In this document: positions 1-64,000 of the stretch, one piece after another
Layout of the letters: each line of letters opens with the position of its first letter
Position numbering within the stretch: position 1 is the stretch's first letter
NCBI GenBank assembly: GCA_964654645.1
Contig: CAZZJO010000043.1
Span: 24,650-88,649, forward strand
Direction: 5' to 3'
DNA length: 64,000 nucleotides
DNA from: an uncultured Verrucomicrobiota bacterium
GTDB lineage: Bacteria > Verrucomicrobiota > Verrucomicrobiia > Limisphaerales > CAZZJO01
Notes under the pieces: generated by a model
Told to the model about the DNA's origin: nothing
What the model saw: only the letters and a program-made list of their open reading frames with translations
The model's database searches: none
Made by a program: the position numbers and the translations under genes

Positions 1-939
1 CTCATGCGGGGGATTCCCCGGCAAGCGGTACGTGATAATACTCCAATTTTGGGTACACCTTATCATGCTCGTGACATTGCAAATACTAACGATCGATGTC
101 CGTGGAACCCTGATATGTACGGGGTGGATATGACAAAACCGGGGGCGCAACAGTATTATAACTCAGTGTTCGATTTAATCGCTAGTTGGGGTGTGGATTT
201 TGTCAAGGTAGATGACATTGCACGGCCCTATCATACGAATGAGATTGAGGCGATCCGACGGGCAATCGATCGGACAGGCAGGCCGATGGTGTTGAGTTTA
301 TCACCTGGGGCAACGCCCTTAGGGGCTGGTGAACATGTGATGCGCCATGCGAATATGTGGCGAATAAGCGACGATTTTTGGGATCGGTGGCCCGAGCTTT
401 ACGCCCAGTTTGAACGCCTTCACAATTGGTCTCCATATCGTGGTGACGGTCATTTCCCTGATGCAGACATGCTTCCTTTAGGGGTAATTGCCTTTGGACG
501 CAAAACCAGGTTTACCCCAGAAGAACAATACACATTGATGACTCTGTGGTGCATTGCACGGTCTCCATTAATTTACGGGGGTGACCTTACAAAGATGGAT
601 CCTTTTACATTGTCGCTCTTAACTAATGAAGAGGTTCTCCGTGTAAACCAGTTAAGTTACAACAATAGGCAATTATTTAGAAGCAATGATATAGTTGCAT
701 GGGTGGCACGCGATCGAGAAACCCAGGCCATTTATTTGGCTATGTTTAACATTCGAGATCCAAAAGAGCCTGACGATCCCAGTGGGGTCCAGGTTGAGAT
801 CTTACTGGAAGAATATTCGTTCCCTAATCCATGCAACGTTCGAGACTTATGGCAAAAGAGGGACATTGGGCCGATCACAAACAAATTCGTAGTTAGAGTT
901 CCATATCACGGCAGTGTACTGTATTGTTTGACCAAATAG
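1..939 (+). CDS. GH27 alpha-galactosidase-like glycoside hydrolase, 5'-truncated by the window edge
   Basis: The frame is open from base 1. GH27 catalytic motifs DFVKVD and WRISDD are present, plus PDADML and a C-terminal beta-sandwich (VRDLW...VPYHGSVL). Confidence 0.85.
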   Translation, partial: LMRGIPRQAVRDNTPILGTPYHARDIANTNDRCPWNPDMYGVDMTKPGAQQYYNSVFDLIASWGVDFVKVDDIARPYHTNEIEAIRRAIDRTGRPMVLSLSPGATPLGAGEHVMRHANMWRISDDFWDRWPELYAQFERLHNWSPYRGDGHFPDADMLPLGVIAFGRKTRFTPEEQYTLMTLWCIARSPLIYGGDLTKMDPFTLSLLTNEEVLRVNQLSYNNRQLFRSNDIVAWVARDRETQAIYLAMFNIRDPKEPDDPSGVQVEILLEEYSFPNPCNVRDLWQKRDIGPITNKFVVRVPYHGSVLYCLTK

Positions 940-1284
940 GCAATGGTATGAAGTTCGGGTTTCGCTCGGCTTGCTGGACTTGTGGGGATGCGCGTGAGAG
1001 AATCTTCGGATCAACGTAGATTAATTTTGATGGCAAGCGTGCGGCGATGGTTAGGTTCTGGGTACCTACTTGAGGTTAGAATCTTATAACTATTCGGAAT
1101 TGGATCTAATTTTCCAAAAGTTACCCGAGCGGCCTCGGTGCCTCGATCATACACGGCTGCACCGCTGGAAGTGGGTCTTGTACTCAGGCATAGTCTGGAG
1201 TTAAGAGCGGTTGGGAGATTGACATGGTGTTGATTGCGCGTTTGTTGTAACTTTTTCAATACCGGCTGGATCGAAACACAAGGT

Positions 1285-1842
1285 ATGAAAACTACGACAA
1301 AGGTTTTAATATTAATTAGTTTGGGTGTGGCGGTGATAGGAGCCCTAATTATTAAGGAGCGCAATCAGGATGGTACGAATGGCTCGATAGCCAATTTAGG
1401 AGGGGAATCTGAGCTCACCAATGTTGTCGAAGGTAAACAAGGCGCTCCTAACGCGTCGAGAGCTATGGAGACAGACCTCAGCAATAACCAAGGTTTGGGA
1501 TCAATAGATACCAGTACTCAGTCTAAGCGACTGAAACTGCTCAGTTTTGGGGCGGGATGGTGTTTGCCATGTCGGATGATGGAACCTGTCCGTGAGGCGT
1601 TAAAACGTGAATATGGCCATGTGTTTGAGGTTTTACATTACGATGTCAATAAGGATGAAGCCATGGCGAAAAAATATGGAATCCATGTGATACCGACGCT
1701 TATTTTTATGGATACGGACGGGCAAGTTTTAGGTAGGCATGAGGGCTATATCCCAAAGGAAGGCATTTTGGCGAAATGGAAGCAATTTGGCATCGACGTT
1801 GAATCGCTAGCAACAAACAAGGTTTCCACTCGGGCGAATTAA
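1285..1842 (+). CDS. Membrane-anchored thioredoxin-family protein (TlpA/ResA-like)
   Basis: WCLPC redox motif and cis-Pro IPTL. An N-terminal hydrophobic segment follows ATG 1285 (the ORF track starts at 1234). Confidence 0.85.
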   Translation: MKTTTKVLILISLGVAVIGALIIKERNQDGTNGSIANLGGESELTNVVEGKQGAPNASRAMETDLSNNQGLGSIDTSTQSKRLKLLSFGAGWCLPCRMMEPVREALKREYGHVFEVLHYDVNKDEAMAKKYGIHVIPTLIFMDTDGQVLGRHEGYIPKEGILAKWKQFGIDVESLATNKVSTRAN

Positions 1843-1997
1843 ACAACCGACGGTGAACGGCTTTATAGCTTCAATACCCTAAGGTGAGGTGTTGTTGTTC
1901 AGCGATGTGTTAGTCTGGATAGTTCTGGTAGGATGAATTAACGGGAGTTTGCAGGTACTTTTACTGAGTCTCTAAGCAATGTTTGTTGGTTAGGTTT

Positions 1998-2693
1998 ATG
2001 GAAAGATTGTTTACTGAATTGACGCTTGGTGTGCAGGGGGCGCCATGGATTGCCACATTGGCGGCTTTGGCGTGGGGCGTCGTCAGTATGGTTTTAAGTC
2101 CCTGTCATCTAGGGAGTATTCCGTTGATCATTGCTTATATTGCCGGTCAAGAAGTCCCAAGTATCAAGCGTGCGTTCTGGATCGCCCTTTCGTTTGGAAT
2201 AGGGATGTTGCTAACCACAGCAGTGATAGGAGTGATTACAGCTGGGGTCGGCCATATAATGGGTGGATTAGGGGAAATAGGTAATTACCTAGTTGCCGGG
2301 GTGATGTTTTTGGTTGGGTTATATTTGCTGGGCTTTTTTGGAGAACGATTGACTTGCTCGGTTAATTTCGCGCACAAATTCCAAGGGGTAAATGGCGGAT
2401 TTATGCTCGGTTTGGTGTACGGGTTGGCGCTTGGACCTTGCACATTTGCATACATGGCGCCAATTTTGGCTATAACTTTTAAAGTCGGCGCCCAAAATTT
2501 AGTTTATGGAGTGTTTTTGCTTCTGGTTTACGGCCTGGGGCAAAGTTTAGTGATAGTGTTGGCAGGTACATTCACTAAGCTTGTGGAGCAATGGCTCAGA
2601 ATTCACATGAGTTCGAAGGGGGTGCAAACCTTTCGTTATGTTTGCGGGGTGATACTGCTTGTGCTTGGTGTTATCTGGATTTATAAGGCGTAA
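1998..2693 (+). CDS. ccdA: CcdA/DsbD-beta family cytochrome c biogenesis or redox relay membrane protein
   Basis: LSPCHL and LGPCTF redox Cys motifs, about 6 TM segments, directly after the thioredoxin gene. ATG 1998 preferred (ORF track 1983). Confidence 0.85.
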   Translation: MERLFTELTLGVQGAPWIATLAALAWGVVSMVLSPCHLGSIPLIIAYIAGQEVPSIKRAFWIALSFGIGMLLTTAVIGVITAGVGHIMGGLGEIGNYLVAGVMFLVGLYLLGFFGERLTCSVNFAHKFQGVNGGFMLGLVYGLALGPCTFAYMAPILAITFKVGAQNLVYGVFLLLVYGLGQSLVIVLAGTFTKLVEQWLRIHMSSKGVQTFRYVCGVILLVLGVIWIYKA

Positions 2694-2960
2694 AGAGGGA
2701 ACCGTGGATTGGAGTGGGTTTTAGTCACTGCTTAGAAGTGTTTTTGCAAGTGTTGTATTTGAACGGAAAGATGAAGGGTTGAAAACGGTTGGTGGGGTAA
2801 GTCTTAAACACAGGTGCGGAGAGCGAGTTTACTAAGCAGGCATGGGTTTTCCTCCGTTTGGTTGACTTGACACTTTATGGTCTGTTTGTGAACTTACCTG
2901 CAAGCAAATTTGCCAAGCAGTTTTGAGCGTTAACCTAGTTTAAGGAATAGGAGTTTAACC

Positions 2961-3719
2961 ATGAAACTTTTGATTCTAGCGGCAGGATACGCAACGCGTT
3001 TGTATCCATTGACATTAACGCAGGCAAAACCGCTTTTACCAGTAGCGGGAAAACCGATGATTGAACATGTTTTGGATAGTGTACTACCGATAGGGGGATT
3101 TGACCACATATACATAGTCACCAATGCAAAGTTTTTCCATCAGTTTGATGCTTGGGCTCGGGACTACACCGCCGGCCGTTCCTCTCAGCTTCCCCCAATA
3201 AAAATTGTCAACGATGGTTCAACTGATGACAGTAACAAGCTAGGGGCGATAGGCGACATCCACTTTGTGATGACGAGAGAAAACATCGATGATGATTTGG
3301 TTATAGTCGCGGGGGACAATTTGTTTAGCGAGAAGTTAAACGGGTTCGGCGAATTTTCTCAGCGAAAGAATGCGGTGGTGGTTGCTGTGTACGACGTGGG
3401 GAGCCTAGAACAAGCTAAGAAGTACAATGCAATCAGTTTGGATTCGGAGGGGCGGATAACGTTTTTCGAAGAAAAGCCCAAGAATCCAACGAGCAGTTTG
3501 TGTGCAATAGCTTTGTATTTTTACCCAAGACATGTTTTACCGTTGATCCACCAATACATTCGTGAGGGTAATAACCCTGATCAACCGGGACGACTTATCC
3601 AGTGGCTGTATCTGCGAACCCAGGTGTATACTTGGCGTGTGCCTGGGATTTGGTATGATATTGGCTCGAAAGAAACCCTCGAGGAAGCTAATCGGATTTT
3701 TAGTAGTTTAAAAACGTAA
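2961..3719 (+). CDS. Sugar-1-phosphate nucleotidyltransferase family protein
   Basis: LILAAGYATRL..LT..KPLLPV signature, plus GDN, EEKP and WYDIG motifs. Confidence 0.85.
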   Translation: MKLLILAAGYATRLYPLTLTQAKPLLPVAGKPMIEHVLDSVLPIGGFDHIYIVTNAKFFHQFDAWARDYTAGRSSQLPPIKIVNDGSTDDSNKLGAIGDIHFVMTRENIDDDLVIVAGDNLFSEKLNGFGEFSQRKNAVVVAVYDVGSLEQAKKYNAISLDSEGRITFFEEKPKNPTSSLCAIALYFYPRHVLPLIHQYIREGNNPDQPGRLIQWLYLRTQVYTWRVPGIWYDIGSKETLEEANRIFSSLKT

Positions 3720-3800
3720 CTGCAGTAGGGCTCTGTTGTTAGAATCTATATCCCTCTCTCCAGTGGGTAGCGAGACCGCAACTCTATCGAGAGGACGTAA

Positions 3801-4571
3801 TTAATTATTGGTGGGCGGAGTTTGTTTAGCTTTTAGAGCTCGGATACGGTCTCTAAGCTCCGCTGCTCGTTCAAAGGCTTGTTCTTCAATTGCCCAGCGC
3901 AATTCTTCTTCGAGGCGTTCTAGCTCTGATTTACCAAACGTGTTGCGGAGATGAGACAAGAGTTCTTCTAAGGCCTTTAGTGATCGGGCGTATTCAAACT
4001 GGAATGTTTCGTCTTCTAAAGGTGGGAGGCTTCGTATTTTGTTGATGGTATCCTGCACGATATTAATGGCGGCGTAAGGATCGCCGCTTTCAAGCAGGAG
4101 CATTGCGCGTGCGACTCCATTTATGCGCAGGATATAGGGACGCCATTTCTCTAGATACCACTTGTCGGTTTCCTCAGAGGCATATTCCTTAACGAAATCG
4201 AAGACGCGCAGGTTTCGGTTTGTATCCCGGATAGTTAATTCCCATCGTTGAAGTTGGAATAATCTCAGGTACCGAAGGTAGTAGAGGGTAGCTTCATTAA
4301 AAAGCTCGATACATTGCGCATGGTTGAGTTCGAACTCGGACTCACGGCCTTCTTTTTTGGCTTTCTCCAGCTGACTTAAGTAGTAATCGAAAAACGATTC
4401 CATACCCATTGGCCGTAAGCCGTCGGGTCTACCGTGTAATTCCATTTGTTCGATGCCGAGGGGTGTGCGTACTTGGATTACCTCCCGGCCATCGTTAGCA
4501 GAAATTATCCGCACCTCGTTGTCTGGATCGTACGGCCAGGACCTTAGCAATTCTGTAATATCAGGGTTCAT
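3801..4571 (-). CDS. Conserved hypothetical protein with a C-terminal UVR (UvrB/UvrC) coiled-coil motif
   Basis: C-terminal LEEELRWAIEEQAFERAAELRDRIRAL is a typical UVR motif. The N-terminal domain is not assigned. Confidence 0.7.
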   Translation of the reverse strand: MNPDITELLRSWPYDPDNEVRIISANDGREVIQVRTPLGIEQMELHGRPDGLRPMGMESFFDYYLSQLEKAKKEGRESEFELNHAQCIELFNEATLYYLRYLRLFQLQRWELTIRDTNRNLRVFDFVKEYASEETDKWYLEKWRPYILRINGVARAMLLLESGDPYAAINIVQDTINKIRSLPPLEDETFQFEYARSLKALEELLSHLRNTFGKSELERLEEELRWAIEEQAFERAAELRDRIRALKAKQTPPTNN

Positions 4572-4847
4572 TTAACTGGCATCGTGTGTTTGTTTTAATT
4601 TACAACGGATGCAGCGTACCGTGCAATATTGGCGCTTATACGTTGAGGGGTTTTGGAAGTAGCGAAGCTCCAGGAGTACCGCCAATTGAATAAGCAGGGT
4701 TCTTGGAAAATTTACCCATAGGGTTTACAGCATTCCCAACTCATGTTCTTCTCAACAATCTTGGGATAGCTGGGGTTGGTAAATGACAGTTTCTGGGCTG
4801 TTGATTGACGGTTTTAGCTTCAATATTAACGATTTCCGGCGTAATTT

Positions 4848-5660
4848 TTGGCGATGCAGTTACCGGCTGATTATCATGTTCATACGTTCTTGTGTAATCA
4901 TGCGGTGGGCGACCCAAATGAGTATGTGGTGCAGGCAAAAGTAATTGGGGTGAGTGAAATTGGGTTTGCGGATCATGCTCCTATGCCCAGGGAGGATTTT
5001 GATGATTGGCGGATGAGTAAATCGCAATTGGAGGAGTACATTCGGTTAATTGAGGGACTTCGAGCCCGGCATACTGGGTTGGAAATCAGGCTTGGGTTGG
5101 AAGTGGATTATATTCCCGGGTACGAATGGTGGACTGAGCGGCTGATCAAGACGTATGAATGGGACTATATCATTGGATCGGTTCACTATTTGGGGGATTG
5201 GGATTTCGATAACTCCCGCAAGATACAAAGATGGAACGAGGTTGAAGTTGATTCTGTGTGGCGGCAGTATGTGGAACTATTGATTAAAGCAGTGCAGTCT
5301 GGATTTTTTGATGTGATTGGCCATTTAGATTTGCCCAAAAAGTTCGGTCATCGGCCCAAAACGAATGTAGGTCTGTTATTTGCAGATTTTTTTAGGGTGG
5401 CGGCTAATGCAGGGATTGCAATTGAAATTAATACCTCGGGATTGCGGAAGGATTGCCGGGAGATATACCCGTCGATGGAGTTGTTGCAAGAAATGGTTAA
5501 ATTGGGAACTCCGATAACCTTTGGATCGGATGCCCATGCCCCAGGGGAAGTGGGCTGGGAATTCCCCCGGGCAGTAGCTCTAGCGCGTGAAGTTGGATTT
5601 AAATCGTGGGTGCGATTTATTGGCCGCAAGCGTGAGCACGTGGAGTTGAGGACAATTTAA
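4848..5660 (+). CDS. hisJ: PHP-family histidinol-phosphatase (HisJ/HisK type)
   Basis: DYHVHT, ADHAP, GSVH, GHLD and GSDAH metal-binding motifs, plus EINTSG. Confidence 0.8.
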   Translation: MAMQLPADYHVHTFLCNHAVGDPNEYVVQAKVIGVSEIGFADHAPMPREDFDDWRMSKSQLEEYIRLIEGLRARHTGLEIRLGLEVDYIPGYEWWTERLIKTYEWDYIIGSVHYLGDWDFDNSRKIQRWNEVEVDSVWRQYVELLIKAVQSGFFDVIGHLDLPKKFGHRPKTNVGLLFADFFRVAANAGIAIEINTSGLRKDCREIYPSMELLQEMVKLGTPITFGSDAHAPGEVGWEFPRAVALAREVGFKSWVRFIGRKREHVELRTI

Positions 5661-5725
5661 CGTTTTAGTATCCTGGGCAGCACATACCATTGGCTGTTGT
5701 TCACTTTTCAAAACTCGAATTTGTT

Positions 5726-6337
5726 ATGAGTCAGAGGCTACAAAGTATAGTCACCCTTGATTTGGAAGGGGTTTTGACCCCTGAGATTTGGATAGCCGTT
5801 GCAGAGAAAACTGGCATTCAAGAATTGAGAAGAACAACCCGGGACGAACCCGATTACGACAAACTGATGCGAGGGCGAATAAAGATTTTAGACAACCACG
5901 GGCTTAAATTGTCGGATATCCAGGCTGTCATCAGCACACTTAAACCTTTGCCAGGGGCAAAAGAGTTTTTAGATAAGCTGCGGTCAATAGTGCAAGTAAT
6001 TATCCTTTCTGACACGTTTGAGCAGTTTGCTCGCCCGCTGCTTGAACACTTGGGTTGGCCTACCTTGTTTTGCAATACGTTGGTCGTTGAGAACGACCGA
6101 ATTGTGGACTACCGATTGCGATTGCCTGACCAAAAGCGGAAGTCAGTCTTAGCACTCAAGGATCTTAATTACAAAGTGATTTCAGTGGGGGATTCATTTA
6201 ATGACATTTCCATGTTGATGACAGCTGATGTGGGTATCCTTTTCCACGCTCCAGAGGCGATCCGGAAACAATACCCGCAATTTAAAGCAGTGGATGAATA
6301 CGATGAGTTACTTGCGGAGATTAAACGGCATCTGTGA
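5726..6337 (+). CDS. thrH: Phosphoserine phosphatase / homoserine phosphotransferase (HAD family)
   Basis: LDLEGVL.PEIW, TTRDEPDYD.LM..R, LSDTF and GDSFND are ThrH signatures. ATG 5726 preferred (ORF track 5690). Confidence 0.92.
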   Translation: MSQRLQSIVTLDLEGVLTPEIWIAVAEKTGIQELRRTTRDEPDYDKLMRGRIKILDNHGLKLSDIQAVISTLKPLPGAKEFLDKLRSIVQVIILSDTFEQFARPLLEHLGWPTLFCNTLVVENDRIVDYRLRLPDQKRKSVLALKDLNYKVISVGDSFNDISMLMTADVGILFHAPEAIRKQYPQFKAVDEYDELLAEIKRHL

Positions 6338-6767
6338 GAAAACTTGTTATGGATGATGGGATTATTGCGCAAGGAAGCAGAGAAGCGCTTTTTGAAGGAG
6401 CTTGGGGTAGTAGCAAGTATGGCGTTGGGATTTTGATAATCTACGAGACGATGGTTGCTCACTTCATTATCGTTGCTGAGATGCAAACAAGTCTTGTGGC
6501 AGCCTTCGTACTTGCGGTTTGTGCTCCTTAGGTTCTGTCCTTGGTTTATTAAACTTTTGTATCTGTTGGGATTTGGTTTTTTAGCGGGGTGAGAAAATTG
6601 AGAGTCGTTGGCAGTACCTACGGTCCGTGCCATTAAGGTTTAGTTTATTACCAGGCAAGGCGTCAATATAAGCCTGCCTTCTCTGCATGCGAGTGGGGTT
6701 CAAGAACGGCAAACTTAAAAATTTGTTTCCTCGGGTGCCGGTGCCGTGGTTAATTATTTAAGAACTC

Positions 6768-9458
6768 ATGGCGGGTTCTCAGCACTCCCAACTCACGCCG
6801 ATGATGGCTCAGTACCGGCAAATAAAAAATCAGCTGCCGGATAATACCCTATTGTTGTTCCATCTGGGCGATTTTTATGAGTTGTTTTACGACGATGCGA
6901 AGATTGGGTCGAGCGTTTTGGGGTTGGTATTGACGAAACGGAATGGGGTGCCTATGTGTGGTATCCCAGTTCACTCTGCCGCCACTTACATAAATCGATT
7001 ATTGAAAGCGGGGTACCGAGTCGCTTTGTGTGATCAGTTGGAAGAACCACGACCCGGCAAACTTGTACGACGCGATGTGACTCAGATTTTGTCCCCAGGC
7101 ACGCATATTGACGAGCAGATACTTGAAGCGGATCGAAATAATTACTTAGCCGGCGTCTGCAGTGTGGGGAAGATGTATGGGTTGGCTTATTTGGACCTCA
7201 GTACGGGTGAGTTTAAGGTTACAGAGACTGATTCCGAATATAGGCTGTTGGTTGAGTTGATGGCAGTGCGTCCGGCTGAGGTGATTTATCCAGCAGAGGA
7301 TGTGGCATTGGTAGACTTGCTTAGGGGCAAGCGATTGCCAGCAGACCAACCACACAATGTGGTTTTTAGCCCAACTGATTCACGTTGGATTTTAAATGGG
7401 TATGACGGCTGGGTGTTTGATGTGGGCACTGCGGAGCAGGTTCTATCCGATCATTTTAAAGTGATTACACTCGATGGATTTGGCCTTAAAGGACACCAAG
7501 CTTCCATTTCAGCGGCCGGTGCAATAATCCATTATTTGACACAGCAATTGCGACGAGACTTACAACACGTTACTAGGATTTCGTTTTATCAGCAAAGCCA
7601 GTATCTGTTTTTGGATCATTCTACTATTAGGAATCTTGAGGTGCTTGAGCCTCTAAGTAAAGATGCGCCTCCGAACGCGAGTTTGTATGGGGTATTGAAC
7701 CGAACTGTTACGCCAATGGGTGCTAGGCGCCTGCGGCAGTGGCTTGTAAGGCCGTTAAATAATTTGAATGAAATTGTGCGCCGATTGGCAACGGTGGAAA
7801 TATTTACTCAGTTCCCGCAGTTTTTGGATCGGTTCCGTAAGCAACTAACGGAGGTGCGGGATTTAGAACGCACACTAAGTAGGATCACAGCAGGTAATGC
7901 TACAGCTCGCGAGTTGGTCAGATTACGTATAGCACTGGAGCTAATCCCTGCAATAAAACAGACCTTGACGGAGCTTGTAAACCACGCCAGCAATGTAACT
8001 GGGGGCGACACTTTAGTTGATAGTGCAGTTCCCAGTGATCAGCAAGTCAGAACGGGTTTGCTAAAGGAATTGATTTCAGATTTGGAAGAGCAACCGGAGT
8101 TGGTCGATGTAATCAAACGCGCGATTGTTGATGACCCCCCTGCTACTGTGAAGGAAGGAGGAATTATAAAGGATGGCTTTGATCCTCAGCTTGATGAGTT
8201 GCGGGCGGCGATGCGCAACCATCGGGAATGGATAGCCCAACTTCAGCAGCGTGAAATCCAACGAACTGGGATTCAATCCCTTAAGGTAAGGTACAACGCG
8301 GTTTTCGGATATTACATTGAAGTTACCAAAGCAAACCTGGACAAAGTACCGCCTGACTACATTCGTAAACAGACGCTGGTGGGTGCCGAGCGTTTTATCA
8401 CTCCTGAACTTAAAGAGATTGAGTCGAAGATTTTGGGTGCTGAAGAAAGAAGTGTGAAGCTGGAATATGAACTTTTCCAGCAGGTGCGTGAGCAGGTGTT
8501 GTCACGGGTGGCTTCGATGCAGCGGACTGCCAACGCGCTTGCAACCTTAGATGTTCTTGCTTCGTTTGCTGAGGTAGCGAGATTGTACGATTATTGCAAA
8601 CCGGAGATTGGAGATGAGGGCTTTATAATTATTCGTGACGGTAGGCATCCAGTGCTTGAACAGTGCATGGTGGGGGAACGTTTTGTGCCCAATGACACTG
8701 AGCTAGCTGCGAGTACATCCCCTCCATTGCGGGTCAAGCCCAGTAGTGAAGAAGGTGGTGGGGAATTAAGGCGCCTGCCGCAAATCGCCCTGATTACAGG
8801 GCCTAATATGGCCGGTAAAAGCACCTATATTCGGCAAGTTGCACTTATCACCCTTATGGCTCATGTAGGTTGTTTTGTGCCCGCGAAGGAGGCTAGGATA
8901 GACTTAGTAGATCGCATATTTACAAGGATAGGGGCGGGTGATGATCTTGCACGGGGTCAAAGCACCTTTATGGTTGAGATGACTGAGACCGCAAACATTT
9001 TAAACAACGCCACACCTAGGAGTCTGATAGTTCTTGATGAAGTGGGTCGAGGTACAAGCACGTTCGACGGGATTGCTTTGGCGTGGAGTATAGTGGAGTA
9101 CCTGCATAATCGGGTTGGTGCCAAAACATTGTTTGCAACCCATTATCATGAGTTGACTGAGCTTGCTGGGCAACTTCCACGGATGCGAAATTACAATGTA
9201 GCTGTGCGTGAATGGCAGGACAGGATCATATTCCTGCATAAGATAATCGAGGGAGCTACCGATCGAAGTTATGGTTTGCATGTAGCTCGCTTGGCTGGGG
9301 TACCCCAGGATGTTATTGCGCGGGCACGAGTAATCCTGGCGAATTTGGAAGAGACCGAACTTACACCCCAGGGTACCCGGAGATCTTTGCGTCGTGAACG
9401 CGATCGCGAGCGGTTACGACAGATTCAACCTACGACGCAGTTAGATCTGTTTGCGTGA
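6768..9458 (+). CDS. mutS: DNA mismatch repair protein MutS
   Basis: TPMMAQY, GDFYELF, TGPNMAGKSTY, STFMVEM, DEVGRGT, FATHYHEL and SYG.HVA.LAG motifs. Confidence 0.98.
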   Translation: MAGSQHSQLTPMMAQYRQIKNQLPDNTLLLFHLGDFYELFYDDAKIGSSVLGLVLTKRNGVPMCGIPVHSAATYINRLLKAGYRVALCDQLEEPRPGKLVRRDVTQILSPGTHIDEQILEADRNNYLAGVCSVGKMYGLAYLDLSTGEFKVTETDSEYRLLVELMAVRPAEVIYPAEDVALVDLLRGKRLPADQPHNVVFSPTDSRWILNGYDGWVFDVGTAEQVLSDHFKVITLDGFGLKGHQASISAAGAIIHYLTQQLRRDLQHVTRISFYQQSQYLFLDHSTIRNLEVLEPLSKDAPPNASLYGVLNRTVTPMGARRLRQWLVRPLNNLNEIVRRLATVEIFTQFPQFLDRFRKQLTEVRDLERTLSRITAGNATARELVRLRIALELIPAIKQTLTELVNHASNVTGGDTLVDSAVPSDQQVRTGLLKELISDLEEQPELVDVIKRAIVDDPPATVKEGGIIKDGFDPQLDELRAAMRNHREWIAQLQQREIQRTGIQSLKVRYNAVFGYYIEVTKANLDKVPPDYIRKQTLVGAERFITPELKEIESKILGAEERSVKLEYELFQQVREQVLSRVASMQRTANALATLDVLASFAEVARLYDYCKPEIGDEGFIIIRDGRHPVLEQCMVGERFVPNDTELAASTSPPLRVKPSSEEGGGELRRLPQIALITGPNMAGKSTYIRQVALITLMAHVGCFVPAKEARIDLVDRIFTRIGAGDDLARGQSTFMVEMTETANILNNATPRSLIVLDEVGRGTSTFDGIALAWSIVEYLHNRVGAKTLFATHYHELTELAGQLPRMRNYNVAVREWQDRIIFLHKIIEGATDRSYGLHVARLAGVPQDVIARARVILANLEETELTPQGTRRSLRRERDRERLRQIQPTTQLDLFA

Positions 9459-9484
9459 CTTAGGAGTTTTATTTTACCGTGGAT

Positions 9485-11146
9485 TTAGTGTAAGCCGATT
9501 GCACGTCCATCAGGTAGGACCTTAATTTTTACTGCGGCAGGGACTTTAGGTAGGCCAGGCATCGTCACGATATTCCCACATATAGCCACGACGAAACCGG
9601 CGCCGGCGGATACCCTGAGTTCGTTGACTCTTATTCGGAAGTTTTTTGGCCTACCAACCAGTTTAGGATTGTCGGAAAGCGATAATGGGGTTTTAGCTAC
9701 ACAAATTGCGAGTTTGTCGTAGCCATGTTTTTGTATCAGTTCCAGGTCTTCAAGTGCCCCACGATCAAAATCTACACCGTCAGCCCCGTAGATGCGCTTT
9801 GCGATAATTTCAATTTTTTCCCGTAAGGGTTGATCTAATCTGTACAAGAACTTCAAGTTTTTTGTTCGTCTACGTTTAGCTACTTCGACTGCTGTTCGGG
9901 CGAGGTCGGTGGCGCCTTCCCCTCCGCGAGTATAATGTTCGGTTACTACGGCGGGTACCTCGAGTTTTTCGCAGAACTTGGTTATCTGACGCAGCTCGGC
10001 TGGGGTGTCTGTTTCGAACCTATTTATAGCTACCACTGGTTCAACGCCAAAAGACCTTATGTTTTCTATGTGTTTTGCAAGGTTGCCGAGGCCGCCATCT
10101 GGGGTAAACCCACCATGATGTTTGATGGCTCTGACAGTGGCCACTATCACAGCCACCGCTGGTTTGAGACCGGTAAAACGGCATTTAATGTGAAAAAACT
10201 TTTCAGCTCCAAGATCAGTGCCAAAGCCAGCCTCTGTTACAACAAACTCTGAAAGTTTCAGAGCCAATTTTGTAGCCACGGCTGAGTTTGTGCCTTGTGC
10301 TATATTTGCAAAAGGGCCGCAGTGCACAAAGCCGGGGGTTCCTTCTAAGGTTTGAACAAGGTTTGGATGAATTGCATCCCTTAGAAGTACTTGCATTGCA
10401 CCTACTGCCTGGAGCTGTTCTGCTAGAACTGGTTGTCCTTCGTAAGTGTATCCAACCACGATTTTGCTAAGGCGTTCTCCAAGTTCGGTGAAGTTTGACA
10501 CTAAACACAGGATAGCCATTACCTCTGAGGCTGGGGTGATGTTAAAGCCATCGCGTCGTGGCACGCCGTGTCGCGGCCCGCCAAGCCCTATAATAATGTC
10601 GCGAAGCGAGCGGTCGTTTAAGTCTATCACGCGTTTAATTACGATTCTTCGGGGATCAATCCGAAGCTCGTTACCATGTTGGAGGTGGTTATCTACCAAA
10701 GTACAGAGGAGGTTATTTGCTTTTTCTACGGCGTACATATCGCCTACGAAATGTAGGTTTATATCTTCGGCTGGGACTACTTGGGATTTGCCGCCGCCAG
10801 TCCCCCCACCTTTAATTCCAAAGTACGGGCCAAGAGATGGTTCTCGAAGACAAAACATAGTACGATACCCCAGCCTTCTGAGTGCATCCGACAAGCCAAT
10901 GGTAGTGGAGGTTTTGCCCTCGCCGAAGGGCGTGGGGTTCATAGCCGTGACCAACACTAGCACTCCATCAGGTTTATTAGCTCGCTTATGGAGTTCGGAT
11001 ACGGGAATTTTAGCTATATAATGGCCGTGGAGTAGGATTTCCTCTGGATCTAATCCAACTTCTTTTGCCACCTCTATGATTTTCCTAGGTGGCAACCCGT
11101 TCTCGATGTGCGTAGTCTCGCTCATAGCCGGATTTACCGAAGCCAA
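9485..11146 (-). CDS. fhs: Formate--tetrahydrofolate ligase
   Basis: PTPFGEGKTST, FGIKGGGTGGG, INLHF, HCGPFANIAQG, TEAGFG.DLGAEKF and TMPGLPK motifs. ATG 11125 is an alternative start. Confidence 0.97.
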   Translation of the reverse strand: MASVNPAMSETTHIENGLPPRKIIEVAKEVGLDPEEILLHGHYIAKIPVSELHKRANKPDGVLVLVTAMNPTPFGEGKTSTTIGLSDALRRLGYRTMFCLREPSLGPYFGIKGGGTGGGKSQVVPAEDINLHFVGDMYAVEKANNLLCTLVDNHLQHGNELRIDPRRIVIKRVIDLNDRSLRDIIIGLGGPRHGVPRRDGFNITPASEVMAILCLVSNFTELGERLSKIVVGYTYEGQPVLAEQLQAVGAMQVLLRDAIHPNLVQTLEGTPGFVHCGPFANIAQGTNSAVATKLALKLSEFVVTEAGFGTDLGAEKFFHIKCRFTGLKPAVAVIVATVRAIKHHGGFTPDGGLGNLAKHIENIRSFGVEPVVAINRFETDTPAELRQITKFCEKLEVPAVVTEHYTRGGEGATDLARTAVEVAKRRRTKNLKFLYRLDQPLREKIEIIAKRIYGADGVDFDRGALEDLELIQKHGYDKLAICVAKTPLSLSDNPKLVGRPKNFRIRVNELRVSAGAGFVVAICGNIVTMPGLPKVPAAVKIKVLPDGRAIGLH

Positions 11147-11368
11147 ACTGTAGTGATTGCAGGTGGGTTTAGCAATACGGGACTTTTGGGAAACAAGCTG
11201 AGGTTTCGGGGTAGCAAACTAGCCGAGTTGGAAGGGCCCCAATCGCCATCTAACTTTTTGGGTGGGTGCGATCACAATGTCTGGGTCTCCACCGCAATTC
11301 GTATATGGGGCGGGGAATTTGTAGAATTGCAAAAAGCCGGTACTCGTGCACAAAATGCAACCTAAACA

Positions 11369-12937
11369 ATGAGTAAGCGGTTTTACATAACTACTGCGAT
11401 AGACTATGTGAATGGGCAGCCACATCTCGGCCACGCTTACGAAAAAGTGATTACAGATGTAATAGCGCGTGCGAGACGAAGTTTTGGTCAGGAGGTGTTT
11501 TTTTTGACTGGACTGGATGAGCACGGCCAAAAGGTTCAACAGGCTGCTCAAGCTGAAGGCAAGGACCCTCAGCAATTTTGTGACGAGTTGGCGGAACAGT
11601 GGTGGAAATTTGTGAGGTTATTGAATATATCAAACGATGATTTTATTCGCACGACTCAGCCGCGTCATAAAGCTGTTGTTCAAGCGCTTTTACAGAAGTT
11701 GTATGATCAAGGGGACATTTACAAAGCACCGTATCGGGGGTGGTATTCATGGAAGGAGGAAACGTTTTTGACTGATCGGGATCGTGAACCAGATGGCACA
11801 TGGCACCCGCGCTGGGGTGAGGTGACCGAGCTATCTGAGGACAACTGGTATTTTCGTCTGTCGAAGTATCAGGATTGGTTAATTAAGTACATTGAATCGC
11901 ATCCAGATTTTGTACATCCGGAAAGCCGGTTGAACGAGGTGCTTGGTTTTTTGAAATCTGAACGTCTCGAAGATCTTTGCATTAGTCGTCCGAAGTCCCG
12001 GCTTACCTGGGGAATAACGATCCCCTTTGATCCGGAGTATGTCACGTATGTATGGTTCGATGCATTGACGAATTACTACAGTGTACCAGTTTCGTTGGGC
12101 GATGATGAGGCGGCGGCGCCGTTGAAAGGTTACTATAAACCGGTAGATCAACCTTGTTGCCCTGGTATTCGACTTTGGCCAGCAGATATCCATGTGATTG
12201 GCAAGGACATTTTGCGTTTCCATGCAGTGTACTGGCCAATAATGCTTAAAGCAGCTGGGATACCGTTGCCTTCTCAAATCCTAGTTCATGGTTGGTGGCA
12301 AAAGGACGGCCAAAAAATGAGTAAAACAACGGGGAATGTGGTGGACCCTGTTGAAGTGATTGGTGAATGGGGGGTTGACGCTTTCAGATATTATGTAGTG
12401 CGGGAACTTGACATTGGACCGGATGGAAATTGGACCGATGCTAGTTTTTCAGCCCGGTACCACGCTGAACTAGCGAATGGACTAGGTAATTTGGTCAACC
12501 GATCCCTCTCAATGCTAAAAAAATATAGGGCTGGGCGCGTCCCACATCCTCATGATGAATTGGCACCATTTGTAAATGAGGTGGTGACGCAAACCAGGCA
12601 ATTACTCGAGCAAAACAAGCTCCAAGCCGCTTTGGTTAAGATTTGGGAATTAGTCGATCATGCCAACCAGTATGTGGATCGCACTATGCCGTTCAAGTTA
12701 GCCAAGGATCCAGCTCAAGCCGCTCGGCTTGATCAGGTACTATACAATTTAGCTGAAGTATGCCGGGTTTTGGCCGTTTTGTTGTGGCCTTTTATTCCTG
12801 ACGCCGCGGCGCGAATATATAAGCTGCTTAGATTGGAAGGGATTCCAAGCAAATTTGCTATGGCGGCATGGGGAGGATTGCCGCAAGGACATCAAATTGG
12901 CCAACTGGAGGTTTTGTTCCCTCGCAAGGATCGCTGA
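11369..12937 (+). CDS. metG: Methionine--tRNA ligase, short form without the C-terminal dimerisation domain
   Basis: YVNGQPHLGH (HIGH), GLDEHG.K, YVWFDAL, IGKDI..FH and KMSKT motifs. Confidence 0.97.
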   Translation: MSKRFYITTAIDYVNGQPHLGHAYEKVITDVIARARRSFGQEVFFLTGLDEHGQKVQQAAQAEGKDPQQFCDELAEQWWKFVRLLNISNDDFIRTTQPRHKAVVQALLQKLYDQGDIYKAPYRGWYSWKEETFLTDRDREPDGTWHPRWGEVTELSEDNWYFRLSKYQDWLIKYIESHPDFVHPESRLNEVLGFLKSERLEDLCISRPKSRLTWGITIPFDPEYVTYVWFDALTNYYSVPVSLGDDEAAAPLKGYYKPVDQPCCPGIRLWPADIHVIGKDILRFHAVYWPIMLKAAGIPLPSQILVHGWWQKDGQKMSKTTGNVVDPVEVIGEWGVDAFRYYVVRELDIGPDGNWTDASFSARYHAELANGLGNLVNRSLSMLKKYRAGRVPHPHDELAPFVNEVVTQTRQLLEQNKLQAALVKIWELVDHANQYVDRTMPFKLAKDPAQAARLDQVLYNLAEVCRVLAVLLWPFIPDAAARIYKLLRLEGIPSKFAMAAWGGLPQGHQIGQLEVLFPRKDR

Positions 12938-12965
12938 AACAATTTAAAACATTTTGTATTCGCGT

Positions 12966-14215
12966 ATGTTTCACCTCACGCCTCGGGAGCGCGAAATAGT
13001 AGCATTACTTATTTTTGCCTTTACTTATGTATTGATCAGTGGGCGTCGGCTCAAAGTCATCCCTTTGAACCGACCGGCCGCTGCAGTGTTTGGTACTGCG
13101 ATGATGGTGTTTTTTGGGGTTATGACCTCAGAGGAGGTGTACCACGCTATAAATTATGACACCTTAGTATTATTGTTAGGGATGAGTTTGATTTCAGCTT
13201 ATTTGCAGCTAGGTGGATTTTTCGATTGGTTGGCTGACGCAATTCTTAGGTTCGCACGGACGCCCACCCGTCTTTTGTTTTATTTAGTGATTGCTAGTGG
13301 GGTTTTATCAGCTTTATTGGTAAACGACACCATTTGTTTCATGCTGACTCCTGTGGTAATTGCGGTTGTGGTACGAGGTGGTTTACCTTTGGTTCCATAC
13401 TTATTGGCATTAGCGATGAGTGCCAATTTGGGCAGTGTGGCCACCTTGGTAGGCAATCCCCAAAACATGATTATTGGGCAAATGTCGGGAATAAAGTTTG
13501 CACGCTTTTTATTTCAATGGCTCCAGTTGCAGTTTTGGGTTTAACGGTTGAATTTGCGGTGCTTGCTATTGGTTTTAGGGGAAAACTTCGGAGGGCCCAG
13601 ATTAAAGTCCCTCCGGCCCGTGAATATCAGTTGGATCGGCGCTTAGTTTTCCTTGCATTGGCCGTTTTAGTTTTGGTGTTTACAGGTTTTATGGCAGGTT
13701 TGAATCTTGCATGGACGGCTTTGGCCGGGGGTGCGATTGTGATGTTGTTTGGTCGTCGAGATACACATCACGTGCTTAAATTGGTTGACTGGCATCTGTT
13801 GGTGTTGTTCGCAGGGTTGTTTGCCGTTGTGGGCGGGGTAAATAGCACCGGAGCCATTTCACAGGCATTTGACTTTATCCGGCCTATATTCGGGCATGAT
13901 GAACGTGTCCAAGCGATAAACTTGACATGGTTCAGTATGCTTGGTTCTAACATATTTTCTAACGTGCCCTTTGTGCTGGTGGCGGGGCAATGGGTTCCAA
14001 ATCTTGCGAATCCTGAGCTGATGTGGAAAGTGATGGCGATGGCCACCACGTTCGCGGGAAATCTCACCATACTTGCTTCTGTGGCGAACATCATTGTGGT
14101 TGAATCAGCGCGGGGGCATGTGGAAGTGGGCTTTTGGGATTATGCTAAGTTTGGGATACCCGTTACCATCCTCACCACGGTTGTAGGATTGGCTGTTTTG
14201 TTGCTTTTAGGGTAA
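12966..14215 (+). pseudogene. ArsB/NhaD (YbiR-like) anion permease split by a single frameshift near 13506-13514; real lesion or sequencing error
   Basis: ORF 12954-13544 carries the N-half ([20 protein letters not shown]). ORF 13334-14215 carries the C-half (SNVP, TTFAGNLTILASVANIIV). One extra T in CTTTTTATTTC would join them. Confidence 0.8.
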
Positions 14216-14292
14216 ATTGCACAACCAACAAGGGTTTACTGCTAAACGCAAACATAATGTGAATGTTTTTTTGATGGGTAACGGTTTTGGGG

Positions 14293-14301
14293 TGCTATAT
14301 T
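14293..14301 (+). promoter_or_regulatory. Candidate extended -10 element (TGcTATATT) for the ATP-cone kinase gene
   Basis: TG-n-TATATT lies about 33 nt before the start at 14334. TTGATG at 14271-14276 is a poorly spaced -35. Confidence 0.3.
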
Positions 14302-14333
14302 GTCAGACTATCAAAAGCATGTAATATGACATT

Positions 14334-15794
14334 GTGCCAGTCGAGAACCGTATAATTAAAGTCCAGAAACGGAACCGGGCGCTGGTCACCTTTGACCAGT
14401 CACGGATTCAGCAAGCCATTTTACGAGCGGCAAAGTCGATTGGGGGATTGAAAGAAGATTTTTTGCCAGGCATAAATGACCATCTATTCGACGCGTTTGG
14501 CTCGGATGAAAAGATTGCTGAGTTTTTATCGGATGTGGTCGTGGTTTGTTTGAATTCCGAACCTCAGCATTTGATATCGAATTTTCCGCCCACGATCGAA
14601 ATGATCCAAGACTTGGTGATCCATGTATTGCGCAGTTACGGGTTTCAAAATACCGCGGACGCATATGTGTGCTATCGTTGGGGCAGGCATTGGTTGCGGG
14701 AAGGTGCTATAACTGTTGATCAGTTCATGGGTAATGGGTACCCGATACAGCTGATGAACCGCGTATTGGAGTGGAATCGGGCTCGTGGATGTGACACTGT
14801 GGAAGGTCTGAATGAGATCGTTAGAAAGGGGCAAATAAAGGACTTGATACGTGATTGCATTGATCGGTACGAATCTGAGCTGGATCAGGTTGCCCAAAAA
14901 GTCATAGACCGCTTGAATAAAGGTGGCCAGATCCGGATGCTATGGATTACTGGACCGAGCTCTTCTGGCAAAACAACTACAACCGTCAAACTCACACAGC
15001 GATTAGAGAAACAGGGGTTAAGGTTTTTGATGTTGAATTTGGACGATTATTTTTGGTCGGTGGTTGAGCATCCTACAGATTGGATTAACGACAGAAATTT
15101 CGAAACCCCGGAGGCCCTGGATATCCAATTGCTCAACCAACATCTCAAAATGCTCTTGGATGGACAACCGATCGATAAACCCACCTATAGTTTCAAAGAA
15201 GGGCGGCGGGTTGCCACCAAACGTGTACAGCTTCAAAAAGACCAGATATTGCTTTTGGATTGCTTACATGGGTTGTATCCACCGATCACTGAGGGGATCG
15301 ATCCGTCAATGCAGTTCCGGGTTTATGTGGAAAACTTGAATGTAATTTATGAGGGCGATGGCAGCACCAAGCGAATTTGTCGGTTTACCGATGTTCGATT
15401 GCTCCGTCGCATTATACGGGACGCCTTGCATCGGAATCACAAACCCTTGCTTACAATTTTGCATTGGCATTATGTCCGTGCCGGTGAATTGTACAGTATA
15501 ATCCCGTTAATGGGGTTGGCTGATTATGTTATCAATGGCGGGATGGCATTTGAACTCCCCGTACTAAAGCCTTTCTTTGAAGGACCAGATAGTTTTTGGC
15601 CTACCCCTGAGGAAATCAGATTATATCCCACGTTTCTAGATGCACAAATTCGGTATCGCCGAGTTTCTGAATTGCTGGGGTCGGTTCATGGGTTGACTCG
15701 TGACCAGGTAAATGATCTTTCATTAATTCCAGGTGATGCTTTAATTCGCGAGTTTATTGGCGGCCATACAATTAAAATCCCTCACAATGAGTGA
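14334..15794 (+). CDS. ATP-cone domain fused to a uridine kinase/PRK-family P-loop kinase
   Basis: N-terminal VQKRN..LVTFDQSRIQQAI ATP-cone, then GPSSSGKTT Walker A, LDDYF, NFETPEALD and DVRLLRRIIRD. Confidence 0.8.
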   Translation: MPVENRIIKVQKRNRALVTFDQSRIQQAILRAAKSIGGLKEDFLPGINDHLFDAFGSDEKIAEFLSDVVVVCLNSEPQHLISNFPPTIEMIQDLVIHVLRSYGFQNTADAYVCYRWGRHWLREGAITVDQFMGNGYPIQLMNRVLEWNRARGCDTVEGLNEIVRKGQIKDLIRDCIDRYESELDQVAQKVIDRLNKGGQIRMLWITGPSSSGKTTTTVKLTQRLEKQGLRFLMLNLDDYFWSVVEHPTDWINDRNFETPEALDIQLLNQHLKMLLDGQPIDKPTYSFKEGRRVATKRVQLQKDQILLLDCLHGLYPPITEGIDPSMQFRVYVENLNVIYEGDGSTKRICRFTDVRLLRRIIRDALHRNHKPLLTILHWHYVRAGELYSIIPLMGLADYVINGGMAFELPVLKPFFEGPDSFWPTPEEIRLYPTFLDAQIRYRRVSELLGSVHGLTRDQVNDLSLIPGDALIREFIGGHTIKIPHNE

Positions 15795-15838
15795 GGCCGA
15801 GTGTTCGCGTAGGGATGTGAAATTGGATTTTTAGGGAT

Positions 15839-16804
15839 ATGATGCGGGTTATTAGACCTTTTGTGCTTAGGCGTGGCGATGCAATAGGAGTAGTCATGCC
15901 AGCGAGCCCCCCAACTCATGATGATTTGGAAATGGGTATTCAACATCTGGAAAAACTAGGGTTCCGCGTAGTGCTTGCTCCATATGCTACTGCCAAAAAT
16001 GGGTATTTGGCGGGGAGGGACTCCGTGCGAGTTCAGGAGCTAACGGGAATGGTAAACAACCCTCAAGTAAAAGCTATCATTTGTGCGCGTGGCGGATACG
16101 GTACATTTAGGATCCTTAAGCATATAGATTACGCGTTGTTCCGCGAACATCCCAAAATATTTGTCGGGCACAGTGACATAACGGCTTTGCAGTGTGCGAT
16201 ATGGAAAAGAGCGAGGTTAATTACGCTGCATGGGCCTATGGTGTGTTCTGATTTTGGTCGGCCTGAAATATCCAGGTTCACGGTGGATCATTTTTTAAAA
16301 ATGGTATTTGGACAGTGCACTGGTGAACTGTTCAATTGGCGTAAATCCATGCAAGGAGGTGAATCCTTGATTGTGGTCCAGACAGGACGTGCCCAAGGCA
16401 GGTTAATAGGAGGTAACCTATCGGTATTGTGTGGGTTAATCGGAACGCCGTGGTTTCCGGATTTGAGGGGGAACCTTTTGTTTGTGGAAGACGTGAATGA
16501 GCCACTTTACCGGTTGGACCGCATGTTTACCCAGTTAATTGAAAGTGGTTCTTTGGAGGGCGTAGCGGGAATCCTTGGGGGTAAATTTGCTGGGTGCACA
16601 TCAAATGGGGATGAGGATGCGATCCTGGAAAATGTGGCATTCCTGATGAAGGATCGGTTTAGTAAGTTGCGCGTTCCGATCGTGGTAGGGCTGCCATTTG
16701 GTCACGTTCCTGATAAACTCACAATCCCTTTCGGAGCGAAAGCAGAGCTTAATACCCGCTCTAAGCGGTTGACGTTGCTTGAGCCAGTGATTGTCGGGGT
16801 TTAA
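15839..16804 (+). CDS. ldcA: S66 family LD-carboxypeptidase
   Basis: ARGGYG, GHSDIT (Ser), GGNLS, FVEDVNE (Glu) and FGH (His). Confidence 0.9.
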   Translation: MMRVIRPFVLRRGDAIGVVMPASPPTHDDLEMGIQHLEKLGFRVVLAPYATAKNGYLAGRDSVRVQELTGMVNNPQVKAIICARGGYGTFRILKHIDYALFREHPKIFVGHSDITALQCAIWKRARLITLHGPMVCSDFGRPEISRFTVDHFLKMVFGQCTGELFNWRKSMQGGESLIVVQTGRAQGRLIGGNLSVLCGLIGTPWFPDLRGNLLFVEDVNEPLYRLDRMFTQLIESGSLEGVAGILGGKFAGCTSNGDEDAILENVAFLMKDRFSKLRVPIVVGLPFGHVPDKLTIPFGAKAELNTRSKRLTLLEPVIVGV

Positions 16805-17031
16805 GGGTTGTACGGGCCGACCAAGATTCTGTAGAATCGGACGTTATATTTGGCTGCGTTTGTATCGGTAACACGGATCGGCGTCGAGTTTGGGGTTATC
16901 CTCAGGATATCTTCCCAGTGGGTGAGATTTTGTGAGGCTTGGATGGTGTATTTAATGCCTGGGATGGCATCTATTTCAATTGCGGCAATTCCATTTTCGA
17001 AGCTGATTCTATTAATTCTGGGCTGTGGTGG
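16801..17031 (-). other. Shared C-terminal domain, copy 1 (..KYTIQASQNLTHWEDI..RFYRI)
   Basis: Aligned by eye with the three other copies in this window. Confidence 0.65.
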
Positions 17032-19713
17032 AGCGCAGACCGTTACTGCCAGCCATTGTGTAGCGCTGAGTGACGTTCCATTTGTGGTGATGGCCGATAC
17101 AGCAAAGTAGTATGTTGAACCTGCCTGGGCGATGGTGGGGTGCCATGTAATTAAGCCGGTTTCTGGATCGATTGACACCCCTTGTGGAGCATTTAGCAAG
17201 GTGTACGAGATACTGTTGGTAACCCAAGCCGGCAAGGTATAACCGGGTTGGATCCGGATTGGTATACCCGCCACTGCACTTATCAAAGGAGTGGGGTTAA
17301 GCGTTGTTTGAATAGTCGGGGTGTTCCTAATGGGGCCAGCTAAGAAGTTGCCGGCTATTTGTTCCGGTGTTAAGACACCTGCATGAATGCGGATGGAGTT
17401 TATGAACCCAGAAAAGAATTGGGATAATGTGCCATTGGAATTTCTCTGGCATCCGATGTTGATTGGTTTGTTGGTGGTACTAAGCGGGCCATTAAGTTTC
17501 CACTGCCATCTAAGGATCCCATCCACGTAGATTCTGACCCATTGATTGGAGTAGATATAGACGAGGTATTGCCAAGAGCCTGCTTTGGGTGGTGTGCCTC
17601 CCCAGGCAACGTCGTCGCCTCCGTGCGTAGCGGCTCCGCATGATGTGCTGGACCCAAAATTAAACGCGCAGTTAAACCTTAGGCTTTTGCGTTCCCCCCA
17701 GGAGACAAGGGTTTCTTCAGTGTTTAAATTAGGGTTATAAACCCACACTTCGATGGTACGGGGAGCATCGCCGAGGAGCGAGGTGGGTGGTATGGGTCCG
17801 ACAAAGCCGTCAGAGGAGCCATTAAAGTAGATCCCAGGGATGCCCGTGTTTGAAACGTTTAGCACAAGCACAGGTTTACCAGTCGGGATAAAATCACCTT
17901 TTCCAGTTCGGTTTGACCATAGTAATCCATTAAAGTCAGCTGCCCTGAGATCTGCTATTAGCTCGCTGGATGTATAGGGTGTGGTAGGTTGGAGCGCATC
18001 TGGACCAGCTAGCCAGCTCGAAAGGACTTCAGCGGGTGAAATAGCGCGGTTATAAATACGGATTTCTTCTACTTCGATTGCTGCGTTGTAGTTCGATGAA
18101 GCTTGGGCTCGGCCAATCCAATTGTTCACGTCCTGGATATCCTGCAGTTTGAAATCGACGTCGAGGTATCCGAGTGGTGTCCCATTTCGGTAAATGGTAA
18201 ATCTACCTCCATTATTAGCCCATTGTCCAACCCCAGCTTCGTAGGTGACAACGTATTGGTATGTTTGGCCTTTTGGAGTATCGCAGAGCATATTAAGATT
18301 CCTGGTTACGTTTGAGTGGGTGACGGAGAAGGTGATCCGAGAAAGATCGGTGTTTGTGCTTAGGCAAAGGGCGATTTCTTGTGCAGGGGTGGTTAACCCT
18401 GGGGCGGGGGCTTCGCTGGAGGAGACCCACTCGCCAGGCTCTGCATTTCCAAGTTCTGTAGTTCTACCAAAACTAAAGAGTCGTTGACCCGGCCTCGCAG
18501 TTACTGGGTTGACCCAGATTTCGATGGTCAGGTTGGAGAATGCTGAGATGATTTTGTTAGGCAAGTCCAGATACGCAGATATGCTGTCCCCTGCAACATT
18601 GCCTGTTGAAAAACCTGGTAGGTATAGCCCTCGTCCCGTAGCTACTGCGCCTTGGCCGCGAATTATTGCGGGGACCCCCGAAACGGAATCGAGTGTTATT
18701 GTCCCTGGTGCTAACGGTCCTAAAGTGCAATTGAACGACCATCGATAAGTTAAACCATTGGCGATGGGGGGAGGCGGTAATGCTCGGTTTCGCCGAGCAT
18801 AGACAGATTGGGCAGTGATGGCGATTTTTCGTGCATTTTCGCCGCCGTTTACAAGGCTACCCATTCCACAATTGCTTTTGGTGTTACCGAGAAGGGTTAT
18901 GCCCATAAACTGGAGATTTGAGCTTGTAAAGTACGGAATCGTAGTTCCTCCGCAGTAACCCATTAACATTACTGTCGTGTATTGGAGACCGTTTGTTCCG
19001 GTGAATTGGAGACCATCCTCGTGGGTGGCACCGAAGTTGTGAGCAAGTTCGTGCGCAAGTACGGTGTACCAAATCGCTTGATCTGAATAAACGGAGTATT
19101 GGCCTGGCAATTCCGCAACAGCGGAGTAACCCGTGGTTTTTGCAATATAAGCAACTAAGTCTGCCCCATTGCTAGCTGCAAAGGTTCGCACATCATTGAA
19201 TCCAGAATACCAGCTGAGCAGATCTAGTACATCCGCTGAATTAAGGTCGATTGGGTCGAGCGAGGATTTATAAAATCCACACACGCGAAATCTGACCTCT
19301 GTCCGACTATTTTCATAGATGCTGTTAGCGGTAAGAAGTGCTGTCGCAAATTGCAACTGTAAGTTTTCTTCGCCTCCTGCCCGCGCAACCGCGGTGGGGG
19401 AGTACGCGCATGCTACGTCGATTTCTACAACCTGGGCATGTAAGTGGTAAGACGTAAAAAGTGTGAAAGCTAAGAAAACAGCCAGTGATTTAAGGAGTAG
19501 GGATAGACTCAGGCACGAGGGTTTAGCAGGAGATGGGTTTTCCGATGGGGTGGTGTCATTAATTGCCGGGTACACCCCTTCCCTCGGGGTGTAACCTGCC
19601 TTGTTTCGCAGGGCGATCAAGGCACAAACGGGTCCCCACCCTCGCTTTTTGCCTGATCGGCTGCGTATGGAGTTTTTGCTCCATCGCAAGCCTGTCATTA
19701 TCCCACCTCCCAC
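16801..19713 (-). CDS. Exported metzincin (reprolysin/M12B-like) with two LamG-like domains, an Ig/cadherin-like domain and a C-terminal RFYR domain
   Basis: HELAHNFGATH zinc motif (19021-19053) and TVM Met-turn. Signal peptide ends ..YHLHA-QVVEID. LamG signatures (TIEIWVNP..RLFSFG, EEIRIYNRAIS; TIEVWVY, NSIRIH) and GVSIDPETGLITWHP. The true start may be ATG 19698 or later. Confidence 0.8.
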   Translation of the reverse strand: MGGGIMTGLRWSKNSIRSRSGKKRGWGPVCALIALRNKAGYTPREGVYPAINDTTPSENPSPAKPSCLSLSLLLKSLAVFLAFTLFTSYHLHAQVVEIDVACAYSPTAVARAGGEENLQLQFATALLTANSIYENSRTEVRFRVCGFYKSSLDPIDLNSADVLDLLSWYSGFNDVRTFAASNGADLVAYIAKTTGYSAVAELPGQYSVYSDQAIWYTVLAHELAHNFGATHEDGLQFTGTNGLQYTTVMLMGYCGGTTIPYFTSSNLQFMGITLLGNTKSNCGMGSLVNGGENARKIAITAQSVYARRNRALPPPPIANGLTYRWSFNCTLGPLAPGTITLDSVSGVPAIIRGQGAVATGRGLYLPGFSTGNVAGDSISAYLDLPNKIISAFSNLTIEIWVNPVTARPGQRLFSFGRTTELGNAEPGEWVSSSEAPAPGLTTPAQEIALCLSTNTDLSRITFSVTHSNVTRNLNMLCDTPKGQTYQYVVTYEAGVGQWANNGGRFTIYRNGTPLGYLDVDFKLQDIQDVNNWIGRAQASSNYNAAIEVEEIRIYNRAISPAEVLSSWLAGPDALQPTTPYTSSELIADLRAADFNGLLWSNRTGKGDFIPTGKPVLVLNVSNTGIPGIYFNGSSDGFVGPIPPTSLLGDAPRTIEVWVYNPNLNTEETLVSWGERKSLRFNCAFNFGSSTSCGAATHGGDDVAWGGTPPKAGSWQYLVYIYSNQWVRIYVDGILRWQWKLNGPLSTTNKPINIGCQRNSNGTLSQFFSGFINSIRIHAGVLTPEQIAGNFLAGPIRNTPTIQTTLNPTPLISAVAGIPIRIQPGYTLPAWVTNSISYTLLNAPQGVSIDPETGLITWHPTIAQAGSTYYFAVSAITTNGTSLSATQWLAVTVCAPPQPRINRISFENGIAAIEIDAIPGIKYTIQASQNLTHWEDILRITPNSTPIRVTDTNAAKYNVRFYRILVGPYNP

Positions 19714-20417
19714 TTTTTATTTCGGCATGAGGGAGGGCTAAGTTTAGCCTGGCAAAGCCCATTTTCGGAAAGGGTTGAGCAAGATTTCTGCGGACGAAGC
19801 CGTTTCAATTTCATCAGAAACGGTTTCAGCAATTGTTCCATTTGGTTTTAAAGGTGGTTTTGTGCTGTCTACGTACAGGTTTTTGACCGCAAGGCAGTGT
19901 GAGTATTGTGATTTGCACACTTTAGGGGGGATGCATCCCTGAACGGCTGTCGATTTAACGGCGGTTCCCGTAACAGATGCTATCCCAGTTAAGCAGTCAA
20001 AGAGCTAATGGAGTGTGGGTTTGGTGTCAGCATTAACCGCTAGACTGAGTCCGAAGGTCAGTGGTTCCGAAATACGAATTGTTTTCGGGGTGAAGCAGTC
20101 TTACGGCATCTTGAATTCAACGAGTAAGTGAGAAGAGATTTGCTACATGGGGCCGCTCAAATTGAGGTTCATTTGGGAGAAAGCGTAAGGCTAATCCTCA
20201 ACATTTTATGGCGTATGAAAGGGCGAAGAAGGGTGTTTGGTCCAATGGGTGGTTTTCTGGGAAATGAAAGGATGGCTCTGTACTTTGATACGAGTGCCAG
20301 CCTAAGAGACCAACGTTGACTTCAAGATTTGGGAAATAGGAAAGGTTAGGATGAGCCCCGGGTTATTTATAGGGGGTTAATTGTTTTTTTAAAAGTAGAA
20401 TATGATGGGGTGAGGTG

Positions 20418-21158
20418 TCACTCTTGAGGCGAAATCTTTTGATTTTCACGCTTGATGAAGTCTTGTGGCCACAACAGATCGGGGCGGCCATGTGTGGTGG
20501 GATCGACCTGTTTAACAATAAGTTCGCCTGGATGGCGTGGATCCCCTACTAAGTAGAGTCCCCAATCATAGTCAATGATTACAAAGGCTTCGCGGTTATT
20601 GATGAACGCCAGGCTGACGACAGAATTAGGTCTGCCTTTGATTCGAGCGGTGAGTTCACCTTTAGACGCATCGTGTGCTAGTTCAACCTTGATGGGTTCA
20701 ATAAGGAATTCTTGGCCATCGAGCCCTGGCAAAACGAGCTCTGTGATTGGTTCCCCGGTTAATTTGGCTTTTTGGAAAATAGATTGGGTAGGTATGTTTC
20801 TATACACAAGTTGCCGCCTAATAACCGAACTGTTTTCCTCAGCCATTTTTTCGTAATGGTGCGGGTTTAGTGCTAGCAAACGGAGGAAATTAGTGTCTTT
20901 CCCATCATCGATTATGACCCATCCATGGAGCTTTGAAGTCAGAGTTGGAACCAGCGAGAAGGCTTCGGATAAATTGGTCTTCGTATTGGTTTCGTAAGCA
21001 ACGGGACTCGTGCGCTGGGTAACTGAAGGATTTGGATGGGTTAGGGGCCCAGAATGAATTGGAAAGGCCTTTTTATTGATGAATTTGGCTGTTAACCACC
21101 CGAATAAGATGATTGCGGCGATTCCGAGCACAAATGCGAAATGGCGATATTTAGCCAC
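20418..21158 (-). CDS. Membrane-anchored or exported hypothetical protein resembling a reprolysin-type prodomain
   Basis: N-terminal hydrophobic helix. The beta-rich segment LVLPGLDG..GELTARIKGRPNSVVSLAF..REAFVI..GELIVKQVDP resembles bacterial M12B prodomains (recognised by eye). Confidence 0.6.
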   Translation of the reverse strand: MAKYRHFAFVLGIAAIILFGWLTAKFINKKAFPIHSGPLTHPNPSVTQRTSPVAYETNTKTNLSEAFSLVPTLTSKLHGWVIIDDGKDTNFLRLLALNPHHYEKMAEENSSVIRRQLVYRNIPTQSIFQKAKLTGEPITELVLPGLDGQEFLIEPIKVELAHDASKGELTARIKGRPNSVVSLAFINNREAFVIIDYDWGLYLVGDPRHPGELIVKQVDPTTHGRPDLLWPQDFIKRENQKISPQE

Positions 21159-21239
21159 AGCACTTTAAGATAAACCTTTTGTAGCTGTCAGGGAAGGCAG
21201 CTTTCTTAAGGTGCTTATTTGCGAGGGGGTACGCTTCAT

Positions 21240-21725
21240 TTAAAGGGAAGCGATCTTTTTTGCGATTGCTGTAGTAGATCTGCCTGGGGTTAAAGGAAGG
21301 ATCACAATTTTGGTCCCGAGTCTTTCGAGTATTCCTTTTTCTTTGGGGTTGAGTTTGTCCAGGGTGTAGTCTCCCCCCTTTACATATATGTCGGGGCGTG
21401 CAGATTCCAGGAGACGTTCGGCTGTAGTTTCTTCAAATACCACCAAGGCATCTATACACTTCAGCTCGGAAAGAATGGTTAGCCGATCTTCAAGGCAAAA
21501 GATTGGGCGGTCAGGACCTTTTATTTTGCGAATGGACTCGTCACTGTTTACTCCTACAAGTAGCACATCCCCTAAGGTGCGTGCCTGTCTCAGGTAATTA
21601 ATGTGACCTGCATGTATAATGTCGAAGCAGCCATTGGTAACGACCAAAATTTTATTTTGCTGCTTGAGGTCCTCTCGCCACTGTGGCAGCTGATCTATTG
21701 TGAGGATTTTGCTGAATTGGTTCAC
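21240..21725 (-). CDS. rfaE2: D-glycero-beta-D-manno-heptose 1-phosphate adenylyltransferase (stand-alone HldE domain II)
   Basis: TNGCFDIIHAGH, VGVNSDES...KG..RP, KGGDY and GRSTT motifs. Confidence 0.9.
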   Translation of the reverse strand: MNQFSKILTIDQLPQWREDLKQQNKILVVTNGCFDIIHAGHINYLRQARTLGDVLLVGVNSDESIRKIKGPDRPIFCLEDRLTILSELKCIDALVVFEETTAERLLESARPDIYVKGGDYTLDKLNPKEKGILERLGTKIVILPLTPGRSTTAIAKKIASL

Positions 21726-21855
21726 GTATGCCTATTGTATTTGCTTTGCGTTTTTTGCTCAATTAGTAATGAAGGGTGTCTTTTACTGCAAAATACGGTA
21801 TTTGCTGGCGTGTCCAGGCTTGATTCGAGCGGCGGCGTGGGAGTAGTTTGGCCTT

Positions 21856-24288
21856 ATGTTGTGGGTGTTAGGTTGGTTGGTATTGTCAGCTGCAATAGGA
21901 ATAGCGTCGGATTATCCAATCTCACCTGTGCCTTTCACAGAGGTTCGGTTTACTGGTGGGGTACTGTACGAACGGCAAATGACGAATTTACTGGTTACTT
22001 TGCCATTCGCAATGAAGCAGCTTGAGACATCGGGCAGGTTACGCAACTTTGATCTGGCTGCCGAGGTTATGCGCCGCAGACGCGCTGGTGAAACCAACTA
22101 CCAGGTCAAACCACCTACTGAATACCCGTTTGATGACTCGGATGTGTATAAAGTTATTGAGGGTGCGTCTTATTGTCTAAGTCTGCAGTACGATCCTCGT
22201 TTGGCGCAGACATTGGAAGAGATAATTGCTCGTGTGGCCGCAGCTCAAGAGCCAGACGGCTACCTGTACACGTTTCGAACAATGCACCCAGATTCGCCGG
22301 GACATCCTTGGATCGGCCACGAACGATGGGAGAAAGATCCCGAATTGAGTCACGAGCTATATAACCTTGGTCATTTGTTTGAGGCGGGTGTGGCACATTA
22401 TCAAGCCACAGGGAGTCGGTCTTTGTTAGATGTTTGCGTAAAAGCTGCTGAATTGTTGTGGCGGGACTTTGGTGACGGGAAGCGGAAAATTGCACCTGGA
22501 CATCAAGTGGTTGAGATGGGGTTAGTGAAATTGTATCGTGTGAGTCACGATGATCGTTGGTTACGTCTCGCGAAGTTCTTTTTGGACGTGCGGGGTTACA
22601 GGAACAATCCATACTCCCAGGACCACAAGCCGGTACTAGAACAGACGGAAGCCGTCGGTCACGCGGTGCGAGCCAATTATATGTATTGCGGCATGGCGGA
22701 CGTGGCCGCATTAACCGGTGATCCTCGGTACTTTGATGCAATCACGCGGATCTGGCAGAACGTGGTTAGTTGTAAGTTGCATCTGACGGGTGGGTGTGGT
22801 GCTCGCGCGGCGGGGGAAGCATACGGAGATAATTATGAGTTGCCGCATCGATGTTACAATGAGACATGCGCGGCTGTGGCATTCCTTTTTTGGAATCATA
22901 GGATGTTTCTCATGACGGGGGACGCGAAGTATATGGATGCGTTTGAACGCACATTATATAACGGGGCGCTTAGTGGTGTGTCATTGTCCGGCGACCGGTT
23001 TTTCTATCCTAATCCGTTGGAATACGATGGAAAATCCCGTTTTAATCATGGTCACGCTGGTCGTGCACCTTGGTTCGGTTGCGCTTGCTGTCCACCGAAC
23101 ATTATGCGTCTGCTAGCTTCGTTGGGCGGGTATGTGTATGCAGTTGCCAGCAATAGAGTGTATGTGAACCTATTTGCCCAGTCGGAGGCGAATGTGCACG
23201 TTTCGGGGCAGAAGATAAAGTTGATCCAAAAAACTGACTACCCTTGGAGTGGAGACATTGCGTTATTAGTTTATCCGGAGCGGACAGCAGAATTTACACT
23301 AAGCATCCGGGTGCCATGTTGGGTAGAAGGTAAACCTTTGCCGAGTGATTTGTATTACTACGGAGACCGTCTTCGAACTAACTGGAAAGTCACGGTGAAC
23401 GGTGCGCACTGTGGTGCTGTCAGGAGTAACGATGGTTATTTGAGTATCACCAGGCGATGGGAGCCTGGGGACATAATTTGGATTCATTTTCCTATGGTAC
23501 CTCGCCGGGTCTTAGGTAATCCTCACATAGTTGCTACGCGCAGGCAGGTGGCTTTGATGCGAGGACCAGTAGTTTACGCATTTGAAGGATTGGATAACGA
23601 TGGATACGTGTTTGATATTGTGTTGCCTGATTGCGCTAGGATTAGTACGGAATATAGGCCGGATTTCTTTGCCAAGGTACCATTGTTAAAAGTGCAAGGA
23701 GCGTTCCGCGCTGTTTATGATGACGCAGGCAGTAAAAAGCTTGTACGCTCGGGGGAACTAATAGCCATTCCTTATGCGTGGTGGGCAAACCGAGATCGGT
23801 CACCAATGGCTGTTTGGGTTGCAAAGGATCCAATTTTTGCGAGGCCAAAACTGCGTCCAACCCTGGCAAATAAGGCCAAAGTGAGCGTTTCGTTTGCCAG
23901 AGGTGGGATGAGCCTCGATCCCATTAACGATCAGGAAACTCCAGAAAATGCCCCAATAGGATCGGTGGCTAACTTTGATTTTTGGCCCCGAAAGGGAACA
24001 AAAGAGTGGATTATTTATGAATTCCCGCAACCGGTTACTTTACGCAAAACGCGTGTGTGGTGGTTTGACGACACGGGAATTGGCGAGTGTAGACTACCAG
24101 CTTGGTGGCAAATCCTTTATAAAGAAGGCGAGCAGTGGAAACCGGTCGAGGCTTTAGACCCCTACCGGATAGAAAAAGATCTCGGGGTGGAAGTCCGGTT
24201 TAAACCTGTTACTACAATTGCTGTACGTCTGGAGATTCAGTTGCTTCAGGGATACTCGGCCGGTGTGTATGAGTGGCAGGTGGAATGA
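21856..24288 (+). CDS. GH127 beta-L-arabinofuranosidase-like protein with a C-terminal discoidin/CBM32-like domain, exported
   Basis: HELYN.GH, GHAVRA.Y, NETC and CACCPPN Zn/Cys motifs, YPW.G and an N-terminal signal peptide. Confidence 0.9.
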   Translation: MLWVLGWLVLSAAIGIASDYPISPVPFTEVRFTGGVLYERQMTNLLVTLPFAMKQLETSGRLRNFDLAAEVMRRRRAGETNYQVKPPTEYPFDDSDVYKVIEGASYCLSLQYDPRLAQTLEEIIARVAAAQEPDGYLYTFRTMHPDSPGHPWIGHERWEKDPELSHELYNLGHLFEAGVAHYQATGSRSLLDVCVKAAELLWRDFGDGKRKIAPGHQVVEMGLVKLYRVSHDDRWLRLAKFFLDVRGYRNNPYSQDHKPVLEQTEAVGHAVRANYMYCGMADVAALTGDPRYFDAITRIWQNVVSCKLHLTGGCGARAAGEAYGDNYELPHRCYNETCAAVAFLFWNHRMFLMTGDAKYMDAFERTLYNGALSGVSLSGDRFFYPNPLEYDGKSRFNHGHAGRAPWFGCACCPPNIMRLLASLGGYVYAVASNRVYVNLFAQSEANVHVSGQKIKLIQKTDYPWSGDIALLVYPERTAEFTLSIRVPCWVEGKPLPSDLYYYGDRLRTNWKVTVNGAHCGAVRSNDGYLSITRRWEPGDIIWIHFPMVPRRVLGNPHIVATRRQVALMRGPVVYAFEGLDNDGYVFDIVLPDCARISTEYRPDFFAKVPLLKVQGAFRAVYDDAGSKKLVRSGELIAIPYAWWANRDRSPMAVWVAKDPIFARPKLRPTLANKAKVSVSFARGGMSLDPINDQETPENAPIGSVANFDFWPRKGTKEWIIYEFPQPVTLRKTRVWWFDDTGIGECRLPAWWQILYKEGEQWKPVEALDPYRIEKDLGVEVRFKPVTTIAVRLEIQLLQGYSAGVYEWQVE

Positions 24289-24346
24289 TTTGTTGTTTAA
24301 GTGTGATATTTCTACGCCATTTTTTAAGGTGGTTGGGATAAAAAAA

Positions 24347-24421
24347 TGGAGCCAGCTGTCGGATTCGAACCGACGACCGGCGGTTTACAAAACCGCTGCT
24401 CTACCGCTGAGCTAAACTGGC
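24347..24421 (-). tRNA. tRNA-Thr(TGT), CCA encoded
   Basis: Reverse complement GCCAGTTTAGCTCAGCGGTAGAGCAGCGGTTTTGTAAACCGCCGGTCGTCGGTTCGAATCCGACAGCTGGCTCCA forms a full cloverleaf with anticodon TGT. Confidence 0.97.
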
Positions 24422-24431
24422 TTTAAAATTC

Positions 24432-24460
24432 TTCTTAATCGCGGCTCTGGAAAATTGCAA
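24432..24460 (-). promoter_or_regulatory. Candidate sigma70 promoter for tRNA-Thr
   Basis: On the minus strand: TTGCAA (24455-24460), 17 nt spacer, TAAGAA (24432-24437). It ends about 10 nt upstream of the mature 5' end. Confidence 0.35.
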
Positions 24461-24760
24461 GTCTGTTTTCTAATAATGCGAGGCGGTATTGGACTTCGGC
24501 GATTTTGCCAAGGGGAGAAATGAAAGCTCTTCCCAAAAAAATCTAATTAAGACCCAACTGCGGACGGTTTGTTTTTTACCGTAGGGCGACACCTTTTAAG
24601 CTGGTTGGTATAAGGTTGACTTGGGTAAAACCCATTTTGGCGCATCGGTTTTAATGCATTAAGTGACAGGGTCCAAAAACTAAATGGGCTGTGGCTTGTC
24701 AGGTTTGATAGGGGGTGGTGGTTGTACAGGTGCGTGTATAATAAAATGCAAGTGATTTAG

Positions 24761-25699
24761 GTGTACTTGATTGAGTCCATTATAACTAAGTGGCTACATT
24801 CAGATGCTTACGCGTTCAAAGAGTTGCATAGGGTATGGGAACGCGCAAGGCACGTGGAAAAAGTGTTGTGCGTTGTGTGGGCGTCGGTGACCCCGTTGCA
24901 TTTTCGGGCAGTGCAGGAATTCAGGCCGGTATTGGTAGCTTCAGGAGGACTAGCACGGGGTGAAATATACCCAAAGAGTGACGTTGATGTGAGAGTGATT
25001 TACGCAGGTTCTATAACCGGGTCGGACCGGCTAGCCATTTTGGCGCGTTTGCTGGATGGATTACGGCGTAAGTTTCGAGGCTTTAAATGGTTGGCAAGTC
25101 CTGCGTTGATCGGAATAGAGGAGGCTTTAAGGCTTGCAAGACTTGAGCCGGAATTTTTCTCCGCTTTGTTGGAAGCACGGGTGATAGCGGGTAACATTGA
25201 TACGTTTTTAGCGTTTGAGGATAAATTTTGGAGTCAATGCGTAAAGGAAATGAGGGATCAGTATTTACGGACTCGAATCGAGGATCGGCGGGCTCGCATC
25301 AAGTCTTTAAATACAGTTACGCCCATCCTTGGGGTAAACGTAAAACGTGGGATTGGCGGAATGTTGGATTTTTGGGATTTGCTTTGGAGCAATTATGTCA
25401 TGTTTGGTAGTTGGGACATTGGGGTATTGGCCGATAAAAAGCTTTTGACGTGGGATGAATTAAAGTGGTTGCTCCGTGCATACATTTTTCTTGTCCGGGT
25501 TAGAGAACATTTGCACCGATTTGCACTACCGGAGAGGGATTCAATAGAAAGTAGCATTGTGGAAGACCTTGCGACTGCGCTGGGTTACGAAGGACCGCAA
25601 AAGGCAGCGCAGTTCAATCATGATCTACGAAGGATAATGAGTGGAATTGCAAGGATTACGCTCAAAGTCCAGCTGATGCTTCTGAGGAAGGCTTTCTGA
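24761..25699 (+). CDS. GlnD-like nucleotidyltransferase module only (NT plus substrate domain; no HD or ACT)
   Basis: SGGLARGEIYPKSDVDV (GG.GRGE..P.SD.D) and NVKRGIGGMLD (..K.G.GGLRD) match the GlnD/GlnE NT fold. It ends at 312 aa and the start is uncertain. Confidence 0.7.
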   Translation: MYLIESIITKWLHSDAYAFKELHRVWERARHVEKVLCVVWASVTPLHFRAVQEFRPVLVASGGLARGEIYPKSDVDVRVIYAGSITGSDRLAILARLLDGLRRKFRGFKWLASPALIGIEEALRLARLEPEFFSALLEARVIAGNIDTFLAFEDKFWSQCVKEMRDQYLRTRIEDRRARIKSLNTVTPILGVNVKRGIGGMLDFWDLLWSNYVMFGSWDIGVLADKKLLTWDELKWLLRAYIFLVRVREHLHRFALPERDSIESSIVEDLATALGYEGPQKAAQFNHDLRRIMSGIARITLKVQLMLLRKAF

Positions 25700-26255
25700 A
25701 CGCAAAGTCAAATGTTAGAGTGCGCGTAAATGGACTAATCGTTAGCCTGAGACCTGCAAGAACGAAGATGAATCAGCGTCACCTATTGGTTAACCGGGAA
25801 ATTATAAACTGGGCTTTTGGAATGAAAGAAATTGTAGGGGAGGCGTACCTATTAAGCCGGCATGGAAGCAGGGATTAGGCTTAAAAATACGGTCTGTTCT
25901 ATATTGAACATTTAAGTTTATGTGTTGGCAGGAGATGGAAATCTTGAGGAGAGCACCTCGATTCGAAGTTTTAAACTGAATGTATGCGGCTTTTGGGTAG
26001 GAAGGCTTATCGATCTTTATTTCCTAGCAAGTGGTCGGGGTTTGATTTTTATTGGAATGACATAGGCGTGCTTCGAATTCATCCAAATTCATAACTAAGC
26101 TTTTTGTCATTAAGTTGTTTAAGGCAACTGTGCTCGTGTCATTTAGCATTTCAAAGGCTTGGAAGTCTTGCATTACAGTGCAATTGGTGAGAGCTTGCCG
26201 GAGATGTTTGAATTGCGTTGGCGTGTGTTTGCGTCATAATCAGTCATGTTGTGCA

Positions 26256-26948
26256 ATGGCAAATTCAAAAAATATAGACTTAGTGTTCAGTGCGGCTGCA
26301 AAGACGATGCTGCTTTGGACAGCTGGGATGGTATTAGTGGCAGTTGTAGGGTGGATATTGAACCGGGTTTTTGGATGTGGGACTGGCTGTTTGAGCTGGC
26401 TTGTGTTGGTGTGGATAATTGGGGTTGGGTTTTTGGGGTTTTTTTATCGGAACCCCCGTAAGGTAATTCAGTCTGATCCGCATGATGTGCTTTGTCCCGC
26501 CTATGGAACCGTAGATGCGATAGATGAGGTGGAGGAACCTGAGGTAGTGGGTGGAAAATGTAAGAGAGTATCGATTTTTTTATCTGTGTTTGATGTGCAT
26601 GTGCAAAAAGCGCCGATTGCGGGGAAGGTTTTGCTGGTGAAGCATACCCCGGGCAAATTCCTCAACGCGCTTAGGCGTGAGTCTGCGAATGTAAACGAGA
26701 ATGTGTTGATTGGAATAGAGTCGGCTGATTTTCCTGGGTGTAGAATTGGAATCCGTTTAATTGCTGGTGCAATAGCGCGTCGGGTTACCCCGTTCATAGA
26801 GGTAGGCGATACTTTGTCAAAGGGGCAAACAATCAGTCTGATTCAGTTTGGTTCGAGGGTAGACATATATTTACCACCAAGGGTGGAATTGTGTGTGAAG
26901 TTGGGCGAGCGGGTAGCTGGCAGTCAAACGATTTTAGCTAGAATATAA
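26256..26948 (+). CDS. psd: Phosphatidylserine decarboxylase proenzyme
   Basis: FFYRNP, IFLSVFDVHVQKAP and FGSRVD self-cleavage site. ATG 26256 preferred (ORF track 26115). Confidence 0.93.
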   Translation: MANSKNIDLVFSAAAKTMLLWTAGMVLVAVVGWILNRVFGCGTGCLSWLVLVWIIGVGFLGFFYRNPRKVIQSDPHDVLCPAYGTVDAIDEVEEPEVVGGKCKRVSIFLSVFDVHVQKAPIAGKVLLVKHTPGKFLNALRRESANVNENVLIGIESADFPGCRIGIRLIAGAIARRVTPFIEVGDTLSKGQTISLIQFGSRVDIYLPPRVELCVKLGERVAGSQTILARI

Positions 26949-26958
26949 ATGCCGTCAT

Positions 26959-27825
26959 ATGCAAGGCGATGGACCATTAAAAAAGGCCCTTGTCTCTGGC
27001 GGGAACGTAAAGATATATCTGGTGCCGAATATCCTTACGGCGTGCAATTTGTTTTGTGGGTTTGTGGCGTTGACTAAGATCGTTGAAGCACGGATCGGCC
27101 CAGATATGCCTCCTGAAATGGTAGCTATGGGATATTACGAGATCAAAGTGGCACTAGCTTTTATTTTGTTAGCATGCATTTTTGATATTCTAGACGGCCG
27201 GGTGGCGCGCATGGTTGGAACGGACAGTGCTTTTGGCCGCGAATTGGATTCGTTAGCTGACTTGATTTCATTTGGGGTTGCACCGGCATTTCTTGTCCAT
27301 CGGGTGGTGTTAAAGGATGTGTTTATGCAACATCCAGAGATAGGCTGGTTCATTGCCTCAATTTACTTGCTTTGTGGAGCATTTAGGTTAGCTAGGTTCA
27401 ATTGTTTGGCTGCAATGGGCGATCCTCGGGGGGCTAAAGATTTTATTGGTTTTCCTATTCCGGCGGCCGCTGGACTAATAGCGTCTTTGACCCTGTTGTT
27501 AATATGGTGGGACGAACGTGAGTTTGTCATGGGAAAATGGCGGTATATTTTGCCGGTGCTGTTGATATTTCTTTCTGTCATGATGGTCAGCAACGTGCAT
27601 TACCCGAGCTTTAAATCCCTTGACCTTAAGGCTACCAGCACTTTTACTAAGTTGTTGATAGTGGCTTTGTTTGTGGGTGCGGTCCTCATAATCCAGAAGA
27701 AGCTTTTGGTATTTGTGTTGCCCCTGATTTTCACTGCATACTTGCTTTACGGATTTGTAAGGCCATACCTTTCGAAACAGCTGAGACGTGAAATAGAAGA
27801 AGAGGATGAAGCCGACCAGGACTAG
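26959..27825 (+). CDS. pssA: CDP-diacylglycerol--serine O-phosphatidyltransferase
   Basis: PNILT, DILDGRVAR....S.FG.ELDSLAD..SFG, RLARFN and G.PIPAAA motifs; adjacent to psd. Confidence 0.95.
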   Translation: MQGDGPLKKALVSGGNVKIYLVPNILTACNLFCGFVALTKIVEARIGPDMPPEMVAMGYYEIKVALAFILLACIFDILDGRVARMVGTDSAFGRELDSLADLISFGVAPAFLVHRVVLKDVFMQHPEIGWFIASIYLLCGAFRLARFNCLAAMGDPRGAKDFIGFPIPAAAGLIASLTLLLIWWDEREFVMGKWRYILPVLLIFLSVMMVSNVHYPSFKSLDLKATSTFTKLLIVALFVGAVLIIQKKLLVFVLPLIFTAYLLYGFVRPYLSKQLRREIEEEDEADQD

Positions 27826-27912
27826 CGCCGAAAGAATTAGTAAAGGATGGCAAAGTAGTAGGAAACAGCTGTGCCGTTAATAGATGTGCGAGGCAAAAGG
27901 AAGTAATGATCA

Positions 27913-28740
27913 ATGCATTTCCCTTTGTCCCCAGTTGAACTTGCCTTCGTTATCGGTGTCACGAGCGGATTTATCCTGGCGCTTCCAGTTGGCCCGATCA
28001 ATCTTACAATCATAAATGAGGCGGGACGTAGTGGCTTTTTAAAGGGGTTAGTCATCGGGTTTGGAGCCACGCTGATGGAACTAGTTTACGTCGGAATTGC
28101 GTTTACCGGATTAGCGTCATTTGTTGTGGATCCATTTGTGATGTCGTTCTTAGAACTGTGCAGCTTCGTATTTTTAATTTATTTGGGGGTTCGATTTCTG
28201 GGGCTTAAGTCGATCCTGAATGCAGTGGAGTTAGGTAAGACGGATTGCGCGCTTGATAAAAAATGGCGCAATCGGGTTGAGACGCGGTGGACCCCACATA
28301 GTGCTTTTGGCATAGGGGTTATTCGGGTATTGGCTAACCCTGCGCTGTTGGTATTCTGGGTGGTGGTAGCTACCAATTTTTGGGGTCGTGGTTGGGTCGA
28401 CCCCGAGCATAGATTCACAATAGTAGCGTGCATAGCCGGTGTAGGATTAGGAACTCAACTGTGGTATGCCTTTCTGAGTTGGCTTGTCTCCATCAGGCAT
28501 AAATCATTGAGCGAGCTTGCCATGTTGAGACTCGCGAGGATGACGGGTGTTATTTTGCTTGTTCTGGCACTGGTACATGGGGTTAGCCTTGCCTGGTCCA
28601 TTGCCAGGCATCGGATGCATCAAAGATTTCAGTTACGTCCAAGAACTGAATTGAAGACTCCCGTTTTTCCCTTGGGTGGCATGGTTGAAGATTGGAATAA
28701 GGATGGTAATGTGAAAGATTCAAATGACTCACGAGTCTGA
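27913..28740 (+). CDS. LysE/RhtB family transporter
   Basis: PVGPINL motif, ANP...FW and about 6 TM segments. Confidence 0.8.
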   Translation: MHFPLSPVELAFVIGVTSGFILALPVGPINLTIINEAGRSGFLKGLVIGFGATLMELVYVGIAFTGLASFVVDPFVMSFLELCSFVFLIYLGVRFLGLKSILNAVELGKTDCALDKKWRNRVETRWTPHSAFGIGVIRVLANPALLVFWVVVATNFWGRGWVDPEHRFTIVACIAGVGLGTQLWYAFLSWLVSIRHKSLSELAMLRLARMTGVILLVLALVHGVSLAWSIARHRMHQRFQLRPRTELKTPVFPLGGMVEDWNKDGNVKDSNDSRV

Positions 28741-29332
28741 AAGGGAAAGCCCATGGATTGATGATGTGGAATTGATGCGCCGCGTTCGGCGGGGTGATTT
28801 AACGGCTTTTGCGCAGTTAGTTGAGAGACACAAGGCGGCTGTATACACGTACCTAGTTCGGATGGTGGGGGATGAAACTGAGGCAGAGGACCTTGCACAA
28901 ATGGTGTTTTTGCAGATTTTTAGATCAGCTCGAAGGTATAAACCCACTGCAAAATTCACTACTTGGCTTTTTACAATAGCCAGGCATTTGTGCCTTAACG
29001 AATTGAGAAGGCGGAAACGACACGCAGCTGACTATATAGAAGATTTGCATGGTGGCCCAGCAAGGGAAATTGAGGTCCAGCTGCCTGATCCCCGCCCTGC
29101 AATGCCTGATAGCGAGGTTTTAAAAGCGGAGTTTTTTCAAATGTTAGAAAAGGCGCTTAGCCAACTTCCTGAAAATCAGCGTACAGCTATAATTTTATTC
29201 AGTCAGCAGGGACTAAGTTATGAAGAGATTGCTTGTGTGTTAGGGTGTTCGGTCCAGGCCACCAAATCTATCATTCACAGGGCGCGGCTCTATTTGCGCG
29301 AGGTGCTAAAACGATACCTAAGATATGGTTAA
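28724..29332 (+). CDS. ECF RNA polymerase sigma factor
   Basis: GD..AF..LV, AEDLAQ.VF, FTTWLFTIAR (region 2) and LPENQR..LSYEEIA..LG.S...KS.IHRAR (region 4). Confidence 0.95.
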   Translation: MTHESERESPWIDDVELMRRVRRGDLTAFAQLVERHKAAVYTYLVRMVGDETEAEDLAQMVFLQIFRSARRYKPTAKFTTWLFTIARHLCLNELRRRKRHAADYIEDLHGGPAREIEVQLPDPRPAMPDSEVLKAEFFQMLEKALSQLPENQRTAIILFSQQGLSYEEIACVLGCSVQATKSIIHRARLYLREVLKRYLRYG

Positions 29333-29356
29333 CGCAATGGCAACTTTTAGTCGTTC

Positions 29357-29884
29357 ATGGGGTTTAAAAAAATGAAAATGGAAGAACGTATACAAAGGCT
29401 ACGAGAAGCCGTTTGGCAGCGAGAGTTGACGCCTGAAGAGAACGTCGAGTTGGATTTGTATTTACAAGCGAATCCACGGGCTCGGCCAGATTGGGAGTTT
29501 GAATATCAATTGGCCAGTGCGTTTCGGTCAATGCCACCCTTAGAACCGGGGAAGGGATTTACCGAGCGGGTTGTGGCCTCGGCTACGGAAATTCAAACTC
29601 AAGACACCACAAGGCGGTTAAAAGGATTTGCTATAGATTTTGATTTAATCAGGGCGTGGCGCTTAGGATTCGGACTCGCTCTGTTGATAATAGGGATAGG
29701 GCTATTTTTATGGTTTGGGCATCGACCTACACCCGGGGGGTATAACGGAGCAATCGCAGTGGTATGTGAAACTGCAAAACGGATATCCATCGATACTTTG
29801 GCTGACTATGATGTCATACTTAAACTGGGGAGTGTTAGGACGTTGCCAGAACCTGACTACGAATTGTTGCAGTTACTTCAATGA
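29357..29884 (+). CDS. Putative single-pass anti-sigma factor
   Basis: Follows the ECF gene. N-terminal helical domain, one TM segment (LGFGLALLIIGIGLFLWF) and a short C-terminal tail. Confidence 0.7.
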   Translation: MGFKKMKMEERIQRLREAVWQRELTPEENVELDLYLQANPRARPDWEFEYQLASAFRSMPPLEPGKGFTERVVASATEIQTQDTTRRLKGFAIDFDLIRAWRLGFGLALLIIGIGLFLWFGHRPTPGGYNGAIAVVCETAKRISIDTLADYDVILKLGSVRTLPEPDYELLQLLQ

Positions 29885-30861
29885 ACAGGTGCGGAAGAAA
29901 CAAGCTGATTTTTGCAAGTTTAATTGTGACGTGTGTATTTGCAGCGTTTATAAGTGGCTTTGAAGGGGTTGTCTCGCAAAGCGAGTCAAAATCCCCACAT
30001 ATAAGCACAAGCCTTGGTAATAAGCTCGATAAAACGAGTGAATTTAAGTCGCCGGTGCATTTTTTCCGGCTGATGCTGGAGGCTTCACCAGAAGAATTGA
30101 AAGAACTGCTCAGTAACAAACCACCTGAGGTACAAACGCGGTTACTCGAAAAGATTAAGGAGTATCGGAATTTAAGCCCGACCGAACGTGAGTTGAAGTT
30201 GCGAGTTACTGAGCTTCAGTGGTATTTCTTGCAGCTAGTTAATCTGGACGTTACTAACCGCTTGGCCAAGCTGGAAGTGGTTCCGCCGGAAATGCGCAAG
30301 ATGCTTGAGGAGCGGCTAACCATCTGGGATATTTTGCCACCACCCGTGAAGGATGAATTGTCCCAGGATGTCCGGCGGTTACAAGGGCTGATTCAAGTGG
30401 AATTTGTGCCCACCCCCTTACAACAAAAAAGTGATTCGGAAAGCCAGCCAAGTAAAACGGAGCTTCAGGAGGCGATAAATCGTCTGTCTACGTTCTTTAC
30501 TTTAAACTCAAGGGAGAGGGAACAATTATTGAAGTCGTTGTCTAAAACGGAACGAATGCAAGTTGAAAAAGCCCTAGAACAATTCCACAAGCTGCCTTTA
30601 CGGGAACGTGCACGTTGTTTGAGTGCTTTCTCGGTGCTTGCTGAAATGTCACCAGAGGAACGGATTGAATTTTTAAAGAATGCGGAAAAATGGCAATCCT
30701 TGGCTCCCGATCAACGGCAAGCGTGGCGTCGGATAGTCAGAGAAGCGCCCTTTTGGCCTCCAGTACCTGGGGAAGAAGTCAGCACTGATAAGTTTAGTTC
30801 CCAGCACATTGGGGAGACAGCGGTGTCCTTAACTAACGTGTCACAGGAAGGAAGTTGGTGA
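29881..30861 (+). CDS. DUF3106-like exported helical-repeat protein
   Basis: Signal or TM segment, then repeated W/F..L.PE.R helices (YRNLSPTER, WDILPP, FHKLPLRER, WQSLAPDQR). Overlaps the anti-sigma stop by 4 nt. Confidence 0.7.
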   Translation: MNRCGRNKLIFASLIVTCVFAAFISGFEGVVSQSESKSPHISTSLGNKLDKTSEFKSPVHFFRLMLEASPEELKELLSNKPPEVQTRLLEKIKEYRNLSPTERELKLRVTELQWYFLQLVNLDVTNRLAKLEVVPPEMRKMLEERLTIWDILPPPVKDELSQDVRRLQGLIQVEFVPTPLQQKSDSESQPSKTELQEAINRLSTFFTLNSREREQLLKSLSKTERMQVEKALEQFHKLPLRERARCLSAFSVLAEMSPEERIEFLKNAEKWQSLAPDQRQAWRRIVREAPFWPPVPGEEVSTDKFSSQHIGETAVSLTNVSQEGSW

Positions 30862-31333
30862 TTTGTGACAATTGCTTATCTAATTCATTGAGATTTCCTA
30901 TTATCGAATTCCGGTGTTTTTAGTGAGCGTGCAGCCTTTTTAACGGCAAAGGGTTAAGTGACTACCGTTTTAAGGTGAACGAGGGGTTGTGAGGGATTGT
31001 TGGGACCGTGTGCGAATTGCACTAAATGGATGCGATTTTAGGTGCGGTGTTTGTAAGGGGGTGAGGGATATAAAACCGGAGCTAAGTCTAAATTTCAGGC
31101 GTAACTACTTTCATTTAAGCATGGGGTGTTCCTAGGATGTGAGCTTTCAATAAAATGGAATTTTGGCTGAGCTTCCACTTCCACACCTGTGAGCTATGCA
31201 TTCTGAATTCTCGGCATTATTAGCCTGGTCCTTGCTATCTCACTGAGAGTGGGATTTCGGCTGATATTCTCTGAGAGGGATTGTAAATCCAAAATCCAGC
31301 CATGGATTTAGTGGTGGTGTTGCTGTGACCGAT

Positions 31334-32524
31334 CTAACCAGCGGGGTATTCACAAATTTGGTCACGGTAGTTTCTTATAATCACCTTGGTTTGTGTTATC
31401 CGTACGATGTAGTTGGGCGAAAGTGGGATTTTCCCCCCTCCATGTGGAGCATCGATTACATAGTGTGGCAGTGCGTACCCAGTAGTAAACCCCTGGATGG
31501 ATTTAAGGATTTGCAACCCCTTTTGCACAGGCACACGGAAATGGCCGGTGCCAGTAATAGGGTCACACTGATAAAGGTAATAAGGTTTCACGCGACAAAT
31601 AAGGAGCTTTTGAAACAATGCAATTAGGATGGCAGGATCATCGTTAATGCCACGCAATAGCACTGTTTGGCTTCCCAATGGAAAGCCTGCATCTGCAAGT
31701 TTTTCAAGCGCTGTACGGGCTTCAACAGCCAATTCGGTGGGGTGGTTAACATGAACGCTTATGTAAATTGGATGGAATTTTCGCAGTGTTTTAATGAGCT
31801 CATCTGTCACTCGCTGGGGAAGAAAAATTGGTGCCCGAGTGCCAATGCGGATTATCTCTATGTGAGGAATGGCCCGGACTGACTCAAGGATGAATGCGAG
31901 TTTTTCGTCACACAAGAGTAAAGGATCCCCACCGCTTATCAACACATCGCGGATCTCACGATTGGATCGGAGGTACTTTATTTGTTCGTTAAAGCTTTGT
32001 GGGTTCCAAAAATACGTACTATGGCTTACCAATCGGGATCGGGTACAGAATCGGCAATAACCAGCGCAAATGGTATTTGCTATGAGCAAAACCCGATCGG
32101 GATACCGGTGGATAAGTCCGGGTACAGGGGTGGTTTTGTCTTCGCCACATGGGTCTAATGTTTCGCCAGGACTTGTTTTGAGTTCCTGTTTGAGAGGGAC
32201 AACTTGTCGTCTAAGTGGGCATGTTGGGTTATTCCAATCGATAAGGCATGCGAAGTATGGCGTAAAGCCGAATTTTAGCCTGTGTGTAGTGAGGGCAATG
32301 CCTTCAATTTCCTCTGGGCTGAGCTGGAGGCCGAGTTTTCTAAGTTGCGCGTGTGTCTGGATCTGGTTTCGAAGTTGCCAATGCCAATCTTCCCATAATT
32401 GGTCGGGTACATGAGCCCAAAATGACCGATTAGCGGGCTTAAATTTTTTCAGTTCCAAGATCTTATCTTCTGCCCCTGGTGCTGAGGTATATGTTTTGGA
32501 GGTTTTTCCAATCACATCCATCAC
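31334..32524 (-). CDS. kamA: KamA family radical SAM enzyme (lysine 2,3-aminomutase-like)
   Basis: HRYPDR, CAGYCRFC, SGGDPL, IRIGTR.P, SQTVLL.GIND and YVIDAPHGGGK (PLP lysine). Confidence 0.88.
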   Translation of the reverse strand: MMDVIGKTSKTYTSAPGAEDKILELKKFKPANRSFWAHVPDQLWEDWHWQLRNQIQTHAQLRKLGLQLSPEEIEGIALTTHRLKFGFTPYFACLIDWNNPTCPLRRQVVPLKQELKTSPGETLDPCGEDKTTPVPGLIHRYPDRVLLIANTICAGYCRFCTRSRLVSHSTYFWNPQSFNEQIKYLRSNREIRDVLISGGDPLLLCDEKLAFILESVRAIPHIEIIRIGTRAPIFLPQRVTDELIKTLRKFHPIYISVHVNHPTELAVEARTALEKLADAGFPLGSQTVLLRGINDDPAILIALFQKLLICRVKPYYLYQCDPITGTGHFRVPVQKGLQILKSIQGFTTGYALPHYVIDAPHGGGKIPLSPNYIVRITQTKVIIRNYRDQICEYPAG

Positions 32525-32605
32525 TATAGCATGATCAATAGCTGGTGAAACACTTACTGGTGATGTGTCGTAAAACGGTTTTGTGCAAGGAAAGTGAGTT
32601 GCAGA

Positions 32606-32836
32606 TTACTGGTCAAGCACGCGGACTCTATAAAAGCTGGTTGGCAGATTCGGCTCGATCGCTAATATGTAGGCGATAGGCTCACCGGTCCCGCTTATGA
32701 TTGGTGTTACTGGTTGCCAATTTTTGGAGGTTAGGTCGCTGGTCGTTTCAATTACAAATTTTTGGCCTGGGTATGAATTCCATTGTAAGAGGATCGAAGT
32801 AGGGTCATTTGCTGAAGCGTGAATGGTTGGTGGGGA
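32606..32836 (-). other. Shared C-terminal domain, copy 2 (..LQWNS..KFVIETTSDLTSKNWQPV..SFYRV)
   Basis: Aligned by eye with the other copies. Confidence 0.65.
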
Positions 32837-35800
32837 AACTACGATGATGGTGAATGTAGTAGAGGATGAAAGTGGAGGCGTGCCATTGTCTGTGACGATT
32901 ACCGAAACGATGTTTGTTGAGGGAGCATTGTTCGGGGTCCATATAATCAATCCGGTTGTGGGGTTGATTGTCATTCCTTCTGGTGCTTCTGGTCCCAGTG
33001 AAAACGTCAGTGTTTGTGGGGGTATATCCGTATCAGTGGCCACGAGTTGAATCGTGATTGTTTGCCCAAGAATAGCAACTCGGTTAGACACGGGAGCGAT
33101 AACAGGGGCCGAGTTAGATAGGGCGTTTGGCGCTAATGGTGTAGGTGGCATGAAGTAAATGTTTGCTCCGCCGTCGGGGAATCGGCCTTGACTCACGTCC
33201 GTGATCTGCGGTCCAAAAACTACCACATCAACTGGTGTGCCTTCAGGGGTGAATAACCCTATTGCCTCTCCAGCCTTTGATAGTGCGAAGTTCACGTGAA
33301 GTTGTGGGTTATTAGTGCTATTTTGATTACTTTCTCCGTCAGCCCAAACAAGTAAGAAGCCTCCGGGTGGTATTACGTATTGTCCAGTTTCTGGTATACG
33401 GAATTTGAATGGGTTATCGAGAGTATCAGTGAGATAGTACCCCCCTAAATCAACAGCTTCTGAGCCAGCATTCCAAAGTTCAAACCAATCTTCGAAATTG
33501 CCGTCTACCGGATCGGCGAGGGTTCTGGTGTTATCAGCCATCCATTCGTTTATGAAGACTTGGATTGGAGGCGAGGCCGGGTTGTTAGATGCGCCAGCTG
33601 TTGCATAGTAAAGGTTCCGGCGGTAGAACGGTTGGCCATCAGGGATGCTGCCATGGGACCAGTTAGCGGGTACATTGTTGTACGACACGTAGTCAAGCAC
33701 CTGTGTTGAATTATTGATGACGCGGCTTAAAATAACAATGCCACTGGTTGGAGTAATTCGGAATGAGGTGTGCAGGTGATTTGTAGTTGTTTGGTTAATT
33801 TGGCCGTCACACCAAATTACTAGGAAACCGTTGGCTGGGATTGTGGCATTGGATGGGAATGCCCATTTTGTTAGGTTAGTTGTGGTATCGCTGAGGTAAA
33901 GTCCCCCTAGGGTTACAGGTGATCCGCCTAGGTTGATTATTTCAACCCAGGGATCGCGCTCATTATAGTTATCTGCAGGTCCCGTAATGTTTTCTGGCTG
34001 AACCTCATTTAACCAAATTGGTGGGAATGGAGGAAGCGTGTCGACGAGGGAGTTTTCCCAGCCCGGCGTGCATGGATAGGGTGCAGATTGAAGAACATTT
34101 GTTAGGACTGCTTCCATGCGCATGCCAAAGACTATGTCGCTGCTGTTAGCGGCGTTTTGGTGTACGCTTACGGCAATTACGTTAGTGCCAGTCACAAACA
34201 CGTTGCCGGGGATGGTGAAAGTATCGGGAGAAGTCGCGTCCCCGTTAGGAGGTATCCCGCTTGCAAGGGTTGAATTAGATACAGGTCCAGGGTTCATTCG
34301 AATGCGGGCTACCTCGGTGCCGTTGACGTAGAAGACCGCACCATCGTCAATATAAGCTGATACATTGACTGCATAGTACTTAAGTGAGTTTGTAATAACT
34401 ACGTAGGTTCGGAAGTAATATGCATGACCACTTGGCATACCGTTAGTGGCAATCCGTGGGTCTAACAAAGTGGTTTTGATCAACGGAGTAATAGCAGGAT
34501 TATTTTCATAAGCTAGCAGGCCTTGTCCCGAAGGCCATTTCGAATCATCGTAGTTCGGGCTTTGCCAAGCCACGTTGTCGAGATTTGATACCTGCATGTA
34601 TTTCCAGGTGGAGGAATGGTCCAGCAGTAAAATGTTGGTCGAGGGTGGAGTCGGTATGTTGGTGAGCAATATCCAGTTGGCTACTCGGCTATTATCTTGG
34701 TATGCGTCGATCAATTGTAATGAAGCTGCATTAGTTGGCATGGGCCATGGTGGAGCAGCTTCGTACTTAATTCGATCTACAACAACAAAATTAGTGGTGT
34801 TGGGGACTGGCCGAGAGAGGGTTAGTACAGCGCCCCGTGGTGGTATAGGAGTAGGCAAGGTGTCAAATGGTACGCGATAGATTCCGTATGTTTCATTGAA
34901 CACAAATGGGTTTTCTGCCAAGACAAGGTAGTTTTGCGGTAGCAAAACTGTGCCTGTTGGGAACACATATTGCAATTCTTCGATCCGCCATCCTGTAAGG
35001 TCAAAGGCAATGTTTGTGTGGGCGTTGTAGATTTCAATAAACCCAGCACCTAAGCGAGGGGGAGCATACATTATTTCGTTGAACACGACCCAGCCTGCTG
35101 GATCTGGTTCTTCGAAGTTATTAGTGAGGGTGATTGTGACTGTAGTATCAGGGATTTGATTGCTGTAGCGGTCGGATGCGGCAATTTCTAGCACATTGTT
35201 CGTTTTACTGACAGGGATTATCACTTGCCAGTTTGTGACGCTTGTCCAGGTTGGTTTGTAAAGGACGCCATTGACGCTGATGAAGCTAACTTGTAAGGGT
35301 GCAGTACCATTCAAAACCAATACATTGGAGGTTTGCAGCGTAATGTTGGTGGGTGAAGAAATTGTGAACATGGCTTTGGGTAGCACATTTGTTAGGTATG
35401 CAGTTCTTGTAACCAAAAAATTTTTTATTGAAGTGGGCGGTTGGACAGGGATGCCGTTAAGGACAAGGTTTTGATACCGTTCGTCCAAGATAGGTTCGTA
35501 AACTTCTGGTTTGAGCACTGTTCTGAGTGCTTCGTCAAACCCTTGCAGGTATTCCCGATGTATTTCTGGGATTGAGTTTATCATCCACGCGAGCCTTGGA
35601 TCGTGGATTGAATAGATACTGTCTGTGGGGGAGCTGCTTGATGAGCCCAAGGCAAGCTCCATATCCCAAACCCAAAGGCGCCACGGTTTATTGTCGGGTT
35701 TGTACGCGTACATATTTTTCCCGCGACTGTAGCCGTAGCTGTCCCAATTCCCACAAATGTGATTTACTACTATTGGTCTTAGGAAGTTGGGCAGGTCTAT

Positions 35801-38800
35801 CCATGTTCGGACAAGGTCTAAGTAATTTGGAGCATTGGTGGCATTTACCGCTGCGATGAAATTGGTAAATGGAGCCCAGTCATCGGGGTTACGTGTAACT
35901 CGTGGTCTCCAGTTCCAACGGTATCGTTTGGTATCAATTTCTCCGGTTGCTTTGTTAAACCGTTCAATTGTTGCTGTGGTAATTCCGTGGCTTGTGGCGG
36001 TGTCCTCAAACTCAAACCAATCCTCGATTTTTCTAAGCTGTCCATTTTCGTCGTTTGGGAAGAACTCCTTGATTGTATCGCTATTTGGTTGTTGAACGTC
36101 GTCGTAAATTGTACCCCTGGTAAGGCCGTTTACGACAACATGGACGTGTCTGCGATAGTTGTATGGTTGACCGAGTTTTCTTGCAATCCAATTTGCTGTT
36201 AGGTCGATTTGGGTAGTCCGGTCGTTATGGAAGAAATGGCCTGTGGTCACGTCGTAAGCGTTTAGTACAAAAGCCTCGGCACCTAAGAATTTTTCGTCGG
36301 GTGGGAAGTTTACTTCGTAGTCACACGCGAAGCCCAAAGGCCCATCATAGGTTGGAGTATGGAATGGGCTTCCGCTGTACATTGTGCCGACGTTGTAAAC
36401 TACACGGCAGTTGTTGTAGACAAAGGTTGCATCGATTGGGTCATTTGCATTCTTTTCACGTTGTGTCCAGAAGTTAATATTGGAGCTGGTTAACCAAAGC
36501 CTGTAGGTACCTAGGGACCCGGGTTTGGATGTTTCGCCCCAACGCACTAAACATTCCCGGGCTGGGGCAGTCGCTGGGAACGCGTTTGTTGCGTTGCGAG
36601 TGTCGATAGCGTAGATGTAGAAAGCTGCCAGGGTATTCGAAGCGCATCCGGGTATTATGCCGGTATAAATACCGTCGTTTGCAACCTCGTCGCCACCAGT
36701 GATACCGTCGTCTGACATCCGAACTTCATAGTAAGAAGTTGAGGGATCAATTCTGTACCTCAGATAGACTCCACCTACCCCGTCAGGGTCTGATACTCTT
36801 GCTGTGACTAAGACTCGCTGACCCGGGTTGGGAAGAATAGGAAGGTGTTTGACTTCGGTTATAGTGGGGCCGGCGTTAGGTATACGTCTTGAATTTGGTA
36901 AACCAGGTGTTCCACAGTTGTTTGGTACGTTAAGTTTGTAAGAGGCTTCCATCCAATTACCTTGGAGTCGGAAAACGATGTATGGTGAGCCTCGCAACCA
37001 CCGTACGGCCGCGCGAACGGTGCCTGTATTAGGAGCGTTGGTGACTACTGTCCCAGTAAGACGCGTCCAGACTTTGTTTGGACCCGTGTCGCCTCGTGCG
37101 ACTGAAACCATGTGTAATGCTTTGCTACCATTGAGACCCACACCGTCTTGGACGTAAGAGTTTCTAAGCACGCCTCCCCAGGACCAAGAATTGGTGCCGG
37201 ATTCGAACGTGCCGTTGGCTAACAAGTTAGGCCCGTTATTGTTGCGGAACTCTAAGTTATCGACGAGTGATTCTCCGGGGCCTTGTAAGAAGAACTCGAA
37301 TCGCGTAGGTGCTCCGTAGTAAGTGCCTTGATTGATCATGCTAGGTGTTTGCCCATTTTCGAGGATTTGTGTTACGTCGATTTGAGTCCATGGAGCCTTG
37401 CTACTTTCGTCACTGTCAGCCCAATTTTGGCCGATGGAGTTATCGGCAAATGGGTCGATGAGTTCTAAGGAACTACCCCACCCATCAGCCCAAATGCTCC
37501 ATTGTCCCCCCTCATTGTAGGTGACGTCGTTTACTACGACATAGAGGAAGTTGGTGCGTGGTAACCCAGCTGCATTAGTAGTGATTTGAGGTTCAGGCAT
37601 AAGTAGTATTATTCGGTCGCTGCTATTCCGGAGTCTGCCTAAGTAGTTACCAGTGAGGTTGGTCGCATTCAATTGCGGATATTTGGCTAATAAGTTTGTG
37701 AGGTTCTTGGCTACTACGAGGTATGAATCCGGCCCGATAATCGTATTTGATGGAAAAGTGAAACGTACCCCGCCCTGGATTTGCCATCCGCTTAAATCAA
37801 CTGGTTCTTGGCCACGATTGTAGAGTTCAATGTATTCGTCGTCATCAGAACCAGAGATCGGGTTATACATGATCTCATTTATGACGATTGGCCGTATGAG
37901 TGGAGAGGAATTGGGTTGTCCAGGAGTACGTGTACTAAGCTCTCGGATACAGGGATGACCGTCTGGATAACGTCCAGAGGCGATGCCTTTTGCTTGTCCG
38001 CCAAATGCGACGGCATCGAGCACACGGGTAGCATTCGAGTTGATCAGGAAGATTCGGTCGCCAGCCGCATCAAGCCCAAACCCTAGGGTGGATCTATAAA
38101 AAACTGCAAGACTGCGAGGTGGTAAGATTGTGCCCACTGGAATTTGGAATTTTAGTAGGTTGGGGTCGTCCGTAAGCCACGCCCCGGACAAATCAATAGT
38201 TTTTGTGGTGGTGTTAAATAGTTCGATGTAGTCTTCGGCAGAGGTATCGGTGTGTGCTAAGAATTCGTTTATAACTACACCTGCTGCTGGGTCGGTTGTA
38301 TAAGGGTCGAATCTACCTGGGGAGCCTCCGATAAAGCTGCTTGGACCCCAAGCACGTGGATCGTTTTCGCCGTAGGAGGGATTGCGCAGAACAAGTGAAT
38401 GACCGCTACCATCCGGTGAAACGGGCCATGGGTAGGTGGTGTCGTATTCAATTTCTAGCAACACACCTCCCAGCTCGTTTAAAAGTCGCACGGTACCCCC
38501 ATTATTGGGTAGGGAGCCTGTGTAGGGTCCTAGGCAATCAACCCCGTAAAACTGTTTAGCGGCAGTTGGATTTTTGGCGACCACCAAGAACTGGCCCGGT
38601 GCTAATTTAGTGCCTGGAGGGAATTCGTAGCTGATACTACCGGCAAGCTGGTGGCCGGTGAGATCTTCAGTGACAAGACCAGAATTCCATATTTCAATGA
38701 ATTCTAGGTCTTCACTATCTGGCCACGACCCGGGTGGGTTATACATGATTTCGGTAATGACAATGGGAGTCCGTCTGCTGGAGGGACCAGGCGGTTCGAA

Positions 38801-40723
38801 TGGGAGGAGCTGGTTAGTAACAATCACTCCAGTTGCATTGGTAAGTTCTGTGAACCGTGCAGTGATAAAGGTGTCGGGTTTACTTGCTGTGACTGCTAGG
38901 CCGACTTGAATCGCTTCCGGCATTGTTATTACAGCATTTCCTAGGAATTCCCATGTGCGTCCATTAATGCTGGCATATCCAGAGAACTCGTTCCCAGATC
39001 GCTTTAGTCGAAGCCACGTGTATGGGAAGTTTGGCGCAAAATAGCCACTCATGTTTGCAAAGCCTCCTTGATATGCACGCCACTGGAAATGGCATCCGAC
39101 ATGGGAAGGGGTGGCGAAAGTTGCAGCAAACACTGCGTTAGACTGTAATCCTGCGCGAGCCATTAATCCTGCCCTAGTCCATATTTCCCCGAACTCTAAC
39201 AAATTGACCCGTATTTGTAGGTCGAAGTCGTTGGTGACCGTGCGCCATAAGAAAATAAATTGATCGTTTGTGTTTCCGATGCCTTCTCCTGAAGCGGTAA
39301 TTTCAAACCCGGAGGGGATTGGTTGAAACTCCCCATTTGTGATTGCAAAGCCGATCGGGGTGAACATGTAAGGTGAGGCGATGAACTTAACGGTGGAACC
39401 TGGGATAATTAGGTTTCGAGCTGCGGCAAGGTCACGCACTCCGGATACCGTAAGTGTATATGTGATGCCCTCTGTTTGTGGAGCTGTATGGAGTAAGATT
39501 GCCGAATTTGTTTCATAGAATGAGGCTGCGATTACAGGTAACTGGCCATTTGTGCTAGTTATTTGATAATTGACTATGTTGGTGGCAGTTGTAGGTTCTA
39601 AGCCTTCTGAGAAATGTACTATTACTCCGGTTGGGAAAACGCTAATAGCCCGCAAGAGTACCGGTCCATTTGTATCAGGCAAAACCGTCAGAATAGCGTT
39701 ACTTGATATGGCCCATTTTACCACGCCCTGATATACATTGGTTAGTCTTGCGTGGAAAACATCGTTGTTGTTTGTGAGGTAAACAATAGGGATGGTAAGC
39801 GTGGTATTGGTGGCTCCAGGAATAGGTTGGCCATTTCGATACCACTGAATTGTGATCGGTCTTCGTCCAATTGGGTAGAGGCTAAAGGTTGCTGAGGCCA
39901 GTTCCGTTACAATGCAATTGGTCGGCTGTCTATAAACTTCTACAGGACCATCCAGAGCGCAAATGTCGGGTCCTAATTGGTAGCTTATAGCGATTTCCTC
40001 GGGAGTGAGAATACCGTCGTAAATCCGAAATTCGTGAATGGACCCTTTAAAATAGGGATCCCACACCCATTGAGATCGGCCTAACCAGTTATTGACGGTA
40101 TATCCTAGCATGGTTGGGTTGTGTGTCATTGAAGGATTTTCACCTACCAGTTGGCCGTCGACGTACAGTCGCCCAATACGATTTCCTGCATCAATTGTAA
40201 ACACGACATGGGCAGGCCGTCCGATTGGCAAACGGGAACCCGGCCACTCCACAACTTGTTCGTTACCGCTACCTCCAACGGTTATTGCTGCGCGGAGTAC
40301 GCCGCCCCCGCTTTGCGGGGTTATAAAGACATAGTTTGTACCTTGGTTGGGATTGTTTTCCCCGCCCGTGCTAAAGCCAAAATCGAAGATCCGCGCCCAA
40401 GTTCCGCTGCCTTCGTCTGTTACCCAGGCCTCAAAGGTGATGTTGGATCGTGTGGCTATTATGCCATTTGGTAGATCTACATAGGCTGAAGACCCATTTA
40501 GTACGACGCTGCCGTTTGCAATTGAGGCCCCACCCATGAGTGTGCCATGGGCATTCCCCACCGAGTCTGAGGCATCTGATGTGAATGAGTATCTATTCAC
40601 TATCTCGGCCGTTAGTGCAGAGACACTGAGTGTTAGCATTGCAGTGAATTTTAGACAGGCAATTAGACTTCGGGCGAGTCGCGGTTTGGATTTTGGTCTC
40701 ATAGTTTGGCGCTTTATCAGCAT
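32606..40723 (-). CDS. 2705-aa exported protein: LamG, Ig, about 6 lamin-tail domains, CotH-like kinase, Ig and C-terminal SFYR domain
   Basis: Signal peptide. Six (I/V)x(I/F/L)(N/T)E..(Y/A)NP-type lamin-tail starts. CotH motifs GNWDSYG, KNMYAY and WDMELALG (about 35640-35750). GMTINPTTGLIIWTP. Confidence 0.85.
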   Translation of the reverse strand: MLIKRQTMRPKSKPRLARSLIACLKFTAMLTLSVSALTAEIVNRYSFTSDASDSVGNAHGTLMGGASIANGSVVLNGSSAYVDLPNGIIATRSNITFEAWVTDEGSGTWARIFDFGFSTGGENNPNQGTNYVFITPQSGGGVLRAAITVGGSGNEQVVEWPGSRLPIGRPAHVVFTIDAGNRIGRLYVDGQLVGENPSMTHNPTMLGYTVNNWLGRSQWVWDPYFKGSIHEFRIYDGILTPEEIAISYQLGPDICALDGPVEVYRQPTNCIVTELASATFSLYPIGRRPITIQWYRNGQPIPGATNTTLTIPIVYLTNNNDVFHARLTNVYQGVVKWAISSNAILTVLPDTNGPVLLRAISVFPTGVIVHFSEGLEPTTATNIVNYQITSTNGQLPVIAASFYETNSAILLHTAPQTEGITYTLTVSGVRDLAAARNLIIPGSTVKFIASPYMFTPIGFAITNGEFQPIPSGFEITASGEGIGNTNDQFIFLWRTVTNDFDLQIRVNLLEFGEIWTRAGLMARAGLQSNAVFAATFATPSHVGCHFQWRAYQGGFANMSGYFAPNFPYTWLRLKRSGNEFSGYASINGRTWEFLGNAVITMPEAIQVGLAVTASKPDTFITARFTELTNATGVIVTNQLLPFEPPGPSSRRTPIVITEIMYNPPGSWPDSEDLEFIEIWNSGLVTEDLTGHQLAGSISYEFPPGTKLAPGQFLVVAKNPTAAKQFYGVDCLGPYTGSLPNNGGTVRLLNELGGVLLEIEYDTTYPWPVSPDGSGHSLVLRNPSYGENDPRAWGPSSFIGGSPGRFDPYTTDPAAGVVINEFLAHTDTSAEDYIELFNTTTKTIDLSGAWLTDDPNLLKFQIPVGTILPPRSLAVFYRSTLGFGLDAAGDRIFLINSNATRVLDAVAFGGQAKGIASGRYPDGHPCIRELSTRTPGQPNSSPLIRPIVINEIMYNPISGSDDDEYIELYNRGQEPVDLSGWQIQGGVRFTFPSNTIIGPDSYLVVAKNLTNLLAKYPQLNATNLTGNYLGRLRNSSDRIILLMPEPQITTNAAGLPRTNFLYVVVNDVTYNEGGQWSIWADGWGSSLELIDPFADNSIGQNWADSDESSKAPWTQIDVTQILENGQTPSMINQGTYYGAPTRFEFFLQGPGESLVDNLEFRNNNGPNLLANGTFESGTNSWSWGGVLRNSYVQDGVGLNGSKALHMVSVARGDTGPNKVWTRLTGTVVTNAPNTGTVRAAVRWLRGSPYIVFRLQGNWMEASYKLNVPNNCGTPGLPNSRRIPNAGPTITEVKHLPILPNPGQRVLVTARVSDPDGVGGVYLRYRIDPSTSYYEVRMSDDGITGGDEVANDGIYTGIIPGCASNTLAAFYIYAIDTRNATNAFPATAPARECLVRWGETSKPGSLGTYRLWLTSSNINFWTQREKNANDPIDATFVYNNCRVVYNVGTMYSGSPFHTPTYDGPLGFACDYEVNFPPDEKFLGAEAFVLNAYDVTTGHFFHNDRTTQIDLTANWIARKLGQPYNYRRHVHVVVNGLTRGTIYDDVQQPNSDTIKEFFPNDENGQLRKIEDWFEFEDTATSHGITTATIERFNKATGEIDTKRYRWNWRPRVTRNPDDWAPFTNFIAAVNATNAPNYLDLVRTWIDLPNFLRPIVVNHICGNWDSYGYSRGKNMYAYKPDNKPWRLWVWDMELALGSSSSSPTDSIYSIHDPRLAWMINSIPEIHREYLQGFDEALRTVLKPEVYEPILDERYQNLVLNGIPVQPPTSIKNFLVTRTAYLTNVLPKAMFTISSPTNITLQTSNVLVLNGTAPLQVSFISVNGVLYKPTWTSVTNWQVIIPVSKTNNVLEIAASDRYSNQIPDTTVTITLTNNFEEPDPAGWVVFNEIMYAPPRLGAGFIEIYNAHTNIAFDLTGWRIEELQYVFPTGTVLLPQNYLVLAENPFVFNETYGIYRVPFDTLPTPIPPRGAVLTLSRPVPNTTNFVVVDRIKYEAAPPWPMPTNAASLQLIDAYQDNSRVANWILLTNIPTPPSTNILLLDHSSTWKYMQVSNLDNVAWQSPNYDDSKWPSGQGLLAYENNPAITPLIKTTLLDPRIATNGMPSGHAYYFRTYVVITNSLKYYAVNVSAYIDDGAVFYVNGTEVARIRMNPGPVSNSTLASGIPPNGDATSPDTFTIPGNVFVTGTNVIAVSVHQNAANSSDIVFGMRMEAVLTNVLQSAPYPCTPGWENSLVDTLPPFPPIWLNEVQPENITGPADNYNERDPWVEIINLGGSPVTLGGLYLSDTTTNLTKWAFPSNATIPANGFLVIWCDGQINQTTTNHLHTSFRITPTSGIVILSRVINNSTQVLDYVSYNNVPANWSHGSIPDGQPFYRRNLYYATAGASNNPASPPIQVFINEWMADNTRTLADPVDGNFEDWFELWNAGSEAVDLGGYYLTDTLDNPFKFRIPETGQYVIPPGGFLLVWADGESNQNSTNNPQLHVNFALSKAGEAIGLFTPEGTPVDVVVFGPQITDVSQGRFPDGGANIYFMPPTPLAPNALSNSAPVIAPVSNRVAILGQTITIQLVATDTDIPPQTLTFSLGPEAPEGMTINPTTGLIIWTPNNAPSTNIVSVIVTDNGTPPLSSSTTFTIIVVSPPTIHASANDPTSILLQWNSYPGQKFVIETTSDLTSKNWQPVTPIISGTGEPIAYILAIEPNLPTSFYRVRVLDQ

Positions 40724-40824
40724 AATTATAGTGCTGGGCGGAAACCGGTTCCAGTGTTAATTTTAAATGGTACAAAGGAAAGCTACTTAAAGCTGCAAAT
40801 GTTGATCTGGCAAAGCCCCTTCCA

Positions 40825-41394
40825 TTACCAGCCACCCTTGCTAAGTTTGTGGACTATGTGCCGGGCTAAGTTTTCTGCTAGGATGTCTACACCCCGCCGT
40901 TCAGAGGCTGAAAAATCTTCGCCACTTCGGATTATTGTAGTACCCCTAGCTGATCCACTCCAAACAACGTCTTTGGATCCACACTGGTATAGTTTTGCTT
41001 GGGCGGTGGCTATCAATTCGTAATCCACCCCTGCCACAACCTCTACTGGACTATAACTGATAGCGCGGCGTTCATACCGAACAATTTCAATTTCCAGTAT
41101 ATAGTCGGCGGATCTAGAGTCAGCGAGTCGAAACGTTCCGTCCAGTTGAATTGCTTTTCGAAGTGCTGCAGTAATTGGTTCTGTCAGATATGGCTGAGTT
41201 GTTTTATTTGCAACTGGGGGGACGGCGATTTGGCTACCAGGGGGGATTATTGGTGCGACTGTGCCCAATCGATATCCTGCACATCCCACAGTCAATAGCA
41301 GTAATGCACAAACTACTAAAGTGGCGGTGTTATTGAGTGGTTTTTTGTCTTTTTTCCTGGAGTTGGGCGATTCGCTTGAGCGCTTCTTTTGCAT
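40825..41394 (-). CDS. lptE: LptE family lipoprotein
   Basis: Lipobox LLTVG-C followed by AGYRLG; IAVPPVANKT and ENLA..IV. The nearest in-frame ATG is 41394, inside bamD (ORF track 41430). Confidence 0.75.
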   Translation of the reverse strand: MQKKRSSESPNSRKKDKKPLNNTATLVVCALLLLTVGCAGYRLGTVAPIIPPGSQIAVPPVANKTTQPYLTEPITAALRKAIQLDGTFRLADSRSADYILEIEIVRYERRAISYSPVEVVAGVDYELIATAQAKLYQCGSKDVVWSGSARGTTIIRSGEDFSASERRGVDILAENLARHIVHKLSKGGW

Positions 41395-42313
41395 AGTCAG
41401 AGTTGGGGGCTTTTTTGATGGCGTCGGCATAGTAGATTAAGGCTGCGTTGGTTCGGTTGTGCTTTTGATAGTAAACAGCGATTTGGAAGCTTCCACGTGC
41501 CTGTTCGGTCCGTAATTCATCCACCAATCTTTGCGCTTGTTCTACACGAGGGTCGTTGGGGTAAAGGGCAATAAAGTCGGAGAGAAGATTGATGGCTCTA
41601 TAGGCTGCAGTTTGGTCGTACTCGCTTTTTCGGGCTAGTTTAGTATGACATATTCCAGCTTTGTACATGGCGTCGGCGGCTGTTTCGCCGCGTGTATTGT
41701 ATCGGTCTGCAGCACGTTCATATAAATGGGCGGCCATTTCATAATCTTTGCGTTTTTCATAGGCCTCAGCGGCTTTTAATTGGGCTTGAATCCCAATGTC
41801 ACTGAATATCGCATTTGTGACGATCGTTTGGAACAAATCCGCGGTTCTACTCATCGAGGGAAAAGTGGGGATTAGTCCAAAAAGTTTAAACCGCTGGCCA
41901 GCTAGAAATCGGGTTGCAATTTGCATTTGTCTTTGGAGCGCAGTTTCGCGTAGTGGACATCGGGGATAACGCTCGATGAGTTTCTGGTATTCTTTGAATG
42001 CGCGTTCGTCATGGCGTTTGGCTTCGTAACATTGCGCAATGATAAATTGTGCATTTGGGGCATAATCAGATAGAGGCCACACCCGGAGAATGCGTTTAGC
42101 TGCTTTCAAAGCGGTTCCGTAATCTCCCTTTTGAAATGCTTGTTCAGCAACTTGTAATTGAGCTAGCGCGGTTTCTCGCCGCCACTTGACTTGTTTGCCT
42201 GGGGGTTCATACGTCCAGCCTTCCCCCGGGGTGTAGACCAGGGGTGCTGGCGCCTGGTAGACCATGGCTAAGAATAATACGGCAGCGAAGACCCAAATAC
42301 ACCGCCAATTCAT
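41330..42313 (-). CDS. bamD: Outer membrane protein assembly factor BamD-like TPR protein
   Basis: Several TPR repeats (YQKLIERYP, FIALYPNDPRVEQA) and IAVYY..AALIYY; adjacent to lptE. Confidence 0.75.
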   Translation of the reverse strand: MNWRCIWVFAAVLFLAMVYQAPAPLVYTPGEGWTYEPPGKQVKWRRETALAQLQVAEQAFQKGDYGTALKAAKRILRVWPLSDYAPNAQFIIAQCYEAKRHDERAFKEYQKLIERYPRCPLRETALQRQMQIATRFLAGQRFKLFGLIPTFPSMSRTADLFQTIVTNAIFSDIGIQAQLKAAEAYEKRKDYEMAAHLYERAADRYNTRGETAADAMYKAGICHTKLARKSEYDQTAAYRAINLLSDFIALYPNDPRVEQAQRLVDELRTEQARGSFQIAVYYQKHNRTNAALIYYADAIKKAPNSDYAKEALKRIAQLQEKRQKTTQ

Positions 42314-42402
42314 ACGGGCAAACCGTACATGAGTGCTGCTAGCGTAGTCAAGAAGACCGAATACCTAATTTCCGTAGCCGGAGGATTTAATGGGGTTTAC
42401 GC

Positions 42403-42933
42403 TTACCCGCGGTACACAATCATGACACCAAAGTCTGTAATCAATTTCTGCGTTGCTATGTCCAAATACGTGTAGGTAATAGGTGTGATGCTAATGATGT
42501 TATTTTCACCAACGCGTTGTAGGAACTCTGTCACGCGTTCATCAAATCTGTCGTGTCCTACTTCTACACAGTCAATCCGGCGAATTGTTTTTACTCGGAG
42601 TTTTTTATCGGTTTCTTTGGCTGCAAATTCGAGGGGTTTGGGGGGTTTATTTATGAGGCTTTCGGATGGTTTTTCTCGGATGGGTACCTGGAAATGTTTT
42701 TCCTCCCTTGCGGCAGCGGAGACGGCGATTGGATTAAGAACTCCTCCTGTAGCCGTAGTTGGTGTTTTACGCTGCTCAGTTTGTGCAGGTTGAGTGGGTG
42801 GACGTGTCGCTGATTCAGGTGCAGGTATCACGATCGGTTTACCACAGGTAGGGCAATTAATTTCGGTGCCAGCCGCACTTGCATCAGCTTCTAGCTCCTG
42901 ACCACAAAACGGACATGTGAAAATTACATCCAT
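42403..42933 (-). CDS. Zinc-ribbon protein with a Pro/Thr linker and a small C-terminal alpha/beta domain
   Basis: CPFCG...CPTCG, a low-complexity linker, and a C-terminal domain ending FGVMIVYRG. Confidence 0.7.
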   Translation of the reverse strand: MDVIFTCPFCGQELEADASAAGTEINCPTCGKPIVIPAPESATRPPTQPAQTEQRKTPTTATGGVLNPIAVSAAAREEKHFQVPIREKPSESLINKPPKPLEFAAKETDKKLRVKTIRRIDCVEVGHDRFDERVTEFLQRVGENNIISITPITYTYLDIATQKLITDFGVMIVYRG

Positions 42934-43439
42934 AATACCCTCCTACTTCTGTTAAAATGATAGCCTACTTTTTAGATGGCTGCCAAGGGAAATTGTGTAT
43001 TGGGCCTGTTAATTAAGTTGGTACCTATTTCCCGTAATGCTTTCAAAAAGCATAGTACGCGAGAATTGTTTTCTCTCGAAGTGGGAGGCCGTGGATAGTT
43101 GTCCGTTGCAAATATTCGTCACCGGCTGAAATTGCGGATTGCAAAGGCTTGCTAAGGGCGAGGTGGAGTAAGGTCTGAGAGTGTGAAGGTTCCCAGGATT
43201 TGCTTTCAACTTTCCATTGAAAGTGGGGCCTTTGTTGAAGGTGGTGAAGATGGGTAAAGAGTGGTTTTCCGGTTGGCAATAAGGTGGGGGTTTATGGGGA
43301 CGCCGCGGCTGAGCGGCCCAGTGCTCAATATATATGGCTAACAATGGGTAAGCCCACAATATGTAGTGCAAATTACCCATTATTTGGGCAAAAATTGAAT
43401 TGTACGGGTGGGGTTAAAATGGTATTTTAGGGGTGAACT

Positions 43440-46017
<2,578 letters not shown>

Positions 46018-46025
46018 CGTAAGCT

Positions 46026-48647
46026 GTGTCTGTTGATTCCCTATCAACAATGGAAAACCGAAACGACAACAACCAAAACGTTGGCCAACCAAAGTCTGCA
46101 TACAGTGCAGGCGAAAGAATCCAACGTGTTAACATAGCCGAGGAACTAAAGGCATGTTTCCTCGACTATGCGATGTCGGTCATCATTTCGCGTGCGCTTC
46201 CCGATGCGCGTGATGGTTTAAAGCCGTCGCAACGGCGAATCTTATATGCAATGCATGAGCTTGGGTTGGCACCGAATAAGAAACATTTAAAGTGTGCTCG
46301 TATAGTCGGGGAGACTATTGGTAAGTACCATCCCCATGGTGATCAGGCTGTGTATCCCACGCTTGTTCACATGGCCCAGCCTTGGTCCATGCGGGAGGTT
46401 TTAGTCGATGGCCAGGGCAATTTCGGGTCGATTGAGGGTGATCCACCAGCTGCAATGAGGTATACGGAGGCTCGGTTAGCGCCATTGGGAGCGTTGCTGA
46501 TGGAGGACATGGACAAGGACACAGTGGATTTTGTCCCTAACTACGATAATACCCATCTAGAACCGGTAGTTTTCCCGGCGGCTTTCCCAAATCTTCTTGT
46601 GAATGGAGCCACTGGTATTGCCGTAGGAATGGCTACTAACATTCCCCCACATAACTTGGCAGAGGTCATAGATGCCATTTGTGCACAGATAGACAACCCA
46701 GACATCACAATTGACGAGTTGATCACTTACATAAAAGGGCCGGATTTCCCCACGGGGTGTATGGTCTGTGGAGTTGAGGGGATCCGCCAATATTTTGCGA
46801 CAGGTCGTGGAACTTTAAAGATTCGTGGCCGCGTGGGAGTAGAAGAGCTTAAAGGGGGCAAACAACAAATTGTTATCACGGAGATCCCGTTTGGTGTAAA
46901 CAGAGCCCAGTTGGTTGAGAAGATCGCTGAATTGGTAAATAACAAGACTCTTCAAGATATAACTGCAATTCGAGACGAGTCGGACGAAAACACCCGCGTA
47001 GTGATTGAAATCAAGCGCGATGCGATTCCCAAGGTAATTATAAACAATCTTTACAAGCATACCCAGTTGGAAACGACATTTGCCGTAAACATGTTGGTAA
47101 TCGACCATGGGCGACCTAAAACGCTTAACATTAAGGAGCTAATCAACTGCTACATAGAACATAGGCGTGAGGTGATTTTAAGACGGACTAGGTTTGAGTT
47201 AAAAAGAGCTGAGGATAGGGCAGAGGTGTTGGAAGGATTCCTTATTGCATTGGCAAATTTGGATGAATTCATTCGCATAATTAGGACGTCGCGGACTCGG
47301 GAAGAGGCCAAAGTGAAACTAATGGCATTTGAGTTTACCCGCGCACAGGTGGAGAAATGGGGGATCCACATTCGCAAACCGGACCGCCTAGTAAATGGCC
47401 GATACGCGTTTAGTGAGGTCCAAGCTGATGCGATTTTAGACTTGAGATTGTATCAATTGACAGGAATGGAGGCGGATAAGGTCCGGAATGAATACAAGAG
47501 TTTATTGGAGCGAATTGGTGATCTGAAAGACATACTGTCGAAGGAATCACGGGTATTGGCGATAATTAAGGAAGGTCTCCAGACTGTTAAGGCAAAATAT
47601 GCCAATCCACGGCGGACGCAAATCGTGCCTGACGAAGGTGAAATGGCTATTGAAGATTTAGTTGCGAACGAGCCAGTCATAATCACTATCACTCACAATG
47701 GGCTTATCAAACGCACCAATGTCAGTGCGTATCGTGCCCAACGACGGGGTGGTAAAGGGGTTATAGGAATGAGTACCCGAACTGATTCAGATTCGGATGG
47801 GGATGCAGATTTTATTGAGCACCTTTTTACGGCTAGCACGCACGATTACATGATGTTCTTTACCAACACTGGGCGTGTGTATGTAGAGCGCGTGTTGGAA
47901 TTGCCTGACATGGGACGGGCTGCAAAGGGCCGCAGTATAGCCAACTTTCTTGAATTGAAACCGGAAGAAAAAATTGCAGCATTGATTCCCGTGCCGGTCA
48001 AATATGGGCCGAACCGCGAGGACCAAACATGGCAACAACCCTATTATGTATTTTTCGCTACCAAGAAGGGTACGGTGAAAAAGACCGCTCTTTCTGAGTT
48101 TGCTCACGTGCGTAGAGGTGGAATTATTGCCATCAACATTGAAGAAGGTGACACTCTTATTGACGTGCGTTTAACTCGTGGAAATGACGAGGTTGTTTTG
48201 ATTACTCGATATGGGATGAGTATTCGGTTCCACGAATCTGAGGTTAGGGAGATGGGGCGGCAGGCTGCAGGCGTCCGGGGTATATCACTTGAGGAGGGAG
48301 ACGAAGTAGTTGCGCTTTCAGTAGTAGTGCCGGATGCACATCTTTTAGTAGTAGGTGAGAACGGTATCGGGAAACGTACATCCTTTGAGGAGTACCGTGT
48401 CCAGGGGCGGGGTGGAAAAGGTATAATAACCATGAAAACTACTGAAAAGACGGGACCCGTAATTGGTGCTCTTACAGTTCGGAATTCTGATGAAGTAATG
48501 GTCATTACCGCAAAAGGGCAAATGGTTAGGATCCGTGTTGCCGATATCCGAGAAACAGGACGAATCGCCCAAGGTGTGAAATTGATAGAACTAGAGGCCG
48601 GTGACAAGGTTCAGGCGGTGGCACCTGTCATACAAGAAGATTACTAG
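46026..48647 (+). CDS. gyrA: DNA gyrase subunit A
   Basis: [22 protein letters not shown], the GyrA-box QRRGGKG and C-terminal pinwheel repeats. Confidence 0.99.
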
Positions 48648-48926
48648 GAAGAAAAGGTTGCTGAGAGGACCTGAGTGAATTTTCGAAACGCGATTAAGGG
48701 TGGATTCAAAAGGTTTTCTGTCACATAGGGATCTGAGGTTTGTGCCAATAAGTAAGAAAGTGTGTGTGGAATTGTGGCACTTACGGGTACCCCCAAGGCA
48801 AACCTCCCTTTATAGTTGGGCTTTTACCTTGGACGTTCAGGGTTGTTAAAAACATTGTTTTGTTGAAAGCGGTCCTTACCCTTAGGAGTATCGCTTCCCG
48901 GTGTAATGCCTGCGAAAAAATGCAAT

Positions 48927-50594
48927 TTAGGGTTTAGAGTGTATTTGGACACCTGTCATTCCAATTTGGTCCCAATGTAGGTTTTTGATGGCTGGGATAT
49001 CATCCTTCATGCTGTTGAAAATCTCCTCTGGTTGTGTTCCAAGTTTTTTCCCGTTAAGGCAAGCTAGCAGATTATTTATCCAAATATAGGCAGGGCGAGC
49101 CTCGCTGGGAGGTTCTACTGCCTGGAAGAATTTTTGGATTCGACCGCTTTTATTAATGAATGTGCCAGTTTTTTCAGCAAAGGTTGCCCCAGGGAAAACC
49201 ACGTGAGCTTGATCGGTCAGTGCTGTGCGAACGACATCATACACTACAAGTAGGTCTAGTTTACCTAAGATAGGTTGGGTCAGTTCAGGGACTTGGGTGT
49301 TTTCGCCAAACACAAAAAGTATTTTCACGCGTCCTACTTCGATATCGTGGATAATTTTTGGTATGTATAAGCCCACTTCTGAGTAACATACGCCTGTAAG
49401 GATTGCGCCTTGGGTGTTTGGGTTTCGGTCGGACGAAAGCAACAGATGATCGTGTGGGCCTTGTGCCACGAGGATGTCGGAGGTGCAATTTAAAAGAGAT
49501 TTAAGCTTAGCTACGAGCCAAAGCTCCTCTGTTGATAGTTGCCCAGAGGCTATAATTGCTGCTTGTTTGGAACTGTTTTTTCGGAGGAAATTTGCAACAT
49601 ACTCGACAGCATGCTGGGGGGATATGCTCGTTCCGTTAACGGTCGGACGGACCAACCGGGTAGGACTTTGGGTAAGCTTGTATTGAAACCTTCCGTGATC
49701 ACACATCCATGGACCATTAACTTCGTCGTTTTGACGGGGAGTAATGCGGTAGATCACATTTTGTCGAGACCAGATTGTTATATTGCAGCCTGTGCTACAG
49801 CCTGGGCATATACTGGGTGTTTCTTTGAGGAACCAAACCCGCATTCGAAACCGGAAATCCACAGACGTTAAGGCACCTACAGGGCAGATATCCACCGTGT
49901 TTAACGTGTAATTATTGTCGAATTTTTTACCGGGATAAACTGCAATCATTGAACGGGCTCCTCTGTTAATGATCCCTAGCACGTCATCGCCTACTATTTC
50001 TCGGGTAAACCGTATACATCGTGTACATAAAATGCAACGTTCAGCGTCATACATTACCCGCGGCCCAAGTTGGACGGCTTTGGGTTTGTGGAGCTTTGTT
50101 TCGTTAAATCTAGAGCTGTCTCTCCCGTAAGCTACTACGTGTTCTTGGAGGGTACATTCCCCGGCTTGGTCACAAATTGGGCAGTCTAAAGGGTGGTTCG
50201 CAAGAAGGAATTCAAGGATGCCTGTGCGCATTTGTTTAACTGCGGGCGTATCGGTATAAATTTCCATGCCTGGGGTGATGGGGGTTGCACATGCAATTAC
50301 AGGCCGTGGGGATTTTTGTACTTTGGGCGTACCGTCTGGGTTCAAGACGAGTTTGCCACTTGAATCTTTCACCGGGAAACCTACCTCGACAAGGCACATT
50401 CGACAGTTCCCGGCTATGGGGAGTTTTGGGTGGTAACAGAAATGGGGGACTTCTACCCCAGCCAAAATGCATGCTTGCATGATCGTAGTGGGGGCTGGTT
50501 GCCCTCGCCAGTCAGGCGTGAGCAGACTCACGGTAATGGGCTTCCCATTTACTTTGACGGTAGCCAGTTGGTCTTTTTCATCCATTTGGCTCAT
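48927..50594 (-). CDS. nuoG: NADH:quinone oxidoreductase subunit G
   Basis: PHFCYHP, GNCRMC, HPLDCPICDQAGEC, CILCTRC and CPGCSTGC..C Fe-S motifs. Confidence 0.95.
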   Translation of the reverse strand: MSQMDEKDQLATVKVNGKPITVSLLTPDWRGQPAPTTIMQACILAGVEVPHFCYHPKLPIAGNCRMCLVEVGFPVKDSSGKLVLNPDGTPKVQKSPRPVIACATPITPGMEIYTDTPAVKQMRTGILEFLLANHPLDCPICDQAGECTLQEHVVAYGRDSSRFNETKLHKPKAVQLGPRVMYDAERCILCTRCIRFTREIVGDDVLGIINRGARSMIAVYPGKKFDNNYTLNTVDICPVGALTSVDFRFRMRVWFLKETPSICPGCSTGCNITIWSRQNVIYRITPRQNDEVNGPWMCDHGRFQYKLTQSPTRLVRPTVNGTSISPQHAVEYVANFLRKNSSKQAAIIASGQLSTEELWLVAKLKSLLNCTSDILVAQGPHDHLLLSSDRNPNTQGAILTGVCYSEVGLYIPKIIHDIEVGRVKILFVFGENTQVPELTQPILGKLDLLVVYDVVRTALTDQAHVVFPGATFAEKTGTFINKSGRIQKFFQAVEPPSEARPAYIWINNLLACLNGKKLGTQPEEIFNSMKDDIPAIKNLHWDQIGMTGVQIHSKP

Positions 50595-51994
50595 GCAGAT
50601 ACAAGGGATTTATCAGTAAGTTTGCCGGTGTGGGTATGGTTTGAAAGGTAGTGGAGTATTTCGTGCCTGAATTTCGTGGCGATGCTTTGGACTGGTCCAG
50701 CGCATGCGTCCCCGAATGCGCAAACGGTTTTCCCACCACCAATATTATTAGCAAGCTCAATCAGTAGATCTAAGTCAGATTCTGTTGCATTCCCGGATTG
50801 AATTCGTTGTGCAATTTTTAGCATCCAAAGGGTGCCTTCCCTGCAGGGAGTGCATTGGCCACAACTTTCATGTGCAAAAAACTCAAGTACACTCACAAGG
50901 ACGTCAACCATGTTTGTGGAATCGTCGATCACAATTATCCCTCCTGAACCGCTCATGGTGCCTGCTGATGAAAGGGTGTCGAAATCATACGGGAGGTCGA
51001 GTATGTTCAGAGTATTTGTTGTAGTTTTGCCTGGCAGCTGTACTGTAAAGGTTTCATCAAGACGGAGGACTTTAGACGATATACCCCCGGGAAAAATGGC
51101 TTTGAGTTTTCTATTGGGTGGAAGACCGCCGCCAAATTCGGGGTCAAAGACCAGATCACCCAGTGTAAACTTGCCCAATTCAATTTCGTAGACGCCTGGT
51201 TTTTTGACTGCGCCACTAAGGCAAACAAGCCGTGTACCGGTATTATTGGGTGTGCCAAGCCTAGCATAATTTTCCCCACCCATTTCCACGATGTGTTTAA
51301 CTGCGCACAATGTTTCCACATTGTTGACGATGGTTGGGCAACCATACAAACCGTACACTGCGGGGAAGTATGGGGGTTTGATACGTGGGTATGGGCGTTT
51401 ACCTTCCAAAGATTCGATTAGGCCTGTTTCCTCCCCACAGATGTAGGCGCCTGCACCTCGATGAATTACCACTTCTAAGTCATACCCGGTGTTGAGAATG
51501 TTTTTTCCTAGAAACCCATGCTGGACAGCTTCTTGAATTGCGTTTTCGAGGATTTTAGCTCCCTGGGGGAATTCGCCCCGGATATAAATGAAGGCCTTAT
51601 GAACGTGGTTGGCAAAGGCAGCTATAGCAAGGCCTTCCAGAAGCTGGTGAGGATCTCTGTGAATTATTTGTCTATCTTTGAAAGTACCTGGTTCGGATTC
51701 GTCTGCGTTACAGATCAGGTAAATGGGTTTATCTTGCTTATTTTGGTGAACAAACTCCCACTTTGTTCCTGTGGGAAAACCGGCGCCACCGCGCCCACGC
51801 AAACCAGAACGTTTAATTTCGTTTCTAATTAATTCTTGGGGTGAGATAACCCGACCATTTGATTCCAAAGAAGGTTGCATTGTAAAGACACGACGTAGGG
51901 TTTGGTATCCCCCGTGCCTGAGGTAGCATTGGATGTCGGGGGTATAATCCGGGTTAGAAAAGTTCTTCGTGATAAGTTTGGTTTGTTTGCTCAT
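50591..51994 (-). CDS. nuoF: NADH:quinone oxidoreductase subunit F
   Basis: GLRGRGGAGFPTG, CNADESEPGT, AYICGEET and ESCGQCTPCREG motifs. Confidence 0.97.
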   Translation of the reverse strand: MSKQTKLITKNFSNPDYTPDIQCYLRHGGYQTLRRVFTMQPSLESNGRVISPQELIRNEIKRSGLRGRGGAGFPTGTKWEFVHQNKQDKPIYLICNADESEPGTFKDRQIIHRDPHQLLEGLAIAAFANHVHKAFIYIRGEFPQGAKILENAIQEAVQHGFLGKNILNTGYDLEVVIHRGAGAYICGEETGLIESLEGKRPYPRIKPPYFPAVYGLYGCPTIVNNVETLCAVKHIVEMGGENYARLGTPNNTGTRLVCLSGAVKKPGVYEIELGKFTLGDLVFDPEFGGGLPPNRKLKAIFPGGISSKVLRLDETFTVQLPGKTTTNTLNILDLPYDFDTLSSAGTMSGSGGIIVIDDSTNMVDVLVSVLEFFAHESCGQCTPCREGTLWMLKIAQRIQSGNATESDLDLLIELANNIGGGKTVCAFGDACAGPVQSIATKFRHEILHYLSNHTHTGKLTDKSLVSA

Positions 51995-52037
51995 TTTCTA
52001 GTAAAAACTTTGTTTGTCGCTGTCCCTGTGTGAAGTC

Positions 52038-52065
52038 TTGACAGGTACCCTGGGCCGACTAATTT
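52038..52065 (+). promoter_or_regulatory. Sigma70 promoter for tRNA-Gln
   Basis: Perfect TTGACA (52038-52043), 16 nt spacer, TAATTT (52060-52065), 11 nt upstream of the mature tRNA 5' end. Confidence 0.6.
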
Positions 52066-52076
52066 TAGGGCAGAGC

Positions 52077-52150
52077 TGCCCGATGGTGTAACGGTAGCAC
52101 AGCAGACTCTGGATCTGCGTGTCTTGGTTCGAATCCAAGTCGGGCAGCCA
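52077..52150 (+). tRNA. tRNA-Gln(CTG), CCA encoded, antisense within the nuo cluster
   Basis: TGCCCGATGGTGTAACGGTAGCACAGCAGACTCTGGATCTGCGTGTCTTGGTTCGAATCCAAGTCGGGCAGCCA forms a full cloverleaf with anticodon CTG. Confidence 0.97.
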
Positions 52151-52169
52151 AATTTGTTTGCGCCACATT

Positions 52170-52721
52170 TCATTTCGGTATTTCCGCACGATTGCAATTG
52201 CGGATTATTTCTTCCAAGGTCGATATGGTGCATCTTTCCAGGAGTTGATCACTTAACATTGCTACGGGAGCTAGGTCACATGCGGCAAGACATTCTACTT
52301 GTTCTACAGTGATGTGTCCGTCAGGGGTTGTTTGTGGGCCTGGATTGTTGGGGTCCAAATTAAGCTGGGCGCAAAGTGTGTGATAAAGATGTAAACTGCC
52401 TTTTAGCATGCATGGGAGAGACTTGCAGATTTTAATGTGGATTTGGCCGCTGGGTGTTTGTCTAAGCATGGGATAAAAGGTTACCAGTTCTAGCACGTGA
52501 ATGGGATCCACCCCCACTTTAGATGCGGTCCATTCTATTAATTGTGGGGTGAGGTACCCAAATTTTTCCTGCAAGGTATGGAGGATCATAAGGACGGCGC
52601 TTCGTGGTACCGGATACTGTTTAATGATCGAATCCACGTGAAATTCAATCTCTGGTGTGATCCGGGTATGATCACACACTTGGTGTGAATCAAATTGGGC
52701 TTTGGTCAGATCGTTTTCCAT
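52170..52721 (-). CDS. nuoE: NADH:quinone oxidoreductase subunit E
   Basis: YP..RSA.L, VTFY, CKSLPC and ECLAAC..AP 2Fe-2S ligands. Confidence 0.95.
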   Translation of the reverse strand: MENDLTKAQFDSHQVCDHTRITPEIEFHVDSIIKQYPVPRSAVLMILHTLQEKFGYLTPQLIEWTASKVGVDPIHVLELVTFYPMLRQTPSGQIHIKICKSLPCMLKGSLHLYHTLCAQLNLDPNNPGPQTTPDGHITVEQVECLAACDLAPVAMLSDQLLERCTISTLEEIIRNCNRAEIPK

Positions 52722-52732
52722 GGTTTTTACTT

Positions 52733-54001
52733 CTATCTATCGCATTCGCCCATGACAAAATCCAATGAGCCTAGGATGGCAGGTATATCGGCTAGCAGGT
52801 GGCCGGGGAGAATTACAGGTAAAATACTTAGGGTGAAAAATGAGGGAGGTCGGATCCTTAACCGGTAAGGCACACCACCACCGCGGCTTTGAATGTAGAA
52901 GCCTAATTGGCCCTTTGGGTTTTCGTGGGCAAAATAGACTTCGCTGGGTGGACAGTCAGGACCGCGTGTAACATTCATAAAATGATGGATTAACTCTTCC
53001 ATTTGCGTCATTACGTTCGATTTTGGTGGCAGGGCTACCTTGAAGTTACTGATCATAATTGGCTCATGGCTGGTATTGTCTGGTCCGCCGGGAATTTTTT
53101 GGATGCATTGGCGGATGATCGAGGCGCTCTGACGGATTTCTTCTAACCTGACCAGGTACCGGTCGTAACAATCTCCTATTGTACCTATGGGTATGTCAAA
53201 CTGGAGTTCATCGTAACATAGGTACGGTTGATCTTTCCGAAGGTCTAATGGCACGCCGCTGGCTCGCAAGTTGGGTCCAGTCAATGCATAGTCGATCGCA
53301 GTTTGTGGTGGGATCGTACCTACATTTTTAGTTCGTTTTATCCAAATGATATTCCGTGTAAGTAACCGGTCGATCTCATCTACGGTTCTAAGGAGTTCAT
53401 CGAGAAATTTGTTGAGTGTGGTGCACCACCCAGGTGGGAGATCACGAGCTACACCGCCGATTCGAGTGTAGCTGGTGGTGAATCTCGCACCTGTGAGCGC
53501 TTCGCAGAGGTTGTAGATTTTTTCGCGTTCTGTGAATTGGTATAGGAAGACAGTGACAGCGCCGCAGTCCATTGCAAATGCGCCTAGCCCAAGCAGGTGT
53601 GAAGAGATTCTAGCTAATTCACTACAGATTGTTCGTATGTAAACTGCGCGTGGCGGGATTTGATCTTCTATACCCAGCAATTTTTCAACTGCCAACACGT
53701 AAGCTACATTGTTTGCCAAGGGTGCTAAATAGTCCAATCTGTCGGTGTATGGGATGAATTGGGTATAGGTGAGATGCTCAGCAATTTTTTCAAAACCGCG
53801 GTGCAGGTATCCGATATGAGGCCGGACTGACACGATCCGTTCGCCGTCCAATTCTAATTCGATTCGAAGCACACCGTGTGTGGATGGGTGGGAGGGGCCC
53901 ATGTTCAAGTGTAATAGGTCGTTTTCTGACCAGGTGTGCGCAGGGGCCCCCCCTGGATGGTAGATCAACTGAAAAGTTTGATTTTCGTTCTGGTTAAGCA
54001 T
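52733..54001 (-). CDS. nuoD: NADH:quinone oxidoreductase subunit D
   Basis: NMGPSHPSTHGVLR, GYLHRG.EK, DRLDYLAP, GDCYDRY and GSLDFVMGECDR motifs. Confidence 0.97.
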   Translation of the reverse strand: MLNQNENQTFQLIYHPGGAPAHTWSENDLLHLNMGPSHPSTHGVLRIELELDGERIVSVRPHIGYLHRGFEKIAEHLTYTQFIPYTDRLDYLAPLANNVAYVLAVEKLLGIEDQIPPRAVYIRTICSELARISSHLLGLGAFAMDCGAVTVFLYQFTEREKIYNLCEALTGARFTTSYTRIGGVARDLPPGWCTTLNKFLDELLRTVDEIDRLLTRNIIWIKRTKNVGTIPPQTAIDYALTGPNLRASGVPLDLRKDQPYLCYDELQFDIPIGTIGDCYDRYLVRLEEIRQSASIIRQCIQKIPGGPDNTSHEPIMISNFKVALPPKSNVMTQMEELIHHFMNVTRGPDCPPSEVYFAHENPKGQLGFYIQSRGGGVPYRLRIRPPSFFTLSILPVILPGHLLADIPAILGSLDFVMGECDR

Positions 54002-54002
54002 T

Positions 54003-54572
54003 TTACTGTTGGGGATGGGCCCGTGGTTCGCTGGGATGATGGCCTGGGAGTATGTGGAATGGCCCGCCTTCCAGAGGTGCGGGCTCAGTGAAAAGACCGT
54101 TAGATCCTTGCCAGGATCTTCCAGCTAACGGGAAATCTTTTCTCATTGGATGCCATGGGTATTCATCCCACATTAGAATCCGCCGCAGATCAGGATGCCC
54201 TTGGAATCGTATACCGAACATATCGTAAACTTCACGTTCTAACCAATTACTCGCAGGCCATATATGGGAAACTGTGGGGAATGTAGGCGGATCTTCGTTT
54301 GTACTGATACGCAACCGAAGCATGCAATTTTCTTTTATGTTCCATAAATGATACACCAACATCCATCTTGGCGAAGTTTCCAGGTTATCCACCGCAGTCA
54401 GGTCTAGCAGCATCTCAAACCCCAACTGGTGTTTTAGAAAATGGCAGATCTTTAGCAGGTCTGACCCAGAATTGATTACCAAAGTAGTCTGACCACGGAA
54501 CTCGGTGTGTTCTACAATAAGCTTAGGGAAGGCCGATTTAAGTAAGTTTACCTTTTCTGCGAGTGTGGACAT
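54003..54572 (-). CDS. nuoC: NADH:quinone oxidoreductase subunit C
   Basis: DLTAVD, WLEREVYDMFGI.F.GHPDLRRILM and HPMRKDFPL. ATG 54572 preferred (ORF track 54707 overlaps nuoB). Confidence 0.95.
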   Translation of the reverse strand: MSTLAEKVNLLKSAFPKLIVEHTEFRGQTTLVINSGSDLLKICHFLKHQLGFEMLLDLTAVDNLETSPRWMLVYHLWNIKENCMLRLRISTNEDPPTFPTVSHIWPASNWLEREVYDMFGIRFQGHPDLRRILMWDEYPWHPMRKDFPLAGRSWQGSNGLFTEPAPLEGGPFHILPGHHPSEPRAHPQQ

Positions 54573-54591
54573 AGACTGTGTGTGTAAAGTT

Positions 54592-55095
54592 TTAGCTTTC
54601 AATTTGGCGCCGGAAGAGAGGTTGTGTTTGGATTTTTTGCTGGAGTTGTATAAGTGCCTGAAGGATTGCTTCTGGTCTAGGGGGGCATCCAGCAATGTAC
54701 AAGTCAACCGGTATAATGCGGTCTACGCCTTGTAATACTGAGTACGACCTGAACATTCCTCCTGTGCATGCACAGGCACCCATGGCAATGACCCATTTAG
54801 GTTCCGTCATTTGTTCGTACAAGGTTTTAATTATGGGCGCCATTTTGTAAGTAACAGTACCTGCAACAATCATCACATCTGCTTGGCGGGGGCTAAACCG
54901 CATTATTTCTGATCCAAATCTTGCGAGGTCAAAACGTGCGCCACCGCTTGCCATAAGTTCGATGGCACAGCATGAAGTCCCAGCCGGTAACGGCCAAATA
55001 GAGTATTTCCTGAACCAGTTTATCAATGCTTCCAGCCTGGTCAGCAGCACCGTACCATCGTAAATACCAGTTCCGGCTTTGCAACTTCTCTGCAT
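54592..55095 (-). CDS. nuoB: NADH:quinone oxidoreductase subunit B
   Basis: SCCAIE, RFG, SPRQAD, MGACA and GCPPRPE motifs. ATG 55095 preferred (ORF track 55140). Confidence 0.95.
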
Positions 55096-55352
55096 CTTAT
55101 TTACGCACAGCGAATATTCGGTTCGGAAAAGTAACCGCATTTTGCTACCGAGGTAAATCAGTTGGCAAGCCAGATCCTGAATAATATTAAGCTGGGTCAG
55201 TTCGAGCCTGATTTTGGCGGATTGGCAAGGGAAAGCGTTTATTTGTATGTCCGAAACCGTTCCCAGACCTTATAGGTTTGCTTTTTAACCCGATGGGTAA
55301 GGATTTGCGTAATGTGTGTTTTAACGGATTGTAAGCCTGGGCAAGACAATGG

Positions 55353-56312
55353 TTAAGTGTGAGTGTTTGATTTTTCGTAGTGAGTTTGGTGAGCCAGGCG
55401 TGTGGCAACAAATAGACTCAAACCGTATACGAGAAGGGTGCCAAGAACACCTGCTAGAATTGTTCCGAGTAACCCAAGGTTAACATCCCCGAGTTTTATA
55501 TTGTAGTCTTGCGCCGGGGCAGGGAATATAGGCTTATTAGACGCTTTTTCAATAAATCCGAAGTTGTGGGCTACGCGCTCAAGACCGTCAGGCCAACCAC
55601 ATGCCACCGGCGTGCCTATAATCACAAGGCCGATCACAGCAGCGAATCCGAACCCAATTGCATGTCGTGCTGGTGTTTGAGAAGGTTTTTCTTGTAGATT
55701 TAGCAGGTGGGGGAAAAGCCTATGCAGAGTAGCTACAAGTAAAGCTGAGATTACCCCCTCGCCAAGCCCGATTATTGCATGAATGCCCATCATGATTGGG
55801 AAAACCAGATTACTTTTAACGGTGCCTGAGATTTTTAGTTCTGCTGCGCAGGCAAAAGCGGCTGCTACAGTACTTGCCCAGCCCCCGAAGCAAACGCCTG
55901 CGTACATGCCGAGTGGATCACCTAAAATTTTTCTTAGCTTTTTGGCGAGGAAGTAACCTCCCGTGGGGGCAATGATTGCCATGTTAATGATATTTGCGCC
56001 AAGGGCGGTTACCCCACCATCCGCAAACATAAACGTTTGTGCTACCAAGACTGTGGTCATGATTAAGATTGCGGGTGGAAGCCCCAGCACGGTTGCCATT
56101 AATGTGGCACCGAGTAAGTGACCAGAGGTGCCTTTGGCTACAGGGAAGTTTATCATTTGCGCGGCAAAGACAAACGCGGCGCCCAAACCAATAAGCGGTA
56201 CAGTGCGTGGATGAACCCGAAGTTTGACAAAGGTAGGTATGACTACAGCAGCGGCTAAAATTCCCGTGCCCACAGCCGTTTTGATGTCTAAGAAACCATC
56301 GGGTATGTGCAT
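55353..56312 (-). CDS. cbiM: CbiM/NikM ECF-type Ni/Co S component fused to a PDGLE (NikN) domain
   Basis: N-terminal MHIPDGFL, AQMINFP..GTSGH, GG.TALGAN and H..IG.GE motifs, with C-terminal WPDGLERVA. Confidence 0.92.
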   Translation of the reverse strand: MHIPDGFLDIKTAVGTGILAAAVVIPTFVKLRVHPRTVPLIGLGAAFVFAAQMINFPVAKGTSGHLLGATLMATVLGLPPAILIMTTVLVAQTFMFADGGVTALGANIINMAIIAPTGGYFLAKKLRKILGDPLGMYAGVCFGGWASTVAAAFACAAELKISGTVKSNLVFPIMMGIHAIIGLGEGVISALLVATLHRLFPHLLNLQEKPSQTPARHAIGFGFAAVIGLVIIGTPVACGWPDGLERVAHNFGFIEKASNKPIFPAPAQDYNIKLGDVNLGLLGTILAGVLGTLLVYGLSLFVATRLAHQTHYEKSNTHT

Positions 56313-56322
56313 AACCAGTGGC

Positions 56323-57837
56323 TTAGTTCAAATGGTTTTGATTATTTGTGATCTCAAACTCGAGTTGTTCTTCAAAGATGTTTTTACGATCGAGGGAAAG
56401 CCAAGTTTCCAGGGAGATTTTTCTTAACGTGTGGAAATATTCGGGTGAGTTTGTGCCATATAAGGCTGCGGCTTTGTTGATTTTGTCTTGAATTTCTTTC
56501 AAAGGTCCCGGCTTGGGTTTCAGTATGAGTTTTTTCCCTTTTGCGTGGAATATAGCTATGGGTTGAGGCTTGTCAGCAGGGTGGATTGTGATCGTACCTC
56601 GGCCGAGACTTGCCCCAGTTGAGAATTGGATACCATCGTTTAGACAGCTGATAGGTGGGTTTGTGCTTGCAAGCGTTTCCACGTAAATAGAATCTCGGGG
56701 TACCCCAAGTATTTCTCGAGCTCGCAAACCCATCTTCACTCCAAGTATAGAGTACAATCCTAGGTGTCCATGCATCTCGGTGGCCATGACACCGAGTGCC
56801 CATTCCTCAACTCCATGCCGGAGAATGATCTGCTGTACATATGGGGCGACGTCGGGCTTATAGAACTCCGGCTCGGAGGGGAACCGAGATAGAAGGACCA
56901 TGTTGAGCATTCCTTCCTGTAGAATATCGAGATATGTGTTTGATGCTTTGGCGGTGTCGAGACCAGTTACCATCGTGACGTTTGAACATGTTGTGACGTG
57001 AGTTGGAAGCGCAATCGCAGGTTCATGCATAAGCAGCACTACCGCATCATCCCAGGCCCGGAAATGTCCAGATGCTACTAGGGATTTGACTCGTGGATGG
57101 GAATGGATTTGAAGAATGAGTGATGCGCCGGGCGAGTTGATAGATTTGAGAGATTCGAAGAAGTTGCTTGTTAGTACTAGGGTAAACTGCGGTAGCAAAC
57201 TCACGCACGTAATCGGAATGCCCGATGCAAATGCTTTTTTAGCTGCTTCAAGGTCTTGGGCTGTGTTCCATCCTTTTGGTTCCGTATCCGGAGGCGTGCC
57301 ATAATAGTAAACCCTCGAGATCATGTGTTTTAAATTGGGATATCGGCTTAGAAATTCGGCAAGATTTGACATTGGTCCTAAACAAACCCAGGTCACAGGT
57401 CTTGAAGAAGTGGCTATTGTATTGGAAAGAACCACGTGTGCAGGTTGAATATTAATTTGTGCTGGGAGCAGTAGTTCAGTCCAACCCAAGGTCCGCGACC
57501 ATGCCGACCATACGGGGTATGGTTGGTTAAGCTTATTGCCCTGGCCGACCGGAATGTTTGCTTTGTTCATAGCAGCAAGTATTTTGAGAACGTTCGTGAC
57601 ACCTATTTCGGAGGGGGTTGAACCGTCAGAAGTCACAATTGCCCTAACATCGCAATTTGGATCCTGCAATATGAGTATAATGGCGCGAGCATCATCCAAC
57701 GCCATGTCAGTATCAATAACAAGGGGCGCTGACATTTCATGAGCGATTACCTGAAATGAGAACACAACAGCAACTATTACCAGGTGTGAAAGCTTGTTTG
57801 CGGGTGCAATGGTAGTATTACTTAATGCTGGCACCAT
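56323..57837 (-). CDS. Exported nucleoside-hydrolase-fold protein fused to a C-terminal FmdE/FwdE domain
   Basis: Signal peptide, then IDTDMALDD, LGPMSNLA and WN..QDLEAA (IU-NH fold). C-terminal HGHLG..S..GVKMG and SCLNDGIQ.STGASLG.G.I (FmdE). ATG 57837 preferred (ORF track 57867). Confidence 0.8.
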   Translation of the reverse strand: MVPALSNTTIAPANKLSHLVIVAVVFSFQVIAHEMSAPLVIDTDMALDDARAIILILQDPNCDVRAIVTSDGSTPSEIGVTNVLKILAAMNKANIPVGQGNKLNQPYPVWSAWSRTLGWTELLLPAQINIQPAHVVLSNTIATSSRPVTWVCLGPMSNLAEFLSRYPNLKHMISRVYYYGTPPDTEPKGWNTAQDLEAAKKAFASGIPITCVSLLPQFTLVLTSNFFESLKSINSPGASLILQIHSHPRVKSLVASGHFRAWDDAVVLLMHEPAIALPTHVTTCSNVTMVTGLDTAKASNTYLDILQEGMLNMVLLSRFPSEPEFYKPDVAPYVQQIILRHGVEEWALGVMATEMHGHLGLYSILGVKMGLRAREILGVPRDSIYVETLASTNPPISCLNDGIQFSTGASLGRGTITIHPADKPQPIAIFHAKGKKLILKPKPGPLKEIQDKINKAAALYGTNSPEYFHTLRKISLETWLSLDRKNIFEEQLEFEITNNQNHLN

Positions 57838-57870
57838 AATAAATCGTGCTTTACAGAAGCTTTTCATATG

Positions 57871-57898
57871 GTATTAATGACATCAGAAAGCGTAATAC
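57871..57898. promoter_or_regulatory. Candidate NikR-type operator GTATTA-N16-TAATAC
   Basis: Perfect 6-bp inverted half-sites at 57871-57876 and 57893-57898 with a 16-nt spacer, upstream of a nikMN-type gene. The E. coli NikR operator is GTATGA-N16-TCATAC. Confidence 0.6.
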
Positions 57899-57899
57899 T

Positions 57900-59048
57900 A
57901 TGAAGCGACTCAGGTCAAGTTCAGTCAGATTGGCGTGTTTTGCGTTTGCAAGCCTTGTTGCTGTAAGTACGCCTGCTACAACAAATTGTCAAATAAGGTT
58001 TGTGCGGCACTGGGATTTGCAGGCTGTGACTGAAACCGGCACCAGTGCGTGGGCCGGATCATACCCGTTTACGATAATTGGTGTTCTTTTGACTGATCCA
58101 GATGAGATGTTGGATTCCACTCCGAACTTTCAGCCGGCAAGCTCGAATAACATGGGCGGTCAATGGCAGATGGTTATCCAAGCGTTGCCGCCAGATCGTG
58201 GCGGCACGTTTTTGTGGATGGGCCAAAATTACGCAATTCGGCGACCACCCTATGACGATGCCTTCAGCTATACTGATGAAGAATGGGTAGCTGAGATAAA
58301 TAGATTGAATCATGATCCATATACTGGGCATGCGTTCCGGAAAGGCGATTTAGTCGCTGTTACAGCAAACGCGAGCTTGTTTTACGGTGGCAAACGCAAC
58401 GTGAATGAGGCGCACCGGAAGGAACCAGAGTATGATTTTAACATTGTTTTACTTGCAACGAATTACGGGCTTCCCGAGCCGGAGGTAATTACATTGGCCT
58501 CTTTGGTTAGGCCTGACGACGGAAATCCGGCCACTAGTGAGGATATATTTGACCCCACGCGAATGAGTGGAGGGGAGTATTGGCAAGGGATGCGAGTCCG
58601 GATAAATGGATTAAAGTTAGTCACCACGAATGGTTGGGATCCAACTCTTTCTTGGAGTCAGCGGGTGTGTATTGTTACGGATGGTGAGAATAGATTTTTT
58701 AGAGTTCGGCATCCTAGGTATTCGTTGGGACCCGCTCCAACCAACTGGTTCGATGCCATAGGGATTCTGAATCAAGAGAGTGGATCAGGTATCCAGGGAA
58801 CAAATGGATACGAGTTGTTTATCCAAGAAGTATTGCCAGCGGAGGAACCGCGGCTCAAAGTAGAACAGGCTGTTGTGGTTAGTTGGCCCTCCTCATTGAG
58901 TAATTACAGATTGCTATCGGCAGAATCGCCCGTGTCCACCAATTGGGTTCCAGTGACTAACAAACCCGTTCTCATAGGAGATACCTTAAATGTGCTTTGC
59001 ACTCTAAATAATACACAACGGTTTTTCCGTCTTGAACGGATACGGTAG
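57900..59048 (+). CDS. Exported hypothetical protein with a probable tandem OB-fold-like region and a C-terminal RFFR domain
   Basis: Signal peptide after ATG 57900 (ORF track 57846). PEPEVITLASL..GEYWQGMRVRINGL and FDAIGIL resemble OB-fold modules of extracellular nucleases (by eye). Confidence 0.6.
   Translation: MKRLRSSSVRLACFAFASLVAVSTPATTNCQIRFVRHWDLQAVTETGTSAWAGSYPFTIIGVLLTDPDEMLDSTPNFQPASSNNMGGQWQMVIQALPPDRGGTFLWMGQNYAIRRPPYDDAFSYTDEEWVAEINRLNHDPYTGHAFRKGDLVAVTANASLFYGGKRNVNEAHRKEPEYDFNIVLLATNYGLPEPEVITLASLVRPDDGNPATSEDIFDPTRMSGGEYWQGMRVRINGLKLVTTNGWDPTLSWSQRVCIVTDGENRFFRVRHPRYSLGPAPTNWFDAIGILNQESGSGIQGTNGYELFIQEVLPAEEPRLKVEQAVVVSWPSSLSNYRLLSAESPVSTNWVPVTNKPVLIGDTLNVLCTLNNTQRFFRLERIR
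58842..59048 (+). other. Shared C-terminal domain, copy 3 (..VVSWPS..NYRLLSAES..TNWVPV..RFFRL)
   Basis: Aligned by eye with the other copies. Confidence 0.65.
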
Positions 59049-59135
59049 AGACGCCGCATCGATAGCATAGTGCACAGGGTCGTAAAAGAGCCGAGGAGTC
59101 AGAAAAATGGGGGGCGGGTAGGAAGCACTGTTTTG

Positions 59136-59786
59136 ATGATGCTCGCCCCCCGTATCTTTAGTTGGGGGTTTACTCTGGTGGAGTTATTGGTGGTAATTGG
59201 GGTTATTGGCTTGCTGGCAGGGTTGATGCTACCTGTAATCCGACACGTAGCTGAAAAAAGTAAGGTAGTGGCCGTCCATTCGGATTTGTATCAGATAGGC
59301 TTAGCCTTACACGTGTATGCGGATGACCATGGTGGACGTGTTCCTCCAGTGCGTGTCAATTGCAACAATGATTTGCGGGATCATTGGTGTCAACTACCGC
59401 CCGAGTTAGCTGCAGGCAACTATCTCCCTACAGGCATAGAAGCCGGTCGTGAAGTGGCATTTTTTGATCGCTTTAACCCCGGTTTTACATACAAATACGC
59501 AGCCCCTGGGCCAATGCTGCTTAACAACGAGCCAATAGGCAACTACGCTTTATGGATACCCACCAGTTTCCCTAACTTGGAAAGCACAAATGGACGGTAC
59601 TTTGAGACACCGTCAGATAGCCCAGTAAAATGGGTGATTTGGAGTGTCGGTCCACGCCCCAACAGTCCAAAGAGTACTAGCAAATATGCCCCTATGAGTT
59701 CGACCACGTGGTATAAACGTGTGGGTGACTCAGGCGTGATTATCCGGTATGCCACACGGGATGGAATCCAGTTTAAGAGTCCTTAG
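59136..59786 (+). CDS. Prepilin-type N-methylation domain protein (GspG-like pseudopilin)
   Basis: G-FTLVELLVVIGVIGLLAGLMLP cleavage/methylation motif and C-terminal IWSVGP. ATG 59136 preferred (ORF track 59070). Confidence 0.85.
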   Translation: MMLAPRIFSWGFTLVELLVVIGVIGLLAGLMLPVIRHVAEKSKVVAVHSDLYQIGLALHVYADDHGGRVPPVRVNCNNDLRDHWCQLPPELAAGNYLPTGIEAGREVAFFDRFNPGFTYKYAAPGPMLLNNEPIGNYALWIPTSFPNLESTNGRYFETPSDSPVKWVIWSVGPRPNSPKSTSKYAPMSSTTWYKRVGDSGVIIRYATRDGIQFKSP

Positions 59787-59941
59787 CCATTTGAACCACA
59801 GTAGGGGCCGGATTTTAAGTCGCCATTTACGTATAGCAGGAGCGGTAATGTCTGTGTAGTTTGGATGAGTGTAACAGTTCACTATTGTAGGCAGCAGCGT
59901 TTAGTTTGCACGTGGTAGCGGGATTATGTCAGGGGAAAATA

Positions 59942-59977
59942 TCAACCCCGCAACTATTCCAATAGTTGCGAGGTTGA
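59942..59977. terminator. Long hairpin between convergent genes, probable bidirectional intrinsic terminator
   Basis: TCAACCCCGCAACTATT-CC-AATAGTTGCGAGGTTGA has 17-nt arms with one mismatch (G-U on the minus strand). It is followed by ATTTTGT on + and TATTTT on -. Confidence 0.7.
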
Positions 59978-60039
59978 ATTTTGTATAACGCGTAGCTCGG
60001 GGTTACACTCCGGGAGAGTAAAGGCAACAAACCGACCGC

Positions 60040-60243
60040 CTATTGGTCTAGCGGAGTCCACATCAGCCGGAAAAACCGCGTCTGAGAATCAATCCGGTTG
60101 GTGTATGGGCTCGTTGCATTTGTTACTCTGGTGTAAGGACCTAGCACGTTTGTGGCGGTGTAAAGTGAGAATCTTGGCTCAGTCCATTGCAGCACTACGT
60201 TATCGCCCTGGCGCTGTAGATGTAGTGGCACGGGAGCGGGTGG
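60040..60243 (-). other. Shared C-terminal domain, copy 4 (..VVLQWT..FSLYTATNV.GPYTRVTNA..RFFRL)
   Basis: Aligned by eye with the other copies. Confidence 0.6.
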
Positions 60244-62178
60244 TTCGACTGGCAAGTCTATAACGGCTATGTAGAGGTTGCTTACGATAAACTGGGATGC
60301 TGAGCTTTGTGCGCTGGCAACTCTTATAGCGAATGCGTCGAACCTGTGGAACGGAAAGTTGGTTTCTACTCCTACCACAGTCCAGTTAGTGCCACCGCCT
60401 ATGATGGAATTTGTAATGCGGACCATGTTTTTTGCGATGCGGCTGATAGTAAGCCGATTTGTGTAAAACACGTTTTCCTGGAAGGCGGGGGCACCCAGAA
60501 GGCCCGCTGGTCCAGCAGTAATTGATACGAAATCGCCTATTGTGCCCATTAAGTTAGCTGAATCGAGTGCTGCCCTATAGTAAAGCCCGATTGGACTGTT
60601 TATGGAGAATACTTTACCAAAGTCGATATTCACCATGAATCCATTGACCATGGTGCCGTTCCCACCGCTACCACTGAACCCACTTGCGGTTGGTCGAGTT
60701 GCGCCATCGGCATAGTTAAATAGCCCAAGCCTTAGCCCACCATTGCTTTCCACGATTCCATTTGCTTGGAAGACAAACTCAGTAACTAGCCCTTTACCTA
60801 CGTCTAAATGAATAGGAGGAGCATCTTTGTCGGTGAAAAACGCAAGTACCAGCATTGAAGATGTCTGAGGAGGTTCTAGGACTAGATTATATCTAGTGGT
60901 TTGGTTTTCGTCGTCCCAGTAGCCATATAGGTAACGCCCCGTACCAGATGAGTAAAGCCAAGCCGCATTGGTTGTGTTAACGGGATATCCAGGTACAGTG
61001 TCACCCCATTCGTAATCTTCCCACCGTTCATCTAAAACCAAGCCGGTTGGGGTTTTAACTGCTTGTGTAACGTTGACCGTTATTATCGAGGATGTGGCCC
61101 AGCTATTGTTGCATGGGACGTTTACAAGACATCTATATCTAATCCCATTGTCAGCCAGGCTGAGAAGGGGGGTAAAGTACTTGCTTGCATATGACCCGAT
61201 GCCTCCACTTGCATTAACCCAAGTGATACCGTTGTCGCGACTTTCCTGCCAGGAATGAACACGAGCCGTGCCGCGGCTGATGACGGAGAGCATTGTAAGT
61301 GCCCCCTCAGAAATAGTTGGATTGTTTGTTGGCAGAGTAAAATCTATCGCGGCCTTCACACACGTACCTACCGGTGGAGTTACGTCTGCCCAGTTTGTTG
61401 AGAACCGGAATTCGTCAAATGTTGCATTAGCCTCCGGCCAGACATCGAGATAAAAGCGGCCAGGCCCCGTACTGCTACTGTCTTCGTATCCTTCGCTGGT
61501 AGATGCATCTGGCGGGGGAACTTCCTCTTCAGATTTCGCAAATGTGCTTGGGGGTGGGTTGACCCAGAGGTCAACAATATCATCCGACCTTGTAGCGCCA
61601 ATCATTTGTTGCCTGGCTACCACGAAAACTGTTTCCCCCACTGCTATATTTTTTGGTACCCAAACAGGGATACCATTGGATTTTGCTATTCCTAATTGGA
61701 TGTAGTTGCCGCTTAATCGCGCTTGAATGCTGAAATTTGTTGGACTGGATCCGTTCTGCCTTGTGACTACCGCGATCACCTTGCCCTGTGGATCCAAACC
61801 GCTTGTAGAGTTAAATCTGTAGAGAAATGAGAAATATAGCTTTGCTTCAGCTGAGGGTGGATACGCCCTGTTAGTTGCAAACAGGCAATAGTGGGAATGC
61901 ACATATCCCGTTCCCCCTCGTATTTCTGCTTTATCGCCAGCAGATGCTACCAGTCCAAGAGGGGTGCCATCCAAGCTGCCGCTGCCAAACTCGACAAATA
62001 CATTGGTGGCTGTACCATACCACCCTTCGTGGGCGGCAACACCGACTTGCCCAACAGGCCCGCTTTGGCTTGCCATGAACTGGCTTTCTATAGGCGGCGT
62101 TTGCCCGAGAGCTTGTAATATGAGAGTAATTCCGAAGATACCCGCAAGGCCGATTGCGTTTGGTTTCATAGTGGTCAC
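60040..62178 (-). CDS. Exported hypothetical beta-rich protein (lectin-like regions plus an Ig-like domain) with a C-terminal RFFR domain
   Basis: Signal peptide, FDEFRFSTNWADVTP, Ig-like WQESRDNG...GIRYRCLV, and ends SQTRFFRL. ATG 62169 is the likely start. Confidence 0.65.
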   Translation of the reverse strand: MTTMKPNAIGLAGIFGITLILQALGQTPPIESQFMASQSGPVGQVGVAAHEGWYGTATNVFVEFGSGSLDGTPLGLVASAGDKAEIRGGTGYVHSHYCLFATNRAYPPSAEAKLYFSFLYRFNSTSGLDPQGKVIAVVTRQNGSSPTNFSIQARLSGNYIQLGIAKSNGIPVWVPKNIAVGETVFVVARQQMIGATRSDDIVDLWVNPPPSTFAKSEEEVPPPDASTSEGYEDSSSTGPGRFYLDVWPEANATFDEFRFSTNWADVTPPVGTCVKAAIDFTLPTNNPTISEGALTMLSVISRGTARVHSWQESRDNGITWVNASGGIGSYASKYFTPLLSLADNGIRYRCLVNVPCNNSWATSSIITVNVTQAVKTPTGLVLDERWEDYEWGDTVPGYPVNTTNAAWLYSSGTGRYLYGYWDDENQTTRYNLVLEPPQTSSMLVLAFFTDKDAPPIHLDVGKGLVTEFVFQANGIVESNGGLRLGLFNYADGATRPTASGFSGSGGNGTMVNGFMVNIDFGKVFSINSPIGLYYRAALDSANLMGTIGDFVSITAGPAGLLGAPAFQENVFYTNRLTISRIAKNMVRITNSIIGGGTNWTVVGVETNFPFHRFDAFAIRVASAQSSASQFIVSNLYIAVIDLPVEPPAPVPLHLQRQGDNVVLQWTEPRFSLYTATNVLGPYTRVTNATSPYTNRIDSQTRFFRLMWTPLDQ

Positions 62179-62195
62179 GCTGTTCTCAGTATAGG

Positions 62196-62224
62196 CTAAT
62201 ACTTTACGCTGAATGTTTTGTCAA
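62196..62224 (-). promoter_or_regulatory. Candidate sigma70 promoter for the 712-aa exported protein
   Basis: On the minus strand: TTGACA (62219-62224), 17 nt spacer, TATTAG (62196-62201). Confidence 0.4.
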
Positions 62225-62341
62225 AAATAAGTGGTTCTGAAATTCTGCACGGCGGTTTCAAAAAAATGCACCCTCCACATCCGAATGCCCAAAAGGAATG
62301 AGGGTTGGAGATAATTTTTGAGGGTGAGATTGCTTGTTTAG

Positions 62342-64000
62342 CTAATCACCGGTTTCCGAATATTCGAACCAATCGAAATCCGCCGGTGCAGAACACGGTT
62401 TGCCATTACCGGAAGCATATAGACCTATTACAACACCAGTGAAGTTGAAGTTGGCTCCTGGCTGAGAACTTAGCGTTTCAGTTGATAGGTCTCGAGTTAG
62501 AAGTTCGCCCAACTTGGTTTCCCCGCCATCTGGTTTAACGAAAAAGAATTCGTAGCGTAATGGAGTAGCTCTTATCCCTAGTTCAATGAAGCCAGGTTGA
62601 ACGTTAATGATCTTTTCTGGGGCAATTTGACCATTCCGGATAATTTTTAGGGCAACCACGGTTTGGTTTTCGCGGCGGGTCACGACAAGAACTGCGTGGT
62701 TCCGTTCATTACCGCGAATTGCTAAGCCAGCCTCTTCGTTTTCCGCAGTAGGCGTGAAAAATACTCGGGTACGGACCACGCAATTGAACGCAGTTTGGCG
62801 TCGGCCGACAAAGGTGGGCGAGCCTATGTCTCGTAGGCTCACAGAAGCGCCTTTGAGCCGCAGGATTCCTGGCCGTTCGGTAAGCGAGTAGTTTTCTTCT
62901 ATTGGGTTGCGGACGAATACCCAGTCAACCGGGAGGTTAGACTCTGAAAACTCGACTCGTGTTGGTGGTTTTGGCCAAGGGCATGGTGGCAGTTTCGGGG
63001 CTGTCATAACTTCGGCAATGGGTTTGTTGTCGTTTATCACAGGCCATCCTTTTTCATTCCATTTCAAGGGTGCTAGAAAAGTTTCCCTACCAAGGTGGTG
63101 ATGTCGTCCACCGACTGGGCGGAACCCGAGAAAGACAATCCACCATCCGTCGGGTGTTTCTACCAGGTCTCCATGGCCAAGGCCCTGGAATGGATGATCA
63201 GGAAGGTGTTTATGAGTGAGAATCGGGTTGTGTGGACACGGTTCATAAGGACCCCAAGGCGAATCGCTGCGTGCAATCGTGATGCAGTGGCCGTAGCTTG
63301 TGCCTCCTTCCGAGATCATGAGGTAGTATTTCCCGTTAATCTTGTAGAGATGTGGACCTTCTGGCCAGACGCCACCCGTACCCCGCCAAATTTCTTTCAT
63401 TTCTCCGATCAGTTTTCCCGTTTGGATGTCAATGAGTTGGAGCCCAATATATCCACGTTCTCCGCCTACTTGCCTGTGGTAATATACCTTTCCGTCTTCA
63501 TCGAAGAAAAGGGACGGATCGATGCCCTCTCGGTCAAGCCACACTGGGTCTGACCAGGGTCCCGCAGGATTTGTCGCGTACACATAGAAATTGCCTCCAC
63601 CCCACACGTGGGTAGTGATCATGTAGAAGACACCATTGTGATACCGGATGGTGGGGGCAAAGATCCCATGGGACGATTGCCGTCCTTCTAGGTTGAGTTG
63701 CGATTTACGTGTGAGGCAATGACCGATTAAACGCCAGTTTACTAAATCGCGGCTGTGGAAAACTGGGACCCCTGGGAAATATTCGAATGTACTATGCACC
63801 ATGTAATAGTCGTCTCCCACCCGGCAAATGCTAGGATCTGGGTAAAAACCTCGTATGATTGGATTCCGGTACATAGCAGGTTGAGTTAATTGGCCGTCAG
63901 TTTTTGTTGGAGACGCAGAAATGGTTTGTGATGTAACCAACGCTATGATTGGAATAAAAAGCCTTGTTAAGCATTTATGAAGGTAGAACCTTCGGAGACC
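62342..64000 (-). CDS. GH43 beta-xylosidase/arabinofuranosidase with a C-terminal lectin-like domain; start may lie outside the window
   Basis: GFYPDPS, IDPS and WPEGPH catalytic motifs, plus HGDLV and GRETFL. The frame stays open from 63940 to the window edge through a signal-peptide-like stretch. Confidence 0.9.
   Translation of the reverse strand, partial: GLRRFYLHKCLTRLFIPIIALVTSQTISASPTKTDGQLTQPAMYRNPIIRGFYPDPSICRVGDDYYMVHSTFEYFPGVPVFHSRDLVNWRLIGHCLTRKSQLNLEGRQSSHGIFAPTIRYHNGVFYMITTHVWGGGNFYVYATNPAGPWSDPVWLDREGIDPSLFFDEDGKVYYHRQVGGERGYIGLQLIDIQTGKLIGEMKEIWRGTGGVWPEGPHLYKINGKYYLMISEGGTSYGHCITIARSDSPWGPYEPCPHNPILTHKHLPDHPFQGLGHGDLVETPDGWWIVFLGFRPVGGRHHHLGRETFLAPLKWNEKGWPVINDNKPIAEVMTAPKLPPCPWPKPPTRVEFSESNLPVDWVFVRNPIEENYSLTERPGILRLKGASVSLRDIGSPTFVGRRQTAFNCVVRTRVFFTPTAENEEAGLAIRGNERNHAVLVVTRRENQTVVALKIIRNGQIAPEKIINVQPGFIELGIRATPLRYEFFFVKPDGGETKLGELLTRDLSTETLSSQPGANFNFTGVVIGLYASGNGKPCSAPADFDWFEYSETGD

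Follow-up and report, generated by a model that had tools for sequence, protein, structure and literature searches.

What is the task of a protein that joins a nucleoside-hydrolase fold to an FmdE fold, carries a signal peptide, and is encoded beside a nickel-importer gene? The question was raised by one gene in a 64,000-nucleotide stretch of DNA (the window) from an uncultured Verrucomicrobiota bacterium. To our knowledge, little is understood of how nickel passes between the TonB-dependent receptors of the outer membrane and the importers of the inner one, and we know of no classical soluble binding protein for the ECF-type Nik/Cbi importers. The roles of the accessory proteins NikK and NikL are only now emerging. 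Proteins with this fusion are named “nucleoside hydrolase” or “pyrimidine-specific ribonucleoside hydrolase” in the databases. A literature search revealed no paper joining FmdE with “nucleoside hydrolase” or with “TonB-dependent”, and the fusion was mentioned neither in the signal-strapping paper nor in the cable-bacteria nickel paper. New here are the conserved fusion family, its N-terminal His, the lost hydrolase residues, the Ni/Co-uptake context and the NikR-type palindrome. The reading we favor, at about even chances, is that the fusion protein is a periplasmic Ni(II) capture and relay protein.

Domain layout, the predicted N-terminal His and the FmdE site

The gene was real but differed in its placement from the initial annotation, which had given 56323-57837. 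It was located on the minus strand, where the open reading frame extended to 57867 and position 57837 corresponded to an alternative start; the plus-strand reading of the same interval was rejected as a frame full of stops. All of the sequence features named in that annotation were present (the signal peptide, DTDMALDD, WDD, HGH, and the single Cys in SCLND). The features of the gene, in positions of the window, were as follows.

56323-57867, minus strand: fusion protein open reading frame (P0001), 514 residues including the signal peptide; Met11 at 57837 is a possible alternative start
57742-57867, minus strand: predicted signal peptide, residues 1-42, with the hydrophobic core LVIVAVVFSFQVI and then V-I-A ahead of the predicted cleavage site (between ...FQVIA and HE)
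57739-57741, minus strand: His43, predicted mature residue 1, invariant in alignments A1 and A2 and usually followed by Glu or Asp
56905-57741, minus strand: nucleoside-hydrolase-fold domain, residues 43-321, recognized by Pfam, Foldseek, and VIA
57691-57714, minus strand: DTDMALDD, residues 52-59, the Ca2+-binding/catalytic Asp cluster, aligned with DCDPGHDD of RihA
57046-57054, minus strand: W272-D273-D274, equated with H-D-P of RihA-type enzymes by position only
56371-56775, minus strand: FmdE-fold domain, Pfam match to residues 365-499, structural match spanning residues 329-507
56764-56772, minus strand: His366-Gly-His368 (HGH), followed by L-G and not x-C, aligned with the ligands His16 and His18 of 2gvi
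56644-56646, minus strand: Cys408 in SCLND, invariant, aligned with the metal ligand Cys61 of 2gvi

The fusion protein is thus predicted to be an exported two-domain protein with a nucleoside-hydrolase fold and an FmdE fold. The structure prediction proposed in the initial annotation gave an AF2 model of the mature protein with a pLDDT of 92.5, and structures of both nucleoside hydrolases and FmdE proteins were matched.

The most telling feature, missed in the initial annotation, was an invariant His predicted to be the first mature residue. In 117 of 120 homologs this His directly followed an AXA-type predicted cleavage site, 4-12 residues ahead of DxDxxxDD, so the mature protein should begin with His. 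The residue ahead of it was mostly Ala, Gly or Ser in the 120 homologs, and a strongly hydrophobic 12-residue window was located just ahead of it in all 113 homologs with enough N-terminus. Cleavage of the signal peptide ahead of His43 is predicted from the sequence, and the export proposed in the initial annotation was supported. AF2 gave low confidence to the first four mature residues, whether or not the signal peptide was part of the model. Stand-alone exported relatives of the FmdE variant (P0131-P0133) also had His-rich mature N-termini, which ties the N-terminal His to the FmdE domain, and in P0126 the A|HD junction was kept and the hydrolase domain was absent. Secreted N-terminal-His proteins are an established class of metal binders. 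The DUF4198 protein IsDUF4198 binds Ni2+ through its N-terminal His with a Kd of 18 nM (PMC12537917), and Zcp, a DUF4198 protein of Neisseria, binds Zn (PMC12663993).

The FmdE fold was found by Pfam (PF02663, E 3.7e-16), by phmmer against 2gvi (E 1.9e-5), and by VIA, with Z scores of 14.8 for 2gvi, 13.5 for 2glz, and 11.7 for 3d00. Residues His366, His368, and Cys408 were all invariant, and an invariant Gly370 was found in place of the fourth ligand, which is Cys20 in 2gvi and Cys19 in 2glz. This was consistent with the initial description of the domain as an HGH plus one Cys, lacking the Cys of HGHxC. In 2glz the metal is bound by His15, His17, Cys19, and Cys55, the same His, His, Cys, Cys set as in 2gvi, and the metal in 2glz is a mixture with more Zn than Ni, at 2.6:1 (PMC2954224). 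Two ligands are absent in 3d00 too, and no metal is bound at that site (PMC2954224). Most FmdE genes neighbor metal transporters (PMC2954224, Axelrod et al. 2010).

The nucleoside-hydrolase fold and its altered pocket

The N-terminal domain matched Pfam IU_nuc_hydro (PF01156) over residues 49-284 with an E value of 1.6e-31. Foldseek gave a TM score of 0.78 to RihA, and VIA gave Z scores of 31.3 to 4kpo and 29.8 to 1hoz, the match at a Z of about 30 having an rmsd of 2.7 Å over about 265 residues. Residues D52, D54, D58, and D59 of the DxDxxxDD motif were invariant. The Ca2+ ligands Asp54, Asp59, and Asp273, together with Asp58 and Asn201, were invariant across at least eight phyla at about 35% identity, and Asn201 was aligned with the Asn of “EFN” in the hydrolases. 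Such invariance would be expected of a working active site as well and counts against the relay model. Asp273 is taken as the C-terminal Ca2+ ligand; the adjacent Trp272 was kept in at least 90% of the homologs, and the motif was inside the Pfam match. The mapping of WDD to HDP was made by position within the Pfam and structural matches, and sequence searches with the C-terminal half of the hydrolase domain stopped short of the motif. The WDD in place of HDP, which the initial annotation had singled out, was present but need not be odd in itself. In the purine-specific IAG-type (group II) hydrolases the leaving-group residue ahead of the C-terminal Ca2+-ligand Asp is Trp, and in the group I enzymes it is His.

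The remainder of the pocket was altered. The “GN...AEFN” of RihA and YeiK was aligned with “PP...KGWN”, in which the Asn was changed to Pro or deleted and the Glu to Gly (or Pro), and the His82 loop of the hydrolases was replaced in the fusion. We take the lost residues to be the equivalents of Asn160 and Glu166 (C. fasciculata numbering), which are ligands of the ribose 5'-OH. The fold would most likely serve as a Ca2+-stabilized scaffold or as a binding pocket for a diol-bearing carrier, not as a classical nucleosidase, because the Asp-lined Ca2+ site is kept and the ribose 5'-OH residues are lost. Of the two roles offered in the initial annotation, the hydrolase fold repurposed as a binding domain fits these losses, including that of His82, whereas a nucleoside-containing ligand and its hydrolysis received no support from the tests run here. 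The database names and the strong fold match would suit an ordinary nucleoside hydrolase that salvages periplasmic nucleosides and carries an incidental FmdE domain. This reading is hardly credible: the NCBIfam scores of 85 bits for RihC and 82 bits for RihA were far below the cut-offs of 382 and 433, the substrate-binding residues were lost, and the fusion, the N-terminal His, and the metal-uptake context were all conserved.

Gene neighborhoods and candidate NikR-type operators

The features around the fusion gene in the window were as follows.

55353-56312, minus strand: NikMN-type fused S component (CbiM + PDGLE; N-terminus MHIPDG), 10 nt downstream of the fusion gene
57815-57842: weaker second operator copy, a candidate
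57871-57898, no strand: candidate NikR operator GTATTAA-N14-GTAATAC, between the fusion gene and the divergent U404
57900-59048, plus strand: U404, a divergent secreted protein with no Pfam or NCBIfam match
59070-59786, plus strand: pseudopilin-like protein with an N_methyl motif, downstream of U404

The NikMN-type gene is probably co-transcribed with the fusion gene because only 10 nt separate them on the same strand. It was the only CbiM found in the genome, and CbiQ and the ABC ATPase were located on another contig. No TonB-dependent receptor was found among the open reading frames examined around the fusion gene in the window. The genome encodes NikR (contig C63) and the large subunit of a [NiFe]-hydrogenase, which points to a need for nickel; neither CbiC nor urease was found in it, and without CbiC it gave no sign of de novo B12 synthesis. 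U404 was a neighbor of the fusion gene in 11 of the 81 loci and in both same-order relatives that have the fusion. The ESM Atlas placed it in its own Verrucomicrobiota cluster only, plus a weak DUF5689 lead. A gene pair parallel to U404 and the pseudopilin-like gene was found behind the second operator in locus L089.

The fusion family, with 251 species representatives in at least eight phyla, was conserved but sparse; none of 200 genomes sampled from the phylum contained it. Because of this sparseness, the fusion cannot be a general requirement of Ni uptake. Genes for Ni/Co uptake (TonB-dependent receptor, CbiM/Q, DUF4198, NikL-like, NikR) were located within 6 kb in 60 of the 81 loci, and the link to metal transport, whose absence would have spoken against the initial annotation, is therefore conserved. 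The commonest partner was a TonB-dependent receptor, found within 3 kb in 47 of the 81 loci and directly upstream in 36. CbiM was present within 6 kb in 12 loci, CbiQ in 11, DUF4198 in 10, a NikL-like gene in 10, and a NikR gene in 6. NikMN, which the initial annotation had taken as the partner, was directly downstream in only about 7 of the 81 loci, all of them in Verrucomicrobiota, and was rejected as a universal partner. In locus L051 the order was operator, receptor, fusion gene, CbiM, CbiQ, and ABC ATPase. In about 10 Desulfobacterota loci a DUF4198 gene directly adjoined the fusion gene, so the two proteins may act together.

The promoter region of the fusion gene contains a 27-28 bp NikR-type inverted repeat, and nikR is present in the genome. 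Published NikR signals are GTGTTAC-[N13/14]-GTAACAC and GTATGAT-[N13/14]-ATCATAC (PMC545781). The genome contained three sites with at most one mismatch to GTATTAC-N14-GTAATAC, as against 0-1 in shuffled sequences. One of them was in the fusion promoter region; the exact match among them overlapped the -10 region of an operon whose secreted product, a different protein, is again predicted to start with His when mature. The purL site (contig C9) was set aside as probably due to chance. At up to two mismatches, sites were found in 7 of 74 operon-upstream regions compared with 4 of 405 random windows, and further NikR-like sites appeared in L005, L039, and L051. A clear NikR-like site was present in only about 10 of the 81 loci. 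The intergenic region of L092 had a single half-site only, and the site in L063 was rejected as a strong operator because it was a direct and not an inverted repeat. No site with up to three mismatches was found near nikR, the CbiQ/ABC ATPase pair or the hydrogenase in this genome. Judging by the operator-like sequence, NikR would bind at 57871-57898.

These contexts bear on the identity of the metal. A protein comparable to Zcp that buffers or captures zinc, or metals generally, in the periplasm and is not specific for nickel would suit a His/His/Cys site. It would also agree with the excess of Zn over Ni in 2glz, with the DUF4198 members, whose metal is Ni or Zn depending on the species, and with the Znu-type ABC-3 permeases in 4 loci. 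We regard it as quite improbable, since NikR genes or NikR-like sites were found in at least 14 loci, the direct neighbors were CbiM/NikM-type components and not ZnuA, and the operator elsewhere in this genome also precedes a secreted protein with a predicted N-terminal His. Among the genes of the loci, no link to Zur or Fur was seen.

Cobalt was considered as well. In locus L064 of Alistipes muris, a cobalamin riboswitch was followed by a BtuH-like DUF4465 gene, a TonB-dependent receptor, and the fusion gene; the metal or cargo may differ between lineages because of this arrangement, and in a minority of them it may be cobalt or a corrinoid. The order in L064 would fit a cobalt or corrinoid acquisition factor that partners BtuB-like receptors and binds or remodels cobamides through the nucleotide loop, as would the receptors of the Bacteroidota loci, which scored best against the TonB-B12 model yet well below its cut-off, and the secreted protein resembling the CobM/CbiF tetrapyrrole methylases in Desulfobacterales operons. 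As an account of the whole family it is very doubtful. The cobalamin riboswitch was found in only 1 of the 33 loci scanned and was rejected as a general regulator, the context in this genome was NikR and NikMN with no CbiC found, and the ribose-binding residues were lost.

A proposed nickel-relay model and related systems

TonB-dependent receptors usually import chelates, whereas the ligand of NikM is the bare ion, and some release step must come between them. The hydrolase domain might perform it in the periplasm by cleaving a carrier brought in from outside, either a nickelophore that is ribosylated or bears a diol or a cofactor that contains a nucleotide, the freed metal being caught by the N-terminal His and the FmdE domain and passed to the importer. 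The invariant Asp54, Asp59, Asp273, Asp58, and Asn201 argue for this reading, as do Trp272 at what we take to be the position of the IAG leaving-group Trp (with the match to 1hoz) and the position of the fusion gene between receptor and CbiM in L051; the loss of the presumed ribose 5'-OH residues would fit a 5'-substituted substrate. We nevertheless consider it unlikely. The equivalents of Asn160 and Glu166 and the His82 loop were lost, stand-alone FmdE versions exist without the hydrolase domain, no gene for ligand synthesis recurred in the loci, and we know of no ribosylated nickelophore. An extended form, a novel type of metal-liberating enzyme of the periplasm in which carrier destruction and metal relay are coupled in one polypeptide, is likewise unlikely. 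Here the remodeled Ca2+-dependent site would cleave a receptor-imported Ni/Co carrier (a metallophore with a ribosyl group or some other diol, or a metal-tetrapyrrole or nucleotide cofactor), and the ion would be trapped by the N-terminal His and the open three-ligand FmdE site and passed to NikMN.

In the relay model, which we prefer, the protein would be a soluble component of the periplasm. It would leave the cytoplasm by the Sec pathway, and cleavage behind Ala42 would make His43 the first residue of the mature chain. It would capture Ni(II) that has passed the outer membrane, in most lineages through the TonB-dependent receptor whose gene immediately precedes its own; here the outer-membrane route may involve the divergent U404 and the pseudopilin-like gene. 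The metal would be held by the three retained FmdE ligands His366, His368, and Cys408, and in the absence of the fourth one a coordination position would stay open, which would suit the exchange of ligands. His43, on a flexible N-terminus, with its amine and imidazole and together with Glu45, could act as the fourth ligand or as a capture arm. The metal would then be handed to an importer in the inner membrane, which here would combine the probably co-transcribed NikMN with CbiQ and the ABC ATPase, both encoded at an unlinked site, and NikR would repress expression when nickel is plentiful. The domain folds, residue conservation, gene contexts, and operator-like sites were seen in this analysis, and from them we infer metal binding, the identity of the metal, and the direction of its transfer.

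The fusion protein is a good candidate for the missing connection, in the periplasm, between the nickel transporters of the outer and inner membranes, and its family offers a concrete candidate for this step in at least eight phyla, with cultivable carriers in Desulforhabdus amnigena, strain NaphS2, Alistipes muris, and Limisphaera. If the model is true, the long-enigmatic FmdE fold would be assigned a definite function in relaying metal through the periplasm, secreted metalloproteins with an N-terminal His, a class now emerging, would gain a large new member, the nucleoside-hydrolase fold would have been recruited outside nucleoside metabolism, and the annotation “nucleoside hydrolase”, now given to all members, would be corrected.

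Among known systems, RihA, RihB, RihC, the IU-NH of C. fasciculata, and the IAG-NH of T. vivax share with the fusion the complete fold, the DxDxxxDD motif, and the Asn of “EFN”. The IU-nucleoside hydrolases are cytoplasmic, whereas the fusion is predicted to be exported, is joined to FmdE, and is far below the equivalog cut-offs; it also gains the invariant His43, Arg61, and Asp81 and the near-invariant His255 and His268. The type III effector XopQ/HopQ1 (4p5f, Z 25.6 to the hydrolase domain) has the same fold, was solved with ADP-ribose bound, and is not named a nucleosidase; unlike the fusion, it is a cytosolic effector of plant pathogens with no link to metal uptake.

The FmdE/FwdE proteins (2glz, 2gvi, and 3d00) share the alpha+beta core, the His-x-His ... 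Cys ligands, and genes located beside metal transporters. The fusion differs from them in its predicted export, in the change of the TGC Cys to Ala, in the lack of a zinc-ribbon tail, and in the placement of the domain behind a hydrolase fold. The DUF4198 proteins (NikK / COG5266 type) are likewise secreted, their signal peptide being followed by a His that is predicted to become the N-terminus, and are encoded beside TonB-dependent receptors, NikR, and Nik/Cbi genes, but their fold is unrelated, and the fusion adds a candidate FmdE metal site and the large hydrolase-fold domain. Amino-terminal nickel sites are found in NikM/CbiM (Met1-His2) and in the “MHE” motif of HypA. As in these, the N-terminal amine of the fusion and an adjacent His, with an acidic residue next (H-E/D), would form a candidate Ni(II) site; in the fusion, however, the His itself would be residue 1, made by the predicted cleavage of the signal peptide.

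Domain structure of the exported fusion protein

The features of the window considered here were as follows.
55353-56312, minus strand: NikMN, a fused CbiM and PDGLE gene
56323-57867, minus strand: fusion ORF P0001, 514 aa
57871-57898: candidate NikR operator GTATTAA-N14-GTAATAC, in the region that separates the divergent gene from the fusion gene
57900-59048, plus strand: divergent gene for the secreted protein U404

Every motif quoted in the initial annotation was found, with its coordinates verified, and the ORF, on the minus strand, extended past the quoted end at 57837, which is the alternative start Met11, to 57867. Pfam assigned residues 49-284 to IU_nuc_hydro (E 1.6e-31) and residues 365-499 to FmdE (E 3.7e-16). 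The family is named "nucleoside hydrolase" in databases, and P0001 scored 85 and 82 bits against NCBIfam RihC and RihA, respectively, far under the cut-offs of 382 and 433. The AF2 model including the leader had a pLDDT of 85.9, and that of the mature chain 92.5 with 76 aligned sequences. In the structure search, the mature model matched nucleoside hydrolases with Z scores of 31.3 (4kpo) and 29.8 (IAG-NH, 1hoz), and the three solved FmdE proteins with 14.8, 13.5, and 11.7; a Foldseek comparison gave TM 0.78 to RihA.

In the hydrolase domain, the Asp cluster (D52, D54, D58, and D59), Asn201, and Asp273 were all invariant. This conservation of catalytic-site Asp and Asn residues is compatible with an active hydrolase that releases metal from an imported carrier, a reading we regard as unlikely. 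Alignment to RihA and YeiK showed that the Asn of "GN" was replaced by Pro or deleted and the Glu of "AEFN" by Gly or Pro, both of which we take to be ligands of the ribose 5'-OH, and that the His82 loop was replaced. Judged by its position, Trp272 appears to correspond to the His in the RihA-type HDP motif, where the purine-specific IAG-NH enzymes have Trp, and Arg61, Asp81, His255, and His268 were conserved residues peculiar to the fusion family. An ordinary nucleosidase, as the database name would have it, is very improbable.

In the FmdE protein 2glz, a solvent-exposed metal site is formed by His15, His17, Cys19, and Cys55 with Zn and Ni at 2.6:1, and the equivalent site of 2gvi consists of His16, His18, Cys20, and Cys61 (Axelrod et al., PMC2954224). 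In the alignment to 2gvi, His366, His368, and Cys408 were kept and invariant in the fusion family, whereas the position of ligand Cys19/20 was taken by the invariant Gly370.

A His was located 4-12 residues (mostly 9) ahead of DxDxxxDD in 117 of the 120 database homologs listed. It was preceded by Ala, Gly, or Ser after a strongly hydrophobic segment, giving textbook-like predicted AXA|H signal-peptidase sites ("SA|HE", "RA|HD", "SG|HT"). Because of this pattern and the invariance of His43 in two alignments, the mature protein should start with His, and the next residue is mostly Glu or Asp.

Distribution and gene neighborhoods

Both domains were present in all 120 homologs listed. When a single genome of each species was scanned, relatives were found in 251 species, among them members of Verrucomicrobiota, Desulfobacterota, Acidobacteriota/Aminicenantes, Zixibacteria, Ignavibacteriales, Gemmatimonadota, Krumholzibacteriia/Eisenbacteria, and Bacteroidota (Alistipes, Tannerella, Parabacteroides). 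The family is conserved yet sparse and patchy, being found in none of 200 genomes sampled evenly from the window's own phylum and in 2 of 30 same-order genomes. The same FmdE variant (HxHLG ... SCLNDG ... TGA) also occurred in stand-alone exported proteins. Three of these (P0131-P0133, ~215 aa) had the His-rich mature N-termini LHEARH, HLHQARH, and HPHMHQSKDRH, the split form P0134 began with an HNHNHN repeat, and P0126, a single small cluster to be read with caution, had "A|HD" and the vestige of a first strand but no hydrolase domain. The pattern in the split forms links the function of the N-terminal His with the FmdE site and not with the hydrolase pocket, consistent with the topology, in which the start of strand 1 and the Asp cluster appear to lie at opposite ends of the sheet.

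Gene context was analyzed in 81 loci (80 of the 251 genome loci, which were fetched, plus the window), with neighbors assigned by ORF clustering and Pfam/NCBIfam checks.

Neighbors of the fusion gene among the 81 loci
TonB-dependent receptor at most 3 kb away: 47
Same-strand TonB-dependent receptor immediately upstream: 36
CbiM within 6 kb: 12 (immediately downstream in 7, each from Verrucomicrobiota)
CbiQ within 6 kb: 11
DUF4198 within 6 kb: 10
NikL-like gene within 6 kb: 10
Gene for NikR within 6 kb: 6
At least one of the listed neighbors within 6 kb: 60 (the remaining 21 loci include several truncated contigs)

The proposed link to metal transporters was thus conserved (60/81). The main partner was the outer-membrane receptor, directly upstream in 36 loci, and not NikMN, since CbiM lay directly downstream in 7. 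Among the typical layouts, receptor followed by fusion gene was seen in many Desulfobacterota, Acidobacteriota, and Bacteroidota. The Desulfobacterales order was receptor, secreted tetrapyrrole-methylase-like protein, DUF4198, fusion gene, APC permease, and NikL-like gene; that of Ignavibacteriales and Zixibacteria was NikR, CbiM, NikL-like gene, CbiQ, ABC ATPase, and fusion gene; and locus L051 had an operator, receptor, fusion gene, CbiM, CbiQ, and ABC ATPase.

The Desulfobacterales methylase-fold protein (L010, L015, L022, L025, and others; e.g. L022:2312-3223), encoded between the receptor and DUF4198, had a clear signal peptide and was nearest to CobM/CbiF and CobA, under their cut-offs; a predicted periplasmic SAM-dependent corrin/porphyrin methylase fold suggests a tetrapyrrole-binding role. 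Small NikL-like proteins of the same operons (L015:10891-11418 and relatives, cluster c22; weak match to NF058648) had signal peptides ending in "...YA|HG", a further predicted N-terminal His. In L039, the gene next after the fusion gene encoded a PP-loop ATPase (11575-12636) bearing an NFACT-R_2 domain, and past it lay a molybdate/tungstate-type ABC system (SBP_bac_11, permease, and ATPase with a TOBE domain).

In the window, U404 and a pseudopilin-like N_methyl protein formed a divergent gene pair (57900-59786, plus strand). U404 (382-400 aa; a Verrucomicrobiota cluster of ~326 members) matched no family in Pfam or NCBIfam. It adjoined the fusion gene in 11/81 loci and also in the two same-order relatives with the fusion (62% and 50% identity), and in these organisms it may take the place of the TonB-dependent receptor. 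By eye, 43477-55140 held an ordinary housekeeping context of gyrB- and gyrA-like ORFs and then a minus-strand nuoB-nuoG-like NADH dehydrogenase cluster. The latter lay directly downstream of NikMN across a gap of 212 nt, and its nuoB-like ORF, the one checked in Pfam, matched Oxidored_q6. A giant secreted protein of 2705 aa with repeated domains was encoded at 32606-40723 (minus strand).

Candidate operators and the identity of the metal

The site at 57871-57898 is a candidate NikR-type operator judged by its sequence, sharing the architecture of the published signals, whose consensus comes from delta-proteobacteria (GTGTTAC-[N13/14]-GTAACAC) and enterobacteria (GTATGAT-[N13/14]-ATCATAC) (PMC545781). 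With at most one mismatch to GTATTAC-N14-GTAATAC, three sites were found in the 2.63 Mb genome, against 0, 1, and 0 in three shuffles. The exact palindrome (L089:3891-5315 region; contig C47:29890-31314) lay between a TTGACA box and AGGAGG-ATG, overlapping the -10 region of an operon for a TrmO_N-like protein, predicted to be secreted with an N-terminal His ("AVA|HPP"), and a DUF1559/N_methyl pseudopilin-like protein; it is a candidate for a second operon under NikR control, and an exported protein is an odd place for a tRNA-methyltransferase fold. The third site, inside purL, is probably a chance match. When two mismatches were allowed, sites turned up in 7/74 operon-upstream regions of the loci and in 4/405 random windows. 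Further operator-like sites preceded the receptor-fusion operons of L051 and L039, the fusion genes of L060 and L013, and both NikR and U404 in L005.

The window's genome (95% complete) encoded the large subunit of a [NiFe] hydrogenase, NikR, a single CbiM (in the fusion's operon), and, unlinked to NikMN, CbiQ with its ABC ATPase; neither urease nor CbiC was found in it. This CbiQ, the only one in the genome (L081; contig C10:84709-88251), lay with the ATPase beside ffh (SRP54) and a gene for superoxide dismutase, and had one TAA within the whole-genome match, yet a 204 aa ORF spanned the domain. On the NikR-type sites and this gene content, nickel has the best support among the metals here.

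A few lineages point elsewhere. A cobalamin riboswitch was found in one of 33 loci scanned, L064 of Alistipes muris (4609-11371). After it came DUF4465, a domain known from the B12-binding protein BtuH, then an unknown protein of 297 aa, a TonB-dependent receptor, and lastly the fusion gene. None of the other 32 loci scanned had a B12-linked context, and L064 points to Co/corrinoid. A cobalt/corrinoid factor is quite improbable for the family. Four loci with ABC-3 permeases perhaps point to Zn/Mn; a Zn or general metal buffer is improbable.

Proposed role and comparison with known systems

We give about even credence to the fusion protein capturing Ni(II) in the periplasm and relaying it. Under NikR control, it would take up Ni(II) that has crossed the outer membrane, keep it at the open three-ligand FmdE site with assistance from the N-terminal His, and hand it to an inner-membrane importer, here NikMN. 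The hydrolase fold may serve as a Ca2+-stabilized scaffold or as a pocket that binds the carrier. We infer the binding, cleavage, and transfer steps from conservation, context, and analogy.

A literature search for the fusion returned nothing. DUF4198 is a secreted protein that binds Ni through an N-terminal His (Kd 18 nM) and adjoins TonB receptors and NikR (PMC12537917), and in Neisseria one DUF4198 member captures zinc in the periplasm (PMC12663993). Periplasmic accessories of Ni/Co uptake and secreted metal binders with an N-terminal His are already known as a kind of system, and what is new is a two-domain fusion family in this proposed role.

Follow-up and report, generated by a model that had tools for sequence, protein, structure and literature searches.

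NikR is a ribbon-helix-helix tetramer in which two DNA-binding dimers contact two heptamer half-sites, and the centres of these half-sites lie 21 bp apart, a separation of two helical turns. The operator of the E. coli nikABCDE operon, GTATGA-N16-TCATAC, covers a nickel-importer promoter, and one tetramer occupies it. In H. pylori the NikR operator consensus is TATWATT-N11-AATWATA, and TonB-dependent nickel uptake through frpB4 and fecA3 is placed under NikR control. The comparative study of Rodionov et al. (2004, Genome Biol 5:R90; PMC545781) described a delta-proteobacterial NikR signal, GTGTTAC-[N13/14]-GTAACAC, located upstream of nikM-type transporters, and quoted the enterobacterial consensus as GTATGAT-[N13/14]-ATCATAC, which has the same 27-28-bp structure. 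The sites collected in that study include a GTaTTAC half (at the hydAB site of D. desulfuricans), and reversed half-site orientations as well as two-site promoters are also reported there.

The locus described here lies in a 64-kb stretch of DNA from an uncultured bacterium (64,000 nucleotides, all of which was analysed and which is referred to below as the window), which originates from metagenomes of Great Boiling Spring sediment at 77 C. The nearest relatives of the organism among genome bins are Verrucomicrobiota, in which the fusion protein discussed below is 46% identical to that of the window. Positions 57871..57898 hold a perfect 28-bp dyad, GTATTA-N16-TAATAC (O1, listed without a strand), with half-sites GTATTA at 57871-57876 and TAATAC at 57893-57898 and the 16-nt spacer ATGACATCAGAAAGCG between them, just as a first-pass annotation of the sequence had stated. 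On the evidence of sequence comparison we consider it likely that a nickel-responsive repressor of the NikR family uses O1 as its operator.

NikR operators are dyads that span 27-28 bp and have about 21 bp between the centres of their half-sites. O1 has this geometry, and the annotation was right to describe the site in these terms. Compared with the E. coli nikABCDE operator the spacing is identical, the dyad is likewise 28 bp long and 10 of the 12 half-site bases are shared, which agrees with the earlier remark that the half-sites are one symmetric change away from GTATGA; the change affects position 5 of the half-site, which is T in O1 and G in E. coli. Like its E. coli counterpart, O1 is predicted to overlap the promoter of a nickel importer and to bind one tetramer. 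It differs from that operator in that the transporter it would regulate is a NikM/CbiM (ECF-type) component, in that it serves two divergent operons, in that nikR is not adjacent, and in the probable presence of a second, weaker site.

When it is written in heptamer form, as GTATTAA (57871-57877)-N14-GTAATAC (57892-57898), O1 matches 13 of the 14 positions of GTRTTAC-N14-GTAAYAC, with R and Y allowed at two positions, and this class fits it better than the E. coli operator does. O1 shares with the delta-proteobacterial signal the 7-N14-7 layout, the nikM-type transporter downstream and the varied half-site orientation (here among orthologues), while departing from it by A/T for G/C at position 3 and, in one half, by A for C at position 7. 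The setting also differs from the systems of PMC545781 in lineage (the relatives here are Verrucomicrobiota) and in a regulon that includes genes not described there. Taken over all the loci, the half-sites form a continuum that runs from GTATGA (E. coli, and loci L153, L154 and L165) through GTATTA (the window, locus L071 and the nikR promoter of L010) to GTGTTA, the delta-proteobacterial form, which is found in most orthologous loci. The H. pylori-type consensus was also considered for O1 and rejected, as its spacing does not fit. A resemblance to frpB4 and fecA3 is seen in L071 and in a Desulforhabdus locus (L176), where a TonB receptor adjoins the fusion gene, but the cluster in the window has no TonB receptor.

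The divergent operons and their genes

Two divergent operons are separated by a 32-nt gap that O1 fills, and this gap, upstream of the fusion-cbiM/nikM operon, is where a NikR operator would be expected. A single T (57899) separates O1 from the ATG of the right arm on the + strand at 57900, and the distance to the reverse-strand ATG at 57837 (CAT at 57835-57837) is 33 nt. Both of these distances had been given correctly, but the left-arm start may instead be a second in-frame reverse-strand ATG at 57867, which is only 3 nt from O1. The annotation had further placed the site upstream of a Ni/Co permease; the site does occupy the promoter gap of the left-arm operon, in which, however, the permease gene comes second.

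The first left-arm gene (56323..57867, - strand) encodes a secreted protein with a signal peptide in which an inosine-uridine nucleoside-hydrolase-like domain (PF01156, 1.6e-31) is fused to an FmdE domain (PF02663, 3.7e-16). Its length is 514 aa if translation begins at ATG 57867, as most gene callers have it, or 504 aa from ATG 57837, a version that is also on record. More than 240 homologues have the same architecture. The DxDxxxDD metal-binding motif is kept in the fusion of the window.

The second left-arm gene (55353..56312, - strand) encodes a CbiM/NikM-type Ni/Co substrate-capture permease (PF01891, 2.6e-50; PF13190, 1.5e-06). The PF01891 match covers residues 2-202, the N-terminus reads MHIPDG, and a PDGLE/CbiN-like extension, to which CbiN matches are weak, follows at the C-terminus; a CbiM domain with such an extension is what characterizes the substrate-capture component of Ni/Co ECF transporters, but the protein falls below the NCBIfam CbiM equivalog cut-offs (155 vs 219), so that the assignment is one of family-level membership only. 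Adjacency to cbiQ or cbiO, the other mark of such a transporter, was not found, since neither gene occurs anywhere in the 64-kb window or among the close relatives. In this lineage the NikM/CbiM-type gene stands alone, and its energising module must be encoded at another site of the genome or be missing. Among the orthologous loci, cbiQ directly follows cbiM in L007, L009, L010, L071, L087 and L092, and cbiO is present as well in L071 and L092.

Beyond the permease, across a 212-nt gap that has a promoter-like site of its own, lie nuo genes. A tRNA gene (52077-52147, + strand; Rfam RF00005, 61.9 bits) sits on the opposite strand within a 175-nt gap of this nuo cluster, between nuoE (52170-52721) and nuoF (50591-51994), and it was the sole match when positions 50000-64000 were compared with Rfam; the idea that a riboswitch or some other family of RNA precedes cbiM was therefore dropped. 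Elsewhere in the window there is a very long ORF of 2705 aa (32606-40723, - strand).

The right arm begins with a gene (57900..59048, + strand) for a secreted 382-aa protein of no described family, which has no match in Pfam, NCBIfam or the PDB. It has 961 homologues, all of them unnamed and most of them from Verrucomicrobiota. The AlphaFold model is confident (pLDDT 88), and a fold search with this model returned no significant match, the hits being weak and OB-fold-like (E > 1e-3); one of these hits is the DUF3299 protein PA4066 (E 0.018). The second gene (59070..59786, + strand; gene callers start it at about 59139) encodes a pseudopilin-like protein whose N-terminus has a methylation motif of prepilin type and matches TIGR01710 (GspG) at 7.9e-09 and TIGR02532 above the cut-off. 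In the loci examined the pseudopilin-like gene always follows the right-arm gene. Between the end of the right-arm operon and the convergent gene for a 712-aa protein (60040-62178) there is a strong 16-bp hairpin followed by a T-run (59942-59977), which is probably a terminator.

Chance expectation and conservation of the motif

The annotation had considered a palindrome of this kind in this position unlikely to occur by chance, and this judgement has to be divided. Perfect 6-N16-6 inverted repeats are ordinary in themselves, with 12 found in the 64-kb window against about 15.6 expected; it is the sequence of O1 and its place that are unusual. The exact pattern GTATTA-N16-TAATAC occurs once in the window, although three matches are found when up to two mismatches are tolerated, against 2.0 expected. 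If the half-site is required to be GTATGA or to lie one symmetric change away from it, which admits 19 half-sites, then O1 is the only pair at N16 in the window, where about 0.07 would be expected per 64 kb. For the degenerate half-site GTRTKAM, which was derived from orthologous promoters, O1 is again the single match at N14 in any orientation, against 0.053 expected, and the corresponding chance is about 1e-4 per 150-bp promoter region. In a scan with a position weight matrix (PWM) built from orthologous promoters only, with the lineage of the window excluded, position 57871 ranks first at 19.2 bits, followed by a runner-up at 13.0 bits, and its score was reached anywhere in 5 of 100 Markov-simulated windows, which corresponds to a window-wide p of about 0.05. 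A pair with two mismatches inside the nuoB coding sequence (54711-54738, GTATAAT-N14-GTAATAC) was judged to be a chance match, about two of this quality being expected per window.

Orthologous loci were collected with an alignment of the fusion protein as the query, which returned 160 loci; those with a divergent arrangement come from Verrucomicrobiota genome bins and from unlabelled metagenome contigs, and their promoters were aligned on the TTGAC anchor alone. The pattern TTGAC(C/G)-N14-GTRTTAC-N14-heptamer is present at the same place in all 13-14 non-redundant divergent orthologous loci and in the window, the first spacing being N13 in three loci. The second heptamer is either GTRTGAA, in direct orientation, or TTCATAC/TTAATAC, in inverted orientation; in the orthologues this second heptamer, box 2, is followed after 8 nt by the right-arm ATG, and in many of the loci a second heptamer pair (boxes 3 and 4) is found 9-11 nt beyond the first. 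The footprinting check that the annotation had proposed thus bears it out, the motif being conserved in orthologous promoters at the position of O1, as would be expected of a NikR operator.

In 1.85 Mb of related loci, pairs of GTRTKAM half-sites in any orientation, at N13 or N14, number 24 where about 3 would be expected, and for 22 of them a fusion, right-arm or nikR gene starts within 100 bp. These counts are partly circular, because the consensus was derived from some of the loci in which it was then counted; loci with matches that stood outside the derivation include L071, L079, L120, L137, L153, L154, L165 and the nikR promoter of L010.

The gene order recurs as well. The right-arm and pseudopilin-like genes adjoin the fusion gene in about 25 distinct loci, either divergently or colinearly, and cbiM comes after the fusion gene in these loci wherever it is visible in the retrieved sequence. 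The cluster itself contains nikR in four distinct loci, namely L010 (identical to L090), L092, L136 and L141. The order in L010/L090 and L092 is nikR, right-arm gene, pseudopilin-like gene, fusion, cbiM and cbiQ, with cbiO in addition in L092, while in L136 and L141 the right-arm gene, the pseudopilin-like gene and nikR are divergent from the fusion, which is followed by cbiM in L136. The regulator of L010 scores above the curated NikR cut-off (NF003381, 186.8 vs 105), and its own ATG is preceded by TTGACG...GTATTAC-N14-GTAACAC-c-ATG. This linkage of nikR to the orthologous cluster, together with the motif on the promoter of nikR itself, speaks for the reading of the site as a NikR target that the annotation had put forward. 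In L071 the sequence TTGACG-aata-GTATTAC-N14-GTAATAC-t-ATG precedes a TonB-dependent receptor gene that heads a receptor-fusion-nikM-Q-O operon, and the juxtaposition GTAATAC-t-ATG, at 57892-57902 of the window, is common to the two promoters.

The loci can also be compared for the orientation of the second half-site, which has the same place in the promoter in two groups of loci but is direct (GTRTGAA) in one (L006-L009, L074, L077, L085-L087 and L134) and inverted (TTCATAC/TTAATAC) in the other (L136, L141, L148 and the window). In L092 the pair forms a clean direct repeat, GTAACAC-N14-GTAACAC. Half-site orientation, the comparison suggests, is flexible for this NikR lineage, and the set of orthologous sites amounts to a natural experiment on how much variation in half-site orientation a NikR tetramer tolerates.

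Predicted overlapping promoters and a candidate second operator

Promoters of both arms are predicted on the basis of sequence, conservation and analogy with orthologues. The left-arm promoter would consist of the -35-like hexamer TTGACC (57913..57918, - strand), which lies 14 nt upstream of the O1 half-site and inside the first codons of the right-arm gene, and of the predicted -10 element TACGCT (57889..57894, - strand), for which the evidence is its sequence and a conserved TACG(T/C)T in the orthologues; TACGCT is 18 nt from TTGACC and overlaps the O1 half-site GTATTAC. The right-arm promoter (57850..57877, + strand), proposed by analogy with the orthologues, would comprise TTTACA (57850-57855), a 16-nt spacer and TATTAA (57872-57877), the last of which is inside the left O1 half-site. 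A scan of the intergenic region under strict sigma-70 criteria, which also looked for terminators, gave no match, and neither of the two predicted promoters was recovered by it. An ECF-sigma reading of TTGACC...CGT was rejected on the grounds that the 20-nt spacing is wrong for that class.

A Ni-loaded NikR tetramer on O1 would cover the left -10 element as well as the right -10 element and start region, and because O1 overlaps both predicted -10 elements, one such tetramer would shut off both arms at sufficient nickel, in a manner that resembles the action of NikR at E. coli PnikA. We infer that the control is repression rather than activation, that nickel is the effector and that nikR lies elsewhere in the genome. 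The same overlap means that part of the conservation of half-site 1 could reflect the promoter.

The conserved -35 element TTGACC falls within the signal-peptide region of the right-arm gene. In many orthologues (L006, L007, L009, L074, L077 and L085) the right-arm gene opens with ATG AAC GTA ACA C (Met-Asn-Val-Thr), codons that contain the reverse complement of GTGTTAC. With both elements inside the right-arm gene, regulatory DNA is embedded in coding sequence.

In close relatives (L089 and L169-L173, 93-97% protein identity) both O1 heptamers are unchanged, and of the five variable positions in the 32-nt gap four are in the 14-nt O1 spacer and the fifth is 57869. Four-fold-site divergence among these relatives is about 12%, at which the absence of any change in the 14 half-site bases has P = 0.16, so the footprint is underpowered and was set aside as a stand-alone test. 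In L174 the right-arm protein is 80% identical to that of the window and the intergenic DNA is otherwise unalignable; it contains GTATTAC-N14-TTCATAT, a 27-nt gap and GTAATAC-N14-GTAATAC. Between the window and L174 the heptamers match at 23 of 28 positions, against 14 of 55 in the interleaved spacers (Fisher p = 9e-7).

The comparison with L174 brings in a second site of the window, O2 (57815..57842, listed without a strand), which reads GTATTAC-N14-ATAATAA and agrees with the 6-N16-6 pattern at 11 of 12 positions. It overlaps the alternative left-arm ATG at 57837 and is 28 nt from O1. O2 is probably a second, weaker operator: its PWM score of 11.5 bits ranks 4th in the window, a score that is not significant window-wide, and the layout of site, gap and site is 28/28/28 in the window and 28/27/28 in L174, a conservation that supports O2. 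A 6-bp deletion in the O2 spacer of L089 counts against its being essential. Located 28 nt further into the left arm, O2 may add cooperative binding or a roadblock to the repression exerted at O1.

The regulator, competing explanations and a possible nickel module

No nikR was found in the 64-kb window by tblastn, using as queries the NikR proteins of E. coli, H. pylori and P. horikoshii and four NikRs from the orthologous loci; in other loci the first three queries did retrieve NikRs, with E down to 1e-49. Nor was nikR seen in 7 kb past the left end of the window, in about 4 kb past the right end, or in the loci of close relatives. A related nikR compared at the nucleotide level, at 80% identity, with the organism's genome bins of about 2.5 Mb (X2, X3 and X9) gave no match, as is expected for diverged DNA. 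A NikR profile search gave 7961 matches, the best 120 of which are all from other Verrucomicrobiota. Among the motif-bearing orthologous loci, too, the majority have no nikR within 6-10 kb (L006-L009, L074 and L085-L087).

The absence of nikR from the window and its flanks is what would be seen if O1 were a real operator to which some other regulator binds, for instance another ribbon-helix-helix protein or metal sensor, nikR having been lost from the locus or never having joined it, and the contrast with L010, L092, L136 and L141, where nikR is within the cluster, lends this explanation some weight. A distant nikR is, however, the norm among the motif-bearing orthologous loci, the motif is of the same type as that on the promoter of nikR itself, and the 21-bp half-site spacing is a requirement of the NikR tetramer that is established knowledge, and we therefore regard a different regulator as improbable. 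Recognition by RNA polymerase in place of a dedicated repressor is also unlikely in our estimation. Under this proposal the two heptamers are back-to-back -10-like boxes (TATTAA/TAATAC) of divergent promoters, and it accounts for the TAnnnN hexamer in each half-site, for the conserved TTGAC(C/G), which every orthologue has at a spacing from box 1 that would suit a -35 element, and for the location of orthologous box 2, which 8 nt before the right-arm ATG is the -10 place for a leaderless mRNA. It does not account for N14 heptamer pairs that have no divergent partner, as at the L010 nikR gene and the L071 TonB operon, or that occur in the colinear loci L092, L153, L154 and L165; nor for the conservation of the flanking G and C of GTnTnAC, which are not -10 positions, for extra pairs (boxes 3 and 4, and O2) where no -10 element is needed, or for the identity of the motif with the published NikR signal (PMC545781). 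The overlap of operator and promoter is in any case expected for a repressor, so the promoter boxes and a NikR operator are not mutually exclusive.

It is least probable of all, and in our view very improbable, that O1 is a chance palindrome in an AT-rich gap or a hairpin that acts in the RNA of the 5' leaders. The frequency of perfect 6-N16-6 repeats in the window (the 12 counted above) and the window-wide PWM p of about 0.05 would permit a chance origin, but such an origin is at odds with position-specific conservation across loci whose proteins are 50-97% identical to those of the window, and with the strong enrichment of the motif at the starts of fusion, right-arm and nikR genes. The hairpin is weak (its energy at 37 C is -7 kcal/mol and its z lies between -0.8 and -1.1), in an organism from 77 C sediment, and was rejected because it is not better than shuffles. 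The interpretation of O1 as a NikR operator is the one retained in what follows.

An operator of this type is a textbook metal switch, and O1 would add a thermophilic, uncultured relative of the Verrucomicrobiota to the lineages with NikR regulation. The conserved signal would tie three uncharacterised families to nickel homeostasis, namely the fusion, the 382-aa protein and its pseudopilin-like partner, and would make the neighbouring genes candidates for nickel uptake. We tentatively suggest, as a possibility that falls somewhat short of an even expectation, that the genes form an undescribed nickel-acquisition module in which NikR co-regulates four genes, for a NikM-type permease, a nucleoside-hydrolase/FmdE fusion located in the periplasm, a secreted OB-fold-like protein of no known family and a pseudopilin-like protein, through half-sites that are direct, inverted or everted at a fixed 21-bp spacing. 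This frames a testable hypothesis for a nickel route across the Gram-negative envelope to a solitary NikM-type permease.

The neighbourhoods of the fusion gene bear on its part in such a route. The fusion recurrently adjoins Ni/Co uptake genes in two phyla (cbiM/nikM, cbiQ, TonB receptors and DUF4198): loci of Verrucomicrobiota type have it with cbiM, and several also with cbiQ/cbiO or a TonB receptor, and in Desulforhabdus amnigena (L176) it stands beside a TonB receptor and a DUF4198-CbiM-CbiQ cluster. A literature search for a link between the nucleoside-hydrolase/FmdE fusion and nickel found none. Because the fusion recurs with nikM, cbiQ, TonB receptors and DUF4198, its neighbourhoods in at least two phyla hint that it may process a nickel complex in the periplasm or pass it on. 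In the nikR-linked cluster of L092, the CbiO-like ATPase (5499-6329) has a histidine-rich insertion, HDRDHAHHGHAHQHFPGLPHHHDDEPHG, which is suggestive of metal binding.
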